Source: Candidatus Portnoybacteria bacterium (GTDB lineage: Bacteria > Patescibacteriota > Minisyncoccia > Portnoybacterales > GWB1-42-6). From it: DNA of 64,000 nt. The DNA lies in contig JAQTYI010000003.1 in assembly GCA_028688325.1 (NCBI GenBank), positions 32,116-96,115 on the forward strand, read 5' to 3'. Within the stretch, counting starts at the first letter, position 1; every line of letters begins with the position of its first letter. Positions 1-64,000 of the stretch are shown here, in pieces. The translations under genes and the position numbers were made by a program. The notes beneath the pieces are model-generated. The model was not told the DNA's origin. It was given only the letters and a program-made list of their open reading frames with translations, and did no database searches.

Positions 1-363
1 CCGATTATTCCAGTTGGTTCATCGCTTTCCGCTTCTTCCACAAGTTTCGTTAAAAAATCCGACCCAACCGTTGTGTCATTATTCAGCAATAGAACATAAT
101 CCGCGCCTTTTTCCATCGCCAACTTTATTCCTTGATTATTTGCTCCGGCAAAGCCGAGGTTTTTATCGTTCTGTATTTGCGTAATTTTTAGATTCCGGGT
201 CGAGCCCGGAATGACAAAAGGAGACGGCATCAGCTCTTTAGACGCATTATCTATCAACACAACCTCAAAATTATCGTATTCCACCCGGCTCAAAGATTCC
301 AGACACTCTTTTGTGTCCGGCCAGCCATTGAAATTGACGATGATGATAAATACTTTTTTCTTC
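1..363 (-). CDS. Glycosyltransferase family 2 (N-terminal part; gene continues beyond window start)
   Basis: Reverse-strand translation from ATG at 363 gives MKKKVFIIIVNFNGWPDTKECLESL...VLIDNAS...NLGFAGANNQG, classic GT2 motifs. It is absent from the ORF track because no stop lies in the window. It carries an in-frame palindromic repeat at 191-217. Confidence 0.7.
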
Positions 364-384
364 ATGATACCGACTGTCTCTTTC

Positions 385-448
385 TGTCATCCTGAGCGAA
401 GCGAAGGATCTTTAATAGATTTTTCGCCCTACGGGCTCAGAATGACAA
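385..448. repeat. Palindromic MITE-like element, family B (tgtcatcctgagcgaagcgaaggatc...gggctcagaatgacaa)
   Basis: Inverted termini gtcatcctgagc / gctcagaatgac. Related copies or half-copies at 5981-6072, 7248-7275, 7618-7645, 23571-23601, 31633-31715, 19947-19968. Confidence 0.7.
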
Positions 449-457
449 AATAATAAA

Positions 458-745
458 TCAGTCCTTAAAATCCAATAAATCCTTAAATTCCGGGTTTTTG
501 ATTTTTATCAATTCTATTTTTTTGTTTCTAATCCAACCTTTTATTTTCTTTTCGGCGCATATCGCATCTTCCGGATTATTAAAAACCTCATAAAAAACTA
601 ATTTATTAACTTTATATTTTTTAGTAAATCCCGGCGTTAAACCGTTCTTATGCTCATACATTCTCCTATACAAATTATTTGTGATGCCCGTATATAAAAC
701 AGAGTTTGTATAATTGGTAGCAATGTATATATAATAATTTTTCAT
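458..745 (-). CDS. GIY-YIG nuclease family small protein
   Basis: YIYIATN...VLYTGITNNLYRRMYEHK block typical of the GIY-YIG catalytic domain. Stand-alone, 95 aa. Confidence 0.8.
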   Translation of the reverse strand: MKNYYIYIATNYTNSVLYTGITNNLYRRMYEHKNGLTPGFTKKYKVNKLVFYEVFNNPEDAICAEKKIKGWIRNKKIELIKIKNPEFKDLLDFKD

Positions 746-784
746 AGATTCTTCGGGTTTTGCCCTCAGAATAACACTTCTTTG

Positions 785-3439
785 CTAATACACCCTCCTT
801 ATCTCCGCCCCCAGATAATAATATTTCAGGACCTCCTGATAATTTTTCGCGCCCGTTATGGCAAACCGGCGGCTGCCCGCGGCAGAAAGACCGACGCAGT
901 GATTGCCGCCTCCGCAAATGGACTGCGTATAAGGCGCGCCGATGGGATCCCTCACTCCGCCAGCCAGATATTCAAAACCGGCCTGGCAGAACTGCAAGCC
1001 CCAAATTGAGCAGGCGCTTTTTGTGCCGACCGTATTCAATTCCGGCGCGCCGGAAGAATAAGCCGTAATTATGGGCGAGCCGTTATAAAGCGCCATCTCG
1101 CCCCGCGTGGATTTGACCGCGTCAACCACAGTTGGAGCCGCGGTTTCGCGGACATAACCCTTGTAAAGCTGATCGCTTGAAGTATTATTCAGGATATATA
1201 CTTCGTCCGCTCCGCGCTTGCCGCCTTTCAAAATATAATAATAAGCGTAGGTCCTGGCCGCCACAATCATCGTTTTTTGGTGCTCGACCGGGTCGGTTTG
1301 CGAAATTTCCGCGATGCCCTTAAGATAATCCTCGAGATTCAATTCGTTGACCGCCCAAATCTTATTGGCCTTGGCCGAATAAATTATTTCCACGGCCCCG
1401 CGGAATTGATTGTAATTCAACGACGGCTTCCAGGCCGGATGCTCTTCATAAGAAACGATCGTGACGATTCCGTCGACGGCTTGAGGCGCAATTTTCACAA
1501 AAGCGCCGGAAGCAACAGTAGGAATATTATAGACATAGTTCTCGTTGGCATTCTTTGCCGCGATTATCTGCCCGGATTTATCCAAAATATTATAAGCCGT
1601 GCTGGCGGTTAAAGTAACGCCGGGCGTTAACACCTCATAAATTGCTGCCCTCATCTTGGGTTCGGAGCCGGTTATTGGCACAGGCGTCGACGAAGGACTC
1701 GGCGAAGGGCTAACAGAGGGCGTGGCGCTCGGAGAAGGAGAAGCAAACGGACTCGGGCTGGCGGATGGCGCAAGCAACGGAGACGCCAAAGCCGCTCCGC
1801 GATACAGAACATGGAAATCCTGCGCCGCGATCACCCGAACGCTGGCCCATTTATATTTTTTCTTCTTGAAAGTCGCGCCATCTATCAATATCGGCTGGCC
1901 GCCGGATATCAGATAAACATTATTCTCGTCTTTGGGCCGCAAAAGAGTCCCCTCTTTATATTTTACATAATCGCCCGCCGGATAATAAGCCAGTTCCTCC
2001 GCCGGAATTTTTTTAATCTTTGACCAGCCATATTTCAGATTCAAGAATATTTCCGCGCTGATAAATCGCTTGGGCTTGCCGCCCTCAACCAAATAAACGG
2101 CTTCCTGGTCGGCCGCTTGCAAAAGCGTGCCGTCCGGATACGACAAGACCGCGCCGTCCAGATAATTTTTCAGATCCGCCGGAGCCAATTTCACTTTGGA
2201 CCAGCCATAGCCCAGCGCGACAAACAATGCGCCGGAAGGAACCCAGCGTTTTTTTCCGCCCTGAATGAGAAAAACCCGCCGGCCGTCGCTTAAGAGCTGT
2301 TTGTCGGGCCCGTATTTAACCGCGTCCGCCTCTTGGTATATGTTCAGGTCGGATTCTTCAACAACGCGCACTCTGGCAAAGTCAAAACCCAGTTGTGCAA
2401 ATTGTTTTGCCGTAACATTCAAATTTCTCTTTTTCCCGTCTTGTATCAGATAAATAGTCGGCTCGCCTGTAATTTGCAGGAGTGAGCCGTCCGGATATTT
2501 TAAGAATCTTGATTCGGAAAAAAGATCCAGCTGACTCTGTGAAATCGCGATTGATTTTTGGTAAACTCCGCCCGCGTTAGCATACGACGGCAAGTCATCA
2601 TAAATCTGGCGCGTGCCGCTGAAGATTTTATAAATTTTAGGCAAGCCGTCAACTTGGTAAATATAATTTTTATATTCGGCGGCAAAAGCCGCGGCCTCCC
2701 GGCGAAGACGGCTAAAATCAAGAGACCCGGGATCGGGATTGCCTTTTTCCACATCCTTATGCCCCACGATTATCGGCCCATTGTATAAACTGCTGAATTC
2801 GCTGGTAACCAGATTCCAAATGCTGGAAGAGCGCACACCCTGAGTATCAAGATTATTGGTTTGCGCCAGCCAAGCGACCAGCCGCGCCAAACTTTGGTAA
2901 ACGGCTTCGGGCGGCTGGATCTTGGCGTAATTGCCAAGCAGCGAAATTCCAATAGTGCCGAAATTGAAATTATCATTGGTACGGTCGACAAAAACATGCG
3001 CGGCGCGCGTGCCGTTTCCGCCGTATCGGCCCTCATAGATTCGGCCTTGCTGGTCGATGATATAGTTATAGCCGATATCTCCCCAGCCGCGCGTTACGGC
3101 ATGATACCGATATATCGCCTGAATGGTGGCAACCGGATTGGGGGTATTATTGCAAGTCGGATTTGACGCGTCGCAACCGGTATCATGAACGATTATCCGT
3201 TCCACCGGCTGATAATCGCTGGGTGAAGCGTTTTTATCAGGCATCCAGGTCATCAAAGCATTAAGCGCGGGGGTATTATCCCAAGTTGAACGGGGCAAGA
3301 TCACCGGCACATTGGAATCGCCATAGGTCGGATTTTCATTCTGCGCTTTGGTCAAGGGCGCAAAATAGCCGCCATTGGATAAAATAAGCGAGAAAATAAA
3401 CAGCCAAACTATGTTTTTGGTTAAGAATTTTCGTAACAT
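785..3439 (-). CDS. Secreted multi-domain peptidoglycan hydrolase: signal peptide, N-acetylmuramoyl-L-alanine amidase (Amidase_2/PGRP), cell-wall-binding repeats, Pro/Ser linker, SpoIID/LytB domain
   Basis: N-terminal hydrophobic signal. HDTG...GWGDIGYNYIIDQQGRIYEGR...AAHV amidase_2 motifs. Five or more repeats of the type YPDGSLLQ...IYLIQDGKKR. SPSPS linker. C-terminal SpoIID-like block ending CVGLSAAGSRRFAITGAKNYQEVLKYYYLGAEI. Confidence 0.7.
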   Translation of the reverse strand: MLRKFLTKNIVWLFIFSLILSNGGYFAPLTKAQNENPTYGDSNVPVILPRSTWDNTPALNALMTWMPDKNASPSDYQPVERIIVHDTGCDASNPTCNNTPNPVATIQAIYRYHAVTRGWGDIGYNYIIDQQGRIYEGRYGGNGTRAAHVFVDRTNDNFNFGTIGISLLGNYAKIQPPEAVYQSLARLVAWLAQTNNLDTQGVRSSSIWNLVTSEFSSLYNGPIIVGHKDVEKGNPDPGSLDFSRLRREAAAFAAEYKNYIYQVDGLPKIYKIFSGTRQIYDDLPSYANAGGVYQKSIAISQSQLDLFSESRFLKYPDGSLLQITGEPTIYLIQDGKKRNLNVTAKQFAQLGFDFARVRVVEESDLNIYQEADAVKYGPDKQLLSDGRRVFLIQGGKKRWVPSGALFVALGYGWSKVKLAPADLKNYLDGAVLSYPDGTLLQAADQEAVYLVEGGKPKRFISAEIFLNLKYGWSKIKKIPAEELAYYPAGDYVKYKEGTLLRPKDENNVYLISGGQPILIDGATFKKKKYKWASVRVIAAQDFHVLYRGAALASPLLAPSASPSPFASPSPSATPSVSPSPSPSSTPVPITGSEPKMRAAIYEVLTPGVTLTASTAYNILDKSGQIIAAKNANENYVYNIPTVASGAFVKIAPQAVDGIVTIVSYEEHPAWKPSLNYNQFRGAVEIIYSAKANKIWAVNELNLEDYLKGIAEISQTDPVEHQKTMIVAARTYAYYYILKGGKRGADEVYILNNTSSDQLYKGYVRETAAPTVVDAVKSTRGEMALYNGSPIITAYSSGAPELNTVGTKSACSIWGLQFCQAGFEYLAGGVRDPIGAPYTQSICGGGNHCVGLSAAGSRRFAITGAKNYQEVLKYYYLGAEIRRVY

Positions 3440-3477
3440 TTCTCCTTAATCGTATCATAAAAATCGGGTTTATTCAA

Positions 3478-3515
3478 AAACAAAGCCCCGCAAAAGCGGG
3501 GCTTTGTTTTGTCTT
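3478..3515 (-). terminator. GC hairpin plus U-run (aaagccccgcaaaagcggggcttt)
   Basis: Perfect stem gccccgc/gcggggc flanked by A/T runs, in the intergenic gap downstream of murC on the minus strand. Confidence 0.5.
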
Positions 3516-3819
3516 GGCGAGACATTGTCTAACCCAAATTAAAAACAAAAAAACAGCAAAAAACTATTGCTGTTGCGGCGGCTGCGTATTGTCTGTGCCG
3601 GTTGAAGGCGAAGAGCTCGGCGGCATTGTCTTGCCGTTCTCCTCCTTCATCGCCCACCAGATTACTCCTCCTATGATAACCAACGCGATGATGGCAAAAA
3701 ACCACATCATAAGGGTTATTTAGAATTACACTTTGAGTATATCCGACCCTGGCAAAAACGCAAGGCCTCCGTGTTTTGCTGCTGTGGACAACTCCCGGCT
3801 CAAGATATAATTTTAAAAA

Positions 3820-3915
3820 TTATAAAATTTTCCCAGCGCGAAAATTTTACTCGCCAGTTTTGCTCGCTCTCCGCCCAGGACGGAACCGTGCCCGCTCACA
3901 AAACTGAGCGTTTTT
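3820..3915. repeat. Structured repeat family 6, inverted copy
   Basis: Reverse complement matches the cores of 6702-6858 and 36107-36270 (aaacgctcagttttg...gcaaaactggcgagt.aaattttc). Confidence 0.55.
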
Positions 3916-3919
3916 AAAA

Positions 3920-5263
3920 TCAATCCCTCGCCTTCTGTTTTAAAACTACTAATTCGGTAAGCTTATAAACATCCCCCGCGCCCATAATCACGCAAATGTC
4001 GCCCGGCTGAAGATTTTTACGCAAATATTCCGCTGCCTCATCAAAATTAGACGCGTAAATAATATTTTCCGATTTACCCTGATCCTGCAGGCGAAGGGCT
4101 AATTTTTCCGAGCTCACTTTTTGCCTGATATCGTCTTTTTCCCTCCCCGTCGCGCTGTAAATCGGTAAAATAATTGTTTTATCTGCCGCGCCGAACGCGC
4201 CGACAAATTGGTCAAAAAAATCGTAAGTGCGCTGGTATTGGTGCGGCTGAAAAACGCACCAGAGTTTCCCTCCCCACTTTGTAAAAGGGGGGTCGGGGGG
4301 GATTTTTTTCAATAGCTCCCGCGCCCCCTCCAGCGTCGCTTTTATTTCTGTCGGATGATGGCCGTAATCATCATAAATTTTGGCGCCATTTAATTCACCT
4401 TTATACTCCATGCGCCGCCAAGCGCCGGTAAATTCATTTAGCGCTTCAACGGCAATTTTTTCATCAATGCCCAAAACTTTCGCCACGGCCAGCGCCGCGT
4501 TGGCATTGGAAACATTATGCTTGCCGGGAATTTTCAGATTCAGTTTTAGCTTATTTTCCGAGCTATATTTTTCAACGCGTAGTTTAAGATCCGCGCTTAT
4601 GAGCTTGGCAACATTTTCGTCTTCGCCATTTACAACTAAGATTCCGTCTTCCGGCAAATGCAAAATATATTCGCCGAAAGTTTCCATGATCTCGGGCAAG
4701 CCGCCTTTATAGGTATCCAGGTGCTCTTCCTCAATATTCAGCAGCACCAAAATCTTCGGCCAATAATTCAAAAACGACTTATCATATTCGTCCGCTTCTA
4801 TCACCAGATACTTACTTGTTCCCGGTCTGAAGTTGCTATTGCCCCACTCTTTGAGTTTCGTGCCCAAGATCACCGTCGGGTCCAGCCCGGCTTTCTCCAT
4901 CATCAAACCGATCATTGCCGTCGTTGTGCTTTTGCCGTGCATGCCGGAAACGGCAATTGTGTATTTTTCACGCGTCAGATCACCCAATGCCGCGGCATAT
5001 TTTTGCGTTTTCACGCCAAGCCGCCTGGCTTCAACCAATTCCGGATTATCCTCTTGCACCGCCGCACTAAATATCACGCAGTCCGACTGCGTGATATTTA
5101 GTGCTTTATGGCCGATGTAAATTTTTACGCCCAACTTTCTCAATTCCGCTACTGTTTCGTTTTTCACCGCGTCCGATCCGCTCACTTCGTCCCCTTGCGC
5201 CAAAAAATACCGCGCCAAGGCGGAAACGCCGATTCCTCCGATACCGATAAAATGAATTCTCAT
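3920..5263 (-). CDS. murC: UDP-N-acetylmuramate--L-alanine ligase
   Basis: MRIHFIGIGGIGVSALA...GMHGKSTTTAMIGL Mur-ligase motifs. A family C repeat lies in-frame at 4266-4304 (FTKWGGKLW). Confidence 0.9.
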   Translation of the reverse strand: MRIHFIGIGGIGVSALARYFLAQGDEVSGSDAVKNETVAELRKLGVKIYIGHKALNITQSDCVIFSAAVQEDNPELVEARRLGVKTQKYAAALGDLTREKYTIAVSGMHGKSTTTAMIGLMMEKAGLDPTVILGTKLKEWGNSNFRPGTSKYLVIEADEYDKSFLNYWPKILVLLNIEEEHLDTYKGGLPEIMETFGEYILHLPEDGILVVNGEDENVAKLISADLKLRVEKYSSENKLKLNLKIPGKHNVSNANAALAVAKVLGIDEKIAVEALNEFTGAWRRMEYKGELNGAKIYDDYGHHPTEIKATLEGARELLKKIPPDPPFTKWGGKLWCVFQPHQYQRTYDFFDQFVGAFGAADKTIILPIYSATGREKDDIRQKVSSEKLALRLQDQGKSENIIYASNFDEAAEYLRKNLQPGDICVIMGAGDVYKLTELVVLKQKARD

Positions 5264-5985
5264 AAAAATTTTTCCTTAATAATCAACCAAGAAAAAACTA
5301 CCACCGACCGCCAGGTTTTGCGCCATTGGCTGGGTTGAACAAATAACCGCCAGAGCCACTCCAGCCCTATTTTTTGTACCATTTTTGGCGCGCGGCGCTT
5401 TCGGCCGGAAATGAAATCAAATGTCCCGCCGACGCCGATGGCGACTTTCACGACTGGCATTTTCTTAAGATTATCATAAATCCACTTTTCTTGCTTTGGC
5501 ATTCCCAGAGCGACCAGCAAAATGGCCGCTCCGCTGCGATTGATAGCGCTTATCGCCTCTTCATCGGCGACATACCCGTTTATCGTGCCGGCAATTTTCG
5601 CCTGCGGCACTTTTTGCAAAATATTTTTTACCGCCCCTTGCGCCACCCCTTCTTTGGCGCCGAATAAAAATATGCCATGTTGCGCGCCAAATTTTGCAAA
5701 AAGCGCAAAAACCAGGTCCACGCCCATCACTCTGCTCTTCAATTTCTCGCCGCCTGAAATATAAGACGCGATTACCGGCCCGACACCGTCAGATAAGCTT
5801 AAATCCGCTTTATTTAAAATTTCTTTTAATTTTTCGTCCTTTTGCGCCTGGACCAGAAAATCAGAATACGGTAAAACGATATGATGCTGCCGACCGTCGG
5901 ACAAAAATCCGCTTATCTTTTTCAGCGATTCCCCAAGATTCAGATTGTCTATTTTTACGCCAAGTAAATACAATCCAGTGGTCAT
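5260..5985 (-). CDS. tagA: WecB/TagA/CpsF family glycosyltransferase (N-acetylmannosaminyltransferase-like)
   Basis: C-terminal GLEWLWRLFVQPSQWRK signature of Glyco_tran_WecB. 4-nt overlap with the murC stop. Confidence 0.8.
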   Translation of the reverse strand: MTTGLYLLGVKIDNLNLGESLKKISGFLSDGRQHHIVLPYSDFLVQAQKDEKLKEILNKADLSLSDGVGPVIASYISGGEKLKSRVMGVDLVFALFAKFGAQHGIFLFGAKEGVAQGAVKNILQKVPQAKIAGTINGYVADEEAISAINRSGAAILLVALGMPKQEKWIYDNLKKMPVVKVAIGVGGTFDFISGRKRRAPKMVQKIGLEWLWRLFVQPSQWRKTWRSVVVFSWLIIKEKFL

Positions 5986-6072
5986 CCTGAGGCCGCAGGC
6001 CGAAGGATCTGAAAGATTCTTCGCTTCCCCCTTCGCTAAAGCTTCGGGGGGACAAGTCGCTCAGAATGACAA
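5981..6072. repeat. Family B palindromic element, full copy
   Basis: gtcatcctgagg...gctcagaatgacaa termini between the tagA-like gene and thpR. Confidence 0.65.
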
Positions 6073-6080
6073 TTCTATAT

Positions 6081-6653
6081 TTATTCGTCTACTCCCAGCG
6101 GACAGCTTTCCAGCGTCGCGTATTCGGCGCCGTCAAATTTCAGATCGCTTTCCATAACCTCGATGCTTTTAACTTCAAATTGTACCTTAAAATCCTGTTC
6201 AACATCCGCCGGATTGATTTGCGCTTCTTTCCATTGCTCCATTTTCAACCGCGCCAGAGTGATATGCGGGCTAAACGGCCTGTTCTCAACCTTCCGGAGC
6301 CCCGCATTTTTGCTAAGAAGAGCTTCTTCCAGGGCTTTTTTTAATTCATCCAATTCCGGGTTTTTTTCCGCTTCAAGCCAAATCATTCTGGAAGCTTTAT
6401 CTTTCGGACCTAAGGCGATGCGTTTGAAATTAATGAAAAACGGATCGGCTTTGCCCGCCACCTCGCGCGCTATTTTGCACGCCTCCAGCATCTGTTCATT
6501 GTCAACATAACCGATAAATACCAGCGTCAAATGCAAACTTGCCAATTTTGTCCATCGCGCGGGAAGATAATCAAATTTTTCCTGATATTCTTTCAAGCGT
6601 TTTCGGACTTTTTCTGACAAGTTTATGGCGATAAAAATTCTCTTTTTAGTCAT
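6081..6653 (-). CDS. thpR: RNA 2',3'-cyclic phosphodiesterase (2H phosphoesterase, LigT/ThpR)
   Basis: Two H-x-T-x motifs (HLTLVFIG and HITLARL) about 80 aa apart. Confidence 0.8.
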   Translation of the reverse strand: MTKKRIFIAINLSEKVRKRLKEYQEKFDYLPARWTKLASLHLTLVFIGYVDNEQMLEACKIAREVAGKADPFFINFKRIALGPKDKASRMIWLEAEKNPELDELKKALEEALLSKNAGLRKVENRPFSPHITLARLKMEQWKEAQINPADVEQDFKVQFEVKSIEVMESDLKFDGAEYATLESCPLGVDE

Positions 6654-6701
6654 ATTCTTTATTATCTCTGTGTTTTTACCCGTGCATACGGAAAATTTTA
6701 A

Positions 6702-6858
6702 TTAGACCGGGAGCGAGGATTTACTTTTCTGAAACGCTCAGTTTTGCTTGCTTTCTCTGTTCGCCGCGGCGAACAGAGAAAGCAAGCAAAACTGCGTGAG
6801 TGAAATTTTCTACGCTGGGGAAAATTTCACGATTTCAGGAAGCAAATCCGAGTAATCC
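6702..6858. repeat. Structured repeat family 6 (long imperfect hairpin)
   Basis: ttagaccgggagcgaggatttacttt.ctgaaacgctcagttttgc...gcaaaactgcgtgagtgaaattttc...gatttcaggaagcaaatccgagtaatcc. Near-identical copy at 36107-36270. Confidence 0.6.
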
Positions 6859-6903
6859 TATATTTGCTATATTATCACAGCCAATGCTAAAATCAAACAA
6901 AAC

Positions 6904-8958
6904 ATGCGCCTTTTTGATATCATACCGCTCGCCAGAATTCCCGCCGCCTTGCCTCAAGTTTTGAGCTATTTTTCCGGCCAAAATCTACCAAACGGCGCTT
7001 TGGTCCAAATCCCTTTAGGTAGAAGAAAAGAAGAAGGCGTTGTTGTGGGCGCGCATGACATTGCCGATTACAAAATGGAAATAAAAAGCGCGGATTTTGA
7101 ATTGCGCAATATCAGCAAAATACTTTCGGCAAAACCCGTCTTAACGGCTAAACAAATTGAACTGGCTTTATTTCTGGGCCAATATTATTTTTGCTCACCG
7201 GGAATTTTTATCAAAATGTGTTTGCCGCCAAAAAACACCCTTATTCGTCATTCTGAGCGAAGCGAAGAATCTCTCGCGAATGCGAGGCCCAAAAAACAAA
7301 CCTTAATTCTCGCCCCAACAATAGCCCAAGCTGAAAAAATCTCCACTGGCTATAAAAACGCGGTTTTATGGCACAGCGGCCTTAAAAACAAGCAATTAAA
7401 AGAATCCTGGCAAAAAATTAAAACCGGCCAAGTGCAAACAATAATCGGCACTCGCTCAGCCGTTTTTTTGCCTTTTAACGGCCTGAAAGAAATTATCATT
7501 GAAGACGAGACAAACCCCAACCATAAGTCCTGGGATATGTTTCCTCATTATGACAGCCATATAATCGCGCAGAAGCTGGCGGAAATTTTTAGATGCAAAG
7601 TAATCTATAAAGATTTCGGTCATCCTGAACGAAGTGAGGGATCTAAAAAAGATTCTTCGGCTAATAAATCTCACGCAGTCAGAGTGCGTGAATTCAAACC
7701 GACTATTGTTGATATGAGAGAGGAACTTAAAGACGGAAATTTTTCCATTTTCAGCGTTGATCTTTACGAAGCCGCCAAAGACGCTTTGGCCGAAAATAAG
7801 CAAGTTATCTTATTCATAAACCGTCGCGGCGCGGCGAATTTCGTTCTGTGCCGCGACTGCGGTTATGTCGCCAACTGCCCAAATTGCGATTCCCCGATGG
7901 CATATCATCTGATAAACAATAGGCCTTCTTTATTTTGCCATCATTGCGGCGCCAAAGATATCCTTCCTAAACTTTGCCCCAAGTGCAAAAACTGGCGCAT
8001 CAAAACCGTGGGCTCTGGCTCCCAAAAAGTTGAAGCGGAAACAAAAAAATTCTTTCCGGACGCCAAAATTTCGCGCCTGGACAGCGACAGCGCGCCAAAG
8101 CCCAAAGACCAGCAAAAAATCATTGCTGATTTTATTGATAAGAAAATCGATGTCTTGATAACCACCCAGATAATTTTTTCCTGGCTGGAAGAACTGGCCG
8201 CGGCAAAACCGCAAGTTGTGGGAATATTATCAGCCGACACGCTTTTGCATCTGCCTGATTTCCGTTCGGGCGAACAGACATTTCAGACAATACGAGCATT
8301 ACAATCTTTACAAAATAACGCCCCCCGACCCGCAGCAGCGGGTCTTCCCCCTCTTAAATTAAGAGGGGGCGAGGGGGAGTTATCACAAAACAATTTCATC
8401 ATCCAAACCTACAACCCGGAAAATTCCGTCTTAAAATATATCCGCGATAATGACCGCAAGGGTTTTATCCAAGAAGAAAATGAAACCCGCCAGGCGTTGA
8501 ATTACCCGCCATTCTCGCAAATCGTTAAGCTAACCTTCCGACATCGTGATGCCGACAAAGCCGGGCAAGAAGCAAAAATTTTAGCGGCTAAACTAAATAA
8601 TGCTCTGCCCTCCCTTTCTGTCATTCCCGCCCCGCATCAAGTGCGGGGTAAACTGGAGACGGGAATCCAGGCCCTGACTCTTGAATCTGGATCCCGGGTC
8701 AAGCCCGGGATGACAAATAACAAGTACGCTGATAACATAGAAATATCCACCGCCCTGCCCGCCTTCAATCCGCGCTCGCGCGGAAAATTCGTTTGGAATA
8801 TAATAATAAAATTTCTTTCGGCTGCGGCTCCCTCCTTTTCCAAAGGAGGGTTGGGGAGGATTTTTACTACCTCCGAATTCCTTCAAAAAAGAAACTCTGT
8901 CTTGCAATATGTCCCGCAAAATTGGGAAATAGATGTAGATCCTGAAAATCTATTATGA
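6904..8958 (+). CDS. priA: Primosomal protein N' (PriA-like), apparently lacking the Walker A P-loop; carries five in-frame palindromic repeat insertions
   Basis: 3'BD-like N-terminus. LILAPTIAQAEK block (PriA motif Ia equivalent). CRDCGYVANCPNCDSPMAYH...LFCHHCG...CPKC zinc-binding region. DVLITTQII motif. No GxGKT found where expected. Repeat-encoded segments HSERSEESL, GHPERSEGS, PPLKLRGGEGE, IPAPHQVRGKLET...GSRVKPGMT, SKGGLGRI. Confidence 0.75.
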   Translation: MRLFDIIPLARIPAALPQVLSYFSGQNLPNGALVQIPLGRRKEEGVVVGAHDIADYKMEIKSADFELRNISKILSAKPVLTAKQIELALFLGQYYFCSPGIFIKMCLPPKNTLIRHSERSEESLANARPKKQTLILAPTIAQAEKISTGYKNAVLWHSGLKNKQLKESWQKIKTGQVQTIIGTRSAVFLPFNGLKEIIIEDETNPNHKSWDMFPHYDSHIIAQKLAEIFRCKVIYKDFGHPERSEGSKKDSSANKSHAVRVREFKPTIVDMREELKDGNFSIFSVDLYEAAKDALAENKQVILFINRRGAANFVLCRDCGYVANCPNCDSPMAYHLINNRPSLFCHHCGAKDILPKLCPKCKNWRIKTVGSGSQKVEAETKKFFPDAKISRLDSDSAPKPKDQQKIIADFIDKKIDVLITTQIIFSWLEELAAAKPQVVGILSADTLLHLPDFRSGEQTFQTIRALQSLQNNAPRPAAAGLPPLKLRGGEGELSQNNFIIQTYNPENSVLKYIRDNDRKGFIQEENETRQALNYPPFSQIVKLTFRHRDADKAGQEAKILAAKLNNALPSLSVIPAPHQVRGKLETGIQALTLESGSRVKPGMTNNKYADNIEISTALPAFNPRSRGKFVWNIIIKFLSAAAPSFSKGGLGRIFTTSEFLQKRNSVLQYVPQNWEIDVDPENLL
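8619..8716. repeat. Family A palindromic element (tgtcattcccgcccc...ggatcccgggtcaagcccgggatgacaa), full copy inside priA
   Basis: Near-identical copies at 9923-10030 and 12823-12920; short forms at 28852-28882, 47986-48016, 18784-18844, 191-217. Confidence 0.7.
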
Positions 8959-9905
8959 CAAAAACACAGATAAAGATTATTTTCATGGGCACGCCGGAAT
9001 TTGCCGTGCCGATTTTGAAAAAACTGGCCGACAGCGAATATAAGCCGACCGCGGTTTTTTGCGCGCCGGATAAACCGGTGGGACGCAAACAAACTCTGGC
9101 TCCTCCGCCGGTTAAGATTTTAGCGCAAAAATATGGCCTCCCTGTTTACCAGCCAAAAGATAAAAACGAGCTTTCCTATCAGCTAAAAGCTATCAGCTAC
9201 CAGCTAATAATCACCGCCGCCTACGGCCTGATCTTTTCCAAAGATGTCCTGAACGCGCCCCAATACGGCTGCATCAATATTCATCCGTCGCTCCTGCCCA
9301 AATACCGGGGCCCTTCGCCCATTCAGGCCGTCATATTGAACGGCGACCCGGCCACCGGTGTGACAATCTATAAAATGGACGAACAAATCGACCATGGAGA
9401 GATAATCGCGAATCGCGAATCGCGAATCGCGAATCGCAAAATCACCATGCCCGAATTATCTCGAGAACTGTCCGTCCTTGGCGCGGATTTATTATTAGAC
9501 ACCCTTCACGATTGGCTTGCCGGCAAAATCACGCCGGCGCCGCAAGACGAAAGCCAAGCGGCTTTCACCAAAATAATTGCCAAGGAAAACGGCCAAATTA
9601 ACTGGCAAAAATCCGCGCAAGAAATAGAACGGCAAATTCGTGCTTATACCCCTTGGCCAGGCAGCTATTCGCAAGTCGCCAATGGCCAATCGCTAATCGT
9701 CAAAATACTGGAAGCCGAAATATCAGATACAAGCGCCGGAAAACGAGCCGGTGGAATATTTTTGACCGCCGATAATGACCTGGCCGTTCAAACAGGCAAC
9801 GGCGCACTCATCATTAAAAAACTCCAGCTTGAGGGTGGCAAACCGCTTTCTGCTCCAAATTTTCTCCGCGGACATAAAGATATTATCGGAAAGATTTTAA
9901 ATTAG
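8955..9905 (+). CDS. fmt: Methionyl-tRNA formyltransferase
   Basis: KIIFMGTPEFAVPILKKL...IHPSLLPKYRGPSPIQ formyl-transferase motifs plus C-terminal domain. ATGA overlap with the priA stop. Confidence 0.9.
   Translation: MTKTQIKIIFMGTPEFAVPILKKLADSEYKPTAVFCAPDKPVGRKQTLAPPPVKILAQKYGLPVYQPKDKNELSYQLKAISYQLIITAAYGLIFSKDVLNAPQYGCINIHPSLLPKYRGPSPIQAVILNGDPATGVTIYKMDEQIDHGEIIANRESRIANRKITMPELSRELSVLGADLLLDTLHDWLAGKITPAPQDESQAAFTKIIAKENGQINWQKSAQEIERQIRAYTPWPGSYSQVANGQSLIVKILEAEISDTSAGKRAGGIFLTADNDLAVQTGNGALIIKKLQLEGGKPLSAPNFLRGHKDIIGKILN
9404..9437 (+). repeat. Tandem heptanucleotide repeat (aatcgcg, about 4.8 units) inside fmt
   Basis: atcgcgaatcgcgaatcgcgaatcgcgaatcgc read directly; encodes IANRESRIANR. 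Confidence 0.8.
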
Positions 9906-9922
9906 ATTACCACTTCTATTTT

Positions 9923-10030
9923 TTGTCATTCCCGCCCCCGCTTCGCGAGGATAAACTTCAGCGGGAATCCAGGACTTTATCGTACCGAATTTATTCAGGA
10001 CCTGGATCCCGGGTCAAGCCCGGGATGACA
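9923..10030. repeat. Family A palindromic element, full copy
   Basis: tgtcattcccgcccccgcttcgcgagg...ggatcccgggtcaagcccgggatgaca. Confidence 0.7.
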
Positions 10031-10045
10031 CAATAAGCATTAAAA

Positions 10046-10086
10046 CCAAAAACCCCTCTCCGCCCTGGGCGGAGAGGGGTTTTATA
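10046..10086. terminator. Bidirectional rho-independent terminator
   Basis: aaaaacccctctccgccctgggcggagaggggtttta: 11-bp perfect stem with A-run and T-run flanks, between convergent fmt and the 10111-10791 gene. Confidence 0.7.
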
Positions 10087-10110
10087 TTCTGATATCAAAA
10101 TACAAGTCCG

Positions 10111-10791
10111 TTATTCAGCGATTTCTTTCCGGAGGCGATTCAAGAAACTGGCTGCCGCGTCTTTGCCGCCGAGCCCAAATGCCAAACCGCCGGCCAAAGC
10201 CAGCATGGCGATGAGGCCCGTGATCAGCGTCTGCAACAAAGCGAAAGCGATGCCAAGTTGAATCAAAGCCGCAAATATCCCAAAAATGACCAGTGACCAA
10301 TAGGTCAAAGCGCCAAGGAACGCCGCTGCTTTGATGTTGGAAGCCGATACGCTGGCTTGTACGATTTTGCGCAAAACACTGGCCAGCCAAAAAGCCACCG
10401 CCAATATCACCACTGATACGACGACGCTAGGGATATAGCTCAAGATGCTGCGCAAGAAAATAGAAACCTCGTTAAGGTTTAAAATATCCGTTGCGGCCAA
10501 CAAGAAAACCAAAACCAGGAACCATTTGACGAAGGCGCCGATCCAGCCGGCAAAATCCATCTTGATTCCCGCTTTTTCAAAAAACTGACCGAGGCCCAGT
10601 TTCTCCAAGCCCGAATCAATCCTCAAGGCGCGCAACAATTGGACTATTAATTTTTGCAACCCCACGGCAATAGCCCAACCCACGAAGAAGATAACCAGGG
10701 CGCCCAATAAACTCGGCAAAAAAACGATAAAGCCGCCCCAAATCTCCTGGAACGCGTTTACCGTAACCTCTGTCCAAGATTGTAATAGCAT
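10111..10791 (-). CDS. Hypothetical multi-pass integral membrane protein
   Basis: Six or more long hydrophobic segments; no catalytic motif recognised. Confidence 0.5.
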   Translation of the reverse strand: MLLQSWTEVTVNAFQEIWGGFIVFLPSLLGALVIFFVGWAIAVGLQKLIVQLLRALRIDSGLEKLGLGQFFEKAGIKMDFAGWIGAFVKWFLVLVFLLAATDILNLNEVSIFLRSILSYIPSVVVSVVILAVAFWLASVLRKIVQASVSASNIKAAAFLGALTYWSLVIFGIFAALIQLGIAFALLQTLITGLIAMLALAGGLAFGLGGKDAAASFLNRLRKEIAE

Positions 10792-10978
10792 TTATTTCAC
10801 CTCCCTTCTTGCCCTCCGAAGCGTTTGCGCGGGAGGGCCGGATAAACAAAACCCGCATCCCCTTCAAAAAGGGACCCGGGTTAAACACATTTATTATCGA
10901 CCAAAATTTCCATTACTTTTATTATGAGCCCAAACAAAAACCCCGTCCATAGGCGGGGTTGTGGATAAATAAACTATT

Positions 10979-11152
10979 GCACCGGGAGGGAATCGGCCTC
11001 GGCTCTCGACTCGCAGTTTACCCGAACATAATCGAGGGGCGCTCCTCGGCCTGGCCACCGGCTCGCAGCTTCGCCTGCTGGCGAAACATCGCTCCGCCGT
11101 TCGATTCCTTGCGCGAGCCAAGCAGTTGGCTCGCTCCATGCACAAAAAAATA
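10979..11152 (-). other. tRNA-associated mini-element ending in a direct repeat of the tRNA-Lys 3' end
   Basis: 10979-10995 gcaccgggagggaatcg duplicates tRNA 11207-11223. The internal sequence shares long blocks with the element at 33341-33479 (gagcgagccaa.tgcttggctcg, ggaatcgaacg.cggagc, ggtggccaggccgagg). Confidence 0.55.
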
Positions 11153-11205
11153 ACTCTGGCGGGTTACTCTTTTTTGTTTACCCTGGGTTTATTTAAATCG
11201 AAAGG

Positions 11206-11278
11206 TGCACCGGGAGGGAATCGAACCCACGACCGTCTCCTTAAAAGGGAGCTGCTCTACCGACTGAGCTACCGGTGC
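11206..11278 (-). tRNA. tRNA-Lys (anticodon UUU)
   Basis: Manual fold. Acceptor GCACCGG/CCGGTGC, D-arm GCTCAGTCGGTAGAGC, anticodon stem GCTCC/GGAGA with loop CTTTTAA, T-arm GTGGGTTCGATTCCCTC (one U-U mismatch), discriminator A. Confidence 0.7.
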
Positions 11279-11425
11279 GCAACTACGCTCCGATTTTCAT
11301 CGGAGCTTCGATGGGCAAGCATTGAGTCAAGTAAACTGCTTGTCCGTCCGAAGCTCAAATGTAATGCGAGCGGAGGCGGAAGCTACCGGTGCGCACTTAA
11401 TAATTTACCATATTTTACAGAAAAA

Positions 11426-12121
11426 TCAACCCCCTGCTTCTTCTTGGTTTTTTAATTTTTCTCTTATCAGCACTTTTATTGCCGTCAGGCCGTCGCGGTA
11501 TTTTACTTTTTTGCCTTCCTTTTTTACCCGCGGATTGTAGGTTATGGACAGCTCGGTTATTTTAATTCCTTGCTTCAAAATTTTAGCGGTGATTTCCGGC
11601 TCAATTTCAAACCGCTTGCCCGCTAATGACAGATTTTTTAGAATATCCGCCCGAAACATTTTATAGGCCGTTTCCATATCGGTCAATTTTGCGCCGAAAA
11701 GAAAATTGGTCAGGCCCGTTAAAAAACGATTGCCCAAATAATGGACCTTGTTTTTCTCGGGCCGATAGCCGACAAAACGGGAGCCGTAAACGACAGAAAG
11801 ATCGTTTTTCAACAAATGGTCAAAAAGCGAAGAAATCTGATCGATGTCATATTCCAAGTCCGCATCGCAAAAAACTACAAAATTGCCGCGCGCGGCATCA
11901 ATGCCCGTCTTCACGGCCGCACCCTTGCCCAAGTTGCTTTCGTGCTTCAAATTTTTTATTTTTGAATAAAAGCCGCTTATTTTTTCACTGGTGCCGTCGG
12001 TTGAGCCGTCATCAACCACAATAATCTCTTTGTCCATCGCCAACGCCAACAAACGCTCCAGCACTTCTTGGATTGTTTGCACCTCATTGAAAACCGGAAC
12101 AATAATGGAAAGCTTGGGCAT
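11426..12121 (-). CDS. Glycosyltransferase family 2 (polyprenyl-phosphate hexosyltransferase-like)
   Basis: LSIIVPVFNE...VVDDGSTDGT...FCDADLEYD GT2 motifs; start taken at MPKLSIIV. Confidence 0.8.
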   Translation of the reverse strand: MPKLSIIVPVFNEVQTIQEVLERLLALAMDKEIIVVDDGSTDGTSEKISGFYSKIKNLKHESNLGKGAAVKTGIDAARGNFVVFCDADLEYDIDQISSLFDHLLKNDLSVVYGSRFVGYRPEKNKVHYLGNRFLTGLTNFLFGAKLTDMETAYKMFRADILKNLSLAGKRFEIEPEITAKILKQGIKITELSITYNPRVKKEGKKVKYRDGLTAIKVLIREKLKNQEEAGG

Positions 12122-12207
12122 AATAAAAATTTTCAATTATCAACTTTCAATTTTCAACAAAGCCCCGCTGCGCGGGGCGAAAAATACAACCTTCAAATTA
12201 ATAAAAT

Positions 12208-12750
12208 TTATTCTTCATAGCTATACTGGGACTGGCGGCCGCGCAGAAACATTATGGCCAGAATCGGCGCCAGAAGCCACATAAAATACGGCCATGGGCC
12301 GACAAAAATAATTTGCGCCAACGGACTGAGGCCGGCCGTCACTTTTGCCGGCAAAAAAGCGATAATCATGGATAAAATCAAACCGATCTGTAAAACGCTC
12401 AGAATTAATATCTGCCACCAAGCACCGCTTCCTTTTCCTCCCAGGCGCATAGTGTGGCGCAGAGAAGAATGAGGAATAGCGAAATAGAAACCCAGCACCA
12501 GCGCCAAAAAAATAAATATCTGCGTCGTGCTGACCGGCGCCGCTTTTAAGCCGAGCCAAGAAAGTTCTTTCCAGGGAATCGCGCGGGTGAGCAAAAAGGA
12601 AAAATAAGCCCCCAGCATCATCGCCACCAGCCGGTTGCGCCCCATAAAAAGCCCATAGGCCAGTGCCACGGCTAAAAATACCAAAGCGCTCAGCCAGTCC
12701 CAAGAGCCAGAAAAGCTTATATTTTGCAGATTTATAAAAGCGAGATTCAT
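12208..12750 (-). CDS. Hypothetical membrane protein
   Basis: Four or five hydrophobic helices. Preferred over the overlapping alternative frame 12221-12760, which lacks protein-like composition. Confidence 0.45.
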   Translation of the reverse strand: MNLAFINLQNISFSGSWDWLSALVFLAVALAYGLFMGRNRLVAMMLGAYFSFLLTRAIPWKELSWLGLKAAPVSTTQIFIFLALVLGFYFAIPHSSLRHTMRLGGKGSGAWWQILILSVLQIGLILSMIIAFLPAKVTAGLSPLAQIIFVGPWPYFMWLLAPILAIMFLRGRQSQYSYEE

Positions 12751-12822
12751 AATCCTCCAATTACGAATTTATTTTTATCTATTCTGTTTATTCCGCGCAT
12801 ACGAAAAACTTTACACCTTCTT

Positions 12823-12920
12823 TGTCATTTCCGCCCCACATCAAGTGCGGGGTAAACTGGAGACGGGAATCTAGGCCTTAACCCCTGAATCTGGATCCCG
12901 GGTCAAGCCCGGGATGACAA
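12823..12920. repeat. Family A palindromic element, full copy
   Basis: Nearly identical to 8619-8716. Confidence 0.7.
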
Positions 12921-13008
12921 CTGGTGTTGTCAATTTTATCGTCGGGCGCAGTTTTTGCGCCACTTTTTGCTGCCAAAAAGTGGCAAGCGACAAAAAGGTA
13001 GTAAAAAA

Positions 13009-14142
13009 TTATTGTTCTATTTCTCTTCTTAAACCTTCTAACAACTCCTTAGCTTTTTTAGACAAGTGCTTGGGTGTTTTTATCTTCACTTTCACTATCA
13101 TATCACCCGCTCCTCGCCGCTGCAAACGAGGCATACCCCTGCCCTCCAATTGAATATTGGTGCCGCTTTCCACGCCTTCAGGAATTTTCAGCTTAACCCA
13201 GCCGGCCAGCGTCGGCACTTCAATTTTGTCGCCCAAAGCCGCTTGAGAAAAAGAAATCTGCAAATTGTAGAACAGGTCGTCGCCCTCTCGCGAAAATCGC
13301 GGATCGGGCCGAACATGCACCGTTACATATAAATCCCCTGCTGGCGCGCCGTACGGGCCCGCCTCACCCTGACCGGCCAAACTGATAACCTGCCCGTCGC
13401 TGATGCCCGCGGGAATTTTAACCCTCAATGACTTGCTTTCTTTTATCCTGCCTTCTCCGCCGCATTTTGAACAAGCTTTATCGGGCTTCTTACCGCTGCC
13501 GTGGCATGCGGGGCATATCACTACTTGGGAAAAATTGAAAAATCCGTTGCCGCTGCGCTGTTCAACCTGGCCCGCGCCTTTGCAGGTCGGGCAGGTTTTC
13601 AGTTTTGAACCCGGTTCCGCTCCGTTGCCCGAGCACCTGTCGCAAACTACGGCCCGCCGCAAATTTATTTCCTTGTCCATTCCCCTAAAAGCATCTTCCA
13701 GGGATATTTCCACATCCACACCAATATTTTGCCTCCGGCTGCTCCTTGCACTTCTGCCCCGTCCGCTGCCGCCAAATATACCCTCAAAGATATCTTCAAA
13801 TCCGCCGCCATTTCTGTTGTTGTTGCTATTGCCGCCTTGACCGAAATTAAACGCCTCGGCAAAAGAGGAAAAATCACGGAAGCCCTCAAAACCGGGCGCA
13901 CCGCCCCGGGCCTGCGCTTGTTCGAAAGTGGAGCCGAACCGGTCATATTGGCTTTTTTTCTGCGGATCGGATAGGACTTGGTAGGCCTCGTTCACTTCCT
14001 TGAATTTTTCCTGGTCGCCGCCCTTGTCCGGATGGTGTTGCTGCGCCAAGCGCCGATAAGCCCGCTTGATCTCATCAGGCGAGGCGGTCTTTAAAACATC
14101 AAGAATTTTATAATAATCTTTGGACACAAAATTAATAACCAA
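13009..14142 (-). CDS. dnaJ: Molecular chaperone DnaJ
   Basis: J-domain with HPD (YYKILDV...HHPDK), Gly-rich linker, four CxxCxGxG zinc-finger repeats, C-terminal domain. Confidence 0.9.
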
Positions 14143-14262
14143 TCACCAAGATACAAGATACAAACAAATTGCAATAATCAAATTTAAAAAGTTCAAACCG
14201 GTTTGATTATTGAATTTTGGGATTTGAAATTTGTTTGGTTATTGTATCTTGGTTATTGTCTC

Positions 14263-15102
14263 TTATATCTCTAAAATTTCCCTTTCCGCCGCCACTTTAT
14301 TTATTTTAACCACTCCGCTCCACAACAGCGCTCGGAATACCAGCCAGGCAAAAAGCATCATCGCCCAGGAAAGAAAAGTGCCGATAACCTTAAGGCCGAA
14401 AAATATGCTGACTGAAGCCCCCAACGGCAACCATTTTTTAGACGACCGGCCGGCTGCGCTTATTTCTTCATTCATTGAAAAATATATCTTATCTAAAACC
14501 TCCGCTTTTTGTTTTTTAAACTCCGGAGTCGGTTTTAAATCTGTCTTTTGCGGCGAACTTATACCCAAGGCCAGATCGGCTGCCGGACCGGCAATAGCAT
14601 CGAACAAAGGCCGGGGCACAGAAATATTGCCTCCCAGCGACTGGGTGAATGGCGTAAAATAAAAAAGCAAGGTAACGAGCAACGCCAGGCCCGTGATCAT
14701 CGGCGCCAGGCCTTTTCGGAGAATTATCCCGGAAATGAACTTTATCCGCAGTGTCTTTTCAAAATGGCTGCGATAAGCCGCCAGAATAAAAAATATTATC
14801 GCGCCGGCCAGCACGAGCATAGTTGCCAAGCCCGGTTTCAAAAAAACCAAAACCGGCAAGATTATCGCCGCCGGCATGCCGTATAAAAACAGCTCGTCGC
14901 TTTCAACAAGGAAAAATAATCCCGCGCAAATTCCCAAAGCCATCAAAAAAACCAAAGACCAAATTGATCTTACTATCCAATCGGGGCTGTCGCTTAACGC
15001 GTTCGTCAATGTCGCCCAAAATAAAAACGAAAAAACCAGGATTAAAACTCCCAACGCCGAATGTACGATAATTTTCTTGTTCACCCCGCTAGAATTTTCC
15101 AC
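14263..15102 (-). CDS. Hypothetical membrane protein within the heat-shock operon
   Basis: Multiple transmembrane segments; lies between dnaK and dnaJ. Confidence 0.5.
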   Translation of the reverse strand: MENSSGVNKKIIVHSALGVLILVFSFLFWATLTNALSDSPDWIVRSIWSLVFLMALGICAGLFFLVESDELFLYGMPAAIILPVLVFLKPGLATMLVLAGAIIFFILAAYRSHFEKTLRIKFISGIILRKGLAPMITGLALLVTLLFYFTPFTQSLGGNISVPRPLFDAIAGPAADLALGISSPQKTDLKPTPEFKKQKAEVLDKIYFSMNEEISAAGRSSKKWLPLGASVSIFFGLKVIGTFLSWAMMLFAWLVFRALLWSGVVKINKVAAEREILEI

Positions 15103-15253
15103 AAATAACGAATCACCCGTTAAATCTTATATTTAAAAATTCTAACGGGGTTCATGCGGTAATTATCGCAAAAATCAGCAACTTTATCAACCCGCATAAA
15201 TGCCGTCGCGCCCCGCCTCGAGGCGGGGCGCAAATTTTAACATTAGACGGTGG

Positions 15254-17098
15254 CTATTTCTTTTCGCTTCCTTCTTCAAACTCTCCCTTAATAGACCCGT
15301 CTCCCTTATCTTTAATTTCCGGCTCCTCGGTTACTTCTTTTTCCGTGGCTTTTTCCTGTTTGTACATTTCCGAGCCGATTTTTTGGATCTCCTGCTGCAA
15401 GGCGTCCAAGGATTGCTTCAAGGCCGCTTCGTCGTTGCCATCTTTCACTTTTTTTACGGCCTCTATCTTTTCTTCCACGCCTCTTTTGATGTCCGCCGGC
15501 ACTTTATCGCCAGCGTCGCGCAAGGTTTTTTCAACGCTGTAGATTGTCGTATCGGCCTGATTGCGCAGATCGATTATTTCTTTCAGTTTGCGGTCATCGG
15601 CCGCGTGCGCTTCGGCTTCTTGCTTCATGCGCTCAATATCTTCTTTAGACAACGCGGAAGTATCTTTAATGGTGATATTCTGAGATTTATTGGTGGCCTT
15701 ATCTTTAGCCGTCACAGTTAAAATGCCGTTGGCGTCGATATCAAAGCTAACTTCGATCTGCGGCACGCCCCGCGGCGCCGGCGGAATTCCATCCAATATA
15801 AAGCGCCCCAAGGTCCTGTTGTCTTTCGCCAGAGGCCGCTCGCCCTGCAAAATATGGATTTCCACGCCCGGCTGATTATCGGAAGCCGTGGAGAACACCT
15901 GTGATTTTTGCGCGGGAATTGTCGTGTTGCGCTCAATTAGCGGAGTTGAAACGCTGCCCATAGTTTCAATGCCCAGGGTCAAAGGCGTAACATCAAGCAA
16001 CAGAACATCTTTCATTTCGCCGCCCAACACCGCCCCCTGAATGGCCGCGCCCATCGCCACGCATTCCATCGGGTCAACGCCCCGTTCGATTTTTTTGCCG
16101 ATATAGTCCTCGACGAATTTTTGCATTATCGGCATGCGCGTGGGCCCGCCCACCATAATGATACGGGTGATGTTTTGCGGACCCAATTTGGCATCATTCA
16201 ACGCCTGTTCCATCGGATGCTTGCAACGGTCGATTATGGGCTTGACCAATTCTTCCAGCTTGGCGCGCGTAATTTTCAATTGCAAATGCTTGGGGCCGTT
16301 CTGATCGGCCGTAATGAATGGCAAGTTGATATCCGTTTCCAGGGTGGAGGAAAGTTCTATTTTGGCTTTTTCCGCCGCTTCCTTCAAACGCGTCATGGCC
16401 ATTTTGTCTTTGCCCAGATCGATGCCGGATTCTTTCTTGAATTCACCCATAATATAATTAACCAGATTCTCATCCATATCCGTGCCGCCAAGATGTGTGT
16501 CGCCGGAAGTGGAAATAACCTCAAACACGCCTTCGCCAAATTCCATAATGGTGCAATCCAGCGTTCCACCGCCAAAGTCAAACACCAATATCTTTTCATC
16601 TTTGCCGGCCTTATCTATTCCGTAGGCCAAAGCCGCGGCTGTGGGCTCGTTGATTATGCGCACAACCTCCAAACCGGCGATGGAACCGGCGTCTTTGGTC
16701 GCCTGGCGCTGGGCATCATTAAAATATGCCGGCACGGTGATGACCGCTTTTTCCACCCGGTCGCCAAGATAGGCCTCGGCGTCTTTTTTTATTTTTTGCA
16801 AAATATACGCGGAAATCTGTTGGGGAGTGTATTCTTTCGCGTCTATTTTTATTTTTTCATCCGTGCCCATTTTGCGCTTAACGGCCAAGATGGTGCGCTC
16901 GGGATTGGTCACGGCCTGGCGCCGGGCCGGCTCGCCCACTAAAAGCTGGCCGTCTTTAGTGAAAGCCACATAAGAAGGAAACGCCTTGCCGCCAACGGTT
17001 GTGCCTTCGGCAGAAGGAATGATTAGGGGCTTGCCGGCTTCAACAACCGCCGCCGCCGAATTTGATGTGCCCAGATCGATACCGATGATTTTTGACAT
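15254..17098 (-). CDS. dnaK: Molecular chaperone DnaK (Hsp70)
   Basis: [18 protein letters not shown]...[10 protein letters not shown]...Hsp70 signatures. Start reassigned to the internal ATG at 17096-17098; the tracked ORF extends upstream through the hairpin repeat. Confidence 0.95.
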
Positions 17099-17099
17099 A

Positions 17100-17245
17100 A
17101 CTTTTTTAAAAATCCAAATTACCAAATCCCAATGACCAATCAATGACCAAGCCCTAAATCCCAAAAATTCATTTTGACATTGGGATTTGGGATTTTATTG
17201 GTCATTGGAAATTTGACATTTGATATTTATTTATATTTTTTAAAT
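17100..17245. repeat. AT-rich extended imperfect palindrome, family D (aatcccaa/ttgggatt, atgaccaa/ttggtcat units)
   Basis: Related hairpin clusters at 14143-14262, 20883-20945, 23455-23570, 25025-25150, 51185-51350, all intergenic. Confidence 0.55.
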
Positions 17246-17836
17246 TTATTTACTCACCTTCACTTTCGCCGCTCTTATAATTTTTCCATTTAATAAATAT
17301 CCCTTCTGCACTTCCTCCACGACCGCGCCTTCGCCGACATCCTTCGCTTCCACACACTCAACAGCTTCATGCAGCGCCGGATCGAATTTTTCACCAACCG
17401 CCTTCATCTCCATTAAGCCGTGTTTCGATAAAATCTTCATTAATTGGTCGCGTACAATTTTTAAACCCTCTACTCCTCCCTTTGAATTTAACCCCTCTTC
17501 GCCACCCTTTAAAAGGGGGGTTGGGGGGTTAGAACTTTTTTCCCCGCGCTCCTGCGCTGCTGAAGCGTCTAAAGTATCCAGCACGGGCAGCAAATCCCTC
17601 AATAGCCCTTCCCCGAACATCTTGCTCCACTCGCCCATCTGCTCTTCCTGGCGCCGCCTGTAATTTATAAAATCCGCCTGCGCCCGCTGCCAGCCCGCCA
17701 GATTATCCTGTTTTTCTTTCTGGCACTGCTCCAGTTTTTCTTTCATCTTTCCCAGCTTGTCTTTCATATCAACCGCGGCACTTTCGTTGTTTTCTTCTTC
17801 GTAATTTATATCTCGGCCTTTTTCTTCTTTATCCAT
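17246..17836 (-). CDS. grpE: Nucleotide exchange factor GrpE
   Basis: LAGWQRAQADFINYRRR motif and C-terminal beta domain. In-frame family C repeat at 17474-17535 (PTPLLKGGEEGLNSKGG). Confidence 0.85.
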   Translation of the reverse strand: MDKEEKGRDINYEEENNESAAVDMKDKLGKMKEKLEQCQKEKQDNLAGWQRAQADFINYRRRQEEQMGEWSKMFGEGLLRDLLPVLDTLDASAAQERGEKSSNPPTPLLKGGEEGLNSKGGVEGLKIVRDQLMKILSKHGLMEMKAVGEKFDPALHEAVECVEAKDVGEGAVVEEVQKGYLLNGKIIRAAKVKVSK

Positions 17837-17837
17837 A

Positions 17838-18050
17838 TATATTGGTATTTTTTACGCGCATGCGAAAAATTTTGCTATGAATTCGCGATGAGTTGAGCGT
17901 TAAAAAATTGCGTGCTGTGGTGGGGCCCCGATCGTCAGGTCGGGGCGTTGTGGATAGCAATTTTAGCGAAACGAATCCGAATTTATCAAAATTTTATCGC
18001 CGCGCGGCGGTTTTTTCCGCCGCTTTTTTGCCGCCAAAAAAGCGGCAAAA
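17838..18050. repeat. Repeat family 5 (about 190 bp) between hrcA and grpE
   Basis: cgcgcatgcgaaaaatttt...gcgtgctgtggtggggccccgatcgtcaggtcggggcgttgtggatagcaattttagcga... Second copy at 32238-32420. Confidence 0.65.
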
Positions 18051-18052
18051 GA

Positions 18053-18769
18053 TTATTGTTTATTGTTAACTGTTTTCTGTTTATTGACGCGCTTGCGCGT
18101 CTCTTCCAGCACAAACTTGTTTTTCCGGTAATTCATCCTCTTTGGCCCTAAAATCCCCAGAACGCCTCTCTCGCCGTCATTGTCGAAACCCGTCACCACC
18201 AAACTGTAATTTCGCAAATATTTTATGGGGTTTTCGCGGCCGATATAAATTTCCGTTTCTTCATCCATATCGCCGAAAAACTTATTGAAATCATCTTCCA
18301 GCGAATCAAAGCATTTCATTATATTTTTCAGATCACCGTCCTCAAATTCCGGCTCTTCTGCCAGCCACCCCAGCCCCGCTCCGTGAAAATCAGCCGCTTG
18401 TCCGAAAACCCCCGATAATCCCAGCCCCCGCGAGCAATCGGCCAAAAACTGCGCCATTTCTTTCATTGAGTCATCGTGAATTTTCCTCATCCGGGCCAAA
18501 ACATGCTCCTGCTCGCTCCGGCTAAAATCCTCTTCGCCGAATTCCTCAATAAAAAACCGAAAGGCCTTATCCGTGGGAAGCCGCCCCGCCGAGGTGTGGG
18601 GCTGCTCCAAAAATCCCTCTTTATCCAAAACGAGCATCTCCGCGCGGACGGTGGCGGGACTGAAGTCAAAATGCCACCTATCAGCCAAATCCGAAGACGC
18701 CACCGGCTCACCCGTCCGCTGGTATTCTTTTACTACGGCTTTTAAGATTTTCTTGCGTCTTTCCTGCAT
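18053..18769 (-). CDS. hrcA: Heat-inducible transcription repressor HrcA (short form)
   Basis: N-terminal winged helix EPVASSDLADRW...SPATVRAEMLVLDKEGFLEQPHTSAGRLPTDKAFRFF matches the HrcA consensus. Only 238 aa. CIRCE lies upstream. Confidence 0.7.
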   Translation of the reverse strand: MQERRKKILKAVVKEYQRTGEPVASSDLADRWHFDFSPATVRAEMLVLDKEGFLEQPHTSAGRLPTDKAFRFFIEEFGEEDFSRSEQEHVLARMRKIHDDSMKEMAQFLADCSRGLGLSGVFGQAADFHGAGLGWLAEEPEFEDGDLKNIMKCFDSLEDDFNKFFGDMDEETEIYIGRENPIKYLRNYSLVVTGFDNDGERGVLGILGPKRMNYRKNKFVLEETRKRVNKQKTVNNKQ

Positions 18770-18783
18770 AAAATAAAAAATAA

Positions 18784-18844
18784 GTTGTCGTCCTGAGCTT
18801 GTTTCAGGACCTTAGAGATGCCGAAACAAGTTCGGCATGACAAA
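18784..18844. repeat. Palindromic element (ttgtcgtcctgagcttgtttcaggacc...ggcatgacaaa), family A/B relative
   Basis: Inverted termini gtcgtcctgag / ttcggcatgacaa with internal hairpin. Confidence 0.5.
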
Positions 18845-18854
18845 ATAATACGGA

Positions 18855-18881
18855 TTAGCAGTCCCATACCGCGACTGCTAA
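18855..18881 (-). promoter_or_regulatory. CIRCE operator (TTAGCAGTC-N9-GACTGCTAA)
   Basis: Perfect 9-bp inverted repeat with a 9-nt spacer, matching CIRCE consensus TTAGCACTC-N9-GAGTGCTAA. About 85 nt upstream of the hrcA start. Confidence 0.8.
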
Positions 18882-18962
18882 AATCATTCTATTACCACCT
18901 AAAACCTTTGTCAACTCCCCTCTTTTGTAAAAAGGGGCTGGGGGAGAAGATTTAGTTGGCAT

Positions 18963-19100
18963 CCGATGTCCAAAATATTAAAGACCCCGCACCCAGGACA
19001 TCGGATGTCCTAATATTGAATTTAATCTGCTGACATCCGACAACTTAAAATTCAGAATTCTTTAATATTCGGGTTGTCGGATGTCAATACTGGCAAAATA
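18963..19100. repeat. About 140-bp repeat, family E (gacatccgacaac.taaaattcagaattctttaatattcgggttgtcgga.gtcaa)
   Basis: Second copy at 20945-21100; internal palindrome ttgtcggatgtc/gacatccgacaa. Confidence 0.65.
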
Positions 19101-19125
19101 AAAAACCGCTTGGATTTCCAAGCGG
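19095..19125 (-). terminator. Rho-independent terminator
   Basis: ccgcttggatttccaagcgg hairpin preceded by an A-run on plus (U-run on minus), downstream of the 19184-19579 gene. Confidence 0.6.
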
Positions 19126-19183
19126 GAGCAGTTGGTCTGCTCGGTCCATAAAAAATCGGAATTGAGACGGGAAAATATAAAGA

Positions 19184-19579
19184 TCAAAAATCCTCTATCT
19201 TTTTCCGAATATATTCGCCTTCACCAATCTGAAACTCTACATCTCCATTCCAATAGACCATCGCGCGGCGAAATTCACCGCCTTTAAAGATCGACTTCGG
19301 AGACTTCGGACTCCACTTAACATATAAATAGAGCCCCTCCCGTTCAGCTTGCCACCTCCCTACAGATACAGAACCCTCCGTTCCCGAAAAAACACTGGCA
19401 ACAAACTCCCGAAAACTATTTTCGATCGCTCTTAGTTTGGCGGGAGTTAATCCGCCGTTGCCGGCCATTACATAAGCGGCGACATAAGGGCCATTGGGCG
19501 GCGGAGCACTTTCTGCGGTCTCCGCAAACAACACACACAAAACTACCACAACCGCAAAAAATACCTGCGCTTTCTTCAT
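19184..19579 (-). CDS. Hypothetical secreted protein
   Basis: N-terminal signal peptide MKKAQVFFAVVVVLCVLFAETAESA. Confidence 0.5.
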   Translation of the reverse strand: MKKAQVFFAVVVVLCVLFAETAESAPPPNGPYVAAYVMAGNGGLTPAKLRAIENSFREFVASVFSGTEGSVSVGRWQAEREGLYLYVKWSPKSPKSIFKGGEFRRAMVYWNGDVEFQIGEGEYIRKKIEDF

Positions 19580-19985
19580 CTCTCTCCTCCTCTCCCCGAC
19601 ATCACCCTCGGCGGTGGGGTTATGTTTAATATTTTTTTGTTAAACAACTTACCTCAATCGGCAAAGATTTGAAGAGAGAATTAAAATGAATAATCATCCA
19701 ACCCTCCCTTCAAGTCCTTGCCGGCTTTTTACCCTATATAGGGGCAAAATACAGCTATATTCGTGATTTTAAAGTATACCATATAGCTATATGCTTGTCA
19801 AGGTTTGGCCCCTGGGGCGGGGAAGGCGCTTTGGAGGGGTATTTTTTTATGGTATGATTATATATAAATAAACAAGGCGATCCGAATCTACGAATCACAT
19901 CCTAATGTTCCGAATAAATTCATTCGGATGAGCGTTTTCGGATAATGTCCCGAGCGAAGCGAAGGGACTTTACGCTTTCGGATAC

Positions 19986-20882
19986 ATGAAAATCACCCAC
20001 AACCAGGTTTCTTGGCAACATATTGCCAAACCGAATTTCAGCGACCTGGAATTTTTAAAGAACGAATTCCGGGTTTCTTCGCCGGTTCTCAATGAATTGT
20101 TGGGCGACAACAAACGGCCGAAAATCGAAGAATACGACCAGTATCTTTTCATCGTTTTGCACTTTCCGGTCTTTAACGAAAGCACACGCCAGACAACGCC
20201 CACGGAGCTTGATTTCATCGTAACGAAAGATTCCGTCTTTACCGTGGCGCAAAATCCCAACCTCGCCCTGGAAAAACTATTCGCCGACGCCCAGAACGAT
20301 GCCGAGTCGCGTGAAGACAATTTCAAAAATTCCGGCTGGCTGTTGTTTTATCTTTTGGATGAAATGGTGGATTCCTGCCTGCCCATGCTGGATCATATCC
20401 ACGAAAAAATAGAAGAGATCGAGAAAGAAGTTTTTGAAGGCAAGGAGCGGGAAATGCTCAAAGAGGTGGCGATAGTGAAACGCGACATCATCGATTTTCG
20501 CCGCACAATAAAACCCCAGCGCTCCATCCTGGAAACCCTGGCCAAAAAATCTTCTCGGTTTTTCAAAAATGACCTGGATATCGTCTGCCAGGAGGTTATC
20601 GGCTCGGAAGTGCGCGTCTGGAACACGCTGGAAAACCATAAAGAAATGATAGAAGCCATTGAGCAGACCAACAGCAACCTGCTGTCTTACCAAATCAACC
20701 AGGTAATGCACACACTAACCTTCTTTTCCATCGTGCTTTTCTCGCTAACTTTCATCGCCGGATTTTTCAGTATGCGCGCCCTTGAAGGCGCCGGCGCTGT
20801 CGGCATCAAGGGAATTCTGGCCATAATGCTGGCCACGATATTGCTGATTGTGATTATATTCAAGAAAAAGAGATGGCTGTAA
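19986..20882 (+). CDS. corA: CorA-family divalent cation transporter with non-canonical SMR in place of the GMN motif
   Basis: C-terminal SLTFIAGFFSMRALEGAGA...IIFKKKRWL aligns with canonical CorA PLTFIAGIYGMNFEYMPEL...KKKKWL. Confidence 0.75.
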   Translation: MKITHNQVSWQHIAKPNFSDLEFLKNEFRVSSPVLNELLGDNKRPKIEEYDQYLFIVLHFPVFNESTRQTTPTELDFIVTKDSVFTVAQNPNLALEKLFADAQNDAESREDNFKNSGWLLFYLLDEMVDSCLPMLDHIHEKIEEIEKEVFEGKEREMLKEVAIVKRDIIDFRRTIKPQRSILETLAKKSSRFFKNDLDIVCQEVIGSEVRVWNTLENHKEMIEAIEQTNSNLLSYQINQVMHTLTFFSIVLFSLTFIAGFFSMRALEGAGAVGIKGILAIMLATILLIVIIFKKKRWL

Positions 20883-20944
20883 AAAGGACAAATGACAAAA
20901 TCCCAATGACCAAGCCCAAAATCACAAATAATCCCTTTTGACAT

Positions 20945-21100
20945 TTGGATTTGGGATTTTTTTGACATCCGACATCCCAAATATTAAGCACCCCGCATTC
21001 CGGATGTCGGATGTCCCGATATTAATTTTAATATGGCGATGTCCGACAACCTAAAATTCAGAATTCTTTAATATTCGGGTTGTCGGACATCAAAACCCTT
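20945..21100. repeat. Family E repeat, second copy
   Basis: Homologous to 18963-19100; overlaps the first 13 codons of the tracked cysS ORF. Confidence 0.65.
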
Positions 21101-21118
21101 AAAAGATTTATTAAATAT

Positions 21119-22789
21119 GTGCCGATAAAACTATACAATACTCTAACCCGCCGCAAGGAAGTTTTCACCCCGCTCAAAAAGGGCCGGGTGAGTTTTTACG
21201 CCTGCGGGCCGACGGTATATGATTTCTCCCATATCGGCAATTTCCGGACATATCTGTTCGAGGATATTTTGCGGCGGGTTTTGGAATACAACGGATACAA
21301 AGTGAGGCATGTGATGAATTTCACGGATGTGGGACATTTGGTTTCGGATGCCGACGAAGGCCAAGACAAAATGGAAAAAGCAGACAAAAACGCCCTATTT
21401 TTAAAATGCTCAAACTGTAAAAAAGTATTCTTCAGCGGTATCATAGACGCCGGAAAAAACTCAATTCTGAAGAACAACCAGCATAAATGTCCACATTGTG
21501 GTTTTATAAATATTGCTAAAGATAATTCTGCCTATTTTAAATCGGGAGAAAAACCGACAGAAAAAAGCATTTGGCAGATAGCCGATTTCTATATTGCCGC
21601 CTTTAAGCGCGATGCCGCGCTGCTCAACATAGAAAAGCCGGCTGTCTACGCCCGCGCCACCGAGCACATCAAAGAACAAATAGCGCTAATCAAGATACTG
21701 GAGAAAAGGGGCTACACCTATTTAACCGATGACGGCGTATATTTTGACACCTCCAAGCTCCCGGACTACGGGGCATTGGCCAAGCTGGATATTGAAGGGC
21801 TCAAAGCCGGCGCAAGAATTGAGAGCGTGGCGGGTAAAAAAAATCCCACGGATTTTGCGCTCTGGAAGTTTACTCCGAGTGAAACCCGGAGGCAAATGGA
21901 ATGGAAATCTCCCTGGCAACCTCCCGGCAGTCGGGTTCACCCCGAGGATTTACCTCGAGGGGGTAAAGTCATGGGTTTCCCCGGCTGGCATCTTGAATGC
22001 TCGGCCATGTCGCAAAAATATTTGGGCGAGCAATTTGATATCCACGCAGGCGCCATAGACCTTATTCCGGTGCACCATACCAACGAAATAGCTCAGTCCG
22101 AGGCGGCCTACGGCCAAATCCCGGCTCGCTATTGGCTGCACGGCGAATTCGTTCTATTGGACAGCGCCAAGATGGCCAAGTCGCTGGGAAACTTCATCAC
22201 CATTTCCAAGATAGCCGAGAAATTCAATCCGCTATCGTTTCGATATTTGACGCTCACCGCGCACTACCGTTCGCAATTGAACCTGACCTGGGAATCACTG
22301 GAAGCCGCGCAAACCGCGTTAAATAATCTATATCAGCAAACGCGCGAGTTGAAGGAAAACGCCGATCCATTCTGGCCCCTGATTAAAATCGCCGGGGGGC
22401 TGGGACTGGCGGGCAGAAGAACTTCCGCCGAGCTGAAGACAGCCAACCAATACCGGGAGAAATTCCGCGAATTCATCAACGACGACCTGAACACGCCCGA
22501 AGCCCTGGCGCTTGTTTGGCAAATATTGGCTGACCGGATATTGCCGCCAGCGGCCAAAAAGGACTTGCTTTTGGAATTCGATAATCTTTTCGGGCTAAGC
22601 TTGGCAAAAATAAAACCGGCCAGAGTGCCGGAACAAGTAAAACGGCTGGTGGCGCAGCGGGAAGCCGCCCGCCAAGACAAGAATTGGGCCAAAGCCGATG
22701 AATTGCGCGGCCAGATAGCCAAACACGGCTGGCTGGTGGAAGACGCGCCGCAGGGGCCAAAGCTCATAGAAAAACATATCAAAATATAA
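21119..22789 (+). CDS. cysS: Cysteine--tRNA ligase with an inserted C4 zinc-ribbon
   Basis: Start reassigned to GTG 21119 (VPIKLYNTLTRRKEVF...ACGPTVYD). KMSKS-type block KMAKSLGN. Insert CSNCKKVF-x22-HKCPHCGF. Confidence 0.85.
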   Translation: MPIKLYNTLTRRKEVFTPLKKGRVSFYACGPTVYDFSHIGNFRTYLFEDILRRVLEYNGYKVRHVMNFTDVGHLVSDADEGQDKMEKADKNALFLKCSNCKKVFFSGIIDAGKNSILKNNQHKCPHCGFINIAKDNSAYFKSGEKPTEKSIWQIADFYIAAFKRDAALLNIEKPAVYARATEHIKEQIALIKILEKRGYTYLTDDGVYFDTSKLPDYGALAKLDIEGLKAGARIESVAGKKNPTDFALWKFTPSETRRQMEWKSPWQPPGSRVHPEDLPRGGKVMGFPGWHLECSAMSQKYLGEQFDIHAGAIDLIPVHHTNEIAQSEAAYGQIPARYWLHGEFVLLDSAKMAKSLGNFITISKIAEKFNPLSFRYLTLTAHYRSQLNLTWESLEAAQTALNNLYQQTRELKENADPFWPLIKIAGGLGLAGRRTSAELKTANQYREKFREFINDDLNTPEALALVWQILADRILPPAAKKDLLLEFDNLFGLSLAKIKPARVPEQVKRLVAQREAARQDKNWAKADELRGQIAKHGWLVEDAPQGPKLIEKHIKI

Positions 22790-22794
22790 AAATA

Positions 22795-22850
22795 AAAAAG
22801 GATTCCATCGGAATCCTTTTTTCGTTTTCGCGCTTAGGCGCGTTTTTTAT
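22795..22850. terminator. Tandem hairpins forming a bidirectional terminator
   Basis: aaaaaggattccatcggaatcctttttt and cgcgcttaggcgcgtttttt between convergent cysS and the receiver gene. Confidence 0.65.
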
Positions 22851-23242
22851 TGTAAAACCGTTGCCAGTAATCCGCAAATCTCTTCGGGCATTATCGGCTT
22901 GCCCAAACAAGGACAGCCGAGTCCTTCAAATTTTCCCCTTAAAAGAGCCGAATGTTTTATAAAACCGGAGACCATAATAATGGAAATATTCTCGGTTTCT
23001 TTCCGGCTGCGAATAAAGGCCGCCAACTCCAAGCCATTCAAGCCGGGCATAACATAATCCAGCACCGCAGCGACGAGAATGCTTTCACCTTCATTTGAGC
23101 ATTCCATGAGCTTATCCCTGGCTTCATTGCCGTTTACCGCCCGCAAAACCTCTGTTTCGGGAAAGTTGTCATTGATAAGTTCCTCTATCATTCTTAAGCA
23201 CTCCAGATCGTCATCAGCCACCAAAATTTTTTTCGTTTTCAT
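22847..23242 (-). CDS. Stand-alone response-regulator receiver (CheY-like) protein
   Basis: ILVADDD...LDYVMPGLNG...IMVSG...GKP receiver motifs; no output domain. Confidence 0.75.
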   Translation of the reverse strand: MKTKKILVADDDLECLRMIEELINDNFPETEVLRAVNGNEARDKLMECSNEGESILVAAVLDYVMPGLNGLELAAFIRSRKETENISIIMVSGFIKHSALLRGKFEGLGCPCLGKPIMPEEICGLLATVLQ

Positions 23243-23454
23243 TTCTCCTCCTGGCAATGTTAGTTGGCCTCAAAAGAACTTGATAAATTCCGCCCCTTTC
23301 TGCGATAAGAAGATTCTATTCCGAAAAACAAATAAATGCAAGGCCTCTTTTTCAACTTTTACTCCCCACGAAATCCACTTTTTGCCGCAAAACGGCGTAT
23401 TGCCAAGTATCAATGCGATGATATACTGTAATAACGCCAGACCGCTGCGCTAAA

Positions 23455-23570
23455 TGTCTAAATCCTAATGCCTAATGACAAATGAAAAGCTTAATGCCCA
23501 ATTTCCAATCATTGAGGAATTGGTCATTTCATTAGACATTAGTCATTAGAGATTGGTCATTAAGTACAAA
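23455..23570. repeat. Family D AT-rich hairpin cluster
   Basis: aatgacaaatgaaaagc...ttggtcatttcattagacattagtcattag palindromic units. Confidence 0.5.
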
Positions 23571-23611
23571 TTCTTCGGCCTGCGGGGTCAGAATGACAAA
23601 TAAACTATAAT

Positions 23612-24973
23612 ATGGCTAAACAGAGTAATCAGTCCGATCGCCTTCCCCCGCAAAATATCGAAGCCGAGCAGAGCGTGCTTGGCTCCCTGATGCTGGGCAA
23701 AGATACCATCATCCGCGTAGCGGATATTTTGCGTCCGGGGCATTTTTACCGCCAGATCCACAATATCATCTTTGAGGTGATGTTGGAATTATATGAAAAA
23801 AGCGAGCCGATAGATGTTCTGAGCTTAACCAGCCGGCTGGAAGATATCGGCAAAATAGAAGAAATCGGCGGACCGGCATATTTGGCCGAGCTCGTTAACC
23901 GTGTGCCCACCGCCGCCCATGTTCTGCATTACGCCAAAATAGTGCACCATAAAAAGGTCTTGCGCGATCTCATCGACGCGGCCGACCACATCACGCGCCT
24001 GGGCTTCAATGAGGAAGAAAATTTGGAAAATATCTTGGACGAGGCCGAACAGAGCATTTTTCGCATTTCGCAAAAAAATCTTTCCCAAGAATTCATGCCG
24101 GTCAAGAACGCCCTGGAAGAAGCGTTTGAAAGAATTGATAAATTGCACAAAGGCGACGGTGCCATGCGCGGCGTGCCGACCGGTTTTTACGACCTGGACA
24201 ACTATCTTTCCGGCCTGCAAAAATCCGATTTGGTGATTCTGGCGGCCAGGCCATCTCTTGGTAAAACATCTCTGGCCATGGATGTTGTGCGCCATGTGGC
24301 CGTCAAGCAAAAAATCCCCGTGGGAATATTCTCGCTGGAAATGTCAAAACATGATGTGGTTGACCGCTTGCTGGCCGCGCAAGCCGGCGTCGATCTGTGG
24401 AAGTTGCGCACGGGGCGCCTGTCCATGGAAGGGCTGGACAACGACCTTCTCCGCATACAGGAAGCCATGGCCGTGCTGTCGGAAGCCCCCATTTTCATTG
24501 ATGATGCCCCCTCCCCCTCTGTGCTGCAAATGCGCACCATGGGCAGGCGGCTGCAAACCGAACAAGGGGGTTTAGGGCTTATCGTGGTTGACTACTTGCA
24601 GCTTATCCAGCCCCGCACCAATAACGACAATATGGTGCAGCAAGTCACGGAGATTTCCCGTTCTTTGAAAGGCCTGGCCCGCGAATTGGAGTGCCCCGTA
24701 TTGGCCCTGTCGCAGCTTTCCCGTGCGGTTGAGGGACGCCCCGATCAAATGCCGCGCCTGGCTGATTTGCGCGAATCCGGCTCCATTGAGCAAGACGCGG
24801 ATGTGGTCTTGTTTATTTATCGCGAGGATAAGACCAAAAAGGATTCTGCGCGGCCCAATATCGCCGATATTATTATCGCCAAACACCGCAACGGCCCTAT
24901 CGGCCGGGCAGAACTTTATTTCAACGACGCGCAGGCGAGCTTTAAAAATTTGGAAAAACACTTTAATGAATAA
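23612..24973 (+). CDS. dnaB: Replicative DNA helicase DnaB
   Basis: N-terminal primase-interaction domain (PPQNIEAEQSVLGSLML). Walker A ARPSLGKTSLAMD. RecA-like C-terminal domain. Confidence 0.95.
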   Translation: MAKQSNQSDRLPPQNIEAEQSVLGSLMLGKDTIIRVADILRPGHFYRQIHNIIFEVMLELYEKSEPIDVLSLTSRLEDIGKIEEIGGPAYLAELVNRVPTAAHVLHYAKIVHHKKVLRDLIDAADHITRLGFNEEENLENILDEAEQSIFRISQKNLSQEFMPVKNALEEAFERIDKLHKGDGAMRGVPTGFYDLDNYLSGLQKSDLVILAARPSLGKTSLAMDVVRHVAVKQKIPVGIFSLEMSKHDVVDRLLAAQAGVDLWKLRTGRLSMEGLDNDLLRIQEAMAVLSEAPIFIDDAPSPSVLQMRTMGRRLQTEQGGLGLIVVDYLQLIQPRTNNDNMVQQVTEISRSLKGLARELECPVLALSQLSRAVEGRPDQMPRLADLRESGSIEQDADVVLFIYREDKTKKDSARPNIADIIIAKHRNGPIGRAELYFNDAQASFKNLEKHFNE

Positions 24974-25163
24974 CAATTTTGACCAGCTGATAATTATGTT
25001 GCTATTTTGAATGAGGTTAAGAATCTATTTATTTAATGACAAATGACAAAATCCCAATGACCAATAAATGTCCAAGCCCAAAATCCTAAAAGATTTTTTG
25101 ACATTAGGATTTGGGATTTTATTTGACATTGGAAATTAGAAATTTGTCATTTAAATAACCTTA

Positions 25164-25766
25164 ATGCTTCCTCCTTCCCTCAAAACCCTCATCGACCATC
25201 TTTCAAGATTGCCGGGGTTAGGCCAGCGCTCCGCCACCCGTTTGGCTTTTTATCTTATCGGCCAGCCGCCGGCCGACTTGCACGGCTTAGCGCAAGCCAT
25301 AAAGGACTTGCCGGCCAAGATTAAGCATTGCCCGCGCTGTTTCAATTTAACGAGCAACAGCGAACTTTGCGCCATTTGCACGGACAAAAAACGCCAGCAA
25401 AACATCATCTGCGTGGTGGAAGATATTCTGGATATCATCCCCATTGAGCGCACGCGCCAGTTTAACGGCGTTTATCATGTGCTCGGCGGACTTATCTCGC
25501 CCATTGACGGACTCACGCCGGATAAGCTCCGCATCAAAGAATTGATTGTTCGCATCAAGCAATTTCTGGCCCAAAAAGTTCAGCCCGAAATAATCCTGGC
25601 ATTGAACCCCACCACCGAAGGCGACACCACGGCATTATATCTGGAAAAACTCCTGAAGCCGTCCAACGCTAAAATTACCAAATTAAATCGCGGACTCTCC
25701 ACGGGTAGCGACCTTGAATACGCGGATGAAACCACGCTCATCAACGCGTTGAAATATAGGCATTAG
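25164..25766 (+). CDS. recR: Recombination protein RecR
   Basis: HhH, C4 zinc finger CPRCFNLTSNSELCAIC, Toprim domain. Confidence 0.9.
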   Translation: MLPPSLKTLIDHLSRLPGLGQRSATRLAFYLIGQPPADLHGLAQAIKDLPAKIKHCPRCFNLTSNSELCAICTDKKRQQNIICVVEDILDIIPIERTRQFNGVYHVLGGLISPIDGLTPDKLRIKELIVRIKQFLAQKVQPEIILALNPTTEGDTTALYLEKLLKPSNAKITKLNRGLSTGSDLEYADETTLINALKYRH

Positions 25767-25773
25767 ATTAAAT

Positions 25774-25850
25774 CCTCCCCAGCCCTCCCTTACAAAAGGA
25801 GGGGGACGAATTTGATTCCTCCCTTTCGTAAAGGGAGGTTAGGAGGGATT
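25774..25850. repeat. Family C element, two tandem units (cctcccc.gccctcccttacaaaaggagggggacg; ttcctccctttcgtaaagggaggttaggagggatt)
   Basis: GGGAGG-type hairpins. Other copies at 4266-4304, 8343-8382, 8829-8864, 17474-17535, 18914-18950, 33999-34035. Confidence 0.65.
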
Positions 25851-25871
25851 TAGTTTCATTTTTGTTCCCAA

Positions 25872-25916
25872 AATAAAAACCCGCGAAGCTGCATCGCAGC
25901 CCGCGGGTCTTTTATT
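25872..25916. terminator. Bidirectional rho-independent terminator
   Basis: acccgcgaagctgcatcgcagcccgcgggt hairpin flanked by A-run and T-run between convergent genes. Confidence 0.7.
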
Positions 25917-25931
25917 ATAACTGACGCATTT

Positions 25932-28307
25932 TTATTGTATCGGCACCTGGCTGGGCTGGGTCGGGACTTGAGTTATCGCTGGTTTGCCCGCCTGGAGATT
26001 CGCCAAAATATTCTTGATATCCTGGTTGTCGGGATTGAGCGCCAGCACTTTGTTGAATTGTTCTGTCGCCGCTGGCTTATTGCCAAGCTGGTCGTAGACC
26101 AATCCCAGGAAATATCTGGCGTTGGAATAATTTTGGTCTATCAGGACAGCGCGCTCAAGTTCGGCTTTGGCCGAATTCCAATCGGACTTTTTATAATATA
26201 AAAGTCCCAGCTGGAAAGCCACGCCGATATCCTGCGGATATAGGTTTCTTGTCTTAATCATGCTGGCGATAGCTTCGTTGGTCTGGCCGGTTCGGCTATA
26301 AACCATGGCCAGCTCAAACAACGCCTGCGCGTAATCGGGCTTGGCATCTATGGATTTTTTCAGCGCTTCTTCGGCTTTAGCCAGATAATCTTTTTGTCTG
26401 GCGGCCGCCTCCTTATCTTTCTGGGCCGCCTGCGTCAAAATATCAGAACCCAAAACATAAGTGCTGCCCAGCTCGTAATAATACGAAGGATTTTGCGGTT
26501 CAAGTTTTGAGGCCTCACTATAAGCATCAAAGGCCCATTGCTCTGCCCCATTGATATAACCAATAACTGCCCGATAAATCGCCGCCCGCTGGACCCAATT
26601 GTCAACATTCAACGGCGCCAGGTCCGTTGATCGCTTGCCGATGTTTATGGCTGTGGCGATCAGATTCTGAATGTTGGCATCTCGTTCCGCACTCTGCGGC
26701 TTGGCTATTTCCTGGGTAACCTTCTGCAAGGCGGCCCGTGAAAGCGTGCGCAAATAAAGATCGTTATAAGGATTAAGCATCACCGCGTCCTTGATCTTTA
26801 CCGTGCCGCCGTCTATATCGTTTTTTGCGTTCACCGCGGTTATGCCTTTCTGATAAAGAATATCGGCATAATAATAACTGCCTCCAAGATACAGGGCGCT
26901 GATGGTTAAGACCAAAACGACCACGAAAGAGAAAGACAGAAGCGAAGCGAAGGGCGAAGTCCGGTCGAAGGACACCGACATTGCCGGAATTTTTTCAATT
27001 TCTATTTCGGCCTCTTCGCCTTTGGTCGCTAAGGTCTTCAAACACAAAAATGACAAGCCCAGCATGAACCAAAAAGCGAATTCCAAAGTCAGGTTAGTGC
27101 CATAAAAAAACTGCGAAAGAGCCAATACCAGCCAAGACGAAAATATCGCCAGGGTCAAAGGCCAGTTCCTCCCCCGCCGCTTGATAAGCACAAAAAGTCC
27201 ATAAGCCGCGAAACCTATCAATATGACGGCCCAAGTAAGCGAACCCGCTATACCCAGGGTGACCGGCTGGCTGGCAATTTTGGATACCCCTTGATTGAAG
27301 CGGACGCTCCAAAAATCCGTCTGATTCAAAACCTTATCGCGATACAGACCATACGCGTAAGAATATTCCCCCGGCCCCACTCCGAAAATCGGCTTTTTTT
27401 TCAAAACTTGCCTATCGATATCCATTGAAGCGCTCCAGGAGGGCGCGACTTCCGACGGCACGGATAACCATGTGAAAAGATTCAAGCGGATCGGCAAAAG
27501 CATCAAAACCGCAAAAGCCAGAACAAGCATCGGCAGGGCCAAACGAAACTGACTCATTTGCCCTCGATTAATGATGCCGAGAGAAATGATTATTATCGCT
27601 ACAACCAATAAGGCCCACCAAACATTAGCGAAGTTGATGGATAATATCATTATCAAAAACAAGAAAGCGGCTATGCCGTAGAAAATCCGGCGCCAAACCG
27701 GGGTCTCGTTCTCCGTAAAAAGCACCGCGGCCAAAACCATCAGAGAAGCCAGGAGGAATTCCAAAGAGTTGACCGAACCGACGCTGTTAAAATTGGCTAT
27801 TTTGGCAAAGTCCAATGGCAGCAGGAATTTTCCGGCCAGCTGGAAAGCGCCGAAAAGCCCGGCGATAAGCCCCGAAAAGATAAGAATGGAAACAGAATTG
27901 ATCATCTCCTCGCGGCTCTTGATGTTGTTGACCAGGACGAAAAAAATAATGAGCAGAGCGACAAGCGAGAAGAATGCTTCATTGATGACGCTACCCGAGC
28001 CAACCAGGCCCAAATAAAGATTTTTCGACACTACAGCGCTTATCAAGGAAAAAATAGCGAATAGCGCCAAACCGATATTCAGCCAACTTTTTTTCAACTC
28101 CATCCGCCCTTCGGCCATCATTTTGCCAAGCCACGCTATGAGCAGCACCAGGCAGAAAACAACCAGCAGAAGCTGTTTATTCAGCTCTAAAACATTGAGG
28201 TTGAACGGTAGAAAAAACACCGGCGTTAAAAAAGCAAGCAGATAAAGCCCGCCTTTTATCACCCAGTCGCAAAACCAAATCGCCCTCAGGTCGTTCTCTT
28301 TGCTCAT
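25932..28307 (-). CDS. O-antigen ligase/polymerase-like polytopic membrane protein with C-terminal TPR repeats
   Basis: Twelve or more transmembrane helices with a Wzy_C-like loop; C-terminal 250 aa of TPR-like repeats. Confidence 0.6.
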   Translation of the reverse strand: MSKENDLRAIWFCDWVIKGGLYLLAFLTPVFFLPFNLNVLELNKQLLLVVFCLVLLIAWLGKMMAEGRMELKKSWLNIGLALFAIFSLISAVVSKNLYLGLVGSGSVINEAFFSLVALLIIFFVLVNNIKSREEMINSVSILIFSGLIAGLFGAFQLAGKFLLPLDFAKIANFNSVGSVNSLEFLLASLMVLAAVLFTENETPVWRRIFYGIAAFLFLIMILSINFANVWWALLVVAIIIISLGIINRGQMSQFRLALPMLVLAFAVLMLLPIRLNLFTWLSVPSEVAPSWSASMDIDRQVLKKKPIFGVGPGEYSYAYGLYRDKVLNQTDFWSVRFNQGVSKIASQPVTLGIAGSLTWAVILIGFAAYGLFVLIKRRGRNWPLTLAIFSSWLVLALSQFFYGTNLTLEFAFWFMLGLSFLCLKTLATKGEEAEIEIEKIPAMSVSFDRTSPFASLLSFSFVVVLVLTISALYLGGSYYYADILYQKGITAVNAKNDIDGGTVKIKDAVMLNPYNDLYLRTLSRAALQKVTQEIAKPQSAERDANIQNLIATAINIGKRSTDLAPLNVDNWVQRAAIYRAVIGYINGAEQWAFDAYSEASKLEPQNPSYYYELGSTYVLGSDILTQAAQKDKEAAARQKDYLAKAEEALKKSIDAKPDYAQALFELAMVYSRTGQTNEAIASMIKTRNLYPQDIGVAFQLGLLYYKKSDWNSAKAELERAVLIDQNYSNARYFLGLVYDQLGNKPAATEQFNKVLALNPDNQDIKNILANLQAGKPAITQVPTQPSQVPIQ

Positions 28308-28477
28308 ACGATTCTTTTATCGATAACCGGCTCCGCGTTTTAAATTTTAAGCGCGGGGACGAAAATCAATATAAATTAAAATTACCTGCTATTTTTATAG
28401 AGGCCCGGATTTCTACGCTTATTATAGCAAAATTAACCCTGGCTACCAAGTATTTTTTGTCCACAGCCGAAAACTAA

Positions 28478-28510
28478 GGAACAAAAAATCCCCGCTCGGC
28501 GCAAGGGATT
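28478..28510 (-). terminator. Rho-independent terminator downstream of rplU
   Basis: aaaaaatccccgctcggcgcaagggatttt hairpin with an A-run on plus (U-run on minus). Confidence 0.5.
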
Positions 28511-28519
28511 TTGAATGGG

Positions 28520-28831
28520 TTATTTTTCCGCCTCTATTTCAACGAGGGTATAGGGCTGGCGATGGCCTCTTTTCACCTTCTCGCGCTTCTTGGATTTATA
28601 CTTGAAAATGATAACTTTATCGGCTTTGTCCTGCTTCAGAATTTTAGCGTTGACTTTCGCACCCTTAATGAAGGGTTGGCCGACTTGCACTTTATCACCC
28701 GCCAACACCAATAAAACCTCGTCAAAAACGATCTTGCCGCCCTCTTCGCCTTTCAGTTTTTCAACTCTTAATTTTTGGCCGGGAGAAACAATATATTGCT
28801 TGCCGCCGGTTTTTATGACAGCTAATTCCAT
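28520..28831 (-). CDS. rplU: 50S ribosomal protein L21
   Basis: MELAVIKTGGKQYIVSPGQKLRVEKL... bL21 consensus. Confidence 0.9.
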   Translation of the reverse strand: MELAVIKTGGKQYIVSPGQKLRVEKLKGEEGGKIVFDEVLLVLAGDKVQVGQPFIKGAKVNAKILKQDKADKVIIFKYKSKKREKVKRGHRQPYTLVEIEAEK

Positions 28832-28851
28832 ATTTTTATATAATCAATTTC

Positions 28852-28882
28852 TTGTCATCCCGAACTTGTTTCGGGATGACAA
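28852..28882. repeat. Family A short perfect palindrome (ttgtcatcccgaacttgtttcgggatgacaa)
   Basis: 31-bp near-perfect palindrome just upstream of the rplU start. Confidence 0.7.
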
Positions 28883-29083
28883 TTAAAGATAATTTAAGGG
28901 CCCTTCTCAGGGCCGATTTGACTGTTTGTATATTAACAAAAGGCAGCAAAAGGGTCAAGGCCCATTCCAATTTTGACATCTCCCCGGGGCATCCCCTTTG
29001 CATTTTAAGGGCATTGTGCTATAATGCCCTTAAAGGTTTCCATAATAATTAATACATCCGCCAAAAAGCGGACAACAAAAAAC

Positions 29084-29341
29084 ATGGCACAGAAAACCAA
29101 TTCTGCGTTTATGAAGCCCCTCAAGGTCAGCGCTGAGCTGGCTGCGGTGGTCGGCAACGGCCCGATGGCCAGGTCAGAGGTTGTGAAAAAACTCTGGGCC
29201 TATATTAAAAAAAATTCGCTGCAAGACGCGAACAACAAGCGCAATATCAATGCCGATGCGAACCTGAAAAAGGTTTTTGGAGGCAAAGCGGTCGTCAATA
29301 TGTTCGAAATGACCAAGCTTGTTTCCAAGCATCTCTCGTAA
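29084..29341 (+). CDS. SWIB/MDM2 domain protein
   Basis: KPLKVSAELAAVVGNGPMARSEVVKKLWAYIKKNSLQD...NINADANLKKVFGG...MFEMTKLVSKHL matches the SWIB domain; start taken at MAQKT. Confidence 0.7.
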   Translation: MAQKTNSAFMKPLKVSAELAAVVGNGPMARSEVVKKLWAYIKKNSLQDANNKRNINADANLKKVFGGKAVVNMFEMTKLVSKHLS

Positions 29342-29354
29342 GAGAATTCCAAAT

Positions 29355-29392
29355 AAAAAATCCCTTGCCAATCGGCGGGGATTTTTTATTTA
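29355..29392 (+). terminator. Rho-independent terminator
   Basis: aaaaatcccttgccaatcggcggggatttttt. Confidence 0.65.
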
Positions 29393-29418
29393 AATAGGAT
29401 AGCTTAATCACTTTTCCC

Positions 29419-30510
29419 TTATTCTTCGTCCTTTATCGCCGGGCCTTCAATTTGCATGGGCTCGATATCGCTTGTCTTGCCCGTAATTTTCACAACATCC
29501 TTGTCTATCTTGCCAAACTCCTTGTAGGCACGGTTATACATATTAACGGTTGTGCCAAGATTGTTGCCGAGTTTTTTCAGATATTCTTCGTAGCTCCCCA
29601 GATGCTTTTGCAGCATTTCCACATACTTGCGGATTTCCTTGGCCGATTCCTCGATCTGCAACGCGCGCAAGCCCTGCATCACCGTTTGCAGATAAGCGAA
29701 AAACGAAGTTGGCGAAACGATGATGACATGCTTTTCCTTGAACGCGTATTCTATCAAATCGCGCGTATTCACTTTGATGGCGCCCACTTGGTTTATCAAC
29801 AAGTCATAATATATGCCTTCAGCCGGAATGAACATAAAGGCGAAATCCATCGTGTCTTCGTTGGGCCGGATGTATTTGGCGGTTTCGTCTATCCGGTTTT
29901 TCAAGTCCATCTTGAACTGCTTTTCCAGATACTCTTTTTGCGTTTCGTCTTTTTCCTGCAGAATGCGGTTATAATTTTCCAATGAGAACTTTGAATCGAT
30001 GGGAATTATCTTGTCCTTAACAAACACGGCCGCGTCCACGATGTCGCCGTTCTTGAATTCGTATTGCATCTGATAGTTTTTGGGCGGAAGAACATTCTTC
30101 AGAACATTTTCCAAAAAATATTCGCCCAAAACCCCGCGGTGCTTGGGATTTTTTAAGACATCTTCCAACCCCTGCAGCTGATCGGCCACATTCATCACCT
30201 GTTTGTTGGTTTCATCCAGCTTGGTCAGTTTTTCCGTCACATTGATCATCTTATCGCCCATATCTTTGACGATCTTTGAACTTTGGGCAAATTGCTGCTG
30301 GAACATCTTGGCCGAGTCGCCCATTTTGCTATCCACCTGTGTGCCAAAGGTTTGCAAGGTCTGGCGCAACTCTTTCAACTGCTCCTGCATCATCAAAATG
30401 GCCGAGTTATCCTGCGGCTTATCTTCCGGCTTTTTTTTCAGAGTAATATAAATCAGCGCGCCGACAGCGGCCAGAACGACAAATAACAGATAATCTTGCC
30501 ATATACTCAT
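29419..30510 (-). CDS. rmuC: DNA recombination protein RmuC
   Basis: N-terminal transmembrane helix, long coiled coil. HRGVLGEYFLENVL, IPIDSKFSLENY, FMFIPAEGIYY motifs typical of RmuC. Confidence 0.85.
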   Translation of the reverse strand: MSIWQDYLLFVVLAAVGALIYITLKKKPEDKPQDNSAILMMQEQLKELRQTLQTFGTQVDSKMGDSAKMFQQQFAQSSKIVKDMGDKMINVTEKLTKLDETNKQVMNVADQLQGLEDVLKNPKHRGVLGEYFLENVLKNVLPPKNYQMQYEFKNGDIVDAAVFVKDKIIPIDSKFSLENYNRILQEKDETQKEYLEKQFKMDLKNRIDETAKYIRPNEDTMDFAFMFIPAEGIYYDLLINQVGAIKVNTRDLIEYAFKEKHVIIVSPTSFFAYLQTVMQGLRALQIEESAKEIRKYVEMLQKHLGSYEEYLKKLGNNLGTTVNMYNRAYKEFGKIDKDVVKITGKTSDIEPMQIEGPAIKDEE

Positions 30511-30534
30511 GAATTTAATTTAAATTTAATCACC

Positions 30535-30563
30535 TTGACATACACTTATCAACAGCCTATACT
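30535..30563 (+). promoter_or_regulatory. Consensus sigma70-type promoter (TTGACA-17-TATACT)
   Basis: ttgacatacacttatcaacagcctatact read directly. The partly palindromic region also gives TTGATA-17-TTAAAT on the minus strand, upstream of the rmuC ATG. Confidence 0.45.
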
Positions 30564-30596
30564 ATAGGTGTAAGTATCGAAGAAAGGCGTCGACCG

Positions 30597-31412
30597 TTAG
30601 GACGATGGCCTTTTTTCATTTTCTACTACATCTAAGGCAATAATTGGCAACCTACGCCTGATATCTTTATCCACAAAAACATTGAAATTATAGCTTTTAA
30701 AACCATTCATAAATTCCTTAGCTCCCGCGTTATTTTTTAAGTATTCTAAAAACCTTCTTTTATATTTATCACCGCTTAAAATAAGATTGGTTGATAATTT
30801 CAAATCGTAGCTTATTGCTCCAACTATCAAATCCGCTATTTGCAAAAGATCATTTGATTTTGAGTCAAAACGACAAACACCGGCAACTGCTAGTCTCTTA
30901 AATTTATCGTTTATTTTTCTTTTAACATTAACTTCAAATTTAATATCTTTTGGCGTTAAAATATGGTCGGCAATTACCATTATAATCTCGTTATAAGCAA
31001 TGCCAGACTCCAGGACTCTAATTGAGATATCTTCGTATGATTTCCAGGGATCTGCACCAAATTCTCGAAGAAAATACTCCCCCTCTTTGTCTACAGAATA
31101 AGAATTAAAACAAGTACTCCTAGTCGCGAAAAACGCATCTATCGAAAATTTTGCAAAATCTATATTATTCTTAGACAATTTATTAAACTTCATCTCATCA
31201 TAAAAATGACGCTTATTTCTTTCATAGATAATTTTACTGTTTAAATAATATGGTTGAGAGCATTTTATAAACCCGACTGTAAAGAATGGGTCTTTTTTAT
31301 TATTCAGACTGCCGCTCTCGTCCAAAAAACAAAATTTAGTCCAAATTTTTCGATAATCGGTTAAAGAAAGATTATTATTCTCTTTTCCTCTTAAAAAATT
31401 AAAGGCCCCCAT
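30597..31412 (-). CDS. DUF3800-family protein on a markedly AT-rich islet
   Basis: N-terminal FCFLDESGSL and C-terminal LLQIADLIVGAIS motifs characteristic of DUF3800. Local GC is about 30 percent against about 50 percent in the flanks. Confidence 0.6.
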   Translation of the reverse strand: MGAFNFLRGKENNNLSLTDYRKIWTKFCFLDESGSLNNKKDPFFTVGFIKCSQPYYLNSKIIYERNKRHFYDEMKFNKLSKNNIDFAKFSIDAFFATRSTCFNSYSVDKEGEYFLREFGADPWKSYEDISIRVLESGIAYNEIIMVIADHILTPKDIKFEVNVKRKINDKFKRLAVAGVCRFDSKSNDLLQIADLIVGAISYDLKLSTNLILSGDKYKRRFLEYLKNNAGAKEFMNGFKSYNFNVFVDKDIRRRLPIIALDVVENEKRPSS

Positions 31413-31445
31413 TTTTATATTAGTAAATTATCTTATATTATAATT

Positions 31446-32237
31446 TTAACACTTTTTCTTATAGATTAACAGCAACAGAGAAATAGAGAAAATTACTACT
31501 GCTATCCACTGGCTCACGCTCAAAATCCCCCAGCGAGGGTCGGCTAGGGGGCCGGAGGAAACGCGAATGAATTCAAGGAAAAAACGGATGGCGGAATAAG
31601 AAATTAGGAATAATAAAAAGAATAGACCATCTGTCATCGTGAGCCCCGCAGGGGCGTGGCGATCCCGCGATACTGCCGCGTCCACGGAATTGCTTCGTTC
31701 CGCTCGCAATGACATATTTTTTATTTTTTTCTGTAAAAACCAAAACACTGCCAACAACCCGAACCCGACCAGCGATTCATATATCCCCATCGGATGGCGC
31801 GAAATGCCGTCCGGCCATAAAATTCCCCAGGGTAAATTTGTCGGCGCGCCCTGGTGGTCGTTGATTAAAATACAGCCGATGCGGCCAATGCCAATTCCCA
31901 GCGCCATCGGTAGAACAAACAAATCGGCTGTTTTCCAAAAAGGTATTTTGGCCTTTTCCATATACGCCCACCCAAACAATATCGCGCCGATCAATCCACC
32001 CATAAAAGCGGCTCCGCCGCCCGCGGTTAACCGCGCCAGAACCCACGCGCCCGATATTGCGCCAAAAAAAATCGCGACGGCCAGGCCCGCGATTTTTTTT
32101 GGCGCCAGATTTTCTTTCCGGGCCAAGTAATAAAACAATAGATATCCAACGCTAAACCCCAGCCCCGCGAACAAACCCCAGATATAAAGCTTTACGGGAC
32201 CAAGAGAGATTTGATTAATAACAAAATACGGTATCAT
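31446..32237 (-). CDS. lgt: Prolipoprotein diacylglyceryl transferase
   Basis: IGPVKLYIWG...GIGIGRIGCILINDHQG Lgt signature. Start moved to MIPYF (32237). In-frame family B insertion at 31633-31715. Confidence 0.85.
   Translation of the reverse strand: MIPYFVINQISLGPVKLYIWGLFAGLGFSVGYLLFYYLARKENLAPKKIAGLAVAIFFGAISGAWVLARLTAGGGAAFMGGLIGAILFGWAYMEKAKIPFWKTADLFVLPMALGIGIGRIGCILINDHQGAPTNLPWGILWPDGISRHPMGIYESLVGFGLLAVFWFLQKKIKNMSLRAERSNSVDAAVSRDRHAPAGLTMTDGLFFLLFLISYSAIRFFLEFIRVSSGPLADPRWGILSVSQWIAVVIFSISLLLLIYKKKC
31633..31715. repeat. Family B-like palindromic element inside lgt
   Basis: tgtcatcgtgagccccgcaggggcg...cgctcgcaatgaca; encodes RAERSNSVDAAVSRDRHAPAGLTMTD within Lgt. Confidence 0.6.
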
Positions 32238-32420
32238 AAATCCAAGACCGCGCATACGAAAAATTTTGATAGAAAATAGCAATGAGCCGAGCGTCTAAAT
32301 TTGCGTGCTGTGGCGGGGCCCCGACCGTCAGGTCGGGGCGTTGAGGATAGCAAATTTAGCGAGGCGAGTTCTATTTTCTCAAAATTTTATCGTCGCGCGG
32401 GAACTCTTTTGCTACTTTTC
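32238..32420. repeat. Repeat family 5, second copy
   Basis: ccgcgcatacgaaaaattttgatag...gcgtgctgtggcggggccccgaccgtcaggtcggggcgttgaggatagcaaatttagcga... Confidence 0.65.
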
Positions 32421-32446
32421 TGGTTACAGAAAAGTAGATGAAAAAA

Positions 32447-33337
32447 TTAATAATTTACCAGCTTCTCCGTTATCGATTCCAGCCAGTCATCGGCATGGAA
32501 ACGCCGGATGATATACCTAAACTTGGGTTGCTGGTCAATGATTTTATACACACTGAAGGCCGCCTGATAGCCGGCTTCTTTGGCAAGCTGAATGACATGG
32601 TCGTTATAGCTTCCGCCGGGATAAGCGAGTAAATCAACTTTTTTGCCGATCCTTTCCTCCAATATTTTTTTACTGCCCGCGAGCTCCGCGCTTAATTGCT
32701 TGTCGTCAACTTTGTTCATAGCCGCGTGATCCAAAGAATGGCTGCCTATGCTCATGCCGTTATCGCTCATTTCCTTAACCTGCTGCCAAGTCATAAAATC
32801 CCTTTTATCTATCCAATCGGTCGTAATAAAGAATGTCGCGGTCATACCGTATTTTTTAAGCAGAGGATAAGCCCATTTGTATTGGCCGTAGCGGCCGTCG
32901 TCAAACGAAATAGCCACGGCTTCTGGCGGCAATGGCTTGCCGGTATCAAAATAATCCAGCAGATCATAAACCGAAACTATCTGATAATTGTTGTCTTTAA
33001 AATATTTCAAATGCGCCTCAAAGCCCTCCGGCGAAACAGTAAAAGCGCGGTCTGTGATAGTTGAGCTGGCAACATCGGGCATTGGCCGGATGTGGTGATA
33101 ATTGAAAACCGGAAATTTTATAACAGCGTTATCAGCCGGCTTTTGATAGCTCGGTTCAGGTGTCATCTCGGCGCTTGAAGGCAGCGGCTCTTGCGTTAGG
33201 GTTCTTTGCGGCAATAAAGTCGGAGTCGATGAATTATTGATTTGCACGGTATTTTCCGCTCGCATCCAATTATAAAAAACCGCTCCGATAGTGGCCAGCA
33301 GCATCAAAATAAGAAAGATGAAAAAAGCTTTTTTCAT
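32447..33337 (-). CDS. Polysaccharide deacetylase (NodB-homology) with N-terminal membrane anchor
   Basis: FDDGRYGQYKWAYPLLKKYGMTATFF...SIGSHSLDHAAM motifs. Start reassigned to MKKAFFIFLIL; the tracked ORF runs into the tRNA-associated element. Confidence 0.8.
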   Translation of the reverse strand: MKKAFFIFLILMLLATIGAVFYNWMRAENTVQINNSSTPTLLPQRTLTQEPLPSSAEMTPEPSYQKPADNAVIKFPVFNYHHIRPMPDVASSTITDRAFTVSPEGFEAHLKYFKDNNYQIVSVYDLLDYFDTGKPLPPEAVAISFDDGRYGQYKWAYPLLKKYGMTATFFITTDWIDKRDFMTWQQVKEMSDNGMSIGSHSLDHAAMNKVDDKQLSAELAGSKKILEERIGKKVDLLAYPGGSYNDHVIQLAKEAGYQAAFSVYKIIDQQPKFRYIIRRFHADDWLESITEKLVNY

Positions 33338-33340
33338 TGG

Positions 33341-33479
33341 TAGCCCTACGGGGAATCGGCCGCGGCTCTCGGCTCGCCATCGCTCGCCTCGGCCTGGCCA
33401 CCGCCTCGCCAAATTTTCCGCTGAAAATTCGGCTCCGGCGTTCGATTCCCGACACGAGCCAAGCAATTGGCTCGCTTGC
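33341..33479 (-). other. tRNA-associated mini-element ending in a direct repeat of the tRNA-Glu 3' end
   Basis: 33341-33358 tagccctacggggaatcg duplicates 33497-33514. Internal blocks are shared with the 10979-11152 element. Confidence 0.55.
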
Positions 33480-33496
33480 TTTTATGGTATTTATAG

Positions 33497-33568
33497 TAGC
33501 CCTACGGGGAATCGAACCCCGATTTTACGGATGAGAACCGTATATCCTAGCCGTTAGATGATAGGGCC
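33497..33568 (-). tRNA. tRNA-Glu (anticodon CUC)
   Basis: Manual fold. Acceptor GGCCCTA/TAGGGCT, anticodon stem TACGG/CCGTA with loop TTCTCAT, T-arm GGGGTTCGATTCCCC, discriminator A. Confidence 0.7.
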
Positions 33569-33612
33569 AAAACTTACTTTACTTTACCATAATTTTTATT
33601 TTTTTCAATAAA

Positions 33613-33641
33613 AAACGGGTCGCGCTCAGCGCGACCCGAAA
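33613..33641 (-). terminator. Rho-independent terminator
   Basis: gggtcgcgctcagcgcgaccc hairpin with an A-run on plus (U-run on minus). Confidence 0.6.
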
Positions 33642-33659
33642 GAACATAGAACGCTGGAG

Positions 33660-33881
33660 TTAAAGCCCGAGGAAGGACAGCGCGGTTTCCCAGAAGGAGG
33701 GGGAGCGCGCCAAAGCATCTTCCCTTGAAAGGCCACAGCTCGAACAGAATTTATCAGCCGGGAAGACCTTTTCGCGGCAGCTGCAGCATTGAGGCAATTT
33801 TACCTCAATCAGCTTCGCGCCACATAAAGAACAGTAGTTACCAAAGACCGATGTCATTTTGCAGCTTGGACAATCTTTCAT
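33660..33881 (-). CDS. Small double zinc-ribbon protein
   Basis: MKDCPSCK...YCSLCGAKL...CCSCREKV...FCSSCG. Start chosen at the internal Met; the longer tracked ORF overlaps a family C repeat. Confidence 0.4.
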   Translation of the reverse strand: MKDCPSCKMTSVFGNYCSLCGAKLIEVKLPQCCSCREKVFPADKFCSSCGLSREDALARSPSFWETALSFLGL

Positions 33882-33962
33882 TTTTTCACCTCCCCTCTTC
33901 TTGCTGTTTTTTTGATAAAAAATACTACTCTCAGCATACCATCCAGCCGGGGCTTGACAAGT

Positions 33963-33974
33963 GAACGATTGTTC
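33963..33974 (+). promoter_or_regulatory. Putative LexA (Cheo-type) box GAACGATTGTTC upstream of lexA
   Basis: GAAC-N4-GTTC palindrome next to a TTGACA hexamer, about 150 nt upstream of lexA. Confidence 0.4.
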
Positions 33975-34121
33975 AATAAACTGAAAATATAATAAATTAC
34001 TCCTCCCTTTTGTAAAGAGAGGGCAGGAGGGATTTAAGAAGCTTTCTAAATCCACCCTAACCCTCTCGCCTCGCTAAAGCTATGGCGAAGCGGGCCCTTA
34101 TAAAAGGAGGGAACAAATCCC

Positions 34122-34694
34122 ATGGACATCCAAAAAGCATTAGACAAAATCCGTAAATTCTACCGCCAGCGAAAGCGCCTTCCCTCTTATCGAGAAATAG
34201 CGGAGCTCTTAAATTTTAAATCCGTTAACGCGGCCTGGCGCGTGGTAAAGAAATTGATTGATCAGGGCTACTTGGATAAGGACAGCCAAGGAAAATTGAT
34301 ACCGAAAAAATTGGCGCACGAGCTCAAGGTTCTGGGCACGGTGGCTGCCGGCATGCCGACACTGGCCAATCAGGAAGATATGGATACTTTATCGCTGGAT
34401 GATTACCTGCTCACCAATCCTTCCAGAAATTATATGCTGCGCGTCATCGGCCAATCCATGAAAGACGCGGGCATTTCGCCCAACGACCTCGTTATCGTGG
34501 AATCCGAAAAAGAACCGCTCAACGGCGATATAGTGGTAGCCGAGGTTGACGGCGACTGGACTATGAAATATTATCAAAAACGCAAAAATGAAGTTGTTCT
34601 GATTCCCGCCAACAAGGATTATCCCAATGTCTATCCCAAACAAAACTTGCGCATCGGCGGAGTCGTTGTTTCACTGATAAAGAAATATTACTAG
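34122..34694 (+). CDS. lexA: LexA repressor
   Basis: N-terminal winged-helix DNA-binding domain; S24 peptidase domain with a Ser (GQSMKDAG) and Lys dyad. Confidence 0.9.
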   Translation: MDIQKALDKIRKFYRQRKRLPSYREIAELLNFKSVNAAWRVVKKLIDQGYLDKDSQGKLIPKKLAHELKVLGTVAAGMPTLANQEDMDTLSLDDYLLTNPSRNYMLRVIGQSMKDAGISPNDLVIVESEKEPLNGDIVVAEVDGDWTMKYYQKRKNEVVLIPANKDYPNVYPKQNLRIGGVVVSLIKKYY

Positions 34695-34794
34695 AAGCGC
34701 GGATATGGACGCAAATCTTATAACGCCGATCAAAAAACGCGGATCTAAAATTTAGGATCCGCGTTGATATCCGCTTGCCATATCCGTGTTAAGA

Positions 34795-36093
34795 TCAGCG
34801 GCTCTCCCATTCTTCTCCCTGGCGCACCAGCAATTCCTTGGCTCGTTCCGGCTCAGCCATCAGTTCTTTGACTATTTTTTCCATGCGCATACCTTGAGAT
34901 CCTTTTACCAATATTATATCCCCTTCTTTTATCATGTCCTGCAATTCGCGTCCCGCATCTTCGGAGTCGGCAAAATACCAAGCTCTTTCCTGCGCCAAGC
35001 CGTTTTTTTTGGCCTCATCGGCCATAAAAATTGACTTTTCTCCAACCGCCAGCAGAATATCCGCCGCCTTGGCCACATTGGCGCCGATCTTCCGGTGCGC
35101 TTCTTCCGAAAAAGCGCCTAATTCCAGCATATCGCCGAGTGCGGCGATTTTACGGCCGGGTTCTCCGTCAGTGCGCAAATTGGACATTCTCCCCAGCAAT
35201 TCCAGCGCCTTCAAAGAAGAGCTGGGTGAAGAGTTGTAAGTATCGTCAATTATCCAGGTTTTTTTTATGCCGCGAAGCAGGCGCAAGCGGCCGGGATACG
35301 GCGTAATACTTTTAAGCGCCTGGGCGATTTCCACCAGGTTCAATTTAAAAATCAAACCCACGGCCATACCCGCCAAAACCGCGTAAACTTGATGCTGCGC
35401 GCAAAGGCCGGATAAGCGAACCGGAACATTACTGCCCTGGTAATCGACCTTAAAAGACATTCCCACATCGCTTAAGTCGTCCAATCTCTGCTCAAAATTG
35501 GAGGCGCGTAAATCGGCTTTTTCATCAAAACCGTAGGTAAAAATTTGCGCCGGAGTTTTGCGCGCCATGGCGCGCACGCGCTGGTCGTCGTAATTTAAGA
35601 CCGCCCAGCCGCCCTTGTCCAGACCGCGCACCAGATTCGCTTTTTCTTTGGCCACTTGGTCCGCGCCCTGGAAGAATTCAACATGCACAGGAATCTCTCC
35701 GATGGCGGTGATGACGCCCACATGGCATTTGATGAAATCCGTCAGATATGCGATATCGCCCATCTTATCGGCGCCCATCTCCAAAACCAAGATTTTGGGA
35801 TAGTTTTTGGCATATAAAATTTCAAAAAAACCTATCAAAAGCGTTTGCAGCCATCGCCAAACGGAATCGCCGCAACTGATCTGGCCCAAAATGGTAAGCG
35901 GCGCACCGATTTCATTGTTGTAATTTTTAATATTGCGGCGCACGCCGAATTTTTCTTTCAAAACCGCGTAGATGGCTTCTTTGGCGGCGGTTTTACCAAC
36001 GCTGCCGGTCACGCCAATGACCAGGGGCTTATAACGCCACAATGTGGCCCGGGCAAGAATTTTTAAAATAAAGCAAAGAATTTTTTTGGGCAT
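34795..36093 (-). CDS. murF: UDP-N-acetylmuramoyl-tripeptide--D-alanyl-D-alanine ligase
   Basis: VIGVTGSVGKTAAKEAIYAVL and Mur ligase middle/C domains; start taken at MPKKILCF. Confidence 0.9.
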   Translation of the reverse strand: MPKKILCFILKILARATLWRYKPLVIGVTGSVGKTAAKEAIYAVLKEKFGVRRNIKNYNNEIGAPLTILGQISCGDSVWRWLQTLLIGFFEILYAKNYPKILVLEMGADKMGDIAYLTDFIKCHVGVITAIGEIPVHVEFFQGADQVAKEKANLVRGLDKGGWAVLNYDDQRVRAMARKTPAQIFTYGFDEKADLRASNFEQRLDDLSDVGMSFKVDYQGSNVPVRLSGLCAQHQVYAVLAGMAVGLIFKLNLVEIAQALKSITPYPGRLRLLRGIKKTWIIDDTYNSSPSSSLKALELLGRMSNLRTDGEPGRKIAALGDMLELGAFSEEAHRKIGANVAKAADILLAVGEKSIFMADEAKKNGLAQERAWYFADSEDAGRELQDMIKEGDIILVKGSQGMRMEKIVKELMAEPERAKELLVRQGEEWESR

Positions 36094-36106
36094 ACGATTA
36101 TTCTGA

Positions 36107-36270
36107 TTAGACCGAGAGCGAGGATTTACTTTCCTGAAACGCTCAGTTTTGCAAGCGGGCACGGTGTCCCGACTTTATGGAGGGACGAGCGAGCAAAACT
36201 GGCGAGTGAAATTTTCCTGGCTGGGGAAAATTTTACGATTTCAGAAAGTAAGTCCGAGCGATTATTTACT
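36107..36270. repeat. Structured repeat family 6, copy 2
   Basis: ttagaccgagagcgaggatttactttcctgaaacgctcagttttgc...gcaaaactggcgagtgaaattttcctggctggggaaaattttacgatttcagaaagtaagtccgagcg. Confidence 0.6.
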
Positions 36271-37966
36271 CTTCCGGCGGAATCTCATAATAATTAAAAA
36301 GGTATCTGGCCAAATCGCTAAACACCGGCGCCAGCGACTCTGAGGCGAACTGGATGCCACGCGGTTTTTCCAGGCGCAGAAAAATCAAAAATTTCGGATC
36401 ATAAGCCGGAGCATAGCCCTCAAAAGAATGATTGGTTTCATCGGCCGAGTAACCGCCGCTTGAGGCGATTTGCGCTGTGCCCGTCTTGCCGGCCACAAAA
36501 TATCCGGGCAACTTCACCTTATCATAACCGTTACGGACCGTGCTGACCAGCATAGCGGTCAATTTACCGGCGGTCTGCGGCGCCACGGCCTGGCGTATGA
36601 TTTTGGGCTGGGTAATCTCTTCCCGGCCGTCAGGATGAACTATTTTTTCCACAACATATGGTCGCATAAGTTTGCCGCCGTTGGCAATGGCGGCGATAGA
36701 CGAGGCCATTTCTATCGGCGTCACAGAAATGCCTTGGCCGAAAGCGGCAGTGGCAAAATTTATCTCCCTGTTTTCCCTGATATTTTTCAGGTCGCCCCTG
36801 GTTTCGCCCGACAGATCAATGCCGGTCAGTTCGTCGAAACCGAACGCCTCAATGTATTTTTTGAAAATTTCTCCACCGATCAGCCGCTGCACGAAAACGA
36901 CTCCCGTGTTGATTGATTTTTCCAAAACATTGGTCATGGTGCTTGGCCCGTAGGTTTTTTGCTGGGCGTTCTGAATGGTATAACTGCCAATCTGCAAAAT
37001 GCCGGCATCGGTGTAGGCGGTTTCCGGCGAAATTTTTCCCGTGTCCAAGCCGGCAGCCATAACGATGGGCTTAAAAACAGAACCGGGCTCATATAGTTTT
37101 TGCACGCAAGAATTCATAAAAAAATCCGCGCTTTTGGTTTTTTGGTATTCGTTGGGATCAAAATCGGGTAAGCTCACCATAGCCCGGATGGCGCCGGTTT
37201 TCGGCTCCATTACCACGGCACAAGCGGCGCCGGCGTTCCATTTGGCCATCAAGGCCTTCATTCTTTGTTCCGCCGCATACTGAATATTCTGATCCAGCGT
37301 TAAATAAATATTCGCTCCGTCCTCCGCCGGCTCCAAATTATAATCACCCATCAAAAGCCAGTTGCCCAGCGCGTCTTTTTGCGACTCCAGCAATCCGCTT
37401 TTTCCGGCCAGCGCTTCTTGATAATATTGTTCAATGCCGTATTGCCCGATTTTTTCATTATCTTTTATGCCGACAAACCCCAAAACATTTGACGCCAAAG
37501 TTCCCTGCGGATACCAGCGCCATTCTTCCGGCGTCAGGCGCACCCCTTTCAGATTAAGACCTTTTATTTTTTCGGCGATTTCATCGTCCAATTTTGATTT
37601 TAACGGCTCGTATGGATCTTTGGGGTCTTTGAGTTTTTCTAGAATTTTTTCCCGCGCCACACCCACCAATGGCGCCAATTTTTCGGCCACTTTGTTTTTA
37701 TCCGCCACTTCTTTGGGCACTAAAAAAACCGTTCGGAAGGAGCGGTTCACGGCCAGAGGGTGCCAAACTCCGCCTTTTTCTTGAATAAAAATTCCCCCGC
37801 GGCGGGGAGTCAATTTTTCCAAAACATCGTGCTGGTCTTCGGCTAAAGCGGCATAAAAGCTATGCCGGATGATTTGAAGAGAAAAAAGACGGACTGCAAT
37901 GCCGCCCGCCACTAACACCAACAAGATCAGTAATGTATAGAGTCGTAAATTGCCAAACTTCAACAT
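36266..37966 (-). CDS. ftsI: Peptidoglycan D,D-transpeptidase (PBP2/FtsI class)
   Basis: N-terminal membrane anchor, dimerisation domain, transpeptidase SVFKP...SxN...KTGT motifs. Confidence 0.9.
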   Translation of the reverse strand: MLKFGNLRLYTLLILLVLVAGGIAVRLFSLQIIRHSFYAALAEDQHDVLEKLTPRRGGIFIQEKGGVWHPLAVNRSFRTVFLVPKEVADKNKVAEKLAPLVGVAREKILEKLKDPKDPYEPLKSKLDDEIAEKIKGLNLKGVRLTPEEWRWYPQGTLASNVLGFVGIKDNEKIGQYGIEQYYQEALAGKSGLLESQKDALGNWLLMGDYNLEPAEDGANIYLTLDQNIQYAAEQRMKALMAKWNAGAACAVVMEPKTGAIRAMVSLPDFDPNEYQKTKSADFFMNSCVQKLYEPGSVFKPIVMAAGLDTGKISPETAYTDAGILQIGSYTIQNAQQKTYGPSTMTNVLEKSINTGVVFVQRLIGGEIFKKYIEAFGFDELTGIDLSGETRGDLKNIRENREINFATAAFGQGISVTPIEMASSIAAIANGGKLMRPYVVEKIVHPDGREEITQPKIIRQAVAPQTAGKLTAMLVSTVRNGYDKVKLPGYFVAGKTGTAQIASSGGYSADETNHSFEGYAPAYDPKFLIFLRLEKPRGIQFASESLAPVFSDLARYLFNYYEIPPEE

Positions 37967-37975
37967 TGTTAGAAA

Positions 37976-38305
37976 TTATGGTTTTTGCGAAAGAGCGAAA
38001 AACCCCGGAACCGTTTTCAAATATTCAACTTTTTCTATCGCCACCAAGTTCAAGTCCTTGGCCGCATTTTCCAAGCTGTTCATGGAACGAACTCGCATCA
38101 GCGAAATCGTTGCGGCCTGATTTGCGTCCTGTTTGGCCTTCAGGGAATTTTGGACCGCGCGCAATTCAAAATTCCGCGCCACCAAGCTGTTTATCTGCGC
38201 CAAATAAAGCACGCTCATCAAAAATAAGCCGAAAATAATGGCTGCGCTCAATGCGATATTGCCTTTTTGTCGGTCGGCAAAAACTATTTGTTTGTGATAG
38301 GTCAT
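37976..38305 (-). CDS. ftsL: Cell division protein FtsL-like
   Basis: Small bitopic protein with coiled coil, positioned between rsmH and ftsI. Confidence 0.6.
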   Translation of the reverse strand: MTYHKQIVFADRQKGNIALSAAIIFGLFLMSVLYLAQINSLVARNFELRAVQNSLKAKQDANQAATISLMRVRSMNSLENAAKDLNLVAIEKVEYLKTVPGFFALSQKP

Positions 38306-38336
38306 AGGTCCAGATTTCTAAATTAGGAAGCGATGA

Positions 38337-39245
38337 CTATTCTATTTTTTTGATCACGCGAAGTTTCGCGCTCCGGCTCCGGGGATTTACATGGATTTCG
38401 TCCTCCCCCGCCGTTATCGGTTTTTTTGTTAAGAGCTCCGCCCGGCCCGCTTTGGCCAGGTCCCTGAAAAAATTTTTGACTATCCTGTCTTCCAGCGAAT
38501 GGAAAGAAATTATCGCCAAGCGCCCTCCTTCTTTTAAAACATCAATTGCTTGAGGTAAAAATCTCTTAAGATTTCCCAGTTCGTCGTTAACGGTAATTCG
38601 CAAAGCTTGAAAAGTTCTTGTAGCAAAATGTATCCTGCCATATTGAAATTTCTTGGGAACCGCTTCGGCGATAACGCCGACCAGCTCCTTCGTGCTTAAA
38701 ATCGATTTTATTTTTCTGCTTTTTATTATTTGCTCGCTTATCCTCCTGGCGAACGGCTCTTCACCGTATTCTTTCAAAATATTTTCTATTTCTTTGTTTT
38801 CCCAGTGATTGATAATCTCTCGCGCGGTCAACTCCTGATTCGCGCCATATCTCATATCCAGCGGCTCATCTTTCATAAAAGAGAATCCCCGCCCGCCTGC
38901 TTCCAGCTGATCGGAAGATAATCCCAGATCCAGCAATATTCCATGCACCGGCGCAAAATTATTTTCTTTAACGGCTTGCGCGATATTTGCGTATGTGTCA
39001 TTCGCGAATATCATCCGCCCCGACAATCCCTTGGCCGCAATAGTTTCTTTGGCCCGCGTTATTGCTTCGGCGTCCCGATCGAAGAATAAAATCTTGCCGC
39101 CGGGCGCATTCTTTTCTAAGGTCGCCAGCGTATGGCCGGCCGCGCCGCCCGTGCCGTCGATAAAATTCTCATCGGCAACCGGATTCAAATATTCTATTAC
39201 CTCTTGGAGAAGAACCGGGATATGCATAAAAATATTTTTAACCAT
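38337..39245 (-). CDS. rsmH: 16S rRNA (cytosine1402-N4)-methyltransferase
   Basis: HIPVLLQEVIEYL...DGTGGAAGHT...DLGLSSDQL MraW motifs; exact start uncertain (39227-39263). Confidence 0.9.
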   Translation of the reverse strand: MVKNIFMHIPVLLQEVIEYLNPVADENFIDGTGGAAGHTLATLEKNAPGGKILFFDRDAEAITRAKETIAAKGLSGRMIFANDTYANIAQAVKENNFAPVHGILLDLGLSSDQLEAGGRGFSFMKDEPLDMRYGANQELTAREIINHWENKEIENILKEYGEEPFARRISEQIIKSRKIKSILSTKELVGVIAEAVPKKFQYGRIHFATRTFQALRITVNDELGNLKRFLPQAIDVLKEGGRLAIISFHSLEDRIVKNFFRDLAKAGRAELLTKKPITAGEDEIHVNPRSRSAKLRVIKKIE

Positions 39246-39306
39246 CTTCGAGCCGCAAGCCATAAGCCGATGGCTTAAGGGTTTGCGGCCTCCGGCCCGC
39301 CGATGG

Positions 39307-39738
39307 CTAAAATCCTATTTCCGAAAGTTTGGCAGCCATATCTCCCACCGTCTTTTCGGTTTTCTGTTTATATCCCTCCCACTGCTTCTGATCCCAAATT
39401 TCCAAATGATTGAAAACGCCTGCAATCACGGTATTTTTTTCTATTGCTGCGTATTGCTTCAAGTAATCCGGCACCAAAATCCTGCCCAAGGCATCAAACT
39501 CAACTTCCACGGCTCCCGAAAGTATCACCCGTGCCAATCCCCGCGCTTCCACTTGACCGGTTGGGAGCTTACTTAATTTATCCGCCAGCTTTTCCCATTC
39601 TTTCAAAGGATACAATGCCAAACAATTATCAAGGCCGCGCGTCAGCACCGCGCCCTTGCCCAATTCCTTGCGAAGCTTGGCCGGAATCGCCAAGCGCTTC
39701 TTTTCGTCAATTGTGTGCTGATATTCGCCGATTAACAT
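39307..39738 (-). CDS. mraZ: Transcriptional regulator MraZ
   Basis: Duplicated SpoVT/AbrB-like halves, each with a DxxxR motif (IDEKKRLAIP; RILVPDYL). Confidence 0.85.
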   Translation of the reverse strand: MLIGEYQHTIDEKKRLAIPAKLRKELGKGAVLTRGLDNCLALYPLKEWEKLADKLSKLPTGQVEARGLARVILSGAVEVEFDALGRILVPDYLKQYAAIEKNTVIAGVFNHLEIWDQKQWEGYKQKTEKTVGDMAAKLSEIGF

Positions 39739-40060
39739 ACTTTGCGTTAAATTATGAGCGAGGCGTCCGCTGAAAAAAATGTCGCGCAACCGCGCCCCAG
39801 ATTTGTTTATTTTAATATTGATGCGCGGCGAGCGCCAAGCAGCAACCGAAACTATACTTTATACCGTTGCTTTAGGCTGACTGCGGTTTTTTGAAGCGGA
39901 CGCCGAGCGGACATTCTGAGCGCGGCGAGGGGTCTCCTCGCTAAGGTGAGTCCCGCATCAAGCCCATCTATATAAGAATAGGCACGGGAGGTCCTTCGCC
40001 TCGCGCAAAATGAATTTACGAATACTTGTACTGCATTTCTATGGATACCCCCTCGAGAAG

Positions 40061-40111
40061 TTATCCACAGAAATGAGTACTTACTAACATCTTTATCCAC
40101 AATTATCCACT
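40061..40111. promoter_or_regulatory. Cluster of three DnaA boxes (TTATCCACA x2, TTATCCACT)
   Basis: Exact 9-mers at 40061-40069, 40093-40101 and 40103-40111, in a 770-bp non-coding region followed by an AT-rich stretch. Confidence 0.5.
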
Positions 40112-40365
40112 ACCCTTACATTATATTCCACTTTCATAAAACCCGTCAACCACCCTGTTCCACTCGAACCGTTAATCCTCCCTTAATTTTTCGCGAACAA
40201 CAAAAAACGGCTCAATCAAGCCGTTTCTCCTTGCTATACACTATAAGCTATACGCTATAAGCTATTAAATTGTCCCCCATTTATCCCCAAGGGTATTTTG
40301 GGTGGGCACATCTGGATTCCAGCCACGGAACCCTTTCGATGCCTACCCCGTTAAACTTTTGGGTG

Positions 40366-40450
40366 TGGATGATAATGGACCCGAACCACTGACCTTTCCA
40401 ATGTGAACCCTTCGACAAGCTCAGGGTAAATTTCGCGCTCTACTTCAGCT
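40366..40450 (-). other. Degenerate tRNA-Val-like sequence (pseudo-tRNA) just 3' of tRNA-Val
   Basis: Shares GTAGAGCG, the TTCACAT anticodon loop, AGGTC variable region and a TTCGGGT T-loop with the tRNA. The anticodon stem does not pair and there is a 21-nt insert. Confidence 0.35.
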
Positions 40451-40451
40451 G

Positions 40452-40523
40452 TGGGCAATGCTGGGATTGAACCAGCGGCCTTTCCGATGTGAACGGAACG
40501 CTCTACCACTGAGCTAATTGCCC
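40452..40523 (-). tRNA. tRNA-Val (anticodon CAC)
   Basis: Manual fold. Acceptor GGGCAAT/ATTGCCC, D-arm GCTCAGTGGTAGAGC, anticodon stem TTCCG/CGGAA with loop TTCACAT, T-arm GCTGGTTCAATCCCAGC. Confidence 0.75.
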
Positions 40524-40552
40524 AAGCTTGGCGGGGCGAGCCAAACTGTAAC

Positions 40553-41155
40553 TTACACGAATTTCAGCCGGTTCAATAATTTCTCGTGCGGTTTTTCCAG
40601 AATGTCGCGCACGAAACGGTCGAACATATGAAAACGATAATCGAATTCTTTGGTTTCCATCGCCGCATACTCTATCTCCTTGCCGACTTCCGCTTCCATA
40701 TCCGCCAAAAAATTCATCAGTTTTTTATGGGAGATATCGTCGCCGACCAAAAATAAATCTACCCGGCTGTTGTCGCTATTTAAAAATACGCCGCCGACAA
40801 GCGCCATCTTTATCCGGCCTATTTTCATTAAACGCTTCAACATTTTTACCTTGGAAGTCGGACTGGATTTTAAAACCAAACTTTGGAGCTCCGGATAGAA
40901 ATCGAACTTGGGGTTCACATTATAATACAAGCCGCCGATTATTCCTTTTTTTCGGTTGGTTTTTATTTTTTTGGCAGCCAACAAACCGATGCTTTCCAGC
41001 CCACTCACATGCTTAACGACCGCGTTCCGGCGCTCCTGAGTTTTTTTAATGATATTCTGCATCAAAAACTGCCTGTCCGGGTTGCGCAAAAACAGCTTAA
41101 GCAGTTTTACTTTTATCGGCGAGTCGAACAATTGCTCAAGTATTCGTTCTGACAT
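40553..41155 (-). CDS. Hypothetical protein (N-terminal winged-helix-like region)
   Basis: Protein-like composition. Start reassigned to MSERILEQ; upstream codons belong to the inverted-repeat leader. Confidence 0.5.
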   Translation of the reverse strand: MSERILEQLFDSPIKVKLLKLFLRNPDRQFLMQNIIKKTQERRNAVVKHVSGLESIGLLAAKKIKTNRKKGIIGGLYYNVNPKFDFYPELQSLVLKSSPTSKVKMLKRLMKIGRIKMALVGGVFLNSDNSRVDLFLVGDDISHKKLMNFLADMEAEVGKEIEYAAMETKEFDYRFHMFDRFVRDILEKPHEKLLNRLKFV

Positions 41156-41288
41156 ACCAGGTAGTAGAAATTCGGCTGTCATATTCAAAAAATATTAAAT
41201 ACAACAGAAGCAATCTCTATTTTTATACTTTTTTGATTGCCAAATAATGAAGTAAATCCAACCGCCGAATTTTCACTACCTGGCATAT
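41156..41288 (-). ncRNA. Conserved inverted-repeat leader element (candidate cis-regulatory RNA), copy 1
   Basis: accaggtagtagaaattcggc...(about 88 nt)...gccgaattttcactacctggcat abutting the ATG; same termini as the copy upstream of rplJ. Confidence 0.45.
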
Positions 41289-41421
41289 TAAAAAAGAGGT
41301 CTCCCTCCATACCCTGTCAATTATTATATATACTCAAAGATTAGTATTTTTTGACGATTGTGTCCAGCCCCGAACAAGCTACCCTTACCTTCGGCTTTTT
41401 GATATAATATATTTATATCTT

Positions 41422-42165
41422 ATGGTCAAAATCGAAGAAATATTAATAAAGGCCCCTCGCAGCAAAAATACCATTTGCGATATTTTTATGTATGAACCGG
41501 GTAATATAGAAGAGGCCTCCCTGGGAAGCTTATATATGGTGGCCGAGCTCACGACCGACGAGGATTCGCTGCACCTGGTGAATCTTTTAAGTTCCATCAT
41601 TAAACGAGAATATTATCTGCTGCCCCACCGCGGATCGGTGGAGTCGCTGGAAGCGGCGTTAAAAAAGGCCAACCAGGCCCTAAGCGAAATCGCCAATCAA
41701 GGAAATCTAAATTGGCTGGGCAAGATCCATTTTGTCTGCGCCGCGCTGAACAAAGAAAAAGACCTTTTCCTGACGCAGACCGGCTCGGCCCAGGCCTGGC
41801 TTTGCCGCGCCGGCCAATTGGTCAATATAACAAAAAAGCTGGTGCCCTCGGCCAACAAGCCCCATCCGGCCAAAACCTTTCAAAGCGTTATTTCCGGCAC
41901 CCTGGGCTCCGGCGATAAAATAATTTTCGGCACGCCGGCCATTTTTGATTTTTTTTCGCTGCCCGGCCTCAAGCAAATTTTTTCGCTACCCAAGATAGCC
42001 CTGGTTTCCGAGCAGATACAAAAAATTCTGCGTGAAGAGAAAAAACCGCCAACTTTGGGTGCGCTGCTGCTGGAAATCGCCGCGGACGAAGAATTGCTCG
42101 AGCCCGCCAAGGGGCCCAAAAAATTCATTACTCCGCCGATAGCGTTAAGCGAACTGCTGAATTGA
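41422..42165 (+). CDS. Hypothetical protein, weak PP2C/SpoIIE-like phosphatase fold
   Basis: HFVCAALNKEKDLFLTQTGSAQAWLCRAG...GTLGSGDKIIFGTPAIFD resembles the PP2C C-terminal half; metal-binding motifs not evident. Confidence 0.4.
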   Translation: MVKIEEILIKAPRSKNTICDIFMYEPGNIEEASLGSLYMVAELTTDEDSLHLVNLLSSIIKREYYLLPHRGSVESLEAALKKANQALSEIANQGNLNWLGKIHFVCAALNKEKDLFLTQTGSAQAWLCRAGQLVNITKKLVPSANKPHPAKTFQSVISGTLGSGDKIIFGTPAIFDFFSLPGLKQIFSLPKIALVSEQIQKILREEKKPPTLGALLLEIAADEELLEPAKGPKKFITPPIALSELLN

Positions 42166-42195
42166 CAAAAACCCGCGTTTTTGCACAGGTGCGGA

Positions 42196-42233
42196 AATAA
42201 AAAACCACTTCGGAAAATGAAGCGGTTTTTTAT
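42196..42233. terminator. Bidirectional terminator
   Basis: aaaaaaccacttcggaaaatgaagcggtttttt. Confidence 0.55.
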
Positions 42234-42238
42234 TTGGT

Positions 42239-42646
42239 TTATTTCAATTCTACGGTCGCGCCGGCTTCGGTCAATTTCTTGCGAATTTCTTCGGCATCGG
42301 CTTTTTTAACATTCTCCTTTATCATCTTGGGGGCTCCGTCAACCAAGTCCTTGGCTTCTTTCAAGCCCAGGCCCGTGACTTCGCGCACAACCTTAATGAC
42401 ATTTATCTTCTGGTCGCCCGCCAACTTCAACTCAATGTTAAAGCTGGATTTTTCTTCGGCGGGAGCTCCGGCGGCTTCGCCGGCAGCCGGCATCGCACCC
42501 ATCATCATCGGCGCAGCCGCGGAAACACCAAATTTCTCTTCTAAAACTTTGACGAGTTCCGCCAGGTCTAGAACAGATAATTTTTCTATCTGCTCGACCA
42601 AATCCTTGAATTTGGCTGGAACCTCAACTTTGTTTTGTTCGCTCAT
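42239..42646 (-). CDS. rplL: 50S ribosomal protein L7/L12
   Basis: MSEQNKV...[19 protein letters not shown]...Ala/Gly hinge...[18 protein letters not shown]. Confidence 0.9.
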
Positions 42647-42727
42647 ATTATTTTTTGATAACGAGGGCGTCTTTGAGAAAAGCATCTTTTCTCAACCGAT
42701 ACCCGAATTTATCTTTTTTTATTTGAT

Positions 42728-43240
42728 TTATTGTTTGATTTGTGAGAGCACTCGAACCAATCCTCTCAAATTACCCTGCAAAACATTCAACATTCCGCTC
42801 ATCGGCGCGGCAACGGTGCCAACCAATCTGCCCAGCAATTCCTGCTTGGACGGCAATTTGGCAAGACCGATAACGCTTAAGCTGTCGATGAACTTGTTTT
42901 CCAATATTCCGCCCAAAATTTTCAACTGCGTGTTCTGCCTGGCAAAATCGTTCAGGATCTTGGCCGGCGAAATTTCATCCTGATATCCAAAAGCCACCGC
43001 CACCTGACCATTCATATTCTTGGTATCCACATTTTCAATGCCGCTCTTTTTGAACGACAGGTCTATCAAGGTCTTCTTGGCAACCTTCAGCTCGCCCGAC
43101 TGGCTGCGCAATTTCCGGCGCAGCTCTGTCAATTTGGTCACGCTAAGGCCCGTGTAGTCAGCAAAAACAGCGGCTTTGGTTTTGGTCAAACGCTCGGTCA
43201 ATTCTTTCAACAATTCCTCTTTTTGTTGTTTTGTTTGCAT
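42728..43240 (-). CDS. rplJ: 50S ribosomal protein L10
   Basis: MQTKQQKEELLKELTERL...AVFADYTGLSVTKLTELRRKL; start moved to the internal ATG adjoining the leader. Confidence 0.9.
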   Translation of the reverse strand: MQTKQQKEELLKELTERLTKTKAAVFADYTGLSVTKLTELRRKLRSQSGELKVAKKTLIDLSFKKSGIENVDTKNMNGQVAVAFGYQDEISPAKILNDFARQNTQLKILGGILENKFIDSLSVIGLAKLPSKQELLGRLVGTVAAPMSGMLNVLQGNLRGLVRVLSQIKQ

Positions 43241-43378
43241 ACCAGGTAGTAGAAATTCGGCTATATTCATAAATCCCAATGGACTTACTTAACTTTGCCA
43301 AACTCTATGGTTTTATCAAGTTTTACCAGCCAACGACAATTCGGTTAAATCGCCGAATTTTCACTACCTGGCATATAT
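43241..43378 (-). ncRNA. Conserved inverted-repeat leader element upstream of rplJ, copy 2 (candidate L10-leader analogue)
   Basis: Same 21 to 23-nt inverted termini as 41156-41288 enclosing about 90 nt; abuts the rplJ ATG. Confidence 0.45.
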
Positions 43379-43619
43379 TTTTAATAAAAAACGCCTCTTC
43401 AGGCGCATTAACGATAAGCCATTCGTCGTTTATCCCGAACTTGCTCGCCTCGCTGAAGCTTTAGCGAAGCGGGTCAAGGGACGATCAGCTACCTTCCGCC
43501 TGGGCAGGATTTATACTGACTTGCTCATTGGAGTTTATCCCGAGCTTGTCGAGGGACCTGCTTTCTTGGGCTCGTATTCTATTAGTTACATCTTACTCTC
43601 TTACCTGAAATTGTCAAGG

Positions 43620-44687
43620 TTATTTCAAATACTTCGCCCTGTTCCTATTATGCTCATCCAAGGTTTTACTGAAAACCGTGGGGCCGTCGAGCGGATGCAG
43701 AAAAAACAGATAATCGGTTTTGGGCGGATTTATCGCCGCGCGGATGGCTTCAATGCCAGGATTGGCGATGGGGCCGGGCGGCAAACCGCGGTACATATAG
43801 GTGTTATACGGCGACTTGATTTTTAAGTCCTCGTATGTGGTCTGCCGCAATTTCTTACCGGTGGCGTAATTTACCGAAGCGTCCGATTCCAGCGCTATGC
43901 CTTTTTGCAGGCGATTGGCAAAAACACCGGCAACAAGCGGCATATCGTTTTCGTCTATCGCCTCCTGCTGGACGATAGACGCCAAAATAACCACATTGTA
44001 TATATTCTTGCCCTGCCGCGATATTTGCTCGCGCAAATCCGGCGTTAGTTTTTTATCAAAATTGTCCAGAAATTTTTTGATTATTCCGGCCGCCTTGACA
44101 TCGCGCTCAAAAATATAGGTGTCGGGGAACAGGAATCCCTCAAGACCGGCGTTAGCCGGCGCGTCAGATAAAAATTTATACTGCACCTGAAAATCGCCGA
44201 CTGTCTCGCCTCCCATATCATCAAAACCGGTTATTCCTTGTTCGGCCAGGCGCGCTTTGACCTGTTTATAAGTGAACCCCTCGGGAAAAGTTATCTTTAC
44301 TTCATTCAAAACGACTTTTCCGCCTGTTATTGTACCCACGATTTCCGGCACGCTGAAACTTTTTCCCAGCGCGTATTTTCCGGCTTGCAAATCGCCGCTT
44401 TGCTTCTTATACCATATATAGGTTTCAAACCACCAGGCGCTGCGGATCAATTTGGCGTCTTCCAGCTGCCAGGAAATTTCTTTTACGCCCAAGCCCTTCG
44501 TCACGGTAAATTCCACCGTTTCAACGCTATTTTTATCCACGGGAACATAAATCTCATAATATGCGTATGCTAAAAATCCCGCGGCCAAAACAGCCAGTGC
44601 CGCCAGGCCGTAAAATAAAACAGCCCGGGATTTTTTTTGCGGCTCGGCTGCTTGAGTTACGGGAATTTTTATTGTTTGGTTTTCCAT
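43620..44687 (-). CDS. mltG: Endolytic murein transglycosylase MltG (YceG-like)
   Basis: N-terminal transmembrane helix, LysM-like region, YceG motifs GFLFPDTY...SPYNTYMYRGLPPGPIANPG. Confidence 0.85.
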   Translation of the reverse strand: MENQTIKIPVTQAAEPQKKSRAVLFYGLAALAVLAAGFLAYAYYEIYVPVDKNSVETVEFTVTKGLGVKEISWQLEDAKLIRSAWWFETYIWYKKQSGDLQAGKYALGKSFSVPEIVGTITGGKVVLNEVKITFPEGFTYKQVKARLAEQGITGFDDMGGETVGDFQVQYKFLSDAPANAGLEGFLFPDTYIFERDVKAAGIIKKFLDNFDKKLTPDLREQISRQGKNIYNVVILASIVQQEAIDENDMPLVAGVFANRLQKGIALESDASVNYATGKKLRQTTYEDLKIKSPYNTYMYRGLPPGPIANPGIEAIRAAINPPKTDYLFFLHPLDGPTVFSKTLDEHNRNRAKYLK

Positions 44688-44805
44688 CTTTTTATTATAT
44701 CAATAAAAAAGATTTTGCCAATATTGACTGATTGATTGTAAAATATTATACTATGTATAGTTCCTTCCCGATGGTTCTTACTACTTGAAAAGGGGGTTTA
44801 ACGAA

Positions 44806-45231
44806 ATGGAGAAATCGAAACAGAAACAAGCAGCTGTTCAGCCACCCGACCAGATGCCTAATTTTTTCTTCAAAGACAGCCAGGTTCTCGAAATGCATGG
44901 AAAAAGAAAAAAAGCGAGCAGGAAGAACTGCCATGACGGAACGAGCGGAGCCACTCCTTATCCCGCATCGATTAAAGATTGCAAAAGCTATGAATTAAAG
45001 ATCGCCTGGTCGTTTTGGTATCCCTTGGCCCTGACAATCAGGACCAAAATCGGCAACTGCAATAATAACAACAAGCCCCTCGCAACCTTCGGCTTCAGGA
45101 ACAATAAATACACCCTGAAGTTCCATCCTTGCGTGGCGCTTCGTTTGGGCCTGCCGGGAACTTGCATTTTTCCGTTTCCAGCGTATGACGCAATGACAAT
45201 ATACAATGAAATCATCAGAATGATGCGATAG
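44806..45231 (+). CDS. Hypothetical protein
   Basis: Strong RBS aaaggggg 8 nt upstream of the ATG; no recognisable domain. Confidence 0.35.
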   Translation: MEKSKQKQAAVQPPDQMPNFFFKDSQVLEMHGKRKKASRKNCHDGTSGATPYPASIKDCKSYELKIAWSFWYPLALTIRTKIGNCNNNNKPLATFGFRNNKYTLKFHPCVALRLGLPGTCIFPFPAYDAMTIYNEIIRMMR

Positions 45232-45389
45232 AAGCTCCTATCTGCAACAACAAAGGGTCTGCGACGCAAAAAATGCGCGCAGGCCCTTTTTTATTTCATC
45301 ACTAAATTTGGCACGGTGATTTGTCCGAAATCCTTTGACTTACCGTTGATTTTAAACGATAATTAGAGCAATCTTTGTTTTAATTATCA

Positions 45390-45977
45390 ATGACCCCACT
45401 CCAGCAAATCATTCTTTGGCTCAGCGCTTATAAATACTTCGCTTTATTTCCCCTGGCCGTGGCCGAAGGGCCCATTATTACCGTTGCCGCGGGATTTTTT
45501 GTTTCCACGGGACATCTTAATTTTTGGCTCGCCTATCTTGTCATTGTTGCCGGTGACCTCGTCGGCGATGTCCTGCATTACGCCGTTGGCCGCTTTGGCG
45601 GAATCAAATTCATTGAAAAATGGGGGCGGCTTGTCGGAGTCGGCGAAAAAGAAGTCCAATCCCTGGAATCGCAATTTGACAAACGCGGCAGCAATCTTTT
45701 ATTTATCGGCAAGATGTCTCATGGCATCGGAGGAGCATTTCTGATCGCCGCCGGCATCATCAAAATGCCTTTTGATAAGTTCATCTTTTCCAATATGATG
45801 GCCACGCTGATAAAATCTCTCCTGCTATTACTCCTTGGTTTTTATTTCGGCCACGCCCTGTCAACCATTAGCACATATTTGGAGAGAATTTCACTGATTT
45901 TCATTGGCGCGGCAATTGGCGCATTTTTAATATACTTTTTCTATTTTAGAAAAGGCCGTAATAATTCCGCGTCCTGA
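45390..45977 (+). CDS. DedA/VTT-domain membrane protein
   Basis: FPLAVAEGPIITVAAGFFVSTG...GRFGG DedA motifs. Confidence 0.75.
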   Translation: MTPLQQIILWLSAYKYFALFPLAVAEGPIITVAAGFFVSTGHLNFWLAYLVIVAGDLVGDVLHYAVGRFGGIKFIEKWGRLVGVGEKEVQSLESQFDKRGSNLLFIGKMSHGIGGAFLIAAGIIKMPFDKFIFSNMMATLIKSLLLLLLGFYFGHALSTISTYLERISLIFIGAAIGAFLIYFFYFRKGRNNSAS

Positions 45978-45978
45978 T

Positions 45979-46821
45979 ATGAACAACGCCGTCTTTCAAG
46001 AAAAATCCGTTCAAACAAGCGTCGGCAAAATTTTTTATTACCTGGAAAATTCTTTTCCGGGGCGGCCTTTTGTCGTACTGCTCCACGGCCTGTCTTCCAA
46101 CCACACGACATGGCTCAGCACAATGGAAGTTTTGCGCGCCAACAGATACAACTGCCTGGCGCCGGATATGCGCGGACACGGCCGCTCCGATAAAACAAAA
46201 GATGAAAATTTATATGAACTTTCCGTTTTTTCCGACGACCTGCAAAAAATAGCTGATAACGAGAATATCAAAGATTTTATATTGGCGGGTTATTCGTTTG
46301 GCGGCCAGGCCGCCATTGATTTTACCGCCAGGCATCCTGAACGGATCAAGGGGCTTATCCTTCTCAGCGCCAATCACGCGCCGTTTTTCAAATATCTGCA
46401 TCTTGATTTCCTGACTCCGCTCGTTGTCGGCGCGTTGAATTTTTTGGCCGCTCTTCTGCTCTGGCAAAAGCGCCAAAATTACCATTACTACCAACACGGC
46501 AAAACCGTCGGCTATTGGGATTCCGTTTGGGACGGCTTGCGCACAATGCCCATATCGGTGAATTTTTGGATGCTGGCGCGCGTGACGAAGCTTAATCTGG
46601 AAAATGAACTTAAAAATATCAAAGCGCCCGCCATCCTGGTTTACGGCCGAGAAGATGCGTTCATCACCAAAGCTGAAATCAACGCCGCAGCCAAAGCGAT
46701 GCCCGGCGCCCATCTGATATTTTCCAAAAACCCGGACCATTTCATAAGCACCAACGCCCAGAACGAAACAAACGAAATAATTTTGGAATTTTTAAAAAAA
46801 TATGAGAATAGCGATATTTAG
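45979..46821 (+). CDS. Alpha/beta hydrolase
   Basis: VVLLHGLSSNHTTW, nucleophile elbow GYSFGG, C-terminal His. Confidence 0.75.
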   Translation: MNNAVFQEKSVQTSVGKIFYYLENSFPGRPFVVLLHGLSSNHTTWLSTMEVLRANRYNCLAPDMRGHGRSDKTKDENLYELSVFSDDLQKIADNENIKDFILAGYSFGGQAAIDFTARHPERIKGLILLSANHAPFFKYLHLDFLTPLVVGALNFLAALLLWQKRQNYHYYQHGKTVGYWDSVWDGLRTMPISVNFWMLARVTKLNLENELKNIKAPAILVYGREDAFITKAEINAAAKAMPGAHLIFSKNPDHFISTNAQNETNEIILEFLKKYENSDI

Positions 46822-47962
46822 CGACACTTTCCCCCCGCAAACCACTAATGGCGTGGCCAATGTGGCATATCAGTCGGCCAAGGGACTCGCGGACAGGGGC
46901 CACGAAGTTATGGTTTTTACGGTTTCCAAGGATGCTTCGCGCCATAACGATTCCACCCGCAAGAATCTCTCGATCTGTTATCTCCCCTCTTTGCCGGCTT
47001 TGGTCTATGGCAATGAGCGGCTAAGTTTTCCGATCGGATTTTCTTTTAACCGGTTGAGAAAATTCAAGCCCGATATTATCCACACCCACACGCCGTTTTC
47101 TGTCGGTCTGGAAGCGGTGATGTGCGCCAAGTTTTTCAAAGTTCCGCTGGTCGGCACGCACCACACTTTCTATGACCATTATTTAAAGCACATTGGGATG
47201 AACCATGATTTTGGGAAAAAACTTTCCTGGAAGCTCACGGTCAGCTATTATAATCGATGCGACCTTATCTTAAGTCCGTCCCAATCGCTGGCTAATGCCA
47301 TGGTATCCAAGGGCCTAAAAAAACTGACGACAGTCCTGAAAAATTCCATAGACACAAAATTATTCCATCCGGTCAAAGACAACGAAACCAAAGAGAAACT
47401 AAAACGGTATTTCGGCATAGAAGACAGGTCTGTTGCTTATATGGGCCGGCTAAGCTACGAAAAAAGCATCGACCAGGTTATTAAAGCTTTTCCCTTGATG
47501 CTCGAAGAAATGCCGTCGCTCAAACTGATGCTTATCGGCGACGGACCGGAAAAAGACAAGCTGAAAAAGCTGGCGGAAAAATTGGGAGTCGCCGATAATG
47601 TCATCTTCACCGGATTCGTTTACGGCGAAACACTGGCCCGAGCCCTGCAAACCAACGATGTTTTCATAACCGCCAGCAAAAGCGAAAATATGCCCCTTTC
47701 CGTCCTTGAGGCGATGTCCGCGGGCCTGCCTATCGTCGCAGCTAAGGAAAACGGCCTGGCCGAGATTGTGGAAGAAAACACCAACGGATTTTTCGCGCGC
47801 ACGGACGACCCGGCCGATATCGCCCAAAAAACTCTGGCTATCCTTTCGAGCCCCGAGTTGCTCGGTAAATTCAGCGAGGGCTCGCGCCGCCTGGTCATGG
47901 AATATTCGGAAGAAAAGATTCTGACTCGGCTGGAAGATTATTATAAAGAATTGCTAAAATAA
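46802..47962 (+). CDS. GT4 glycosyltransferase
   Basis: Glyco_trans_4 N-domain plus the ...EAMSAGLPIVA motif. Confidence 0.85.
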   Translation: MRIAIFSDTFPPQTTNGVANVAYQSAKGLADRGHEVMVFTVSKDASRHNDSTRKNLSICYLPSLPALVYGNERLSFPIGFSFNRLRKFKPDIIHTHTPFSVGLEAVMCAKFFKVPLVGTHHTFYDHYLKHIGMNHDFGKKLSWKLTVSYYNRCDLILSPSQSLANAMVSKGLKKLTTVLKNSIDTKLFHPVKDNETKEKLKRYFGIEDRSVAYMGRLSYEKSIDQVIKAFPLMLEEMPSLKLMLIGDGPEKDKLKKLAEKLGVADNVIFTGFVYGETLARALQTNDVFITASKSENMPLSVLEAMSAGLPIVAAKENGLAEIVEENTNGFFARTDDPADIAQKTLAILSSPELLGKFSEGSRRLVMEYSEEKILTRLEDYYKELLK

Positions 47963-47985
47963 TTATTTATTATAAATAAAAAATA

Positions 47986-48016
47986 TTGTCATCCCGCACT
48001 TGACCCGGAATGACAA
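47986..48016. repeat. Family A short palindrome (ttgtcatcccgcacttgacccggaatgacaa)
   Basis: Intergenic between the two GT4 genes. Confidence 0.65.
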
Positions 48017-48028
48017 TTCATTGATATT

Positions 48029-49042
48029 ATGAAAATTTGTCTTTACCTGGAATTCTACCATTTCATGAATGGCATTTTTTTCAAGAACCTGGGCACGGGG
48101 CTTTTATCGTCTTACGAAAATCAGAAAAAATCACTCAAAGCCATGAATATCGATTTCACGGAAAAGTGGGACGATTCCTGCGACCCTCTGCAAATCAACA
48201 CGCCCTGGCTCAAATCCCTCTATCTCATCAAAAAAGCCCGCCGCAAAGGTAAAAAGGTTATCATCTGGTCGCATGTCACGGTCGAGGATTTTATGCAGGT
48301 CTTTCGCTTCAACAAATTTTTGGCGCCGCTGATGAAAAAATATTTGACTTACGCCTACGGCCTGGCAGATCTGGTTTTTTGCCCCAGCGCCTATACCAAG
48401 TCGCTCCTTGTCAATTACGGCCTGCCGCCGGAAAAACTGATGGTTCGCTCAAACGGCGTGGATACGAATTTTATTTTTCCCGACCAAGCGAGCCGCGACG
48501 CGTACCGCAAAGAATATAAATGCGAAAAGCTGACCGTCGGCACGGTGGGGCTCGTTATTCCCCGCAAAGGCACCGACACTTTTTTAATGCTGGCTGAAAA
48601 TTATCCGCAATACCAGTTCGTGTGGTTTGGCAAAATTTACAGCGCTATGATGGTTAAAGCCCTTCCCAAAGAGCTACCCGGCAACACGCAATTTACCGGA
48701 TATGTTCAAGACCGCAACGCCGCGTTCAATTGCCTGGATATTTTCGTTTTTCCGTCTTTTGAAGAGAACCAAGGAATGGTCATCCTTGAAGCGGCAGCCG
48801 TCGGACTCCCCATCATCGTGCGCGACTTGCCGGTTTACAACCCCTGGCTTATAGATGGCGTCAACTGTCTTAAAGCCAAAAATGACGAGGAATTCAAGAC
48901 CTGCCTTGAGCGCGTTATCGGCGACAACTCTTTAAGAACGCGGCTCAAAGAAGGCGCCAAAGCTCTGGCGCAGAAAGAAGACATCAAGGCGCTCAATCAG
49001 GAGTTATCAGAAATATACAAAAGATTATTAGAAAATAAATAA
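48029..49042 (+). CDS. GT4 glycosyltransferase, second of the pair
   Basis: FVFPSFEENQGMVILEAAAVGLPIIV C-terminal GT1/GT4 motif. Confidence 0.75.
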   Translation: MKICLYLEFYHFMNGIFFKNLGTGLLSSYENQKKSLKAMNIDFTEKWDDSCDPLQINTPWLKSLYLIKKARRKGKKVIIWSHVTVEDFMQVFRFNKFLAPLMKKYLTYAYGLADLVFCPSAYTKSLLVNYGLPPEKLMVRSNGVDTNFIFPDQASRDAYRKEYKCEKLTVGTVGLVIPRKGTDTFLMLAENYPQYQFVWFGKIYSAMMVKALPKELPGNTQFTGYVQDRNAAFNCLDIFVFPSFEENQGMVILEAAAVGLPIIVRDLPVYNPWLIDGVNCLKAKNDEEFKTCLERVIGDNSLRTRLKEGAKALAQKEDIKALNQELSEIYKRLLENK

Positions 49043-49224
49043 AAAAATATATATTATTCTTCGAGCGAAGCCCCGCTTTGGCGGGGCGTAGTCGAGAAGT
49101 CACACAATAGCTTAGTTCTCGACTCGTCCTATGGACTCGCTCGAACAATAATAGTTTAATTTCAATAATAAAAATCCCCCGCGGTTTCCCGCGAGGGTTG
49201 TTTGTTTGTTTTGCAAAATGCATC

Positions 49225-49974
49225 TTATAGTATTTTGGCAATGGCAATGTTCCAAACAATAACGTTTTCTGCCATCGCAATGAAAAAATGTTTTTTCCAA
49301 GAACCCCGTTGTATCATAACAGCCTGAGCGTTCTGAATGATAAAGAACGCTGCCAACAAGCCGCTCACCCAGAACACTACCTCCTTGGGCATCGGAGCGA
49401 CAATATACGCCAACATCACAGCCACCTGCGCCGACATGAACCAGAAATGCACCCAGCCGGCTTTCGTCATATCGTCGTAAAAACCGTTGTGTTCAACGGG
49501 GACTCTTGTTTCGGGAGTATGACCGATATTCCAGCCGATGAAAATATGGCCGAGGTTTTCATCGTGTCCCCACCAGGCGCGATGAAAAAGAATGCTCACC
49601 GCTATGCCGGCAACAAGAAAGAAAGGCGTGAACATGACAAAAAATGAAACACCGTTCCACTGCCGATCCAAGACCGGCCACAACGACGACACAACCAGCG
49701 CGTTGACTACGGGAAAGATATACATATCCCCCCAACTGGCCGCCCAGTTATTCAGAAATGACATGGGCAAATGTTGCCAACGGTATTGGCCATGAAATTT
49801 GACCGGCGTCCTGCTGTATTCTTCCAGTTGCCCCAAAGAGAAAGTTTTATCCTTATAGGACATCACCGCTTCAAACAGCTTCCAGAGCAGCGTTATCGCC
49901 GCTGCCATTAGTACAATCTCTATGGTTTTCAAGGTACCGCCCTCCTTTCGTTCGTTTTCCACAAAATACACCAA
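49225..49974 (-). CDS. Hypothetical polytopic membrane protein
   Basis: Five or six transmembrane helices; Trp/His-rich loops. Confidence 0.5.
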   Translation of the reverse strand: MVYFVENERKEGGTLKTIEIVLMAAAITLLWKLFEAVMSYKDKTFSLGQLEEYSRTPVKFHGQYRWQHLPMSFLNNWAASWGDMYIFPVVNALVVSSLWPVLDRQWNGVSFFVMFTPFFLVAGIAVSILFHRAWWGHDENLGHIFIGWNIGHTPETRVPVEHNGFYDDMTKAGWVHFWFMSAQVAVMLAYIVAPMPKEVVFWVSGLLAAFFIIQNAQAVMIQRGSWKKHFFIAMAENVIVWNIAIAKIL

Positions 49975-50093
49975 AACGACAATTGTGTCAATCCCGTTAA
50001 AAATTATTAAACTCTCTTTTTGCTGGCAGAGATTGTATCAATCAGCCAAACGAATTATTCAAAAAATCGTTTATCCAATAATTTCTAACGGGA

Positions 50094-50741
50094 TCAAACA
50101 TTTTCCTCTTTCAAAAACAACTCGTAGTCCTTCGCAAACAGCCATTGGGCAATGTGGCAAATGCCATAAGCGATGAAAAACGCGGCAAAAACATCGATGG
50201 AATAATGCAAATGGCCCAGCAAAACGCTGGCGCTGAAAAACACGGATAAACAAATGAAAAATGCCCTCAAACGCTTGTTTTTCCAGAATATCAGCGCCAT
50301 CAGGAACGGCATGCCGGCGTGCGAGGAAAAGAACAAGTCATTGCCGGAAGTTATCTCGCTAAACATATTACTCAAACTCAAAATGGGCTGGCCCGGCGGC
50401 GCGGCCAAGTGCGTCAAAGAAATAAAAGCGGAGCGAATCAAAATAAAGATTGCTATGCTTTTGAGCACAAAGGGTATTCTTCGCGGCTCTTTTACCATCA
50501 GCCAGGCAACAAATATAAAAAATATGATAGTTCCTTGAAAAAATATCCAGCCGACATTTATCGCCGGCAAATTATCTAAGAAAAGATCGGAAACGGAATT
50601 GCTCGCGCGGTTGGTTACATAGATATTGGCGCCATAGTTGATAAACAAGCTCAAGGCCAAGAAAACCAAGCCAAAAATACCACTCCAGCGAAGATTATTT
50701 TGCGACCAAAATGACTTGTGTCTATGGATAATATTTTTCAT
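50094..50741 (-). CDS. PAP2-superfamily membrane phosphatase
   Basis: FFSSHAG and GHLHYSIDV resemble PAP2 motifs C2 and C3. Confidence 0.6.
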   Translation of the reverse strand: MKNIIHRHKSFWSQNNLRWSGIFGLVFLALSLFINYGANIYVTNRASNSVSDLFLDNLPAINVGWIFFQGTIIFFIFVAWLMVKEPRRIPFVLKSIAIFILIRSAFISLTHLAAPPGQPILSLSNMFSEITSGNDLFFSSHAGMPFLMALIFWKNKRLRAFFICLSVFFSASVLLGHLHYSIDVFAAFFIAYGICHIAQWLFAKDYELFLKEENV

Positions 50742-50775
50742 AGTATCGGCCCGGTTTTACGGGCAAAGCGCGCCT

Positions 50776-51204
50776 TTACTGCGACGACGAAGGAGAAACC
50801 TGGACATCCGGCCTTATTTGAACCTGGCTGGCAGTGATGCTGCCGTCCGAGTTAGCCGTGCCGTTGGCAACAACCTGCTTGCCGACCGCCAGCTCGTCCT
50901 GAGAAGCGGAAGCCGTCTTTTGCAGCTGGGTTGAAGCTGAATAAAAAACTATTCTGGAACCGCCGTCCCTCAATTTGATTGTAACGCTTTTATCGTCTTT
51001 GGCAATGATCTCACCCGCCGCGACTCCGTCGTTGCGGTTAACGCCTGCGGAAAAGTTGCCTGCTCCGCGCTGGCGCTGGCCGCCGGAAAAATTCTGCGCC
51101 AAAGACGCGGTCTTACCCTGTTGATATTTCATGCCGCCGAAAAAACCGCCCGCGCCAAAGATAAGCGCGCACAGAATGCCGGCTATAATAGTTTTGTTTT
51201 TCAT
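50776..51204 (-). CDS. Hypothetical secreted/anchored beta-rich protein
   Basis: N-terminal transmembrane/signal segment, Gly-rich region. C-terminal domain similar to 55094-55588 (KSVTIKLRDGGSRIVF ... ITASQVQIRP). Confidence 0.45.
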   Translation of the reverse strand: MKNKTIIAGILCALIFGAGGFFGGMKYQQGKTASLAQNFSGGQRQRGAGNFSAGVNRNDGVAAGEIIAKDDKSVTIKLRDGGSRIVFYSASTQLQKTASASQDELAVGKQVVANGTANSDGSITASQVQIRPDVQVSPSSSQ

Positions 51205-51350
51205 AAAAATTAAATTCTGAATTCTAAATTCTAAACAATATTTAATGACCAAATTTCAAAACCGTTTCAATGTTTAAGATTTTTGGATTTTTAATTTTGA
51301 GTTCGTTTGGAATTTAGAATTTAGGATTCAGAATTTTTTATATTTACTGT
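51185..51350. repeat. Family D AT-rich hairpin cluster
   Basis: aattctgaattctaaattctaaa...tttagaatttaggattcagaatttt palindromic arms. Confidence 0.5.
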
Positions 51351-52573
51351 TATTCATATCTTAATGCTTCAATGGGATTCAATTGCGAAGCGCGCCGGGC
51401 TGGATAATAGCCAAACACCACTCCGATGGCCGCAGAAACTCCGAAGGCCAAAAATACCGAAGACCAGGAAACCGATGTGGCGATGCCGGCGAACAAAGAA
51501 ACCAGATAAGCCAAAAGCCAACCCAAGCCGACCCCAATCATCCCGCCAAGAAAAGTCAAAGTTATCGCTTCCATCAAAAATTGCAGATTTATATCCCTCT
51601 TCTTGGCGCCGATGGCTTTGCGCAGGCCAATTTCGCGTGTTCGTTCAGTCACGGTCGTCAACATCATATTCATTATGCCGATGCCGCCAACCAGCAAAGA
51701 GATGCCGGCAATGGAAGCCAGCAGTATTGTGAAAGTACTGGTAACCGTTGAGGCGGTCGCCACGATATCGGCCTGAGTCAGAACGCCAAAATCCGCGGCC
51801 GCAGGGTCTGATATCTTATGCCGCTCCAGCAAAAGGATCGTTATCTGCTGTTGGACGGAAGCCATTGAAGACTGGTCCTGTGCCTCAATGCTGATGGTTG
51901 TTACATAGGCATCCCCTGCCAAGAATCTCTGCGCTGTGGTCAGGGGGACATAAACAATGTCGTCGGGATTGTTGAACCCCGATCCTCCTTTGGCCTGCGT
52001 GATGCCGACGATCTTGAATATTACGCCGTTGATCTTAATTGACTGGCCCAGCGCTTCGGCGCCCTGGCCAAAAAGATCGTCCCTAACGGTCGGCCCGATA
52101 ACGGCCACTTTGGAATACGAGGCCATCTGCTGTGCGTCAATGAACGATCCCTCGCCAACAGCGATATTGCGCACCTCAGGATAGGCCGGGGTGGTGCCGG
52201 TAATGGATGTGTTGGTATTTTGGCCTTTGGCCGTTATTTGATAACGGCGCGTGAGTTCTGGCGCAATCTGCTTTATGGAACTTATTTCTTTCTGGATGGC
52301 GTCCGCGTCAGCCTGCGTCAGGGTCTGGGCCGAGCCGCGGCCAGCGCTCACCTGCACACCGACGCCCCGCTGGGCGCCCGGCGTTACGATGACAAGATTG
52401 GAGCCGATGGATTGGATGCTGGACTGGATGCTGCCTTGCGCCCCCTGGCCGATGGAGACCATAGCAATAACCGAACCGATGCCGATAACAATTCCCAGCA
52501 CCGTCAAAAAAGACCTGATCTTGTTGGCCGACAAAGCGAAGTAGATTTCTTCCAGCAGATCGAAAATAGCCAT
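51350..52573 (-). CDS. ABC transporter permease (MacB/FtsX family)
   Basis: N-terminal transmembrane helix, large periplasmic domain, C-terminal FtsX four-helix bundle. Confidence 0.85.
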   Translation of the reverse strand: MAIFDLLEEIYFALSANKIRSFLTVLGIVIGIGSVIAMVSIGQGAQGSIQSSIQSIGSNLVIVTPGAQRGVGVQVSAGRGSAQTLTQADADAIQKEISSIKQIAPELTRRYQITAKGQNTNTSITGTTPAYPEVRNIAVGEGSFIDAQQMASYSKVAVIGPTVRDDLFGQGAEALGQSIKINGVIFKIVGITQAKGGSGFNNPDDIVYVPLTTAQRFLAGDAYVTTISIEAQDQSSMASVQQQITILLLERHKISDPAAADFGVLTQADIVATASTVTSTFTILLASIAGISLLVGGIGIMNMMLTTVTERTREIGLRKAIGAKKRDINLQFLMEAITLTFLGGMIGVGLGWLLAYLVSLFAGIATSVSWSSVFLAFGVSAAIGVVFGYYPARRASQLNPIEALRYE

Positions 52574-52577
52574 AAAT

Positions 52578-53258
52578 TTATCTTAAAATCTCGTCCTTCA
52601 AAATGCTTCCGTCGCGGATATGGATAATGCGCTTGGCATGCCTGGCCACTTCCGGCTCATGAGTTATCAGAACGATGGTGTGGCCGGCATCGTTGAGCTT
52701 CTTGAATGTTTCCAATATCAAGTCGCCGGTTTTCGTGTCCAGATTTCCAGTCGGCTCGTCCGCCAAAATAAGAGAAGGGTTATTTATCAGCGCCCGCGCG
52801 ATTGCCACGCGCTGCATCTGCCCGCCGGACAGCTGATTTGAAAGATGGTGGAAGTGCGTTTCGGGCAGACCGGTTGCTGATAATTTTTCTTCCGCTATCC
52901 TTACCCTCTCTTCTTTGGAGACGCCCGAATACACCAAAGGCAAATAAACATTGCGGATGACCGAAGCGCGAGGCAAAAGATTGAATGACTGAAAAACGAA
53001 ACCGATCTTATTTTTTCTGATATCCGCCAATTCGTCTTCCGTCAACAAGGCGACATCTTGTCCGTCCAACAGATATCTGCCGCTCGTCGGCGTATCCAAA
53101 GCGCCCAAAATATGCATCAGAGTTGATTTGCCCGAGCCGCTTGGCCCCATTATCGCCACGAATTCCCCGTCGTTTATTTTGAATGACACATTTTTCAACG
53201 CCAAGAATTCCACATTCTCATTCTTGTATAGTTTGGTGATATCGGATATTTCTATCAT
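52578..53258 (-). CDS. ABC transporter ATP-binding protein (MacB/LolD type)
   Basis: Walker [10 protein letters not shown], signature [15 protein letters not shown], Walker [12 protein letters not shown]. Confidence 0.9.
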
Positions 53259-53264
53259 GCTATT

Positions 53265-55082
53265 TTAATTTCCCCTTATAGCCCTATTAGCCGCGCCTCC
53301 ACCGCCCGCGCCGCTAAGGCCGGGAATCCTCAAGCCGGAACTTTGGTAGGGAGAAGTGTTCGTCGTGCCGGAAGTTATGGTTTGAACGATGATGGTGTCC
53401 CCTTCTTTCAGTCCGATGGTAATTTCCGTTGAGGTGTCGTTAGACGCGCCAATCTCCACGGCTTGGGCCTGAGGCAACATTTTCAATGTGACTTGATTGG
53501 CCGAACCGGTCACCGGCTGAGACGCGGATTTATCCGCGATCTCGACATAAGATTGGCCCCCCTGGGTTTTCACGGCGCCGTTGGGCACGACCAGAACATC
53601 CGGCTTGGCATCGATTATTACTGACGCCGATGTGCTCATGCCGGGTTTTATCCTGTCATCCTGCGCGTCCAAAACTATTTGCACATTATAACTTACAACT
53701 CCCTGGGCGACCGTCCCGGTAACATCTATTTGCGCCACATGCCCCGTCAGCGTCAATCCGTCAATAGCGTCAAAAGTGAGATTGGCCCGCTGGCCGATTT
53801 TGACCCTGGCTACATCGACTTCGTTCAGCGATATCACGACGATGCGCTGGCTGGTCACGACAGTGGCCGCGGCAAAACCCGAAGAAACCGAATCTCCTTT
53901 GCCAACATTAATCTTGGCGATGACACCGTCAAAAGGAGCGCGGATATAATAATTCGCCAATGTTTGCTGGGCGTCCGCCAAAGCATTCTGCCGCTGCTTG
54001 ACTGCCAGCTGTTGCGATTGGATATCCAGCGGATCAGCGCCGGCTTTTAATTTTGCCAGCGATTGGGTTTTTTCCGTGATGGCCAGATCGTCGCTCACCA
54101 GCGTGTCTTTGTAATTTTTTATCAAGTCCATGCTGGACGAAATGCTTGATAAATTAGTGTTTGATTTGGCGGTATAGGTTGCGACATTGGCCTGATGTGT
54201 TGCCATCTGCAAAGGCAACGAAGTTCCCCTTGCAGTCAGGCGATCCTTCACAAAACTTAAAAAATTATCCGAACTCTTCACGGAATTGGACGCCAATTTG
54301 AAAGTGTTGTAAGTTTCATTGAGCAAAGCGTCTATCGCGTCGTTGCCCGAATCACGGGTTGCGGCCTTATAATTAAGGAAATTTTTATCGTAAGCTGCGC
54401 GAGCCGCCTGGTATTTGGCGTTGGCATCATCCCTGTAAGTAAAAACCGTCTGGTCGTATACTTTGGCCAGATCGGTATAGTAAGAAATATTATCCTGTTG
54501 CGGGTTGTAACTGGTGCCATAAAGCGCGCTCTGGACGCCGGTAATCACGGTTGGCAAATCCAGAAAAGCATTGGAAATATTGGTAAAAGCGTCCGAGTAA
54601 GCCGCATTCAGACTGTCCTGACCCTTGGCTTTTGCCTGCCGAGCTAATGTCAGCGAGTTTTCGGCCTGAGTTACTGCTAATTGGTCGGCCGGTTGGACGA
54701 GCTTGTCCAAAGATAATTGCGCCGAGTCCAAATTCGCCTGCGCATCGCGAACCGCTTTCTGCGCGTCTTGCGCGTTTAGCTGCACAAGCAACGCGCCGCT
54801 TTTAACCTGCTGCCCCGCAACCACCCCAACGAAAGTCGCCTCTCCCGACGACGCTTTGGCTTTAACATCCACCTGGCTCGACGCCGAGACCTGGCCGTTG
54901 CCGCTGATTGAAGTTACCAGGGTATCCTTTTTGACCGCACCCAGAACATAACGGGTCGCGGCCTGACTTTGGTTTGAGGAACTGTAAAAATAATATGCGC
55001 CAAAAAGCACGGTGATAACTGCGGCTGCTGTTAAAAATTTATGCTTTTGAGCAAGCTCCTTCAATTTTTGCGGATAATTCAT
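53265..55082 (-). CDS. HlyD/MacA-family periplasmic adaptor with extended coiled coil
   Basis: N-terminal transmembrane helix, biotinyl-lipoyl-like half-motifs, about 250-aa coiled coil, beta-barrel C-domain, Gly-rich tail. Confidence 0.75.
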   Translation of the reverse strand: MNYPQKLKELAQKHKFLTAAAVITVLFGAYYFYSSSNQSQAATRYVLGAVKKDTLVTSISGNGQVSASSQVDVKAKASSGEATFVGVVAGQQVKSGALLVQLNAQDAQKAVRDAQANLDSAQLSLDKLVQPADQLAVTQAENSLTLARQAKAKGQDSLNAAYSDAFTNISNAFLDLPTVITGVQSALYGTSYNPQQDNISYYTDLAKVYDQTVFTYRDDANAKYQAARAAYDKNFLNYKAATRDSGNDAIDALLNETYNTFKLASNSVKSSDNFLSFVKDRLTARGTSLPLQMATHQANVATYTAKSNTNLSSISSSMDLIKNYKDTLVSDDLAITEKTQSLAKLKAGADPLDIQSQQLAVKQRQNALADAQQTLANYYIRAPFDGVIAKINVGKGDSVSSGFAAATVVTSQRIVVISLNEVDVARVKIGQRANLTFDAIDGLTLTGHVAQIDVTGTVAQGVVSYNVQIVLDAQDDRIKPGMSTSASVIIDAKPDVLVVPNGAVKTQGGQSYVEIADKSASQPVTGSANQVTLKMLPQAQAVEIGASNDTSTEITIGLKEGDTIIVQTITSGTTNTSPYQSSGLRIPGLSGAGGGGAANRAIRGN

Positions 55083-55093
55083 ATATCGATCGG

Positions 55094-55588
55094 TTATTTG
55101 GAGTTAAAAACCCTTATCAGGATGGCCTCTATCTGTCCGCCGGTGTTGGGATTGCCGACAACTACGACCAATTCGCCGATTTTAAGATCGCCCAATTTTA
55201 TGTCCTGTTGTCCGTTGCGTATTATCGTTTTGTCGGAAACGACCACGATCTTTTCGGGCGTGTTATTGCCGTCCACCACCAGATTATTGCCGTCTATCTT
55301 GATTATCAGGCCCGTTGTGCCGTGGGCGCTGATAAAATCACTGCCGAACATCATCGGCATCTGGCGGAAAAATCCGTTTCTCGGGCCGCCGAAATTACGG
55401 TGATAATTTTCTCCCCAATTATAGCTGAAATTGGCCTTGCGATAGCCCACCGCCATCCCCAATCCGAAAACGCCGGTGATGATTATCAAAAATAAAACCG
55501 CGGCCGTTGTTATTTTAAAAATTCTGGAATGAGCCGCTCCGGCTAATTTTTTGGCGATGCTATCGCTGATTTTTTCGTTCGTTTCCAT
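55094..55588 (-). CDS. Hypothetical membrane-anchored beta-rich protein, paralog of 50776-51204
   Basis: Transmembrane helix followed by IKIDGNNLVVDG...IIRNGQQDIKLGDLKIGELVVVVG. Confidence 0.5.
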   Translation of the reverse strand: METNEKISDSIAKKLAGAAHSRIFKITTAAVLFLIIITGVFGLGMAVGYRKANFSYNWGENYHRNFGGPRNGFFRQMPMMFGSDFISAHGTTGLIIKIDGNNLVVDGNNTPEKIVVVSDKTIIRNGQQDIKLGDLKIGELVVVVGNPNTGGQIEAILIRVFNSK

Positions 55589-55597
55589 ATATTTATA

Positions 55598-56071
55598 TTA
55601 ATTATTAAGTTTAAAAGTCGAATTAAAATTAAGCTTGGGCAAGCTGTTAAATATGAGTCCGGCCGACACCAACAACAATAAGAATCCGGCCATAGTTAGA
55701 GCGAACGGCCAGACGGGCAAAGATTCCAAAAATGACAAGGCAAAATCCTGCCAATTGGCCAGAATCGCCATAGAATCGGAAAAGGCCAAAAATAATATTT
55801 TCAGTGTTCCGGTTTGTTCAAATTGCCGGCCAAGCTCGGAAACGGCAAAAAACACGACCGACAAAGAAATACCGGAAACGGCTAAAGAGCCGATCATTTC
55901 CATCCTGGCATAGAACAGTCGGCGGTGTGAAATGGCCAGAATGATCTTAGGCAGCAAATAAGCCGGGGGCTCTTGGCCCTCGGCTAATATTTCCGGTAAC
56001 ATCTTATCAAGGTGAGCCAAAGAAAAGTCGACGGTTTCTTTGGCATTAAAATTGGTCTTTTTGTCCTTCAT
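55598..56071 (-). CDS. Putative anti-sigma factor (membrane protein directly downstream of the ECF sigma)
   Basis: Call rests on position and transmembrane segments only; start uncertain. Confidence 0.35.
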   Translation of the reverse strand: MKDKKTNFNAKETVDFSLAHLDKMLPEILAEGQEPPAYLLPKIILAISHRRLFYARMEMIGSLAVSGISLSVVFFAVSELGRQFEQTGTLKILFLAFSDSMAILANWQDFALSFLESLPVWPFALTMAGFLLLLVSAGLIFNSLPKLNFNSTFKLNN

Positions 56072-56672
56072 ACCTATATATACGGGTCGATGGTCCTTTT
56101 TGGTGCATTTTGCCGCCCGCAATCCTTTTTCTCAAAAATAGCAAGGCCCGGCGACTCCGGCTTTTTACCGTATCTATAGGTTCTCCCAGCAATTCGGCTA
56201 TCTCTTTGAAGGTCATACGCTGGCCGTAGCGCAGTAAAATTATTTCCCTGCTATGCCCGGATAATTTTGCCAGATGCTCCTGCATTTCCCGGGCTAATTC
56301 TTTCTTGTTTATTTCCTCGATTATAGATTCTCCCGTATCGGCTATCTTGTCCGATAACTGTTCTCCGTCTTTGTCGTTTTCCAACGCCGAAAACGCTATC
56401 GGCTTTTTGCGCCGCAAATAATCCACGCAAATATTCCGGACGATGCGCCACATCCAAGTTTGAAAATTTCTATTTTGATCGAATTTCCTCAGTCCCTGCC
56501 AAACTTTCATGAAAACCTCCTGGGTCAGATCTTCCGCTTCTTTGGCGCTGCCGATGTAACGAGCCGTAAAATTGAACACGCGCTTAAAATAGCGCCTGAT
56601 AAGCGTCTCCAGCGCCTCTTCATTGCCCGTTAGATAAAGCCCGACTAATTGTTCATCGGACAGATCTTTCAT
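56046..56672 (-). CDS. ECF-type RNA polymerase sigma factor
   Basis: Region 2 (DLTQEVFMKVW), region 4 HTH (MTFKEIAELLGEPIDTVKSR). Confidence 0.8.
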   Translation of the reverse strand: MKDLSDEQLVGLYLTGNEEALETLIRRYFKRVFNFTARYIGSAKEAEDLTQEVFMKVWQGLRKFDQNRNFQTWMWRIVRNICVDYLRRKKPIAFSALENDKDGEQLSDKIADTGESIIEEINKKELAREMQEHLAKLSGHSREIILLRYGQRMTFKEIAELLGEPIDTVKSRSRRALLFLRKRIAGGKMHQKGPSTRIYRYEGQKDQF

Positions 56673-56690
56673 GAAAAAAATAAAAGGGAT

Positions 56691-58499
56691 TTATTCTTCC
56701 TGGCCATTACCGTTCCTGATGAATCCGCCGGCCTGCAACGCCCAAAGTTTTTTGTAGAGAGTATCTTTGGCGATGAGCTCTTTATGCGAGCCGCTTTCTT
56801 TGATGATGCCTTTTTCCAGAACGACTATCCTGTCCATCTTCCTGATGGTTGAAAGCCGATGCGCGATGACGATAACCGTTTTGCCTTTCATTAAAACATC
56901 CAGTGCGTCCTGGATAAGAGCTTCCGAGCGCGAATCCAAGCTGGAAGTGGCTTCATCCAAGATTAATATCGGCGCGTTCTTCAAGATGGCGCGCGCGATG
57001 GCTACCCGCTGGCGCTCTCCGCCAGAAAGCTTGATGCCCCGTTCGCCCACATGCGTTTCGTATTTTTTGGGCAGATTATCTATGAACTCGTCGCAATAAG
57101 CCAGGCGTGCCGCTTTTATCACTTCCTCGTCCGCGGCGCTCTGGCGTCCATAGCGGATATTGGCCATAATGGTGCGGTGAAAAAGTATCGGGTCTTGCGG
57201 CACCAAACTAATATTGTTGCGCAAGCTTTCGAGTGTTACCTTTTTGATGTCTTGCCCGTCGATAAGGATATTCCCGCTTATGGCGTCGTAAAAACGCAGC
57301 AAAAGCCGGACTAATGTTGTTTTTCCCGAACCCGACGGCCCCACCAGCGCGATTTTCTCGCCGGCCTTGATTTTTAAATTAACGCCTTTTAAGACCTCCC
57401 GCCCGTCGTTAAAATAAAAATTAACATCATTAAAAACAACCTCGCCGGCCGACACCTCCAGCGGCTTGGCGCCAGGCGCGTTTTTGATATCGTAAGGCAG
57501 TTTCATTATTTCCACCATTTCTTTCATATCGGCGTAGCCCTCGTAGAAATCACGCACAATACGGCTGAATTCCCACAAGCGCATGCCAAGCCCTATAACA
57601 TACATTTGCACCAGCACGAATGTGCCGATGGTTACAACGCCGACCTGCCAGTAGCGGACGGTAAAATATAAGATGATGAATTCTATGATAAAAATAAGCG
57701 CCGCCTGGATGCCGTCCATTCCGAGGTCCGTGTTCCAGTTGAAAGCCGTAATTTTTCTCTGCTCTTCCGTGACTTCCTTAAAATTGTCTTTTTCGCTCTG
57801 ATGGCGGCTGAAAATCTCGATATTGTTCTGGTTGGCGATGGTGTCGGCCAAAACAGCCGTAGTGCGCGAATCGGCCTCGGCCGCTTTGATGCTGTATTTC
57901 AATTTCCAAAGCGAATAAAAATAATTTACGACTATATAAAGCGCAGCCCAACCGATTATGAGTATCGTCAGGCGTTGTTCTATGGACATGGTGATTATCG
58001 CGATACCCGTTAAACGAACAATCAAAGGGACGAGATTCCAGGTAATGCGGTCGGCCAGGCGCTCAAAAGCGCGGGCATAGCGCCCCACGCGCTGGACAAG
58101 CGCGCCGGAAAAATTATTGGCGAAAAAATTGTATGAATGATGGATAAGATAACCGTAGGCCTGCCGGCGCAAAACCGCCATTGATTTTGCCTGGAAAAAA
58201 ACATTGGCGAATGAGCCGACCCGCCAGAAGACCCAGGCGCAAACATTCAAAAATAATATCATCAAGAGTATATCGATAAGCTGGGCCGCCACAATATTTT
58301 TATCCGGCACAAAAGCAAGCAAGTCAAAAAAACGCTTAAAATAAAGCGGTGTTATTATCTCAAAGACGCTGGCGCCGGCAATTCCGGCAATGGTCAGAAA
58401 CATCGCCAGTTTGCTGCTTTTTATGCCATACCAAACATAACCCGCAACATCTTTGAGGCGAACTGGCGGATATTTAATATTGGAATTCTTGTCTTTCAT
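56691..58499 (-). CDS. ABC exporter, fused permease-ATPase (MsbA-like)
   Basis: Six transmembrane helices plus NBD with [38 protein letters not shown]. Confidence 0.9.
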   Translation of the reverse strand: MKDKNSNIKYPPVRLKDVAGYVWYGIKSSKLAMFLTIAGIAGASVFEIITPLYFKRFFDLLAFVPDKNIVAAQLIDILLMILFLNVCAWVFWRVGSFANVFFQAKSMAVLRRQAYGYLIHHSYNFFANNFSGALVQRVGRYARAFERLADRITWNLVPLIVRLTGIAIITMSIEQRLTILIIGWAALYIVVNYFYSLWKLKYSIKAAEADSRTTAVLADTIANQNNIEIFSRHQSEKDNFKEVTEEQRKITAFNWNTDLGMDGIQAALIFIIEFIILYFTVRYWQVGVVTIGTFVLVQMYVIGLGMRLWEFSRIVRDFYEGYADMKEMVEIMKLPYDIKNAPGAKPLEVSAGEVVFNDVNFYFNDGREVLKGVNLKIKAGEKIALVGPSGSGKTTLVRLLLRFYDAISGNILIDGQDIKKVTLESLRNNISLVPQDPILFHRTIMANIRYGRQSAADEEVIKAARLAYCDEFIDNLPKKYETHVGERGIKLSGGERQRVAIARAILKNAPILILDEATSSLDSRSEALIQDALDVLMKGKTVIVIAHRLSTIRKMDRIVVLEKGIIKESGSHKELIAKDTLYKKLWALQAGGFIRNGNGQEE

Positions 58500-58651
58500 C
58501 TCTTAAATTAAAAACAGCCCCGCCGGGCATAAATATAAGCGCGTTGCTCCTCTTTTTTTGCCGACCCTTGCGCTCTTTTGAGCCGTTTATGATATTTTAT
58601 CAAAGCGCCGTTCAATGGTCAAATTTGAAGTCAAAAAATTATCGCTTCCTG

Positions 58652-58680
58652 TTGCCAAAAACAAGCAACGAGCATATAAT
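58652..58680 (+). promoter_or_regulatory. Sigma70-type promoter (TTGCCA-17-TATAAT) upstream of gmk
   Basis: ttgccaaaaacaagcaacgagcatataat, about 40 nt before the gmk ATG. Confidence 0.5.
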
Positions 58681-58720
58681 GAAAACCCCCCGATAAATCA
58701 ACGGAAACAAGCCAAAAACC

Positions 58721-59299
58721 ATGACCAATCGTTATAAAAACATCATTCTGGTAATTTCCGGCACTATGGCCAGCGGCAAGGACGCCGTTTTGCGATTACT
58801 GCGCAAAAATGTTGACTTTTCTTTTGTAAAATCATTCACCAGCCGGCCGCGGCGCCACAACGAAAAAACAAGCCCGCCCTATAAGTTTATTTCGCGGAAA
58901 AAATTCAAAAAACTGGTGTCTAAAAATTTTTTCTGGGAATTTAAAAAATTATACGGACATTTTTACGGTATAGCCAAAATCGATATCCGAAGGGCCTTGG
59001 CGCGCCAGAAACCCGTTGTTTTCCGGGTAAACGAACAAGGCGCAGATAAGATAAAAAGTTTTTTCCCCGAAACTAAATCGGTTTTTATCGCCCCGCCGTC
59101 GTTGGAGGTCGTGAAAGAAAGAGCCGCCAGGAGAAAAAGTGTTCCCCGACGCCTCAAAAACAAGCGCTTGGCCGCCGCAAAAAAACAACTAAATTCCTTG
59201 ACAAAAGACCAGAAATGGGACTATGTTATAGTTAATAAGGACTTGCGCCAAAGCGTGGAAAAGATAGGCCGAGTTATCGGCTCCTTAAAAACTCAATAG
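58721..59299 (+). CDS. gmk: Guanylate kinase-like protein
   Basis: TSRPRR...Y.FIS...F motifs; C-terminal WDYVIVNKDLRQSVEKI matches the GMK consensus. The P-loop is divergent (GTMASGKD). Confidence 0.65.
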   Translation: MTNRYKNIILVISGTMASGKDAVLRLLRKNVDFSFVKSFTSRPRRHNEKTSPPYKFISRKKFKKLVSKNFFWEFKKLYGHFYGIAKIDIRRALARQKPVVFRVNEQGADKIKSFFPETKSVFIAPPSLEVVKERAARRKSVPRRLKNKRLAAAKKQLNSLTKDQKWDYVIVNKDLRQSVEKIGRVIGSLKTQ

Positions 59300-59328
59300 A
59301 AACCGAAACCGGAAAGGAGGTGGTCGGT

Positions 59329-60336
59329 ATGCCAAGAGAGCAAAAAACACATGAAAACATCTCCATCTCTTTGATTTGGGATGTCTGGGACCGGCTGTTG
59401 TTGCTCTTCAACGAAAAACACGGCCTCTGGATGCTGCCCGGCGGCCATAGCGAACCGGAGAAAGGAGAAAATATCACCGCGGCGGCCAACCGGGAAAACC
59501 TTGAAGAAACAACACTGTCTGACATTGAGGGATATCGTTCCCTTTTTTATCTAGAGGACACAAAAGAAGGCCGTCCTCGGGTATTTTTTGTCCACGAAGG
59601 GTTTTATTTGAAGAAGGATCCTCAAGATATTAAGCTTCCCAAAAAACTGCTGAAAAAAGAACATATCAGGGAGGCCAAGTGGTTTTCTCTGGAGAAGCTG
59701 GAAGACCTTCCGCTTTCGCCCATTGCCAAAAAAGCAATAGATATGGCTCTGCCGTTGCTTGACAGACGGAAAGACATCAACTCCAATCGTGCGCGCAACT
59801 ATCTTCAGAAAATCCTGTCTCAAGCGCAAAAAAGTATTAATAACCCCAACAAACTCAAGCAGATAGACCGGACGATTAAAAAACTGGGCGGGCTTATGGG
59901 CGGCCTGGACAAAGAAGGCGGCGGTCCGGCAATCAATTCGCCGGATATCTCCGAAAACAATCACGAGAAAAAAGACCTTGTGATAATAGTTGACGACGAC
60001 AGGTCCATCAGCTCCCTGACCAAAGAATTTCTGGAAAATTTTTACCGCGTCTTCACTTTTGACAATCCGACTGATGCGTTAAAATATTTGGAAAAACTGC
60101 CCGAGGAATCGATTAAGGCGATTCTGGTAGATTTTTATTTTCCAGCGGAAGCTAATGGCAAGACCGGCGTGGATTTCATTAAAAATGTGAACAATCTTTA
60201 TCCCGGCATAAAGACCATTCTCTTCACCGGCGATATTTTGGAGGCGCAAAAACATACCGGCTTATGCCTGCAAAAGCCGACGAGCTTTGAAGAAATCCTC
60301 GGCGCCATAAAGGGCAATGGCAAGACAAAAATCTGA
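59329..60336 (+). CDS. NUDIX hydrolase fused to a C-terminal receiver (REC) domain
   Basis: Nudix box GGHSEPEKGENITAAANRENLEETTL. C-terminal VIIVDDD...ILVDFYFP...ILFTG...QKP receiver motifs. aaaggagg RBS before the ATG. Confidence 0.75.
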   Translation: MPREQKTHENISISLIWDVWDRLLLLFNEKHGLWMLPGGHSEPEKGENITAAANRENLEETTLSDIEGYRSLFYLEDTKEGRPRVFFVHEGFYLKKDPQDIKLPKKLLKKEHIREAKWFSLEKLEDLPLSPIAKKAIDMALPLLDRRKDINSNRARNYLQKILSQAQKSINNPNKLKQIDRTIKKLGGLMGGLDKEGGGPAINSPDISENNHEKKDLVIIVDDDRSISSLTKEFLENFYRVFTFDNPTDALKYLEKLPEESIKAILVDFYFPAEANGKTGVDFIKNVNNLYPGIKTILFTGDILEAQKHTGLCLQKPTSFEEILGAIKGNGKTKI

Positions 60337-60435
60337 AACCCGGCATCTCGCAAAAATTGCGAAATAAGATGCCGGGTTTTTCATTGCAAAAAACCGCCCC
60401 AAGCGCAATCAAGGAGCGGTTTTTCCAAAAGATTA

Positions 60436-60777
60436 TTATCCGATTTCTATTTCTTCTACTTTTTCAAATATGCTGCTCACTACTTTTCCCATGGGTTTCT
60501 TTTCCAATATTTCATACCTCCCCTCGCCCTTGGGAATGATTTTTGTGGGAAATCCTCGGTGAAATTCGGCGATAACTTCCCCATTTGATATCAGCTTCAT
60601 ATCCTGGCCGCAAAAACCTTCTTCCGGCGCTTCGGGCTTTTTTTGTTCGCCGGGCTTAGGAAAAGGATAAATTTTTGCGGGTCCCTTTTTTTGCTCGCCC
60701 TCGCTTAATTCCCCTTCTTTCGGCTCCGGCGAAGGCAAACTTTCAAATGCTTGTTTTTGCGATTCAGCTCCAAGCAT
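60436..60777 (-). CDS. Hypothetical protein (Lys/Glu/Pro-rich N-terminus)
   Basis: ORF only. Confidence 0.3.
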   Translation of the reverse strand: MLGAESQKQAFESLPSPEPKEGELSEGEQKKGPAKIYPFPKPGEQKKPEAPEEGFCGQDMKLISNGEVIAEFHRGFPTKIIPKGEGRYEILEKKPMGKVVSSIFEKVEEIEIG

Positions 60778-60928
60778 AGATTTACATTATTTACCCTATG
60801 TAAATACACTATCATAAAAAGGCGAAAATAACCACATTTTGATAATATGCCCGCTTAAGACAAAAAAGACCGGCCAACGCGGCAACAACCATGGATATAA
60901 AAATTATAACAAAACTCGCCGCCACGCG

Positions 60929-60960
60929 TAAACAAAAACACCCCCGCAAAGCGGGGGTGT
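60929..60960 (-). terminator. Rho-independent terminator downstream of cspA
   Basis: cacccccgcaaagcgggggtg hairpin with an A-run on plus (U-run on minus). Confidence 0.7.
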
Positions 60961-60977
60961 TTTTAAATTGCTTGTGA

Positions 60978-61175
60978 TTAAGCCCGTGATACGCCAACGG
61001 CGCTGGGACCCTTTTCACCTTCAACGACTTCAAAGGAAACGGCATCGCCAACCTTCAACTCATCGAAGGTCACGCCTTGCAGCTCTTTGGAGTGGAAAAA
61101 CAGATCCTTCGCTTCGCCTTCGCGAGAGATGAATCCAAATCCCCTGTCCGTGAGCGTTTTGATAACTCCAGTCAT
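60978..61175 (-). CDS. cspA: Cold-shock protein (CspA family)
   Basis: GVIKTLTDRGFGFISREGEAKDLFFHSKEL RNP motifs. Confidence 0.9.
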   Translation of the reverse strand: MTGVIKTLTDRGFGFISREGEAKDLFFHSKELQGVTFDELKVGDAVSFEVVEGEKGPSAVGVSRA

Positions 61176-61350
61176 GTGATTTTGCTTTTTATTATTTTTG
61201 CTTAGAAACTCGACTATGTCTCTTCTGCTACTTTTTAACTCTATCAGAATTATTGGTTTTTGTCAAAAAATCAGTAAATAAAAGCCCGCCAACGCAATTA
61301 GTGCTGGCGGGTTCGTTTGATGTAAAAAATGATTCTGCGGCCGGTTAACA

Positions 61351-61947
61351 TCAGAAACCGGATGGCCAGATAAAAAAATACTCTCTTTCTTTTTTGCCTT
61401 GATTTTTTATTTCTTTGGTTTTAAAACCCATGGGGAAATCTAATTGGAAAGTGCTTGTGAATATCGCTCTTTCTCCATTTTTATCGTAATGTATTTCCGC
61501 AATTTCAAAACCCGTTAATTGCTTGTCAGCGTCCAACAACTTCATAACTTTGCATTCCGCTATAATACGCTTGCTGTTGTTGTCAACGGCGATTGCGCCG
61601 GCAGGCATCCGAGAAAGCATGGATATAGTATCTTTGTAAACAAAGATGTTCCTCCATTCACCGAAATCCTGGCATAGCACGATTGATTCCATTCCCATCA
61701 TTCCCCCGCCGATATTCTTGGTATATTCATTGAACTCCAGAGGCATTGGCCCTCTATAGAACGGCGGCTTCATCATATAGCTTTTCCTATAACTGAGGGT
61801 CGGGCCTCCGATGGAATTGACCAGCGCTTCAGTATCTTTCAGGTCTTGCTTATGCCAGAATTGCTCCACATCGATGTTCGGGCTGCTGCTACAAGCAGCC
61901 ATCAATAAAAAAATCGGGGCAACAATCAATGAAATAATTTTTCGCAT
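61351..61947 (-). CDS. Hypothetical lipoprotein
   Basis: Signal peptide with lipobox LMAAC. Confidence 0.55.
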   Translation of the reverse strand: MRKIISLIVAPIFLLMAACSSSPNIDVEQFWHKQDLKDTEALVNSIGGPTLSYRKSYMMKPPFYRGPMPLEFNEYTKNIGGGMMGMESIVLCQDFGEWRNIFVYKDTISMLSRMPAGAIAVDNNSKRIIAECKVMKLLDADKQLTGFEIAEIHYDKNGERAIFTSTFQLDFPMGFKTKEIKNQGKKEREYFFIWPSGF

Positions 61948-61977
61948 GCTTGGCCTCCTTTTCAGAAAATGTCTTTA

Positions 61978-62630
61978 TCAGAATCTGCCCCATCCGACCC
62001 TATGGCTGCCGGGCCCTGAGCGTATCCGATAACCGTGAGCGCGTGCCCAGTCCGAACCGCCGCTATGCAGCTCTCCTGAGCCGCTGTTCAAAAAATCTTC
62101 AGCCATGCCTTTGTCTCCATACCGCATAAGCAAAGAATTTAATGTGCTCTGCGTTCCAGATATGCCCAGTTTGACGATTAAGAATAAAACCCTCAACCGG
62201 TCGATGTGGATCAATACCACCCTTGTCATTGAATCTCCCAGGGTCTGACTATCGTATTTTTTGAGCATATCATAGAGCTTGCGCCCTTTGACCGGATATA
62301 CCCAATTTGCCTGCATATCCAAACAAGCCGCGGCCGTGAAAATAAGCTTATCAACATAGAGCGCCCTCTTTGCTTCAATGGGATTGTCCTTTTGCAAGCG
62401 GGCTAACTGTTCCACTTCATGATCGTCCAGAGTATATGATTTGGCGATCTTAGCCCTGGCTTCGCCGACATGGGCACCCAAGGGATTTGACTTGATATAA
62501 TCTCCGTAGGACTCAAAACTGTCCATTTGCCTGGCTTTTTCCCAGGACTTTTGGTCAACCGTTGCACAACCGGTAAAGAGCAAAACCAAAAAAACAACCG
62601 CAACACCGCCGAAATCACACCCTTTTTCAT
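61978..62630 (-). pseudogene. Lipoprotein gene interrupted by a frameshift at an A7/T7 homopolymer within the signal peptide (possible phase-variable gene or assembly error)
   Basis: ATG at 62630 gives MKKGVISAVLRLFF, then goes out of frame. With one more T in the T7 tract (62588-62594) the reading continues as LVLLFTGCATV... for 200 aa with lipobox LFTGC. Confidence 0.5.
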
Positions 62631-63341
62631 GGCTATTCCCCTTTCTTTTGTTGTTAAAGAATATTTTTTACAGACAGCATTGCCTTGTCCCCCTATTTAA
62701 TAATGAAGAGTAATGCGAAATAAGGCAATAGTCAAATATAAAATAAAAAAGTCGCTTTAACCGAAGCGGCGCGGGAGCAATCGCTTGCTCAATTTCTTCA
62801 ATTCTTCATCACCTTACCCAATCCGACATACGGGGGAAGATTTTCTCGGTGTATTTTATTTCCCCCTCTCCTGGTTATCATCCGAGGACACCTTGAACAT
62901 AATACCGATACCTGACTATCAGACATACTGACTAATATTCCGCACTCACACTTAAAAACATCCATCTCCATAGTTTTACCCTCCCTAAGAACTACTTTAT
63001 CCTGGCCAGCGCCGATTTGGTGTTTCTCGCATCGCGCAAGTATTCCAGCTCGGCCGCTACCCTCATGATGTTTTCGCTTGGCCGAATGTGTGCCTATGGC
63101 TGCAATCACTTGCCAAGCCGATCGGGTCAAACCCAATCTTTCTGAAACTTCCCGCAGCGTCAGCTGCCTTCATCGCGTCTCTCATATTTTCCTCTTTTAT
63201 TGAAGAACAAAAGGCGTCGGATATCTTTTTAACAAAAACGGCACAATCTAAATCGCGTCGGTTTTGATAGTGATTATTTGACCCAAATCAAGTTTCTGGA
63301 TATTTGTTGTTATAAATCAGTACTGCAATTTCACCCCTATC

Positions 63342-63554
63342 TTATCCGCCAACTGTAACAGCCATTTTTTCGTGCCGGTCGACTTTATGGGACAAAGCGA
63401 CTATTTCTTGAAAACATGTATCGGCTTTTTTAGCATAACCGTCAACGGAAATCTGAAGATTATTAAAATCTTCTTTTAGATCCTTAAAATCCCCCTCTAT
63501 CTTATTGAACTTCTCGTCCAAATATTGAATTAATTCTGAAAAATCTTCTTTCAT
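63342..63554 (-). CDS. Hypothetical small protein
   Basis: ORF only; charged coiled-coil-like composition. Confidence 0.3.
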   Translation of the reverse strand: MKEDFSELIQYLDEKFNKIEGDFKDLKEDFNNLQISVDGYAKKADTCFQEIVALSHKVDRHEKMAVTVGG

Positions 63555-64000
63555 ATAACTTCATTATAAACCCAGCAAAACCTTGTCAAATGAGAATCTC
63601 GGGTCGTTTGAACCTGTCCACTGATGGCACAGATTAAAGAATTATACTGGAACACCATTGAACGAGTAATCCTTAATTGAAAGCAGGCCTATCAAACAAG
63701 CGGCCTTATCACTTTGACATGAAATGGTACCTGACACCTTTATTTTTCTCGCAAAAATTGCGAAACAAGACGCCGGGTTTTTTCCGTAAAATTTATTTAA
63801 ATTTTAATTTCCTTTATTTTTTTTGAAAAAAGCAGCAATAAAACCATGGGCAGAGCAACCCGCTTAAAGCCGGTAAAAAACAAAAAGGCGGCAGCCGGCA
63901 AAAAATTTGCCAGGCCGGTGAAAGTGACGGGATCCGGATGGTGCAAAAGCCAGGGTTTCCAAAAAACCCACCAAAGGCCGGCCAAAATCGGCGCCACCCA

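Follow-up and report, generated by a model that had tools for sequence, protein, structure and literature searches.

In the window, by which we mean the whole 64,000-nt stretch of DNA analysed, the gene for tRNA-Glu(CTC) is intact and is followed by an element of about 155 bases that is non-coding, strongly folded and closed by a second copy of the tRNA 3′ end (Table 1). The direct repeat, GTAGCCCTACGGGGAATCG on the plus strand, is exact over 19 nt (33340-33358 and 33496-33514, offset 156 nt) and corresponds to nucleotides C56 to A73 of tRNA-Glu(CTC) plus C74. The initial annotation had recorded this duplication as 18 nt; it is exact in the sequence and one nucleotide longer. The 137 nt between the two repeats contain no open reading frame and have a GC content of 65%, compared to 46.5% for the window, and a window-wide check found 64% GC or more in 0.26% of 135-nt windows. 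Only the dinucleotide CA separates the distal repeat from the ATG of the next gene, which encodes a polysaccharide deacetylase. The open reading frame called there (32447-33466) had been suspected to be inflated by the element, and rightly, as the orthologous protein aligns only from residue 44, indicating that the first 43 codons are read from the element. In the orthologous locus L227, the deacetylase gene is preceded by a spacer of about 62 nt with promoter-like hexamers, which is absent in the window. A promoter-like site lies upstream of tRNA-Glu, and the deacetylase operon of the window is probably transcribed by read-through from the tRNA-Glu promoter.

Table 1 Features of the tRNA-Glu locus and of the sister copy at tRNA-Lys, in window coordinates
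Feature	Position	Strand	Basis
Sister copy behind tRNA-Lys(TTT)	10978-11134; tRNA 11204-11278	minus	alignment, repeat search
Polysaccharide deacetylase gene (flanking DNA), true start at ATG 33337-33335	32447-33337	minus	orthologue alignment
Distal copy of the tRNA-Glu 3′ end (C56-C74)	33340-33358	minus	repeat search, fold
3′ strand of P1, CGATTCCC, in the distal repeat	33351-33358	minus	fold
Block B4, invariant GAGAGCCGMGGCC	33358-33370	minus	copy comparison
Arm P3/P4, GA-rich internal loops and variable terminal hairpin	33358-33400	minus	alignment and fold
Block B3, invariant CGGTGGCCAGGCCGAGG	33387-33403	minus	copy comparison
Arm P2, helix CGCC/GGCG, conserved GGA/GA internal loop, variable hairpin with loop AGCR	33401-33440	minus	fold
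Block B2, GGGAATCGAAC, within the second shared block of the initial annotation; reverse complement of tRNA nt 53-63	33440-33450	minus	inverted repeats, fold
5′ strand of the closing helix P1, inside B2	33443-33450	minus	fold
Hairpin H0 (block B1), GCGAGCCAA-TTGC-TTGGCTCG	33455-33475	minus	fold and copy comparison
AT-rich linker TATAAATACCATAAAAGCAA, left junction of the insertion	33476-33495	minus	L218/L219 identity stops at 33494
tRNA-Glu(CTC), intact; last 19 nt form the proximal repeat	33496/7-33568	minus	ARAGORN; Rfam tRNA 57.3 bits

The sister copy behind tRNA-Lys is bracketed likewise, the tRNA-Lys 3′ end being repeated exactly over 18 nt (10978-10995 and 11206-11223); at both loci, repeats of this exactness far exceed chance expectation. 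Its architecture is that of the tRNA-Glu copy, except that the left part is longer and contains a hairpin like that of a terminator. The two copies have a mean column identity of 74% in alignment. All four sequence blocks listed in the initial annotation as shared by the two copies aligned when checked computationally. Within the window, the 21-nt block GCGAGCCAAYTGCTTGGCTCG occurs only at 33455-33475 and 11114-11134 (0 matches expected by chance) and the 17-nt block CGGTGGCCAGGCCGAGG only at 33387-33403 and 11044-11060 (0.09 expected by chance); GGAATCGAACGSCGGAGC aligns in both copies, and GAGYCGAGAGCCG aligns between them with one mismatch. At the 5′ end of tRNA-Lys there is also an unrelated 99-nt hairpin insert, flanked by a 15-nt duplication, and decayed copies of its own 3′ half lie behind the tRNA-Val of the window.

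Predicted fold and compensatory change

Single-sequence folding predicted the same plan for both window copies, in which the hairpin H0 precedes a three-way junction, and GGGAAUCG closes this junction by pairing with CGAUUCCC in the displaced tRNA end. The closing helix, P1, is formed by the internal antisense of T-arm nucleotides 53-63 together with the displaced tRNA end. The complement of B2 covers the T-loop and the start of the 3′ strand of the T-stem, and the acceptor-strand part of the distal repeat is predicted to be single-stranded. The folding energy of the tRNA-Glu copy was 4 sd better than that of shuffles, while that of the tRNA-Lys copy (z = -0.9) did not stand out. B2 can also pair with either copy of the tRNA end, and pairing with the proximal copy gives a long hairpin tipped by H0. 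At L234, where the counterpart of B2 is the whole antisense tRNA 3′ end, this proximal pairing continues into an inverted copy of the acceptor 3′ strand that is perfect over 10 bp. By eye, no hammerhead core, canonical kink-turn or cloverleaf was found on either strand, the loops being 3x2 and 3x4 and not 5x2. Membership of a known RNA family was rejected after a search of Rfam 15, at the gathering score and at E up to 10, returned tRNAs only.

The pairing was then compared across copies. In 15 copies, 95.8% of the cells in 24 pairs held standard pairs, compared to 29-40% with slid partners. Double changes were present in 8 pairs and 19 cells, against 3.0±1.2 and 3.9±1.7 in shuffles, and none of 500 shuffles reached the observed value on any pairing measure. 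The core structure is under selection, its pairs being kept through two-sided changes. The fold and these compensatory changes bear out the earlier suggestion that the internal conserved part is rich in hairpins that covary across copies. In P2, a C-G to G-C swap separates copies, with CGCC/GGCG in the tRNA-Glu copy and CGGC/GCCG in the tRNA-Lys copy, and the helix below the variable hairpin is found as G-C, U-A, C-G and A-U variants. The stems of the variable hairpins are unrelated in sequence between subfamilies and keep the same shape, with the P2 loop remaining AGCR. Every copy has, at the H0 position, a perfect hairpin of 9-18 bp and a loop of 4 nt, which ends 3-10 nt ahead of B2; this is a compensatory G-C to A-T variant of H0 in L001b, L052 and L234 and a different perfect hairpin at other loci. 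The linker differs from copy to copy in both sequence and length. In helix 4, 7 of 10 pairs never vary and pairing is 100%; the invariant P3/P4 arm is therefore uninformative on pairing but indicates sequence-specific recognition.

Within P1, B2 and the displaced end co-vary (GGGAGTCG/CGACTCCC, ATTCG/CGAAT and GGGGATC/GATCCCC), such that P1 tracks the T-loop variant of the resident tRNA (CGACT, CGAAT or GATCC) and B2 follows these variants in L033, L067 and L052. The strand is weakly resolved. G-U cells outnumber A-C cells by 22 to 4, with 14 of the 22 belonging to one invariant pair, and for 8 of 12 copies the better fold is that of the sense strand. Such counts could also come from a folded strand of DNA.

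Distribution, empty sites and turnover

Species-representative genomes and then metagenome contigs were scanned with a two-block pattern, and orthologous loci were added. The pattern used for metagenomes was too GC-rich, about 110 of the 120 matches listed being chance matches in high-GC DNA, so that the size of the family is underestimated. The element core was found at no fewer than 14 loci in Patescibacteria genomes and metagenomes, plus one truncated copy, giving a sample of about 15 copies. Seven tRNA hosts were identified: Glu-CTC, Lys-TTT, Arg-CCT, Arg-TCG, Ala-GGC, Gly-CCC and Leu-TAA. Three more copies have a distinct tRNA-like displaced end with the tRNA itself not seen, two of them at contig ends (L048 and L067) and the third (L052) without a tRNA in the 210 nt of upstream sequence. 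Some taxonomy labels of metagenome-assembled genomes (MAGs) may be unreliable, as L002 is labelled 'Saccharibacteria' yet is syntenic with Portnoybacteria.

Every copy is oriented as its tRNA. Copies end in the 3′ end of their own tRNA, beginning at C56 in the T-loop, with the distal repeat lost in L234; the repeat of the tRNA 3′ part is found in 12 loci beyond the two window copies. Its length is 18 or 19 nt, about 23 nt, or about 85 nt (L033). The inner limit is fixed at T-loop nucleotides 56-58, and the outer limit usually falls after C74 and sometimes 4 or about 65 nt further on. Complete copies all measure about 130-250 bp, with 137-230 nt inside the bracket. The proximal and distal repeats are identical in most copies and differ at 1-4 bases in L025 and L039, in ways that would fit an element-borne proximal and a host-derived distal end as well as the reverse. 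The distal repeat of L025 departs from its own tRNA at one base, and the base found there is that of the repeat in the sister element L033, whereas the distal repeat of L039 resembles another tRNA-Gly allele. Near-alike cores occur at different tRNAs, L025, L033 and L067 sharing one P4 hairpin and L002 and L062 another. The MAG GCA_022709865 (L001 and L234) carries three copies, and the element was found at two of seven tRNAs in L001 and two of three in the window. A covariance model and an nhmmer profile detected no further copies in 1.7 Mb of DNA, and tRNA-Val is without a copy. The initial annotation had proposed a mobile family rather than a chance remnant, and this is supported by a core present at 14 loci and at least seven tRNA species, each time with the end of its own tRNA. 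No account of this element family came up in literature searches, and it is apparently undescribed.

Orthologous sites with and without the element, the latter with the empty site intact, were found at tRNA-Lys. The site is filled in the window, in L234-236 (neighbour protein 83% identical) and in L002 (70%, synteny confirmed), and it is empty in L231/L232 (89%) and L237-L239 (75%), so that filled and empty sites are interleaved among relatives. At the empty sites, tRNA-Lys-CCA joins directly to GTTTATTTATCCACA and a terminator, the same sequence that follows the distal repeat in the window's tRNA-Lys copy. The element is a real insertion, and elements of Candidatus Portnoybacteria and related Patescibacteria insert between a tRNA and its terminator. 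Of 14 copies, 11 have an intrinsic terminator in the tRNA sense at a distance of 5-45 nt beyond the distal repeat. The empty sites indicate that this terminator is the tRNA's own and, hence, that the element lies inside the tRNA transcription unit. The transcript of the tRNA gene probably runs on through the element, which would form a trailer RNA. Ahead of the element, a further hairpin resembling a terminator is present in L002, L234, L052 and the tRNA-Lys copy of the window.

At tRNA-Glu, the loci L218/L219, from the same species, are 99.2% identical to the window from 33494 onward, and a gene for a large serine recombinase of 567 aa abuts the tRNA-Glu end in the element's place. In L227 (LexA 83% identical, same synteny), an orphan ORF of 420 aa precedes what is left of the element, namely the final third of the core with the repeat, indicating a 5′-truncated copy, and nothing recognisable lies downstream of tRNA-Glu in L225. 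Two tandem units are present in L004 and one in L017, and the distal repeat is decayed or lost in L039, L017 and L234. The tandem units of L004, the truncation in L227 and the empty and filled sites mark a hotspot locus at which the element has been gained, duplicated, truncated and lost. The tRNA-Glu genes of L224, L226 and L230 are followed by unrelated elements, which also end in a T-stem, an acceptor-like strand and CCA.

The identical cores of L001a and L001b were considered as proof of recent transposition and rejected as such. Their identity stops sharply at B2 and at GGCCAATT, the adjacent hairpin differing at about 8 positions, and such sharp edges fit gene conversion better, which removes one argument for recent movement. 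The GGCCAATT junction of L001b is itself compatible with either target duplication or gene conversion. The tRNA-Lys copies of the window, L234 and L002 lie in conserved synteny, indicating that at least this copy has long been inherited vertically. With its compensatory changes, the core of these syntenic copies looks more like a function kept in place than a purely selfish relic.

These observations raise the alternative that the element is a resident, functional non-coding RNA in the tRNA trailer, kept for the host as a decoy, a processing signal or a switch in tRNA 3′-end metabolism. Its 3′ end would mimic the T-stem and the acceptor 3′ strand (with CCA) of the neighbouring tRNA, and its spread to other tRNAs would be by rare duplication. 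We consider this rather unlikely. Compensatory changes do keep the core in the syntenic window, L234 and L002 copies, but the element is absent at the same tRNA in close relatives, is half-deleted in L227 with the locus retained, and occupies only some of the tRNAs of a genome. Its place inside the tRNA transcription unit would suit a trailer RNA, although in L002, L234 and L052 a terminator stands between tRNA and element. The distal repeat follows an acceptor-stem difference between the window (GGTGCA) and L002 (GGCGCA), as a mimic would, and yet it is decayed or lost at the three loci named above. Structured RNAs typically show such features as invariant blocks (17-23 nt here), GA-rich internal loops and a GC spike. 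The excess of G-U over A-C cells and the better fold of the sense strand point the same way, with the qualification that one invariant pair supplies most of the G-U cells. At L234, the inverted copy of the acceptor 3′ strand would complete a minihelix, and the like ending of the unrelated elements at tRNA-Glu of L224, L226 and L230 is also consistent with mimicry.

Mode of insertion

The explanation that we regard as probable is a non-autonomous insertion element that is specific to tRNA 3′ ends and mobilised in trans. Its mobility is argued from the distribution and the empty sites and not from an identified enzyme. Insertion would leave the tRNA intact, with a second copy of its last 18-19 nt, reaching from nucleotides 56-58 to nucleotides 73-75, beyond the element. 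Within this explanation, we give a little better than an even chance to target duplication, B2 included. Staggered breaks would fall in the T-loop (at about nucleotides 57/58) and past the discriminator (at about nucleotides 74/75), and B2 may help to select or hold the target T-arm. Target duplication is the simplest account of the tRNA-specific repeats, of their fixed inner and variable outer limits, and of a conserved right and a variable left end. It is further favoured by the variable repeat length and by the 15-nt duplication around the 99-nt hairpin insert at the tRNA-Lys 5′ end, which shows that such duplication events happen in this genome. The classical alternative for a trans-mobilised element, less probable but possible, is recombination in the T-loop by a small circle that brings along a tRNA end of its own. 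Both the placement of the repeat and the behaviour of the locus as a hotspot agree with this, but every further tRNA would demand another attachment site. The hints of an element-borne repeat in L025 and L039 count against the preferred explanation. The variable left end and the lack of terminal inverted repeats argue against a classical DNA transposon. It is doubtful, if conceivable, that the element picks its target by pairing of B2 with the T-arm of the tRNA gene or of the tRNA, thereby directing a host or helper enzyme and being retargeted by a change in B2, or that its transcript acts as a mimic of the tRNA 3′ end and serves the cell in the metabolism of tRNA ends.

Protein searches covered the window and the examined loci. 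Queries with a tyrosine and a serine recombinase (phmmer) found no match among the 57 ORFs of the window, and the reverse transcriptase-type motif Y[AVILMCT]DD was absent from the same 57 ORFs. At one locus only (L062/L094), a tyrosine recombinase gene abuts the distal repeat, outside the bracket, and no third copy of the repeat was found within 5 kb. The 420-aa ORF of L227 has no Pfam domain and matched, in the database, itself and one weak partial hit. Exact-protein look-ups for the window's deacetylase, Fmt and channel protein returned no record. A viral origin was rejected since none of the 91 IMG/VR matches to a 16-mer was a real copy, and a phage or plasmid origin was rejected in the absence of a blastn match in phage and plasmid collections.

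One particular mechanism for the trans-mobilised element, and one way to target duplication, would be a SINE-like, RNA-mediated route in which reverse transcription of the trailer RNA yields a copy that inserts at tRNA genes, either by target-primed synthesis or by a tRNA-element hybrid cDNA recombining through the T-loop. This route seems unlikely to us. A conserved 3′ end with a variable 5′ part (wholly missing in L033) and repeats of 18, 19, about 23 and about 85 nt are consistent with it, but no reverse transcriptase motif or gene was found in the window or the examined loci, and the element has no A-tail. The highly transcribed unit and the sense-strand structure bias agree with an RNA intermediate, as do the perfect palindromes at the left junction in L025, L062 and L234, which look as if made by snap-back synthesis. 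The repeat begins at the one stretch common to all tRNAs, as would suit a join by microhomology. Several distal repeats have CCA behind them where the copy in the gene does not; this CCA was considered as a sign of a mature-tRNA template and rejected, since every tRNA gene in these loci has C74 and about one-third encode CCA. Nor is it a sign of retro origin, because the empty sites show that CCA is the original end of the gene.

Relation to known systems

Elements that integrate at tRNA genes are normally islands of kilobase size with their own integrase and one preferred tRNA. The element described here resembles such islands (tyrosine integrase type) in lying on the 3′ side of an intact tRNA, in its repeat from the T-loop to the tRNA end, in its tandem arrays, and in that the same tRNA is also used by other islands. 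It differs in its size of 130-250 bp, in having neither an integrase nor any other gene in the bracket, in one structured core spread over at least seven tRNA species, in a repeat that once reaches about 85 nt, and in its antisense T-arm. Williams, in 2002, reportedly distinguished sublocation classes of tRNA-gene integration, among them a T-loop crossover type. Since islands in tRNA genes are classically recognised by a direct repeat that spans the T-loop and the rest of the tRNA end (Islander database, PMC4383910), the element might be the inert scar of integrase-mediated islands, with the repeat as attL/attR, the core as a conserved island end and the interior deleted. We consider this very unlikely. 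A large-serine-recombinase island does sit at the same tRNA-Glu end in L218/L219, and L227 has its orphan ORF within the same bracket, but the searches turned up no full-length island that has this core beside its end, and complete copies, at 130-250 bp, were found in none of the viral, phage and plasmid collections. The tyrosine recombinase gene abutting the distal repeat in L062/L094 points the same way, yet it is the only adjacent case, lies outside the bracket and has no third repeat within 5 kb. The decayed tRNA-Val 3′-half copies of the window would also suit a scar. Exact repeats at seven or more tRNA species, however, would need a matching attachment site each, and compensatory upkeep of the fold is not expected of a scar.

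At the 3′ end of tRNA-Pro, the Cas1-type casposase of A. boonei makes a 15-bp target duplication, for which the T-loop region next to it is required (PMC5137440). The element is like casposons in its long target duplication (14-19 bp) at a tRNA end, in having the T-loop in the target, in occasional aberrant duplication lengths and in tandem arrays. Unlike them, it has no terminal inverted repeats and no gene, no Cas1 or polymerase gene was recognised in the window or the examined loci, its host is a Patescibacterium, and its duplication lies inside the tRNA (nucleotides 56-74), whereas that of casposons lies mostly after it.

Miniature inverted-repeat elements (MITEs) and integrase-less cis-mobilisable derivatives are small, non-coding, present in several copies per genome and presumably moved in trans, all of which the element has in common with MITEs. 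It lacks their terminal inverted repeats, its only inverted repeat (B2 with the displaced end) being internal on one side. Its duplication is tRNA-specific and of 18 to about 85 nt, where that of MITEs is short and of fixed length; its target is one gene class at a fixed position, only one of its ends is conserved, and its core is an invariant three-way junction and not a simple palindrome. The attC sites of integrons and the attP hairpin of CTX phage (XerCD) are folded single-stranded recombination sites. In the predicted fold of the element, likewise, two inverted segments about 100 nt apart would rebuild a duplex identical to the target site, the variable arms keep their structure more than their sequence, and one strand may be favoured. 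The element differs in its strongly conserved core sequence and in its target, the T-arm of a tRNA. Viral tRNA-like structures, mascRNA and the E. coli 3′ETS-leuZ sponge are tRNA-like RNAs or functional trailers. The element resembles them in its position in a tRNA unit and in a 3′ end modelled on the T-stem and acceptor strand, in many cases with CCA next to it. It has, unlike these, no cloverleaf and, in most copies, no acceptor 5′ strand, and the tRNA model scored real tRNAs only. As a defining feature fails for each known kind, we place it among the insertion elements that target tRNA genes, as a variant whose structured core is new.

In practical terms, the element inflates ORF calls (43 false codons here), creates tRNA-fragment calls and marks recombination hotspots in Patescibacteria assemblies. 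Units of 130-250 bp without genes are found behind at least seven tRNA species, always accompanied by an exact copy of the tRNA end and a matching internal antisense segment. If target duplication is correct, this would point to an enzyme that measures about 17 nt from the T-loop, which would be of interest beside casposases and CRISPR adaptation. Antisense-guided insertion, if true, would make the element a natural, minimal, retargetable guide-carrying system without a protein of its own. Were it mainly an RNA, it would represent a new class of tRNA-linked structured RNA in a phylum with very reduced RNA-processing machinery.

Insertions and apparent displaced fragments at other tRNA genes of the window

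The 5′ end of the tRNA-Lys gene in the window is duplicated as an exact 15-nt repeat, AGCTACCGGTGCGCA, on either side of a 99-nt unique insert, which is predicted to fold into one long hairpin (−42.9 kcal/mol). This arrangement, a long target duplication around a hairpin insert, indicates that the same tRNA gene has been struck by a second kind of small insertion. Behind tRNA-Lys in L234 (MAG GCA_022709865), a single perfect extended palindrome is composed of the tRNA end (CCCGGTGCAC) together with a terminator hairpin and GTGCACCGGG; a degenerate version of this palindrome, GTGCATGG, is kept in the window copy. Behind the tRNA-Val(CAC) gene (region 40281-40432), the 3′ half of the gene, which runs from the anticodon loop, recurs twice in decayed form; these copies look like displaced fragments left by past integrations at the anticodon-loop position. 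Several further families of short GC-rich palindromic repeats are present in the window at 4-7 copies per family, and the PriA gene carries GTCATYCTGARCGAAGYGARGRATCT twice in frame, encoding HSERSEES-like insertions. Inspection of 25 tRNA genes from the window and the Patescibacteria loci L001-L062 showed C at position 74 in every one; the full CCA was encoded by about one-third and absent from the remainder.

Coordinates of repeats, insertions and other occupants of tRNA sites
Feature	Locus	Positions
tRNA-Lys 5′-end duplication and insert	window	11267-11395
Exact 15-nt repeats	window	11267-11281; 11381-11395
Degenerate tRNA-Lys palindrome	window	~11140-11147
Perfect tRNA-Lys palindrome	L234	2126-2180
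tRNA-Val(CAC)	window	40451-40523
Decayed tRNA-Val(CAC) 3′-half copies	window	40361-40432; 40281-40345
Short palindromic GC-rich repeats, example sites	window	386-411; 7247-7272; 7619-7644; 4271-4300; 8687-8715
tRNA-Gly(CCC), two tandem units	L004	1-463
tRNA-Gly(CCC), one unit	L017	787-1056
Xer-like tyrosine recombinase gene, 334 aa	L062; L094	12-635; 3913-4914
Large serine recombinase gene, 567 aa, Resolvase and Recombinase domains	L218; L219	2592-4295; 1-957
tRNA-Glu bracket with 420-aa orphan ORF (also in L228, L229)	L227	3219-4650
Distinct structured element, 100-160 nt, behind tRNA-Glu	L224; L226; L230	2560-2680; 840-970; 3580-3737

Unit number and recombinase neighbours at other element loci

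Two assemblies of the same tRNA-Gly(CCC) locus hold two tandem units (L004) and one (L017), the tandem unit consisting of linker, element and repeat with a period of 195 nt. Among the element loci found, a recombinase adjoins the element only at the tRNA-Leu locus (L062/L094), where the tyrosine recombinase gene is convergent on the distal repeat and ends ~30 nt from it; no third repeat copy was found within 5 kb.

Other occupants of the tRNA-Glu site

On two contigs of the same species (L218 and L219), which are 99.2% identical to the window from 33494 onward, the 3′ end of the serine recombinase gene continues into the 3′ end of tRNA-Glu, at a junction 0-3 nt from the left junction of the mini-element. 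In a related species (L227), the bracket between tRNA-Glu and the repeat encloses the orphan ORF, which lacks both a Pfam domain and close homologues; after it the core is reduced to its last third, and the deacetylase gene behind the bracket is preceded by a promoter-like spacer absent from the window. The distinct elements behind tRNA-Glu in three relatives (L224, L226 and L230), which were undetected by the covariance model of the mini-element family, consist of a hairpin and then a long stem, CCCCGCACC...GGTGCGGGG, and terminate in the 3′ strand of a T-stem, an acceptor-like strand and CCA (e.g., AAATCCCGGTAGCGGTACCA), the acceptor part differing from that of tRNA-Glu at two bases. These sequences suggest a broader class of tRNA-end-copying elements.

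Follow-up and report, generated by a model that had tools for sequence, protein, structure and literature searches.

A stretch of 64,000 nucleotides from a Candidatus Portnoybacteria genome (hereafter the window) encodes a 335-residue protein in which a Nudix hydrolase domain, a linker of ~70 residues predicted to form two helices, and a C-terminal CheY-like receiver follow one another in a single chain (Nudix-REC). We assign a probability of roughly 55% to the reading that this gene and the guanylate-kinase-like gene preceding it constitute a two-gene operon of the Parcubacteria group, in which an NMP kinase is paired with a Nudix enzyme that is switched by phosphorylation and acts on a guanine-nucleotide-derived substrate. 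The pair looks like an undescribed way to place nucleotide breakdown under two-component signalling. The features on which this reading is built are collected in Table 1.

Table 1. Coordinates of features in the window, with the basis of each assignment (nt, nucleotides; aa, residues)
Feature	Position (nt)	Strand	Basis or remark
Sigma-70-like promoter candidate, TTGCCA-17-TATAAT, 11/12	58652..58680	+	Consensus match only; upstream of kinase gene
Guanylate-kinase-like NMP kinase, 192 aa, distinct subfamily	58721..59299	+	Pfam, TIGR03263, structure alignment
Ribosome-binding site, GGAGG	59316..59320	+	8 nt before ATG 59329; read off sequence
Nudix-linker-receiver protein, 335 aa	59329..60336	+	ORF at 59320-60336; ATG 59329 preferred
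Nudix domain, residues 9-146	59353..59766	+	Pfam NUDIX; AF2 pLDDT 80-96; Foldseek
Nudix box, residues 38-63, GGHSEPEKGENITAAANRENLEETTL	59440..59517	+	
Linker, residues 147-216	59767..59976	+	AF2: helices 149-169 and 173-198, then disordered 197-212
CheY-like receiver, residues 217-328	59977..60312	+	Pfam Response_reg; AF2; Foldseek
Predicted phospho-acceptor D268 in ILVDFYFP	60130..60132	+	Alignment
Intrinsic-terminator-like hairpin and U-run	60335..60385	+	Just past the Nudix-REC stop; fold -27.6 kcal/mol
Stand-alone receiver, 136 aa (131 aa from ATG 23242)	22847..23257	-	DD, D (LDYVMPGLNG), S and K-P all present

The Nudix-receiver protein and its family

The fusion proposed in an earlier note on this DNA is real: both domains exceed their Pfam gathering cut-offs (NUDIX, PF00293, E = 5e-11 and 43.1 bits against a cut-off of 21.1; Response_reg, PF00072, E = 3.7e-8 and 33.9 bits against 30.2), and the catalytic and phospho-acceptor residues are intact. 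Translation likely begins at ATG 59329 rather than at GTG 59320, because a GGAGG motif stands at a suitable place before the ATG and the identical database proteins (MDD2753731.1 and MDD4983023.1) also comprise 335 residues. Databases give proteins of this kind generic names only. Structure prediction, which the note had proposed as a check, agrees with the domain assignment. A first AF2 model built from a 4-sequence alignment was poor (pLDDT 57.8) and was superseded by a model from a 40-row alignment (pLDDT 83.9), which comprises a Nudix fold, two helices and a (beta-alpha)5 receiver, with an inter-domain geometry that is unreliable at a pTM of 0.63. In Foldseek searches, the two halves of this model matched Nudix enzymes and CheY-like receivers, respectively.

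The catalytic R-E-x2-E-E core of the Nudix box is intact (R55, E56, E59 and E60), each of which shows conservation of 90% or more across family members; the family-conserved Nudix residues further include G38, G39, H40, W118 and E111, the last of which lies downstream of the box. The earlier description of the box as GX5EX7REUXEEXGU-like thus holds for the catalytic residues but not for the whole motif, since the window protein departs from the canonical G-x5-E-x7-RE-U-x-EE-x-G-U in its first loop, which is two residues longer (G-x7-E), and in carrying Thr in place of the last Gly. Remoter family members keep the canonical spacing (G-x5-E-x7-RE-x2-EE), and in these the last Gly is also variable. 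Foldseek matched the Nudix half to NudI, an Aquifex Ap4A hydrolase, YfaO, MutT and Ndx1 (E = 1e-8 to 1e-7), with target-normalised TM-scores against MutT-like enzymes of 0.65–0.81, while the closest sequence match in the PDB was Ndx1, at an E-value of only 5e-4. No NCBIfam model came near its cut-off with Nudix-REC, and neither a substrate-specific motif nor a close characterised homologue of the Nudix domain was found in the PDB sequence, fold and NCBIfam searches. By its predicted fold and its sequence, the domain is placed no finer than among the minimal MutT-like NTP/ApnA pyrophosphohydrolases.

The receiver half is modelled as five strand-helix units (pLDDT 82–96), and its Foldseek matches include the receivers 3crn, DrrB and PorX. 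The note had named the lack of an Asp/Thr/Lys triad as the finding that would undo its proposal; alignment shows D268, T300 and K316 all present and conserved. The full active-site set (D222/D223, D268, T300 and K316-P317) is in register with solved receivers, in which the acidic pair, the Asp, the Thr/Ser and the Lys end beta1, beta3, beta4 and beta5, and D222/D223, D268, T/S300 and K316-P317 are invariant or nearly so across 15 family members. The linker is found in every family member aligned and has no Pfam match. The idea that it is a degenerate DHp/HPt phosphotransfer hairpin was considered and is unsupported: hhalign against a DHp profile gave a probability of 6.8%, HisKA and Hpt matches in Pfam are absent from all 15 family members examined, and the His that some members carry at either of two places in the linker is not conserved.

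The full architecture is rare: a set of 1.84 billion representatives contains ~15 clusters of it (50% identity), and these clusters share only 22–58% identity with the window protein. All named members are from Patescibacteria. Pfam matches Response_reg in 15/15 family members (best E = 3.8e-16) and NUDIX in 14/15, the remaining one being N-terminally truncated; a search of species-representative genomes (185,579 species) with the 4-sequence alignment returned a single full-length relative. Rarity is the one point in favour of an assembly or gene-calling artefact that joined separate Nudix and receiver genes, a possibility of negligible weight: the window carries a single uninterrupted ORF, and the conservation of the architecture over independent JGI, ENA, Logan and NCBI assemblies refutes it.

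Genes linked to the fusion

The gene upstream of Nudix-REC was called gmk in the earlier note, but it is no ordinary gmk. The encoded protein matches Pfam Guanylate_kin (PF00625) at 88.7 bits (gathering cut-off 25.2) and can be aligned along its whole length with solved structures of Gmk (3tr0, E = 2e-24 over residues 8–188), yet it scores 140.6 against the guanylate-kinase equivalog model TIGR03263, under the cut-off of 160.45, and far under those of the remaining NCBIfam gmk equivalog models. It belongs to a distinct subfamily rather than to the ordinary Gmks, and this subfamily is sharply set apart, with 14 clusters at 216–337 bits vs at most 172 bits for every other match. NCBI lists the protein as a 'hypothetical protein'. 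The residues R42, R45, Y54, E73, Y82, R134, R138 and R149 are retained, and the GMP- and ATP-binding arginines are intact. Relative to 106 ordinary Gmks, the subfamily-specific changes include T84I, E102R and V105E; both the P-loop and a base-contact position are altered. The P-loop reads GTMASGKD (residues 14–21) vs GPSGxGKD in the ordinary enzymes. The Asp that follows the Lys of the P-loop was examined as a possible oddity and rejected, as GPSGSGKD is the sequence in 99 of the 106 neighbouring ordinary Gmks (mostly clostridial); within this loop, the subfamily is set apart only by having GTMA where those enzymes have GPSG.

Co-transcription of the two genes, as the note had proposed, is likely from their sequence context, because the 29-nt gap between them contains a ribosome-binding site, a promoter-like site lies upstream, and a strong hairpin with a U-run lies downstream. 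Promoter-like sites in the region number 6 vs 3.5 +/- 1.7 expected from shuffles; the terminator-like RNA hairpin has a z-score of -5.6, and none of 200 shuffles folds as well. The linkage is also conserved. The kinase gene stands directly upstream of Nudix-REC in seven lineages, down to ~27% identity between the Nudix-REC proteins, with intergenic gaps of 1–70 nt throughout, and Nudix-REC directly follows the kinase in 7/8 of the lineages that carry the kinase subfamily. When surveyed from the kinase side, all loci with a kinase above 260 bits continue with Nudix-REC, vs 0/13 loci with ordinary gmk.

The window has no histidine kinase, as the note had stated, by phmmer searches of all six-frame ORFs that used 15 hybrid-kinase queries plus an HMM of the kinase core, or by Pfam on 59 window ORFs that include almost all of those of at least 150 aa. 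This absence is uninformative, because CPR genomes carry a mean of ~0.29 kinases per 100 genes (PMC10805038), and chance alone predicts ~0.2 among the ~65 genes of the window. The same window searches found no RelA/SpoT gene. In the Paceibacterota member (Nudix-REC MFA6177363.1 in locus L028), a PAS-HisKA-HATPase_c kinase gene lies directly downstream of Nudix-REC, at 75 nt in L028 (kinase at 6009-7571) and 24 nt in a second locus (L029); the domains of the former were assigned by Pfam, and the latter gene runs off its contig and falls outside the Pfam scan. Hybrid kinases are encoded two genes upstream of Nudix-REC in two further loci (L025 and L034). Because a PAS histidine kinase lies directly downstream in one lineage, the receiver of Nudix-REC is probably a real two-component receiver.

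A second, stand-alone receiver, which the note placed at 22847-23242, is real, although it is on the minus strand and extends further than stated (Table 1). It lies 36 kb from the Nudix-REC operon, between cysS and dnaB, and is unlinked to it. A role of the pair as a defence system, either Detocs-like or nucleotide-depleting, was also considered and set aside: Nudix-REC had no match among the PADLOC models, which include two-component-like systems, and the kinase gave only weak generic P-loop matches (E = 7e-4 or worse).

A candidate mechanism and its rivals

In the mechanism that we propose, D268 would be phosphorylated by a histidine kinase whose gene lies at another place in the genome, with a small phosphodonor of the acetyl phosphate type as an alternative. 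A conformational or dimerisation change in the receiver would then pass through the conserved two-helix linker to activate or inactivate the Nudix domain. Cleavage by this domain would convert a diphosphate compound derived from a guanine nucleotide into a nucleoside monophosphate, candidate substrates being GTP/dGTP, oxidised forms such as 8-oxo-GTP, GpnN/ApnA and (p)ppGpp, and the partner kinase would re-phosphorylate the monophosphate released. Acting jointly, the two enzymes would respond to a signal by determining how large a nucleotide or alarmone pool is, or what it consists of. The conservation of catalytic and receiver residues across the ~15 divergent clusters counts in favour of a receiver-switched Nudix enzyme. 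A more specific and rather doubtful version holds that this is a phosphorylation-gated cycle peculiar to Patescibacteria, in which a two-component-switched Nudix enzyme degrades a guanine alarmone or a (d)GTP-type compound and a co-evolved kinase, marked by its GTMASGKD P-loop and T84I, recycles the product. If true, a Nudix output would be on record for a response regulator for the first time, and ultra-small genomes would have a minimal replacement for alarmone control of the RSH type.

The linkage of the two genes could instead be plain inherited synteny without biochemical coupling, with the kinase serving as the sole housekeeping guanylate kinase and Nudix-REC acting on an unrelated substrate such as RNA 5' ends, NAD-type cofactors or sugar nucleotides. 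The intact nucleotide-binding arginines of the kinase would suit such a role, no second gmk was seen in the window by Pfam on its ORFs, and half of the Nudix-REC lineages examined (7/14: P0002, P0004, P0010, P0012, P0013, P0014 and P0017) have no adjoining kinase gene. The pairwise identities of the kinase and Nudix-REC do track each other closely (r = 0.97), but this is also expected because neighbouring genes co-diverge under plain vertical co-inheritance. We nevertheless regard synteny without coupling as somewhat unlikely, given that the kinase subfamily is so sharply separate from other Gmks, is essentially confined to sites before Nudix-REC, carries its own P-loop and base-contact substitutions, and is separated from Nudix-REC by short gaps throughout.

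Two further alternatives concern the fusion itself. C-terminal receivers, as in CheV and hybrid kinases, are often sinks or adaptation modules, and most lineages have no adjacent cognate kinase; the receiver might thus be a phosphate sink, a phosphorelay docking module or a constitutive dimerisation domain attached to a constitutively active Nudix enzyme. This is improbable in view of the full active-site set and K-P, which are conserved together with the linker family-wide, the retention of the fusion itself at such low identities, and the operon-like pairing with a histidine kinase in one lineage. It would be more surprising still if the Nudix domain were a non-catalytic ligand sensor of the NrtR type that informs the receiver or phosphorelay of how much of a nucleotide is present. 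The two-residue insertion and missing final Gly of the window Nudix box would be in keeping with such a role, and the Nudix clan has non-enzymatic members (PMC5389931), but R55, E56, E59, E60 and E111 are invariant or nearly so, and canonical box spacing is kept in the remoter members. On the preferred reading, the locus pairs a phosphorylation-switched Nudix enzyme with its own kinase. Patescibacteria have very small genomes and few two-component systems, and they rely on scavenged nucleotides; the presence of a conserved Nudix enzyme, predicted to be signal-gated and accompanied by its own NMP kinase, points to phosphorelay control over a nucleotide or alarmone pool in these bacteria. Only two genes make up the module, or three with the adjacent histidine kinase in Paceibacterota, and its proteins should be soluble. 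Thus, it would be among the few experimentally tractable signalling outputs in uncultivated Patescibacteria, and would give response-regulator censuses a new class of output and the MutT-like Nudix enzymes their first regulated member.

Comparison with known systems

We found no description of a Nudix-output response regulator or of a Nudix-receiver fusion in the searchable literature, and a review of the Nudix clan mentions neither receivers nor response regulators. The Nudix half shares its fold and catalytic helix with NudI/YfaO, the Ap4A hydrolases of Aquifex and C. elegans, Thermus thermophilus Ndx1 (which acts on Ap6A) and MutT. Unlike Nudix-REC, each of these consists of a lone Nudix domain and lacks any signalling module, and a substrate cannot be transferred from them because identity is only 18–25%. 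Among Nudix enzymes, (p)ppGpp hydrolysis is known for NahA of B. subtilis, NudG and MutT of E. coli, and Ndx8 of T. thermophilus, whose mutual similarity lies chiefly in the Nudix box (PMC7584652). Their substrates are guanine alarmones, which have enzymes of purine-nucleotide metabolism among their targets, and this fits the linkage of Nudix-REC to a guanylate-kinase-like gene. In the comparison with Nudix-REC, MutT appeared as a generic fold match only, and all four differ from Nudix-REC in having no receiver. In the gmk-rpoZ-spoT operon of E. coli, a guanylate kinase gene is likewise co-transcribed with that of a guanine-alarmone hydrolase. SpoT is an HD-domain RSH enzyme, neither Nudix nor receiver-bearing, and the parallel with the kinase-Nudix-REC pair is one of analogy only.

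The position of the receiver, described as unusual in the earlier note, is uncommon but has precedents. CheV (CheW-REC) has its receiver at the C-terminus. The same order is found in FilR1 (wHTH-DUF1724-REC; PMC5847659). Like Nudix-REC, both place the functional domain first and the receiver last, although their N-terminal part is a scaffold or DNA-binding domain rather than a hydrolase. Mycobacterial MutT1, composed of a Nudix and a histidine-phosphatase domain, dephosphorylates sensor kinases (PMC12407098) and is thus another Nudix-domain protein wired into two-component signalling; its second domain is a phosphatase acting on kinases, whereas that of Nudix-REC is a receiver and would be acted on by a kinase.

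Close parallels in design are CheB (REC-methylesterase), PleD and WspR (REC-GGDEF), RpfG (REC-HD-GYP) and PorX (REC-phosphodiesterase), in which a CheY-like receiver with a complete active site is also fused to an enzyme; the neighbours of the receiver half, by structure and sequence, include PorX and an HD-domain regulator. By analogy with such enzyme-output response regulators, phosphorylation presumably gates catalysis in Nudix-REC as well. Receiver-gated methylesterases, cyclases, phosphodiesterases and phosphatases are known, and Nudix-REC differs from the five regulators named above in three respects: its output is a predicted Nudix pyrophosphohydrolase, its receiver is C-terminal and attached through the two-helix linker, and a dedicated NMP-kinase gene travels with it.

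Domain architecture and distribution of the Nudix-receiver protein

Within a single open reading frame, Pfam detects both a NUDIX domain (E 5e-11, 43.1 bits against a cut-off of 21.1) and a Response_reg domain (E 3.7e-8, 33.9 bits against a cut-off of 30.2). Because GGAGG stands 8 nt before the ATG at 59329 and an identical database protein is 335 aa long, this ATG is almost certainly the true start of the protein, called Nudix-REC here. Its Nudix box (GGHSEPEKGENITAAANRENLEETTL, residues 38–63) contains all of the catalytic residues R55, E56, E59, and E60; compared with the canonical box, the first loop has two extra residues and Thr replaces the last Gly, and the canonical G-x5-E spacing is present in more remote family members. 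The protein is a member of the Nudix superfamily and of the CheY-like receivers that departs from the exact canonical box spacing. In the receiver, the acidic pair D222/D223, the predicted phospho-acceptor D268 (the Asp of ILVDFYFP), T300, and K316-P317 are invariant or nearly so across 15 aligned family members and fall in register with solved receivers (e.g., 2qr3, HupR, and CpxR). The unusual protein described in the earlier note is therefore real, and the loss of the Asp/Thr/Lys set, which that note had named as grounds for abandoning it, is not seen.

A structure model built from 4 sequences reached a pLDDT of 57.8, and one built from a 40-row alignment reached 83.9; the latter predicts a Nudix fold, two linker helices, a disordered stretch, and a (beta-alpha)5 receiver. 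In Foldseek searches, matches to the N-terminal half were NudI, Aquifex Ap4A hydrolase, YfaO, MutT, and Ndx1, and those to the C-terminal half were CheY-like receivers; no solved chain covered both halves. The first linker helix keeps a family pattern, [F/L]-x5-[H/R/Y/K]-[LF]-Q-x-[IV]-[LIM], with His at one position in about half of the members and at another position in four; its likeness to a kinase H-box is superficial (hhalign probability 6.8%).

The family is rare: a word-index search returned four proteins only, and a profile search run exhaustively over 1.84 billion representatives gave 11 matches below 1e-30, with the full-length architecture in about 15 clusters. Response_reg is present in 15 of 15 aligned members and NUDIX in 14, the odd one being N-terminally truncated. 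Recovery of the sequences in independent assemblies (JGI, ENA, Logan, and NCBI) excludes an artefact of assembly or fusion; Nudix-REC is a real, conserved, but rare protein. Named members belong without exception to the Patescibacteria group, namely Candidatus Portnoybacteria (the window protein, MDD2753731.1), Candidatus Paceibacterota (MFA6177363.1), Candidatus Falkowbacteria (PIP33993.1, UniRef100_A0A2G9ZLD9), and 'Patescibacteria group bacterium MAG137'. The sources label these proteins only generically, as 'NUDIX domain-containing protein', 'hypothetical protein', 'CheY-like chemotaxis protein', or 'MutT', and none of the NCBIfam models comes near its cut-off. A Magasanikiibacteriota genome encodes a 176-aa relative with Nudix alone; the nearest non-family relatives of the receiver half (P0153–P0169) include 202-aa HTH_3-type plus receiver proteins (e.g., from Myxococcales).

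The partner kinase and its linkage to Nudix-REC

The product of the gene directly upstream, named 'hypothetical protein' by NCBI, passes the Pfam guanylate-kinase family test and scores 140.6 against the NCBI guanylate-kinase equivalog, below its cut-off of 160.45; judged by these profiles, it is therefore guanylate-kinase-like and not Gmk. The adjacency reported in the earlier note stands, while the identification as ordinary gmk does not. In a profile search the kinase subfamily comprised 14 clusters at 90% identity (216–337 bits), sharply set apart from the remaining matches, chiefly Clostridia guanylate kinases, at 172 bits or less. Compared with 106 ordinary guanylate kinases, the subfamily has the P-loop GTMASGKD instead of GPSGSGKD (subfamily pattern G[TV][MI][ASG]SGKD) and the changes T84I, E102R, V105E, and V/C78Y, with the GMP- and ATP-binding arginines retained. 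Position 84 presumably corresponds to S80 of yeast Guk1, a guanine contact, so the specificity of the subfamily may have shifted. The most divergent member (L032; 215 bits, GVMASGKD) is the one outlier, not being followed by Nudix-REC. At that locus the kinase gene comes after genes for an HhH-GPD DNA glycosylase and a small GerE-type HTH protein, and an unrelated 202-aa Nudix gene is convergent with it, a neighbourhood that may point to a connection with the sanitation of oxidised guanine.

Co-transcription of the two genes, as proposed in the earlier note, is supported by a promoter-like TTGCCA-17-TATAAT 40 nt before the kinase gene, an intergenic gap of 29 nt with an RBS inside, and a hairpin with a U-run (-27.6 kcal/mol, z -5.6) directly 3' of the Nudix-REC stop codon. 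A same-strand kinase gene directly precedes Nudix-REC in seven lineages (the window with its twin contig L033, L002-5, L010, L024 with a 1-nt gap, L025/26, L034, and L030/31), whose Nudix-REC proteins share only 27–48% identity with the window protein. Approached from the kinase side, by scanning metagenomes and searching all 48 retrieved loci locally with HMMs, Nudix-REC comes next at every locus with a kinase above 260 bits and follows ordinary gmk at 0 of 13 loci. Pairwise identities of kinase and Nudix-REC across the seven modules correlate at r = 0.97 (21 pairs, not independent), which supports inheritance as a module but is no proof of interaction, since co-inherited neighbouring genes would give the same pattern. 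The kinase gene does not adjoin Nudix-REC in seven further lineages (P0002, P0004, P0013, P0017, P0012, which adjoins miaB, and P0010 and P0014, with pyruvate kinase downstream). In the P0010/P0014 clade, a type IV pilin cluster, LemA, and a Peptidase_M48 gene precede Nudix-REC, and pyruvate kinase, another NDP-to-NTP enzyme, follows after gaps of 191 and 136 nt, a position that may be coincidence.

Coordinates of features in the window, in Nudix-REC (aa, 40-row-alignment model), and at related loci
Feature	Position	Strand	Remark
Partner kinase (ORF1)	58721-59299	+	Pfam Guanylate_kin, 88.7 bits
Nudix-REC (ORF2)	59320-60336	+	NUDIX + Response_reg
Linker	59767-59976		
D268 codon	60130-60132		
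Nudix fold	aa 9-146		
Linker helices	aa 149-169, 173-198		
Disordered stretch	aa 197-212		
Receiver	aa 217-328		
Cysteinyl-tRNA-synthetase-like ORF	21080-22789	+	569 aa
Stand-alone receiver	22847-23257	-	136 aa
GC dip	30001-32000		0.39 vs ~0.46
DUF3800 gene	30597-31412		
Export set, ECF sigma factor, and ABC exporter	50776-58499		
ORF overlapping ECF sigma factor	55598-56122		
L002 partner kinase	365-967		
L010 partner kinase	7330-7932		
L024 partner kinase	4415-4999		
L025 partner kinase	4417-4965		
L030 partner kinase	4318-4965		
L034 partner kinase	~3489-4055		
L025 hybrid histidine kinase	702-3005		
L034 long ORF	2-2188		
L032 kinase neighbourhood	1024-3177		
L020 pyruvate kinase locus	6001-8495		
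L027 pyruvate kinase locus	5001-7548		
L016 chemosensory-type cluster	2931-8330		

Upstream of the operon, a MacB-type export set (FtsX/MacB_PCD, ABC ATPase, and HlyD-like) lies between two DUF5666 proteins. Next come an ECF sigma factor, with an overlapping ORF that may encode an anti-sigma factor, and then an ABC exporter; L024 has the same order of ECF sigma, MacB set, and kinase/Nudix-REC. Elsewhere, the long cysteinyl-tRNA-synthetase-like ORF contains an internal CxxC...CxxC (KCSNCKKVFFSG...HKCPHCGF) resembling an inserted zinc ribbon, and the GC dip spanning the DUF3800 gene, which adjoins rmuC and lgt, could be a small acquired segment.

Histidine kinases and a proposed mechanism

No histidine kinase was found in the window, in agreement with the earlier note: phmmer with 15 hybrid kinases matched the two receiver ORFs alone, a kinase-core HMM with filters off gave no match, and Pfam assigned nothing but housekeeping genes among 59 window ORFs (almost all of those of at least 150 aa included). 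The second receiver suspected from the sequence is real, stands alone between cysS and dnaB with a complete active-site residue set, and has no partner gene nearby. Kinases number ~0.29 per 100 genes in the average CPR genome and are absent from 19% of CPR MAGs (PMC10805038); about 0.2 would thus be expected among the window's ~65 genes, and the missing histidine kinase carries little weight. The relatives tell more. For the Paceibacterota member, Pfam identifies a PAS-PAS-HisKA-HATPase_c kinase 75 nt after Nudix-REC at L028; at L029, the next gene starts 24 nt after Nudix-REC and runs off the contig end. At L025, the gene two places before the kinase/Nudix-REC pair encodes a hybrid histidine kinase with the Pfam architecture PAS x3-HisKA-HATPase_c-REC; an opposite-strand GH3 glycosidase stands in between, and BacA comes after the pair. 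The long ORF at the matching upstream position in L034 has a receiver-type match by HMM scan only. Given these loci and the complete receiver active site, a phosphorylatable response regulator is the best reading of the Nudix-REC sequence.

In one predicted polypeptide, a Nudix domain with its catalytic residues in place is joined through a conserved helical linker to a complete receiver; a histidine kinase gene adjoins the Nudix-REC gene in one lineage, and the predicted operon pairs it with a specialised NMP kinase. Phosphorylation of D268 would alter receiver conformation or dimerisation, and this change would pass through the two-helix linker to the Nudix domain and switch its activity, as in other enzyme-output regulators. 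By its modelled fold the enzyme falls with the minimal MutT-like NTP/ApnA pyrophosphohydrolases, from which a substrate is not transferable since identity is only 18–25%. A derivative of a guanine nucleotide is the probable substrate, and the partner kinase would recycle the resulting monophosphate. An alarmone is a plausible candidate by analogy, since (p)ppGpp-hydrolysing Nudix enzymes (NahA, NudG, MutT, and Ndx8) are known (PMC7584652); it is rated no higher than 8-oxo-(d)GTP, GpnN, or GDP-sugars, and the window contains no RelA/SpoT gene. Taken as a whole, the interpretation given in the earlier note is partly supported.

Comparison with known systems

What makes the locus most interesting is that, in Patescibacteria, a specialised kinase subfamily and a response regulator with Nudix output are kept together as a pair. 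Hardly any signalling outputs are known from this group, and the module is compact, conserved, and open to direct testing. PADLOC gave no defence-system match for the locus. In Desulfocarbo indianensis (L016), Pfam identifies a chemosensory-type cluster of CheR, CheD, CheB, REC-PP2C (SpoIIE), and REC-HATPase_c_2 (RsbW-like), ended by a stand-alone 174-aa Nudix gene that overlaps the preceding gene by 4 nt and shares the motif W[MI]LPGGH with the window protein; receiver signalling and a Nudix enzyme are thus associated without fusion in Desulfarculaceae. Receiver-type ORFs also adjoin a Nudix ORF at L011, L013, L014, and L018 (HMM scan only).

No description of a Nudix-receiver fusion was found in the literature searched, and receivers go unmentioned in a review of the Nudix clan. 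Receivers are promiscuous fusion partners, and CheV has a reversed domain order. The order is likewise reversed in FilR1 (PMC5847659). The nearest published link between Nudix and two-component proteins is mycobacterial MutT1, whose histidine-phosphatase domain dephosphorylates sensor kinases (PMC12407098), a logic that differs from that of Nudix-REC. Proposed to work like CheB, PleD/WspR, RpfG, and PorX, Nudix-REC, which databases carry under generic names only, belongs with the enzyme-output response regulators.

Follow-up and report, generated by a model that had tools for sequence, protein, structure and literature searches.

Classical homopolymer phase variation is exemplified by the poly-G tracts of Neisseria and Campylobacter and by the 7C tract of Mycobacterium tuberculosis glpK. 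At such loci, gain or loss of a single base in an intragenic homopolymer toggles the reading frame of a non-essential gene, alleles are heterogeneous within a clone, and the tracts are usually longer or G/C-rich and often conserved or over-represented. Homopolymer frameshifts can also be rescued during transcription, as in tssM of Citrobacter rodentium and in genes of Blochmannia endosymbionts, where the runs are longer or the frameshifts are retained across strains. In these cases (PMC4256274 and PMC3017870), an A/T run lies at the lesion of a frameshifted gene and polymerase slippage can give the correct product. A further described case is the 5' poly(A) tract of Listeria monocytogenes inlA, which is in frame as A7 and frameshifted as A6, with a stop after 8 amino acids (Orsi et al. 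2010, PMC2831843). The two alleles segregate among lineage II strains, other lineages carry an interrupted tract, conversion proceeds at 5.5e-7 from A6 to A7 and at ~3.9e-8 from A7 to A6, and tract variation lies ~1000-fold above the average point-mutation frequency (PMC2831843).

Here, we analyze a window of 64,000 nucleotides (the whole stretch of DNA that was studied) from Candidatus Portnoybacteria, in which a run of seven T residues interrupts the signal peptide of a lipoprotein gene. The closest documented analogue is inlA. In both, the homopolymer is a short A/T run right at the 5' start of a gene for a surface protein, loss of one base brings translation to an early stop, close strains differ in whether the in-frame or the frameshifted allele is fixed, and other lineages lack an uninterrupted tract. 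Unlike the present case, reversion frequencies have been measured and independent origins demonstrated for inlA, which encodes an LPXTG invasin, whereas the gene considered here encodes a lipoprotein of an uncultured CPR bacterium. With classical phase-variable loci it shares an intragenic repeat in which one base more or less toggles the frame of a non-essential gene, as well as length polymorphism among very close relatives. In contrast to these loci, its state is fixed by strain rather than heterogeneous within a clone, and its short A/T tract is neither conserved nor beyond what composition predicts. It also departs from the tssM and Blochmannia cases in having an intact sister-strain allele and a run of only minimal slippage length: in E. 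coli, T7 is the minimum effective length for RNA-polymerase slippage, and poly(T7) and poly(T8) insertion reporters are rescued at ~5% and ~10% of the in-frame control (PMC6260861). We conclude that the frameshift is real, specific to the strain and of an ordinary homopolymer kind, in a lipoprotein gene that is not essential.

Reading frames and signals at the locus

The features of the locus are given below from upstream to downstream; the Shine-Dalgarno-like element and the intrinsic terminator were read from the sequence.

62753-62768, minus strand: terminator-like hairpin with T-run, a consensus match only, ending the upstream transcription unit
62638-62645, minus strand: Shine-Dalgarno-like GAAAGGGG, 7 nt 5' of the ATG
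62566-62630, minus strand: signal-peptide coding region, from ATG 62630 to the lipobox Cys codon TGT 62568-62566
62588-62594, minus strand: T7 homopolymer (A7 on the plus strand), signal-peptide codons 13-15 (TTT TTT T), the frameshift site
62403-62630, minus strand: frame read from the ATG in the T7 allele, a 75-aa out-of-frame product beginning MKKGVISAVLRLFFWFCSLPVVQRL, without a lipobox
61978-62589, minus strand: lipoprotein gene body in the -1 frame, 203 codons, with TTG 62589 as the sole possible start
61351-61947, minus strand: second lipoprotein gene, 198 aa beginning MRKIISLIVAPIFLLMAAC, 30 nt downstream of the first and with its own AAAGGAGG RBS
61277-61311, minus strand: probable intrinsic terminator after the two-gene unit

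The minus-strand ATG 62630-62628 starts MKKGVISAVLRLFF upstream of the T7 run. According to the original prediction, this ATG opens a typical lipoprotein signal, the frame is lost after the T7 run, and one extra T restores a continuous 215-aa lipoprotein with the lipobox LFTGC. The signal and the loss of frame are both confirmed: GAAAGGGG precedes the ATG at 62645-62638, and the frame opened there runs on as ...WFCSLPVVQRL... until the stop TAG 62405-62403. Addition of one T in silico does yield a continuous lipoprotein, MKKGVISAVLRLFFLVLLFTGC continuing as ATVDQ..., which exists as an exact protein in a sister strain, at a length of 217 rather than 215 aa. This repaired protein has a K-rich n-region, a hydrophobic core and the lipobox LFTGC (F-T-G-C).

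Lipoprotein signals consist of a K/R-rich n-region, a hydrophobic h-region and a lipobox [LVI..][ASTVI..][GAS]-C within the first ~35 residues, a pattern that we take to be of the PROSITE PS51257 type. Applied by eye, this pattern is present in the T8 frame as MKKGVISAVLRLFFLVLLF-T-G-C22. The T8 allele encodes MKKGVISAVLRLFFLVLLFTGC across 62566-62630, whereas the T7 run of the window splits its two halves between frames, parting the ATG and n-region from the lipobox and thus from the mature domain. The downstream half has been annotated by NCBI as a 203-aa hypothetical protein with a TTG start (PHT44_03960, P0001), comprising one TPR-like motif and a conserved helical C-terminal domain of ~125 aa. 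Initiation at TTG 62589 gives MVLLFTGC..., which has neither an n-region nor an h-region and is too short to act as a signal peptide. No ATG, GTG or TTG occurs in the same frame between TAA 62670-62668 and TTG 62589, so no alternative start supplies a signal peptide.

Given that the terminator-like hairpin at 62753-62768 closes the transcription unit upstream, the lipoprotein genes are probably transcribed as a unit of their own. The terminator at 61277-61311 has a 9-bp stem, CCCGCCAGC/GTTGGCGGG with one G-U pair, and a 9-nt loop followed by CTTTTATTT; it falls outside the limit of our hairpin scan, which covered loops of up to 8 nt. A single transcription unit for both lipoprotein genes is suggested by the hairpins at 62768-62753 and 61311-61277. 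With its own AAAGGAGG RBS, the second gene should still be translated in the T7 strain. It carries a T7 run in its signal peptide as well (61913-61907, CCG ATT TTT TTA TTG = PIFLL), which is in frame in every assembly. The second gene had been taken to suggest a surface-protein pair. The gene is indeed present, but the pairing is kept at only one orthologous locus examined (L010, 50% identity) and is absent from the two closest orthologues with a recovered downstream region. No paralogues of the lipoprotein were found in the window or its flanks.

T7 and T8 alleles in separate assemblies

An exact look-up identified the repaired 217-aa sequence verbatim in a public collection (P0045). We read the tract in every fetched assembly encoding the 217-aa protein, truncated forms of it, or the identical downstream gene. 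The tract lengths are those of consensus assemblies, in which minority alleles stay hidden.

T7: GCA_028710785.1 (L068), contig JAQTTM010000001.1, 788,852 bp, Candidatus Portnoybacteria MAG, taken as the window's own record, with 100% identical flanks
T7: GCA_043955735.1 (L003/L067), 100% identical to the window over 5.3 kb
T7: Logan assembly of SRR22315507 (L004), 100% identical over 1.9 kb, contig seen in two samples
T8: ENA ERZ27247363 (L001/L069)
T8: JGI 3300029288 (L002/L005)
T8: Logan assembly of SRR8542065 (L070)

At least three T7 records were assembled separately, possibly from different samples or from the same reads, and the 203-aa T7 product carries two NCBI protein accessions. The JGI 3300029288 sample originates from leachate well LW4 of a Southern Ontario landfill, October 2017; for the accessions of the T7 strain, the literature returned nothing. 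Over 9.85 kb, the T8 sister strain differs from the window by 37 SNPs and 2 indels (99.6% identity), and it encodes the repaired 217-aa protein without any change. The synonymous SNPs at 62548 and 62407 go with tract length without exception; position 62548 is G in three or more T7 assemblies and A in three T8 assemblies. A metagenome scan with the lipoprotein recovered only one same-species locus, on a contig already among the assemblies compared, and a GTDB scan with the lipoprotein sequence gave no match.

Within the gene body, the T7 and the intact allele differ by two synonymous and no nonsynonymous substitutions, and there are no further stops or indels. Because ~1 neutral substitution is expected at 0.38% divergence, the undamaged reading frame has little discriminating power and is equally compatible with a recent knockout, a leaky gene or an OFF state that can revert.

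Orthologues and the encoded protein

The orthologue comparison, proposed originally as a check, returned both an intact allele and intact orthologues; the T7 allele is thus not one without an intact orthologue anywhere. Signal peptide and lipobox are intact in the homologues examined at 59-77% identity (P0002-P0011) and likewise in the more distant P0012 and P0013. From the intact state at 59-77% identity it follows that the in-frame T8 form is ancestral and that T7 is a one-base deletion, most likely by slippage. Conservation does not extend to the long tract: at the corresponding site, two interrupted T6 runs are seen in the 77% orthologue and no T run in the 72% orthologue.

No family in Pfam, NCBIfam or PHROGs matched the lipoprotein above its curated threshold. 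An AlphaFold2 model built with 32 homologues is confident (pLDDT 90.8) and entirely helical. Foldseek against the PDB found nothing beyond insignificant similarity to TPR/BamD and to HEAT-like alphaRep (E > 0.2), and a profile search of PDB sequences gave nothing meaningful. A profile search of 1.84 billion representatives retrieved 590 proteins at E <= 1e-10. Among the matches listed, the domain of ~125 aa (window 61978-62370) reaches the C-terminus or ends within a few residues of it, with the consensus ...RLRVLFLxVKLG...GDKxMAEDFLNSGS...GSHRVGWGxF. Its N-terminal partners are lipoprotein signals with 1-4 TPR-like motifs, ankyrin repeats, and pilin-like N_methyl segments. Relatives of the domain occur among many phyla, including Patescibacteria, Verrucomicrobiota, Planctomycetota, Desulfobacterales, Nocardia, Acidobacteriota and Chloroflexota. 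A GTDB family-alignment scan added only distant relatives of the C-terminal domain, which are uninformative on the tract. The protein may be a helical-repeat binding module displayed outside the membrane. The domain represents a widespread C-terminal domain family that has no Pfam model and no structural or functional annotation.

Homopolymer background of the window

The window contains 69 A/T runs of at least 7, compared with 9 +/- 3 in mononucleotide shuffles, a ~7-fold excess. A first-order Markov model predicts 75 +/- 11 such runs, so their abundance is fully explained by dinucleotide bias. Sixty-two of the 69 (90%) are in-frame KK, FF or FL codons of intact genes. The first 15% of the gene holds just 12 of these 62, which indicates that there is no 5' bias; against this background, the tract of the lipoprotein gene stands out neither by enrichment nor by positional bias. 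In the region shared by the two strains, 2 of 51 A/T runs of at least 6 changed length.

We found no other broken genes in the window. A screen of +/-1 edits at all homopolymers of the window was noisy, as adjacent genes and antisense frames give false fusions. Its strongest candidate, A7 at 46794-46800, was rejected: the edit joins two complete and unrelated genes encoding an alpha/beta-hydrolase and a GT4 glycosyltransferase.

Origin and status of the T7 allele

Homopolymer length is a classic class of sequencing error, and the perfect protein obtained by repair would be expected if the true sequence were T8 and the gene intact. The original prediction had accordingly named an assembly error as an alternative to a switch. 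That alternative is effectively excluded, as T7 recurs with identical flanks in the separately assembled records. These comprise two NCBI assemblies, a second protein accession and a single-run Logan assembly; moreover, T7 travels with a distinct SNP haplotype, and the other 62 coding A/T runs of at least 7 in the window are all in frame. Reproduction by different assemblers, an own haplotype and intact frames elsewhere together make an artefact very unlikely. The 203-aa hypothetical protein annotated from a TTG start is what remains of a conserved 217-aa lipoprotein, and the break is biological, not technical.

A T7 allele that is real might still be expressed on purpose, with an extra U inserted by RNA polymerase or a -1 slip setting a low level of product. 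In its favor, either a -1 ribosomal slip or one additional U gives exactly the T8 protein, and the E. coli reporters mentioned above were rescued at this run length. Nevertheless, the gene reads through in frame in the sister strain and in all orthologues, so there is no conserved requirement for frameshifting across the homologues. The phase of the run does not fit X XXY YYZ, folding of the 88 nt downstream is no better than that of shuffles (z = 0.33), and a leak of a few percent could plausibly occur as a by-product rather than by design. We regard such recoding as highly improbable.

Phase variation, as proposed originally, would mean that T7 (OFF) and T8 (ON) switch reversibly and at high frequency within populations, with assemblies reporting the majority state; the surface lipoprotein would thereby be varied and the downstream lipoprotein possibly affected via polarity. 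The proposal holds insofar as the tract is T7 in one and T8 in the other of two 99.6%-identical strains, changes the reading frame early in a gene for a surface protein, and has left the OFF allele without other damage, and short 5' A/T runs are documented as mutational switches, e.g., the A7/A6 tract of inlA (PMC2831843). However, nothing shows ON/OFF switching: tract state strictly follows haplotype in all 6-7 assemblies, and no pair of the same haplotype differs. Further points against it are the lack of tract conservation in orthologues, the common occurrence of equivalent runs in housekeeping genes with neither a dinucleotide excess nor 5' enrichment, and the low share of A/T runs that changed between the strains. 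In addition, T7/T8 is at the short end for A/T tracts, and the inlA rates are far below those of classical phase variation. We therefore consider this explanation unlikely, with the caveat that consensus assemblies hide minority alleles, so that mixtures of T7 and T8 may be present within populations.

The explanation that we favor, and hold to be probable, is that T8 to T7 was a genuine heritable contraction at an incidental tract, leaving a lineage-fixed loss-of-function allele that is reversible in principle. Most likely, slipped-strand mispairing at replication cut one T from TTG TTT TTT TTG on the strain's own lineage. Going by the sequence, translation from the ATG departs from the lipoprotein frame after residue 14 and ends at codon 76, and T7 cells would presumably make no exported, lipid-anchored protein. 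The tract itself would be an incidental by-product of Leu/Phe codons in an AA/TT-rich genome, not a dedicated switch. A +1 slippage event would restore the gene. A slight leak through RNA-polymerase slippage on T7 is plausible, and a -1 P-site ribosomal slip on UUU UUU U would yield the same product. The allele could be on its way to a pseudogene, or it could be an OFF state that has persisted for long.

On this favored reading, the locus offers a clean natural homopolymer knockout that segregates between near-identical strains of an uncultured CPR bacterium. That the T-run is a working contingency switch of this ultrasmall bacterium, by which the lipoprotein and perhaps its partner are toggled between and within landfill populations, seems doubtful to us. 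If it is true, no earlier phase-variable surface gene would be on record for the host-dependent CPR/Patescibacteria, as far as the literature we searched extends. Mixed tract lengths, should they occur, would provide a first handle on surface variation in episymbiont-like organisms; otherwise, the case is one of ordinary strain-level inactivation.

The neighboring variable region

A second homopolymer that varies between the strains lies at 63826-63831 (minus strand); the run, immediately followed by A8, is T6 in the window and T7 in the sister strain. It belongs to the gene 63797-64000, which runs off the window end, and is located near the 3' end of the reading frame for a polytopic membrane protein of 382/380 aa, upstream of the lipoprotein gene. 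The change from T6 to T7 only swaps the last residues before the stop, from ...LLLLFSKKIKEIKI (LFSKKIKEIKI) to ...LLLLFFKKNKGN (LFFKKNKGN). As this is the only other indel, both inter-strain indels are T-run changes, at most 1.3 kb apart, and run slippage is the dominant indel mode between the two strains. The T6/T7 tail of the neighboring membrane protein may be a sign that a small surface locus beside a strain-specific island is variable.

Synteny between the strains ends ~400 bp upstream of the gene for the 382-aa membrane protein (L003 1-7171 versus L001 1-7274, outside the window), so the variable lipoprotein locus borders a strain-specific island. Beyond the breakpoint, strain A carries N6/N4 methyltransferase, ParB_N-methyltransferase, radical-SAM and NucS-like genes, and strain B carries L33, a tRNA synthetase, RsgA and a DGR-like cassette. 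A 109-bp sequence 3' of the 382-aa gene (window 63525-63631) is repeated exactly at the synteny breakpoint 5' of that gene (L003 7171-7279) with 86% identity; with copies on both sides, the membrane-protein gene is flanked by direct repeats.

The DGR-like cassette of strain B (contig L001, 2011-3398, ~5-7 kb past window position 64000) consists of a bAvd-like gene and a reverse transcriptase. The reverse transcriptase ORF contains an in-frame TAA at L001 2814-2816, after which ...LKCDIRKFFASID... follows in the same frame. Beside the cassette, a 227-aa ORF (L001 1369-2052) might be a target gene.

Inside the window, the plus-strand gene 59320-60336 encodes an unusual 338-aa fusion of an N-terminal NUDIX hydrolase with a C-terminal response-regulator receiver domain, both assigned by Pfam.
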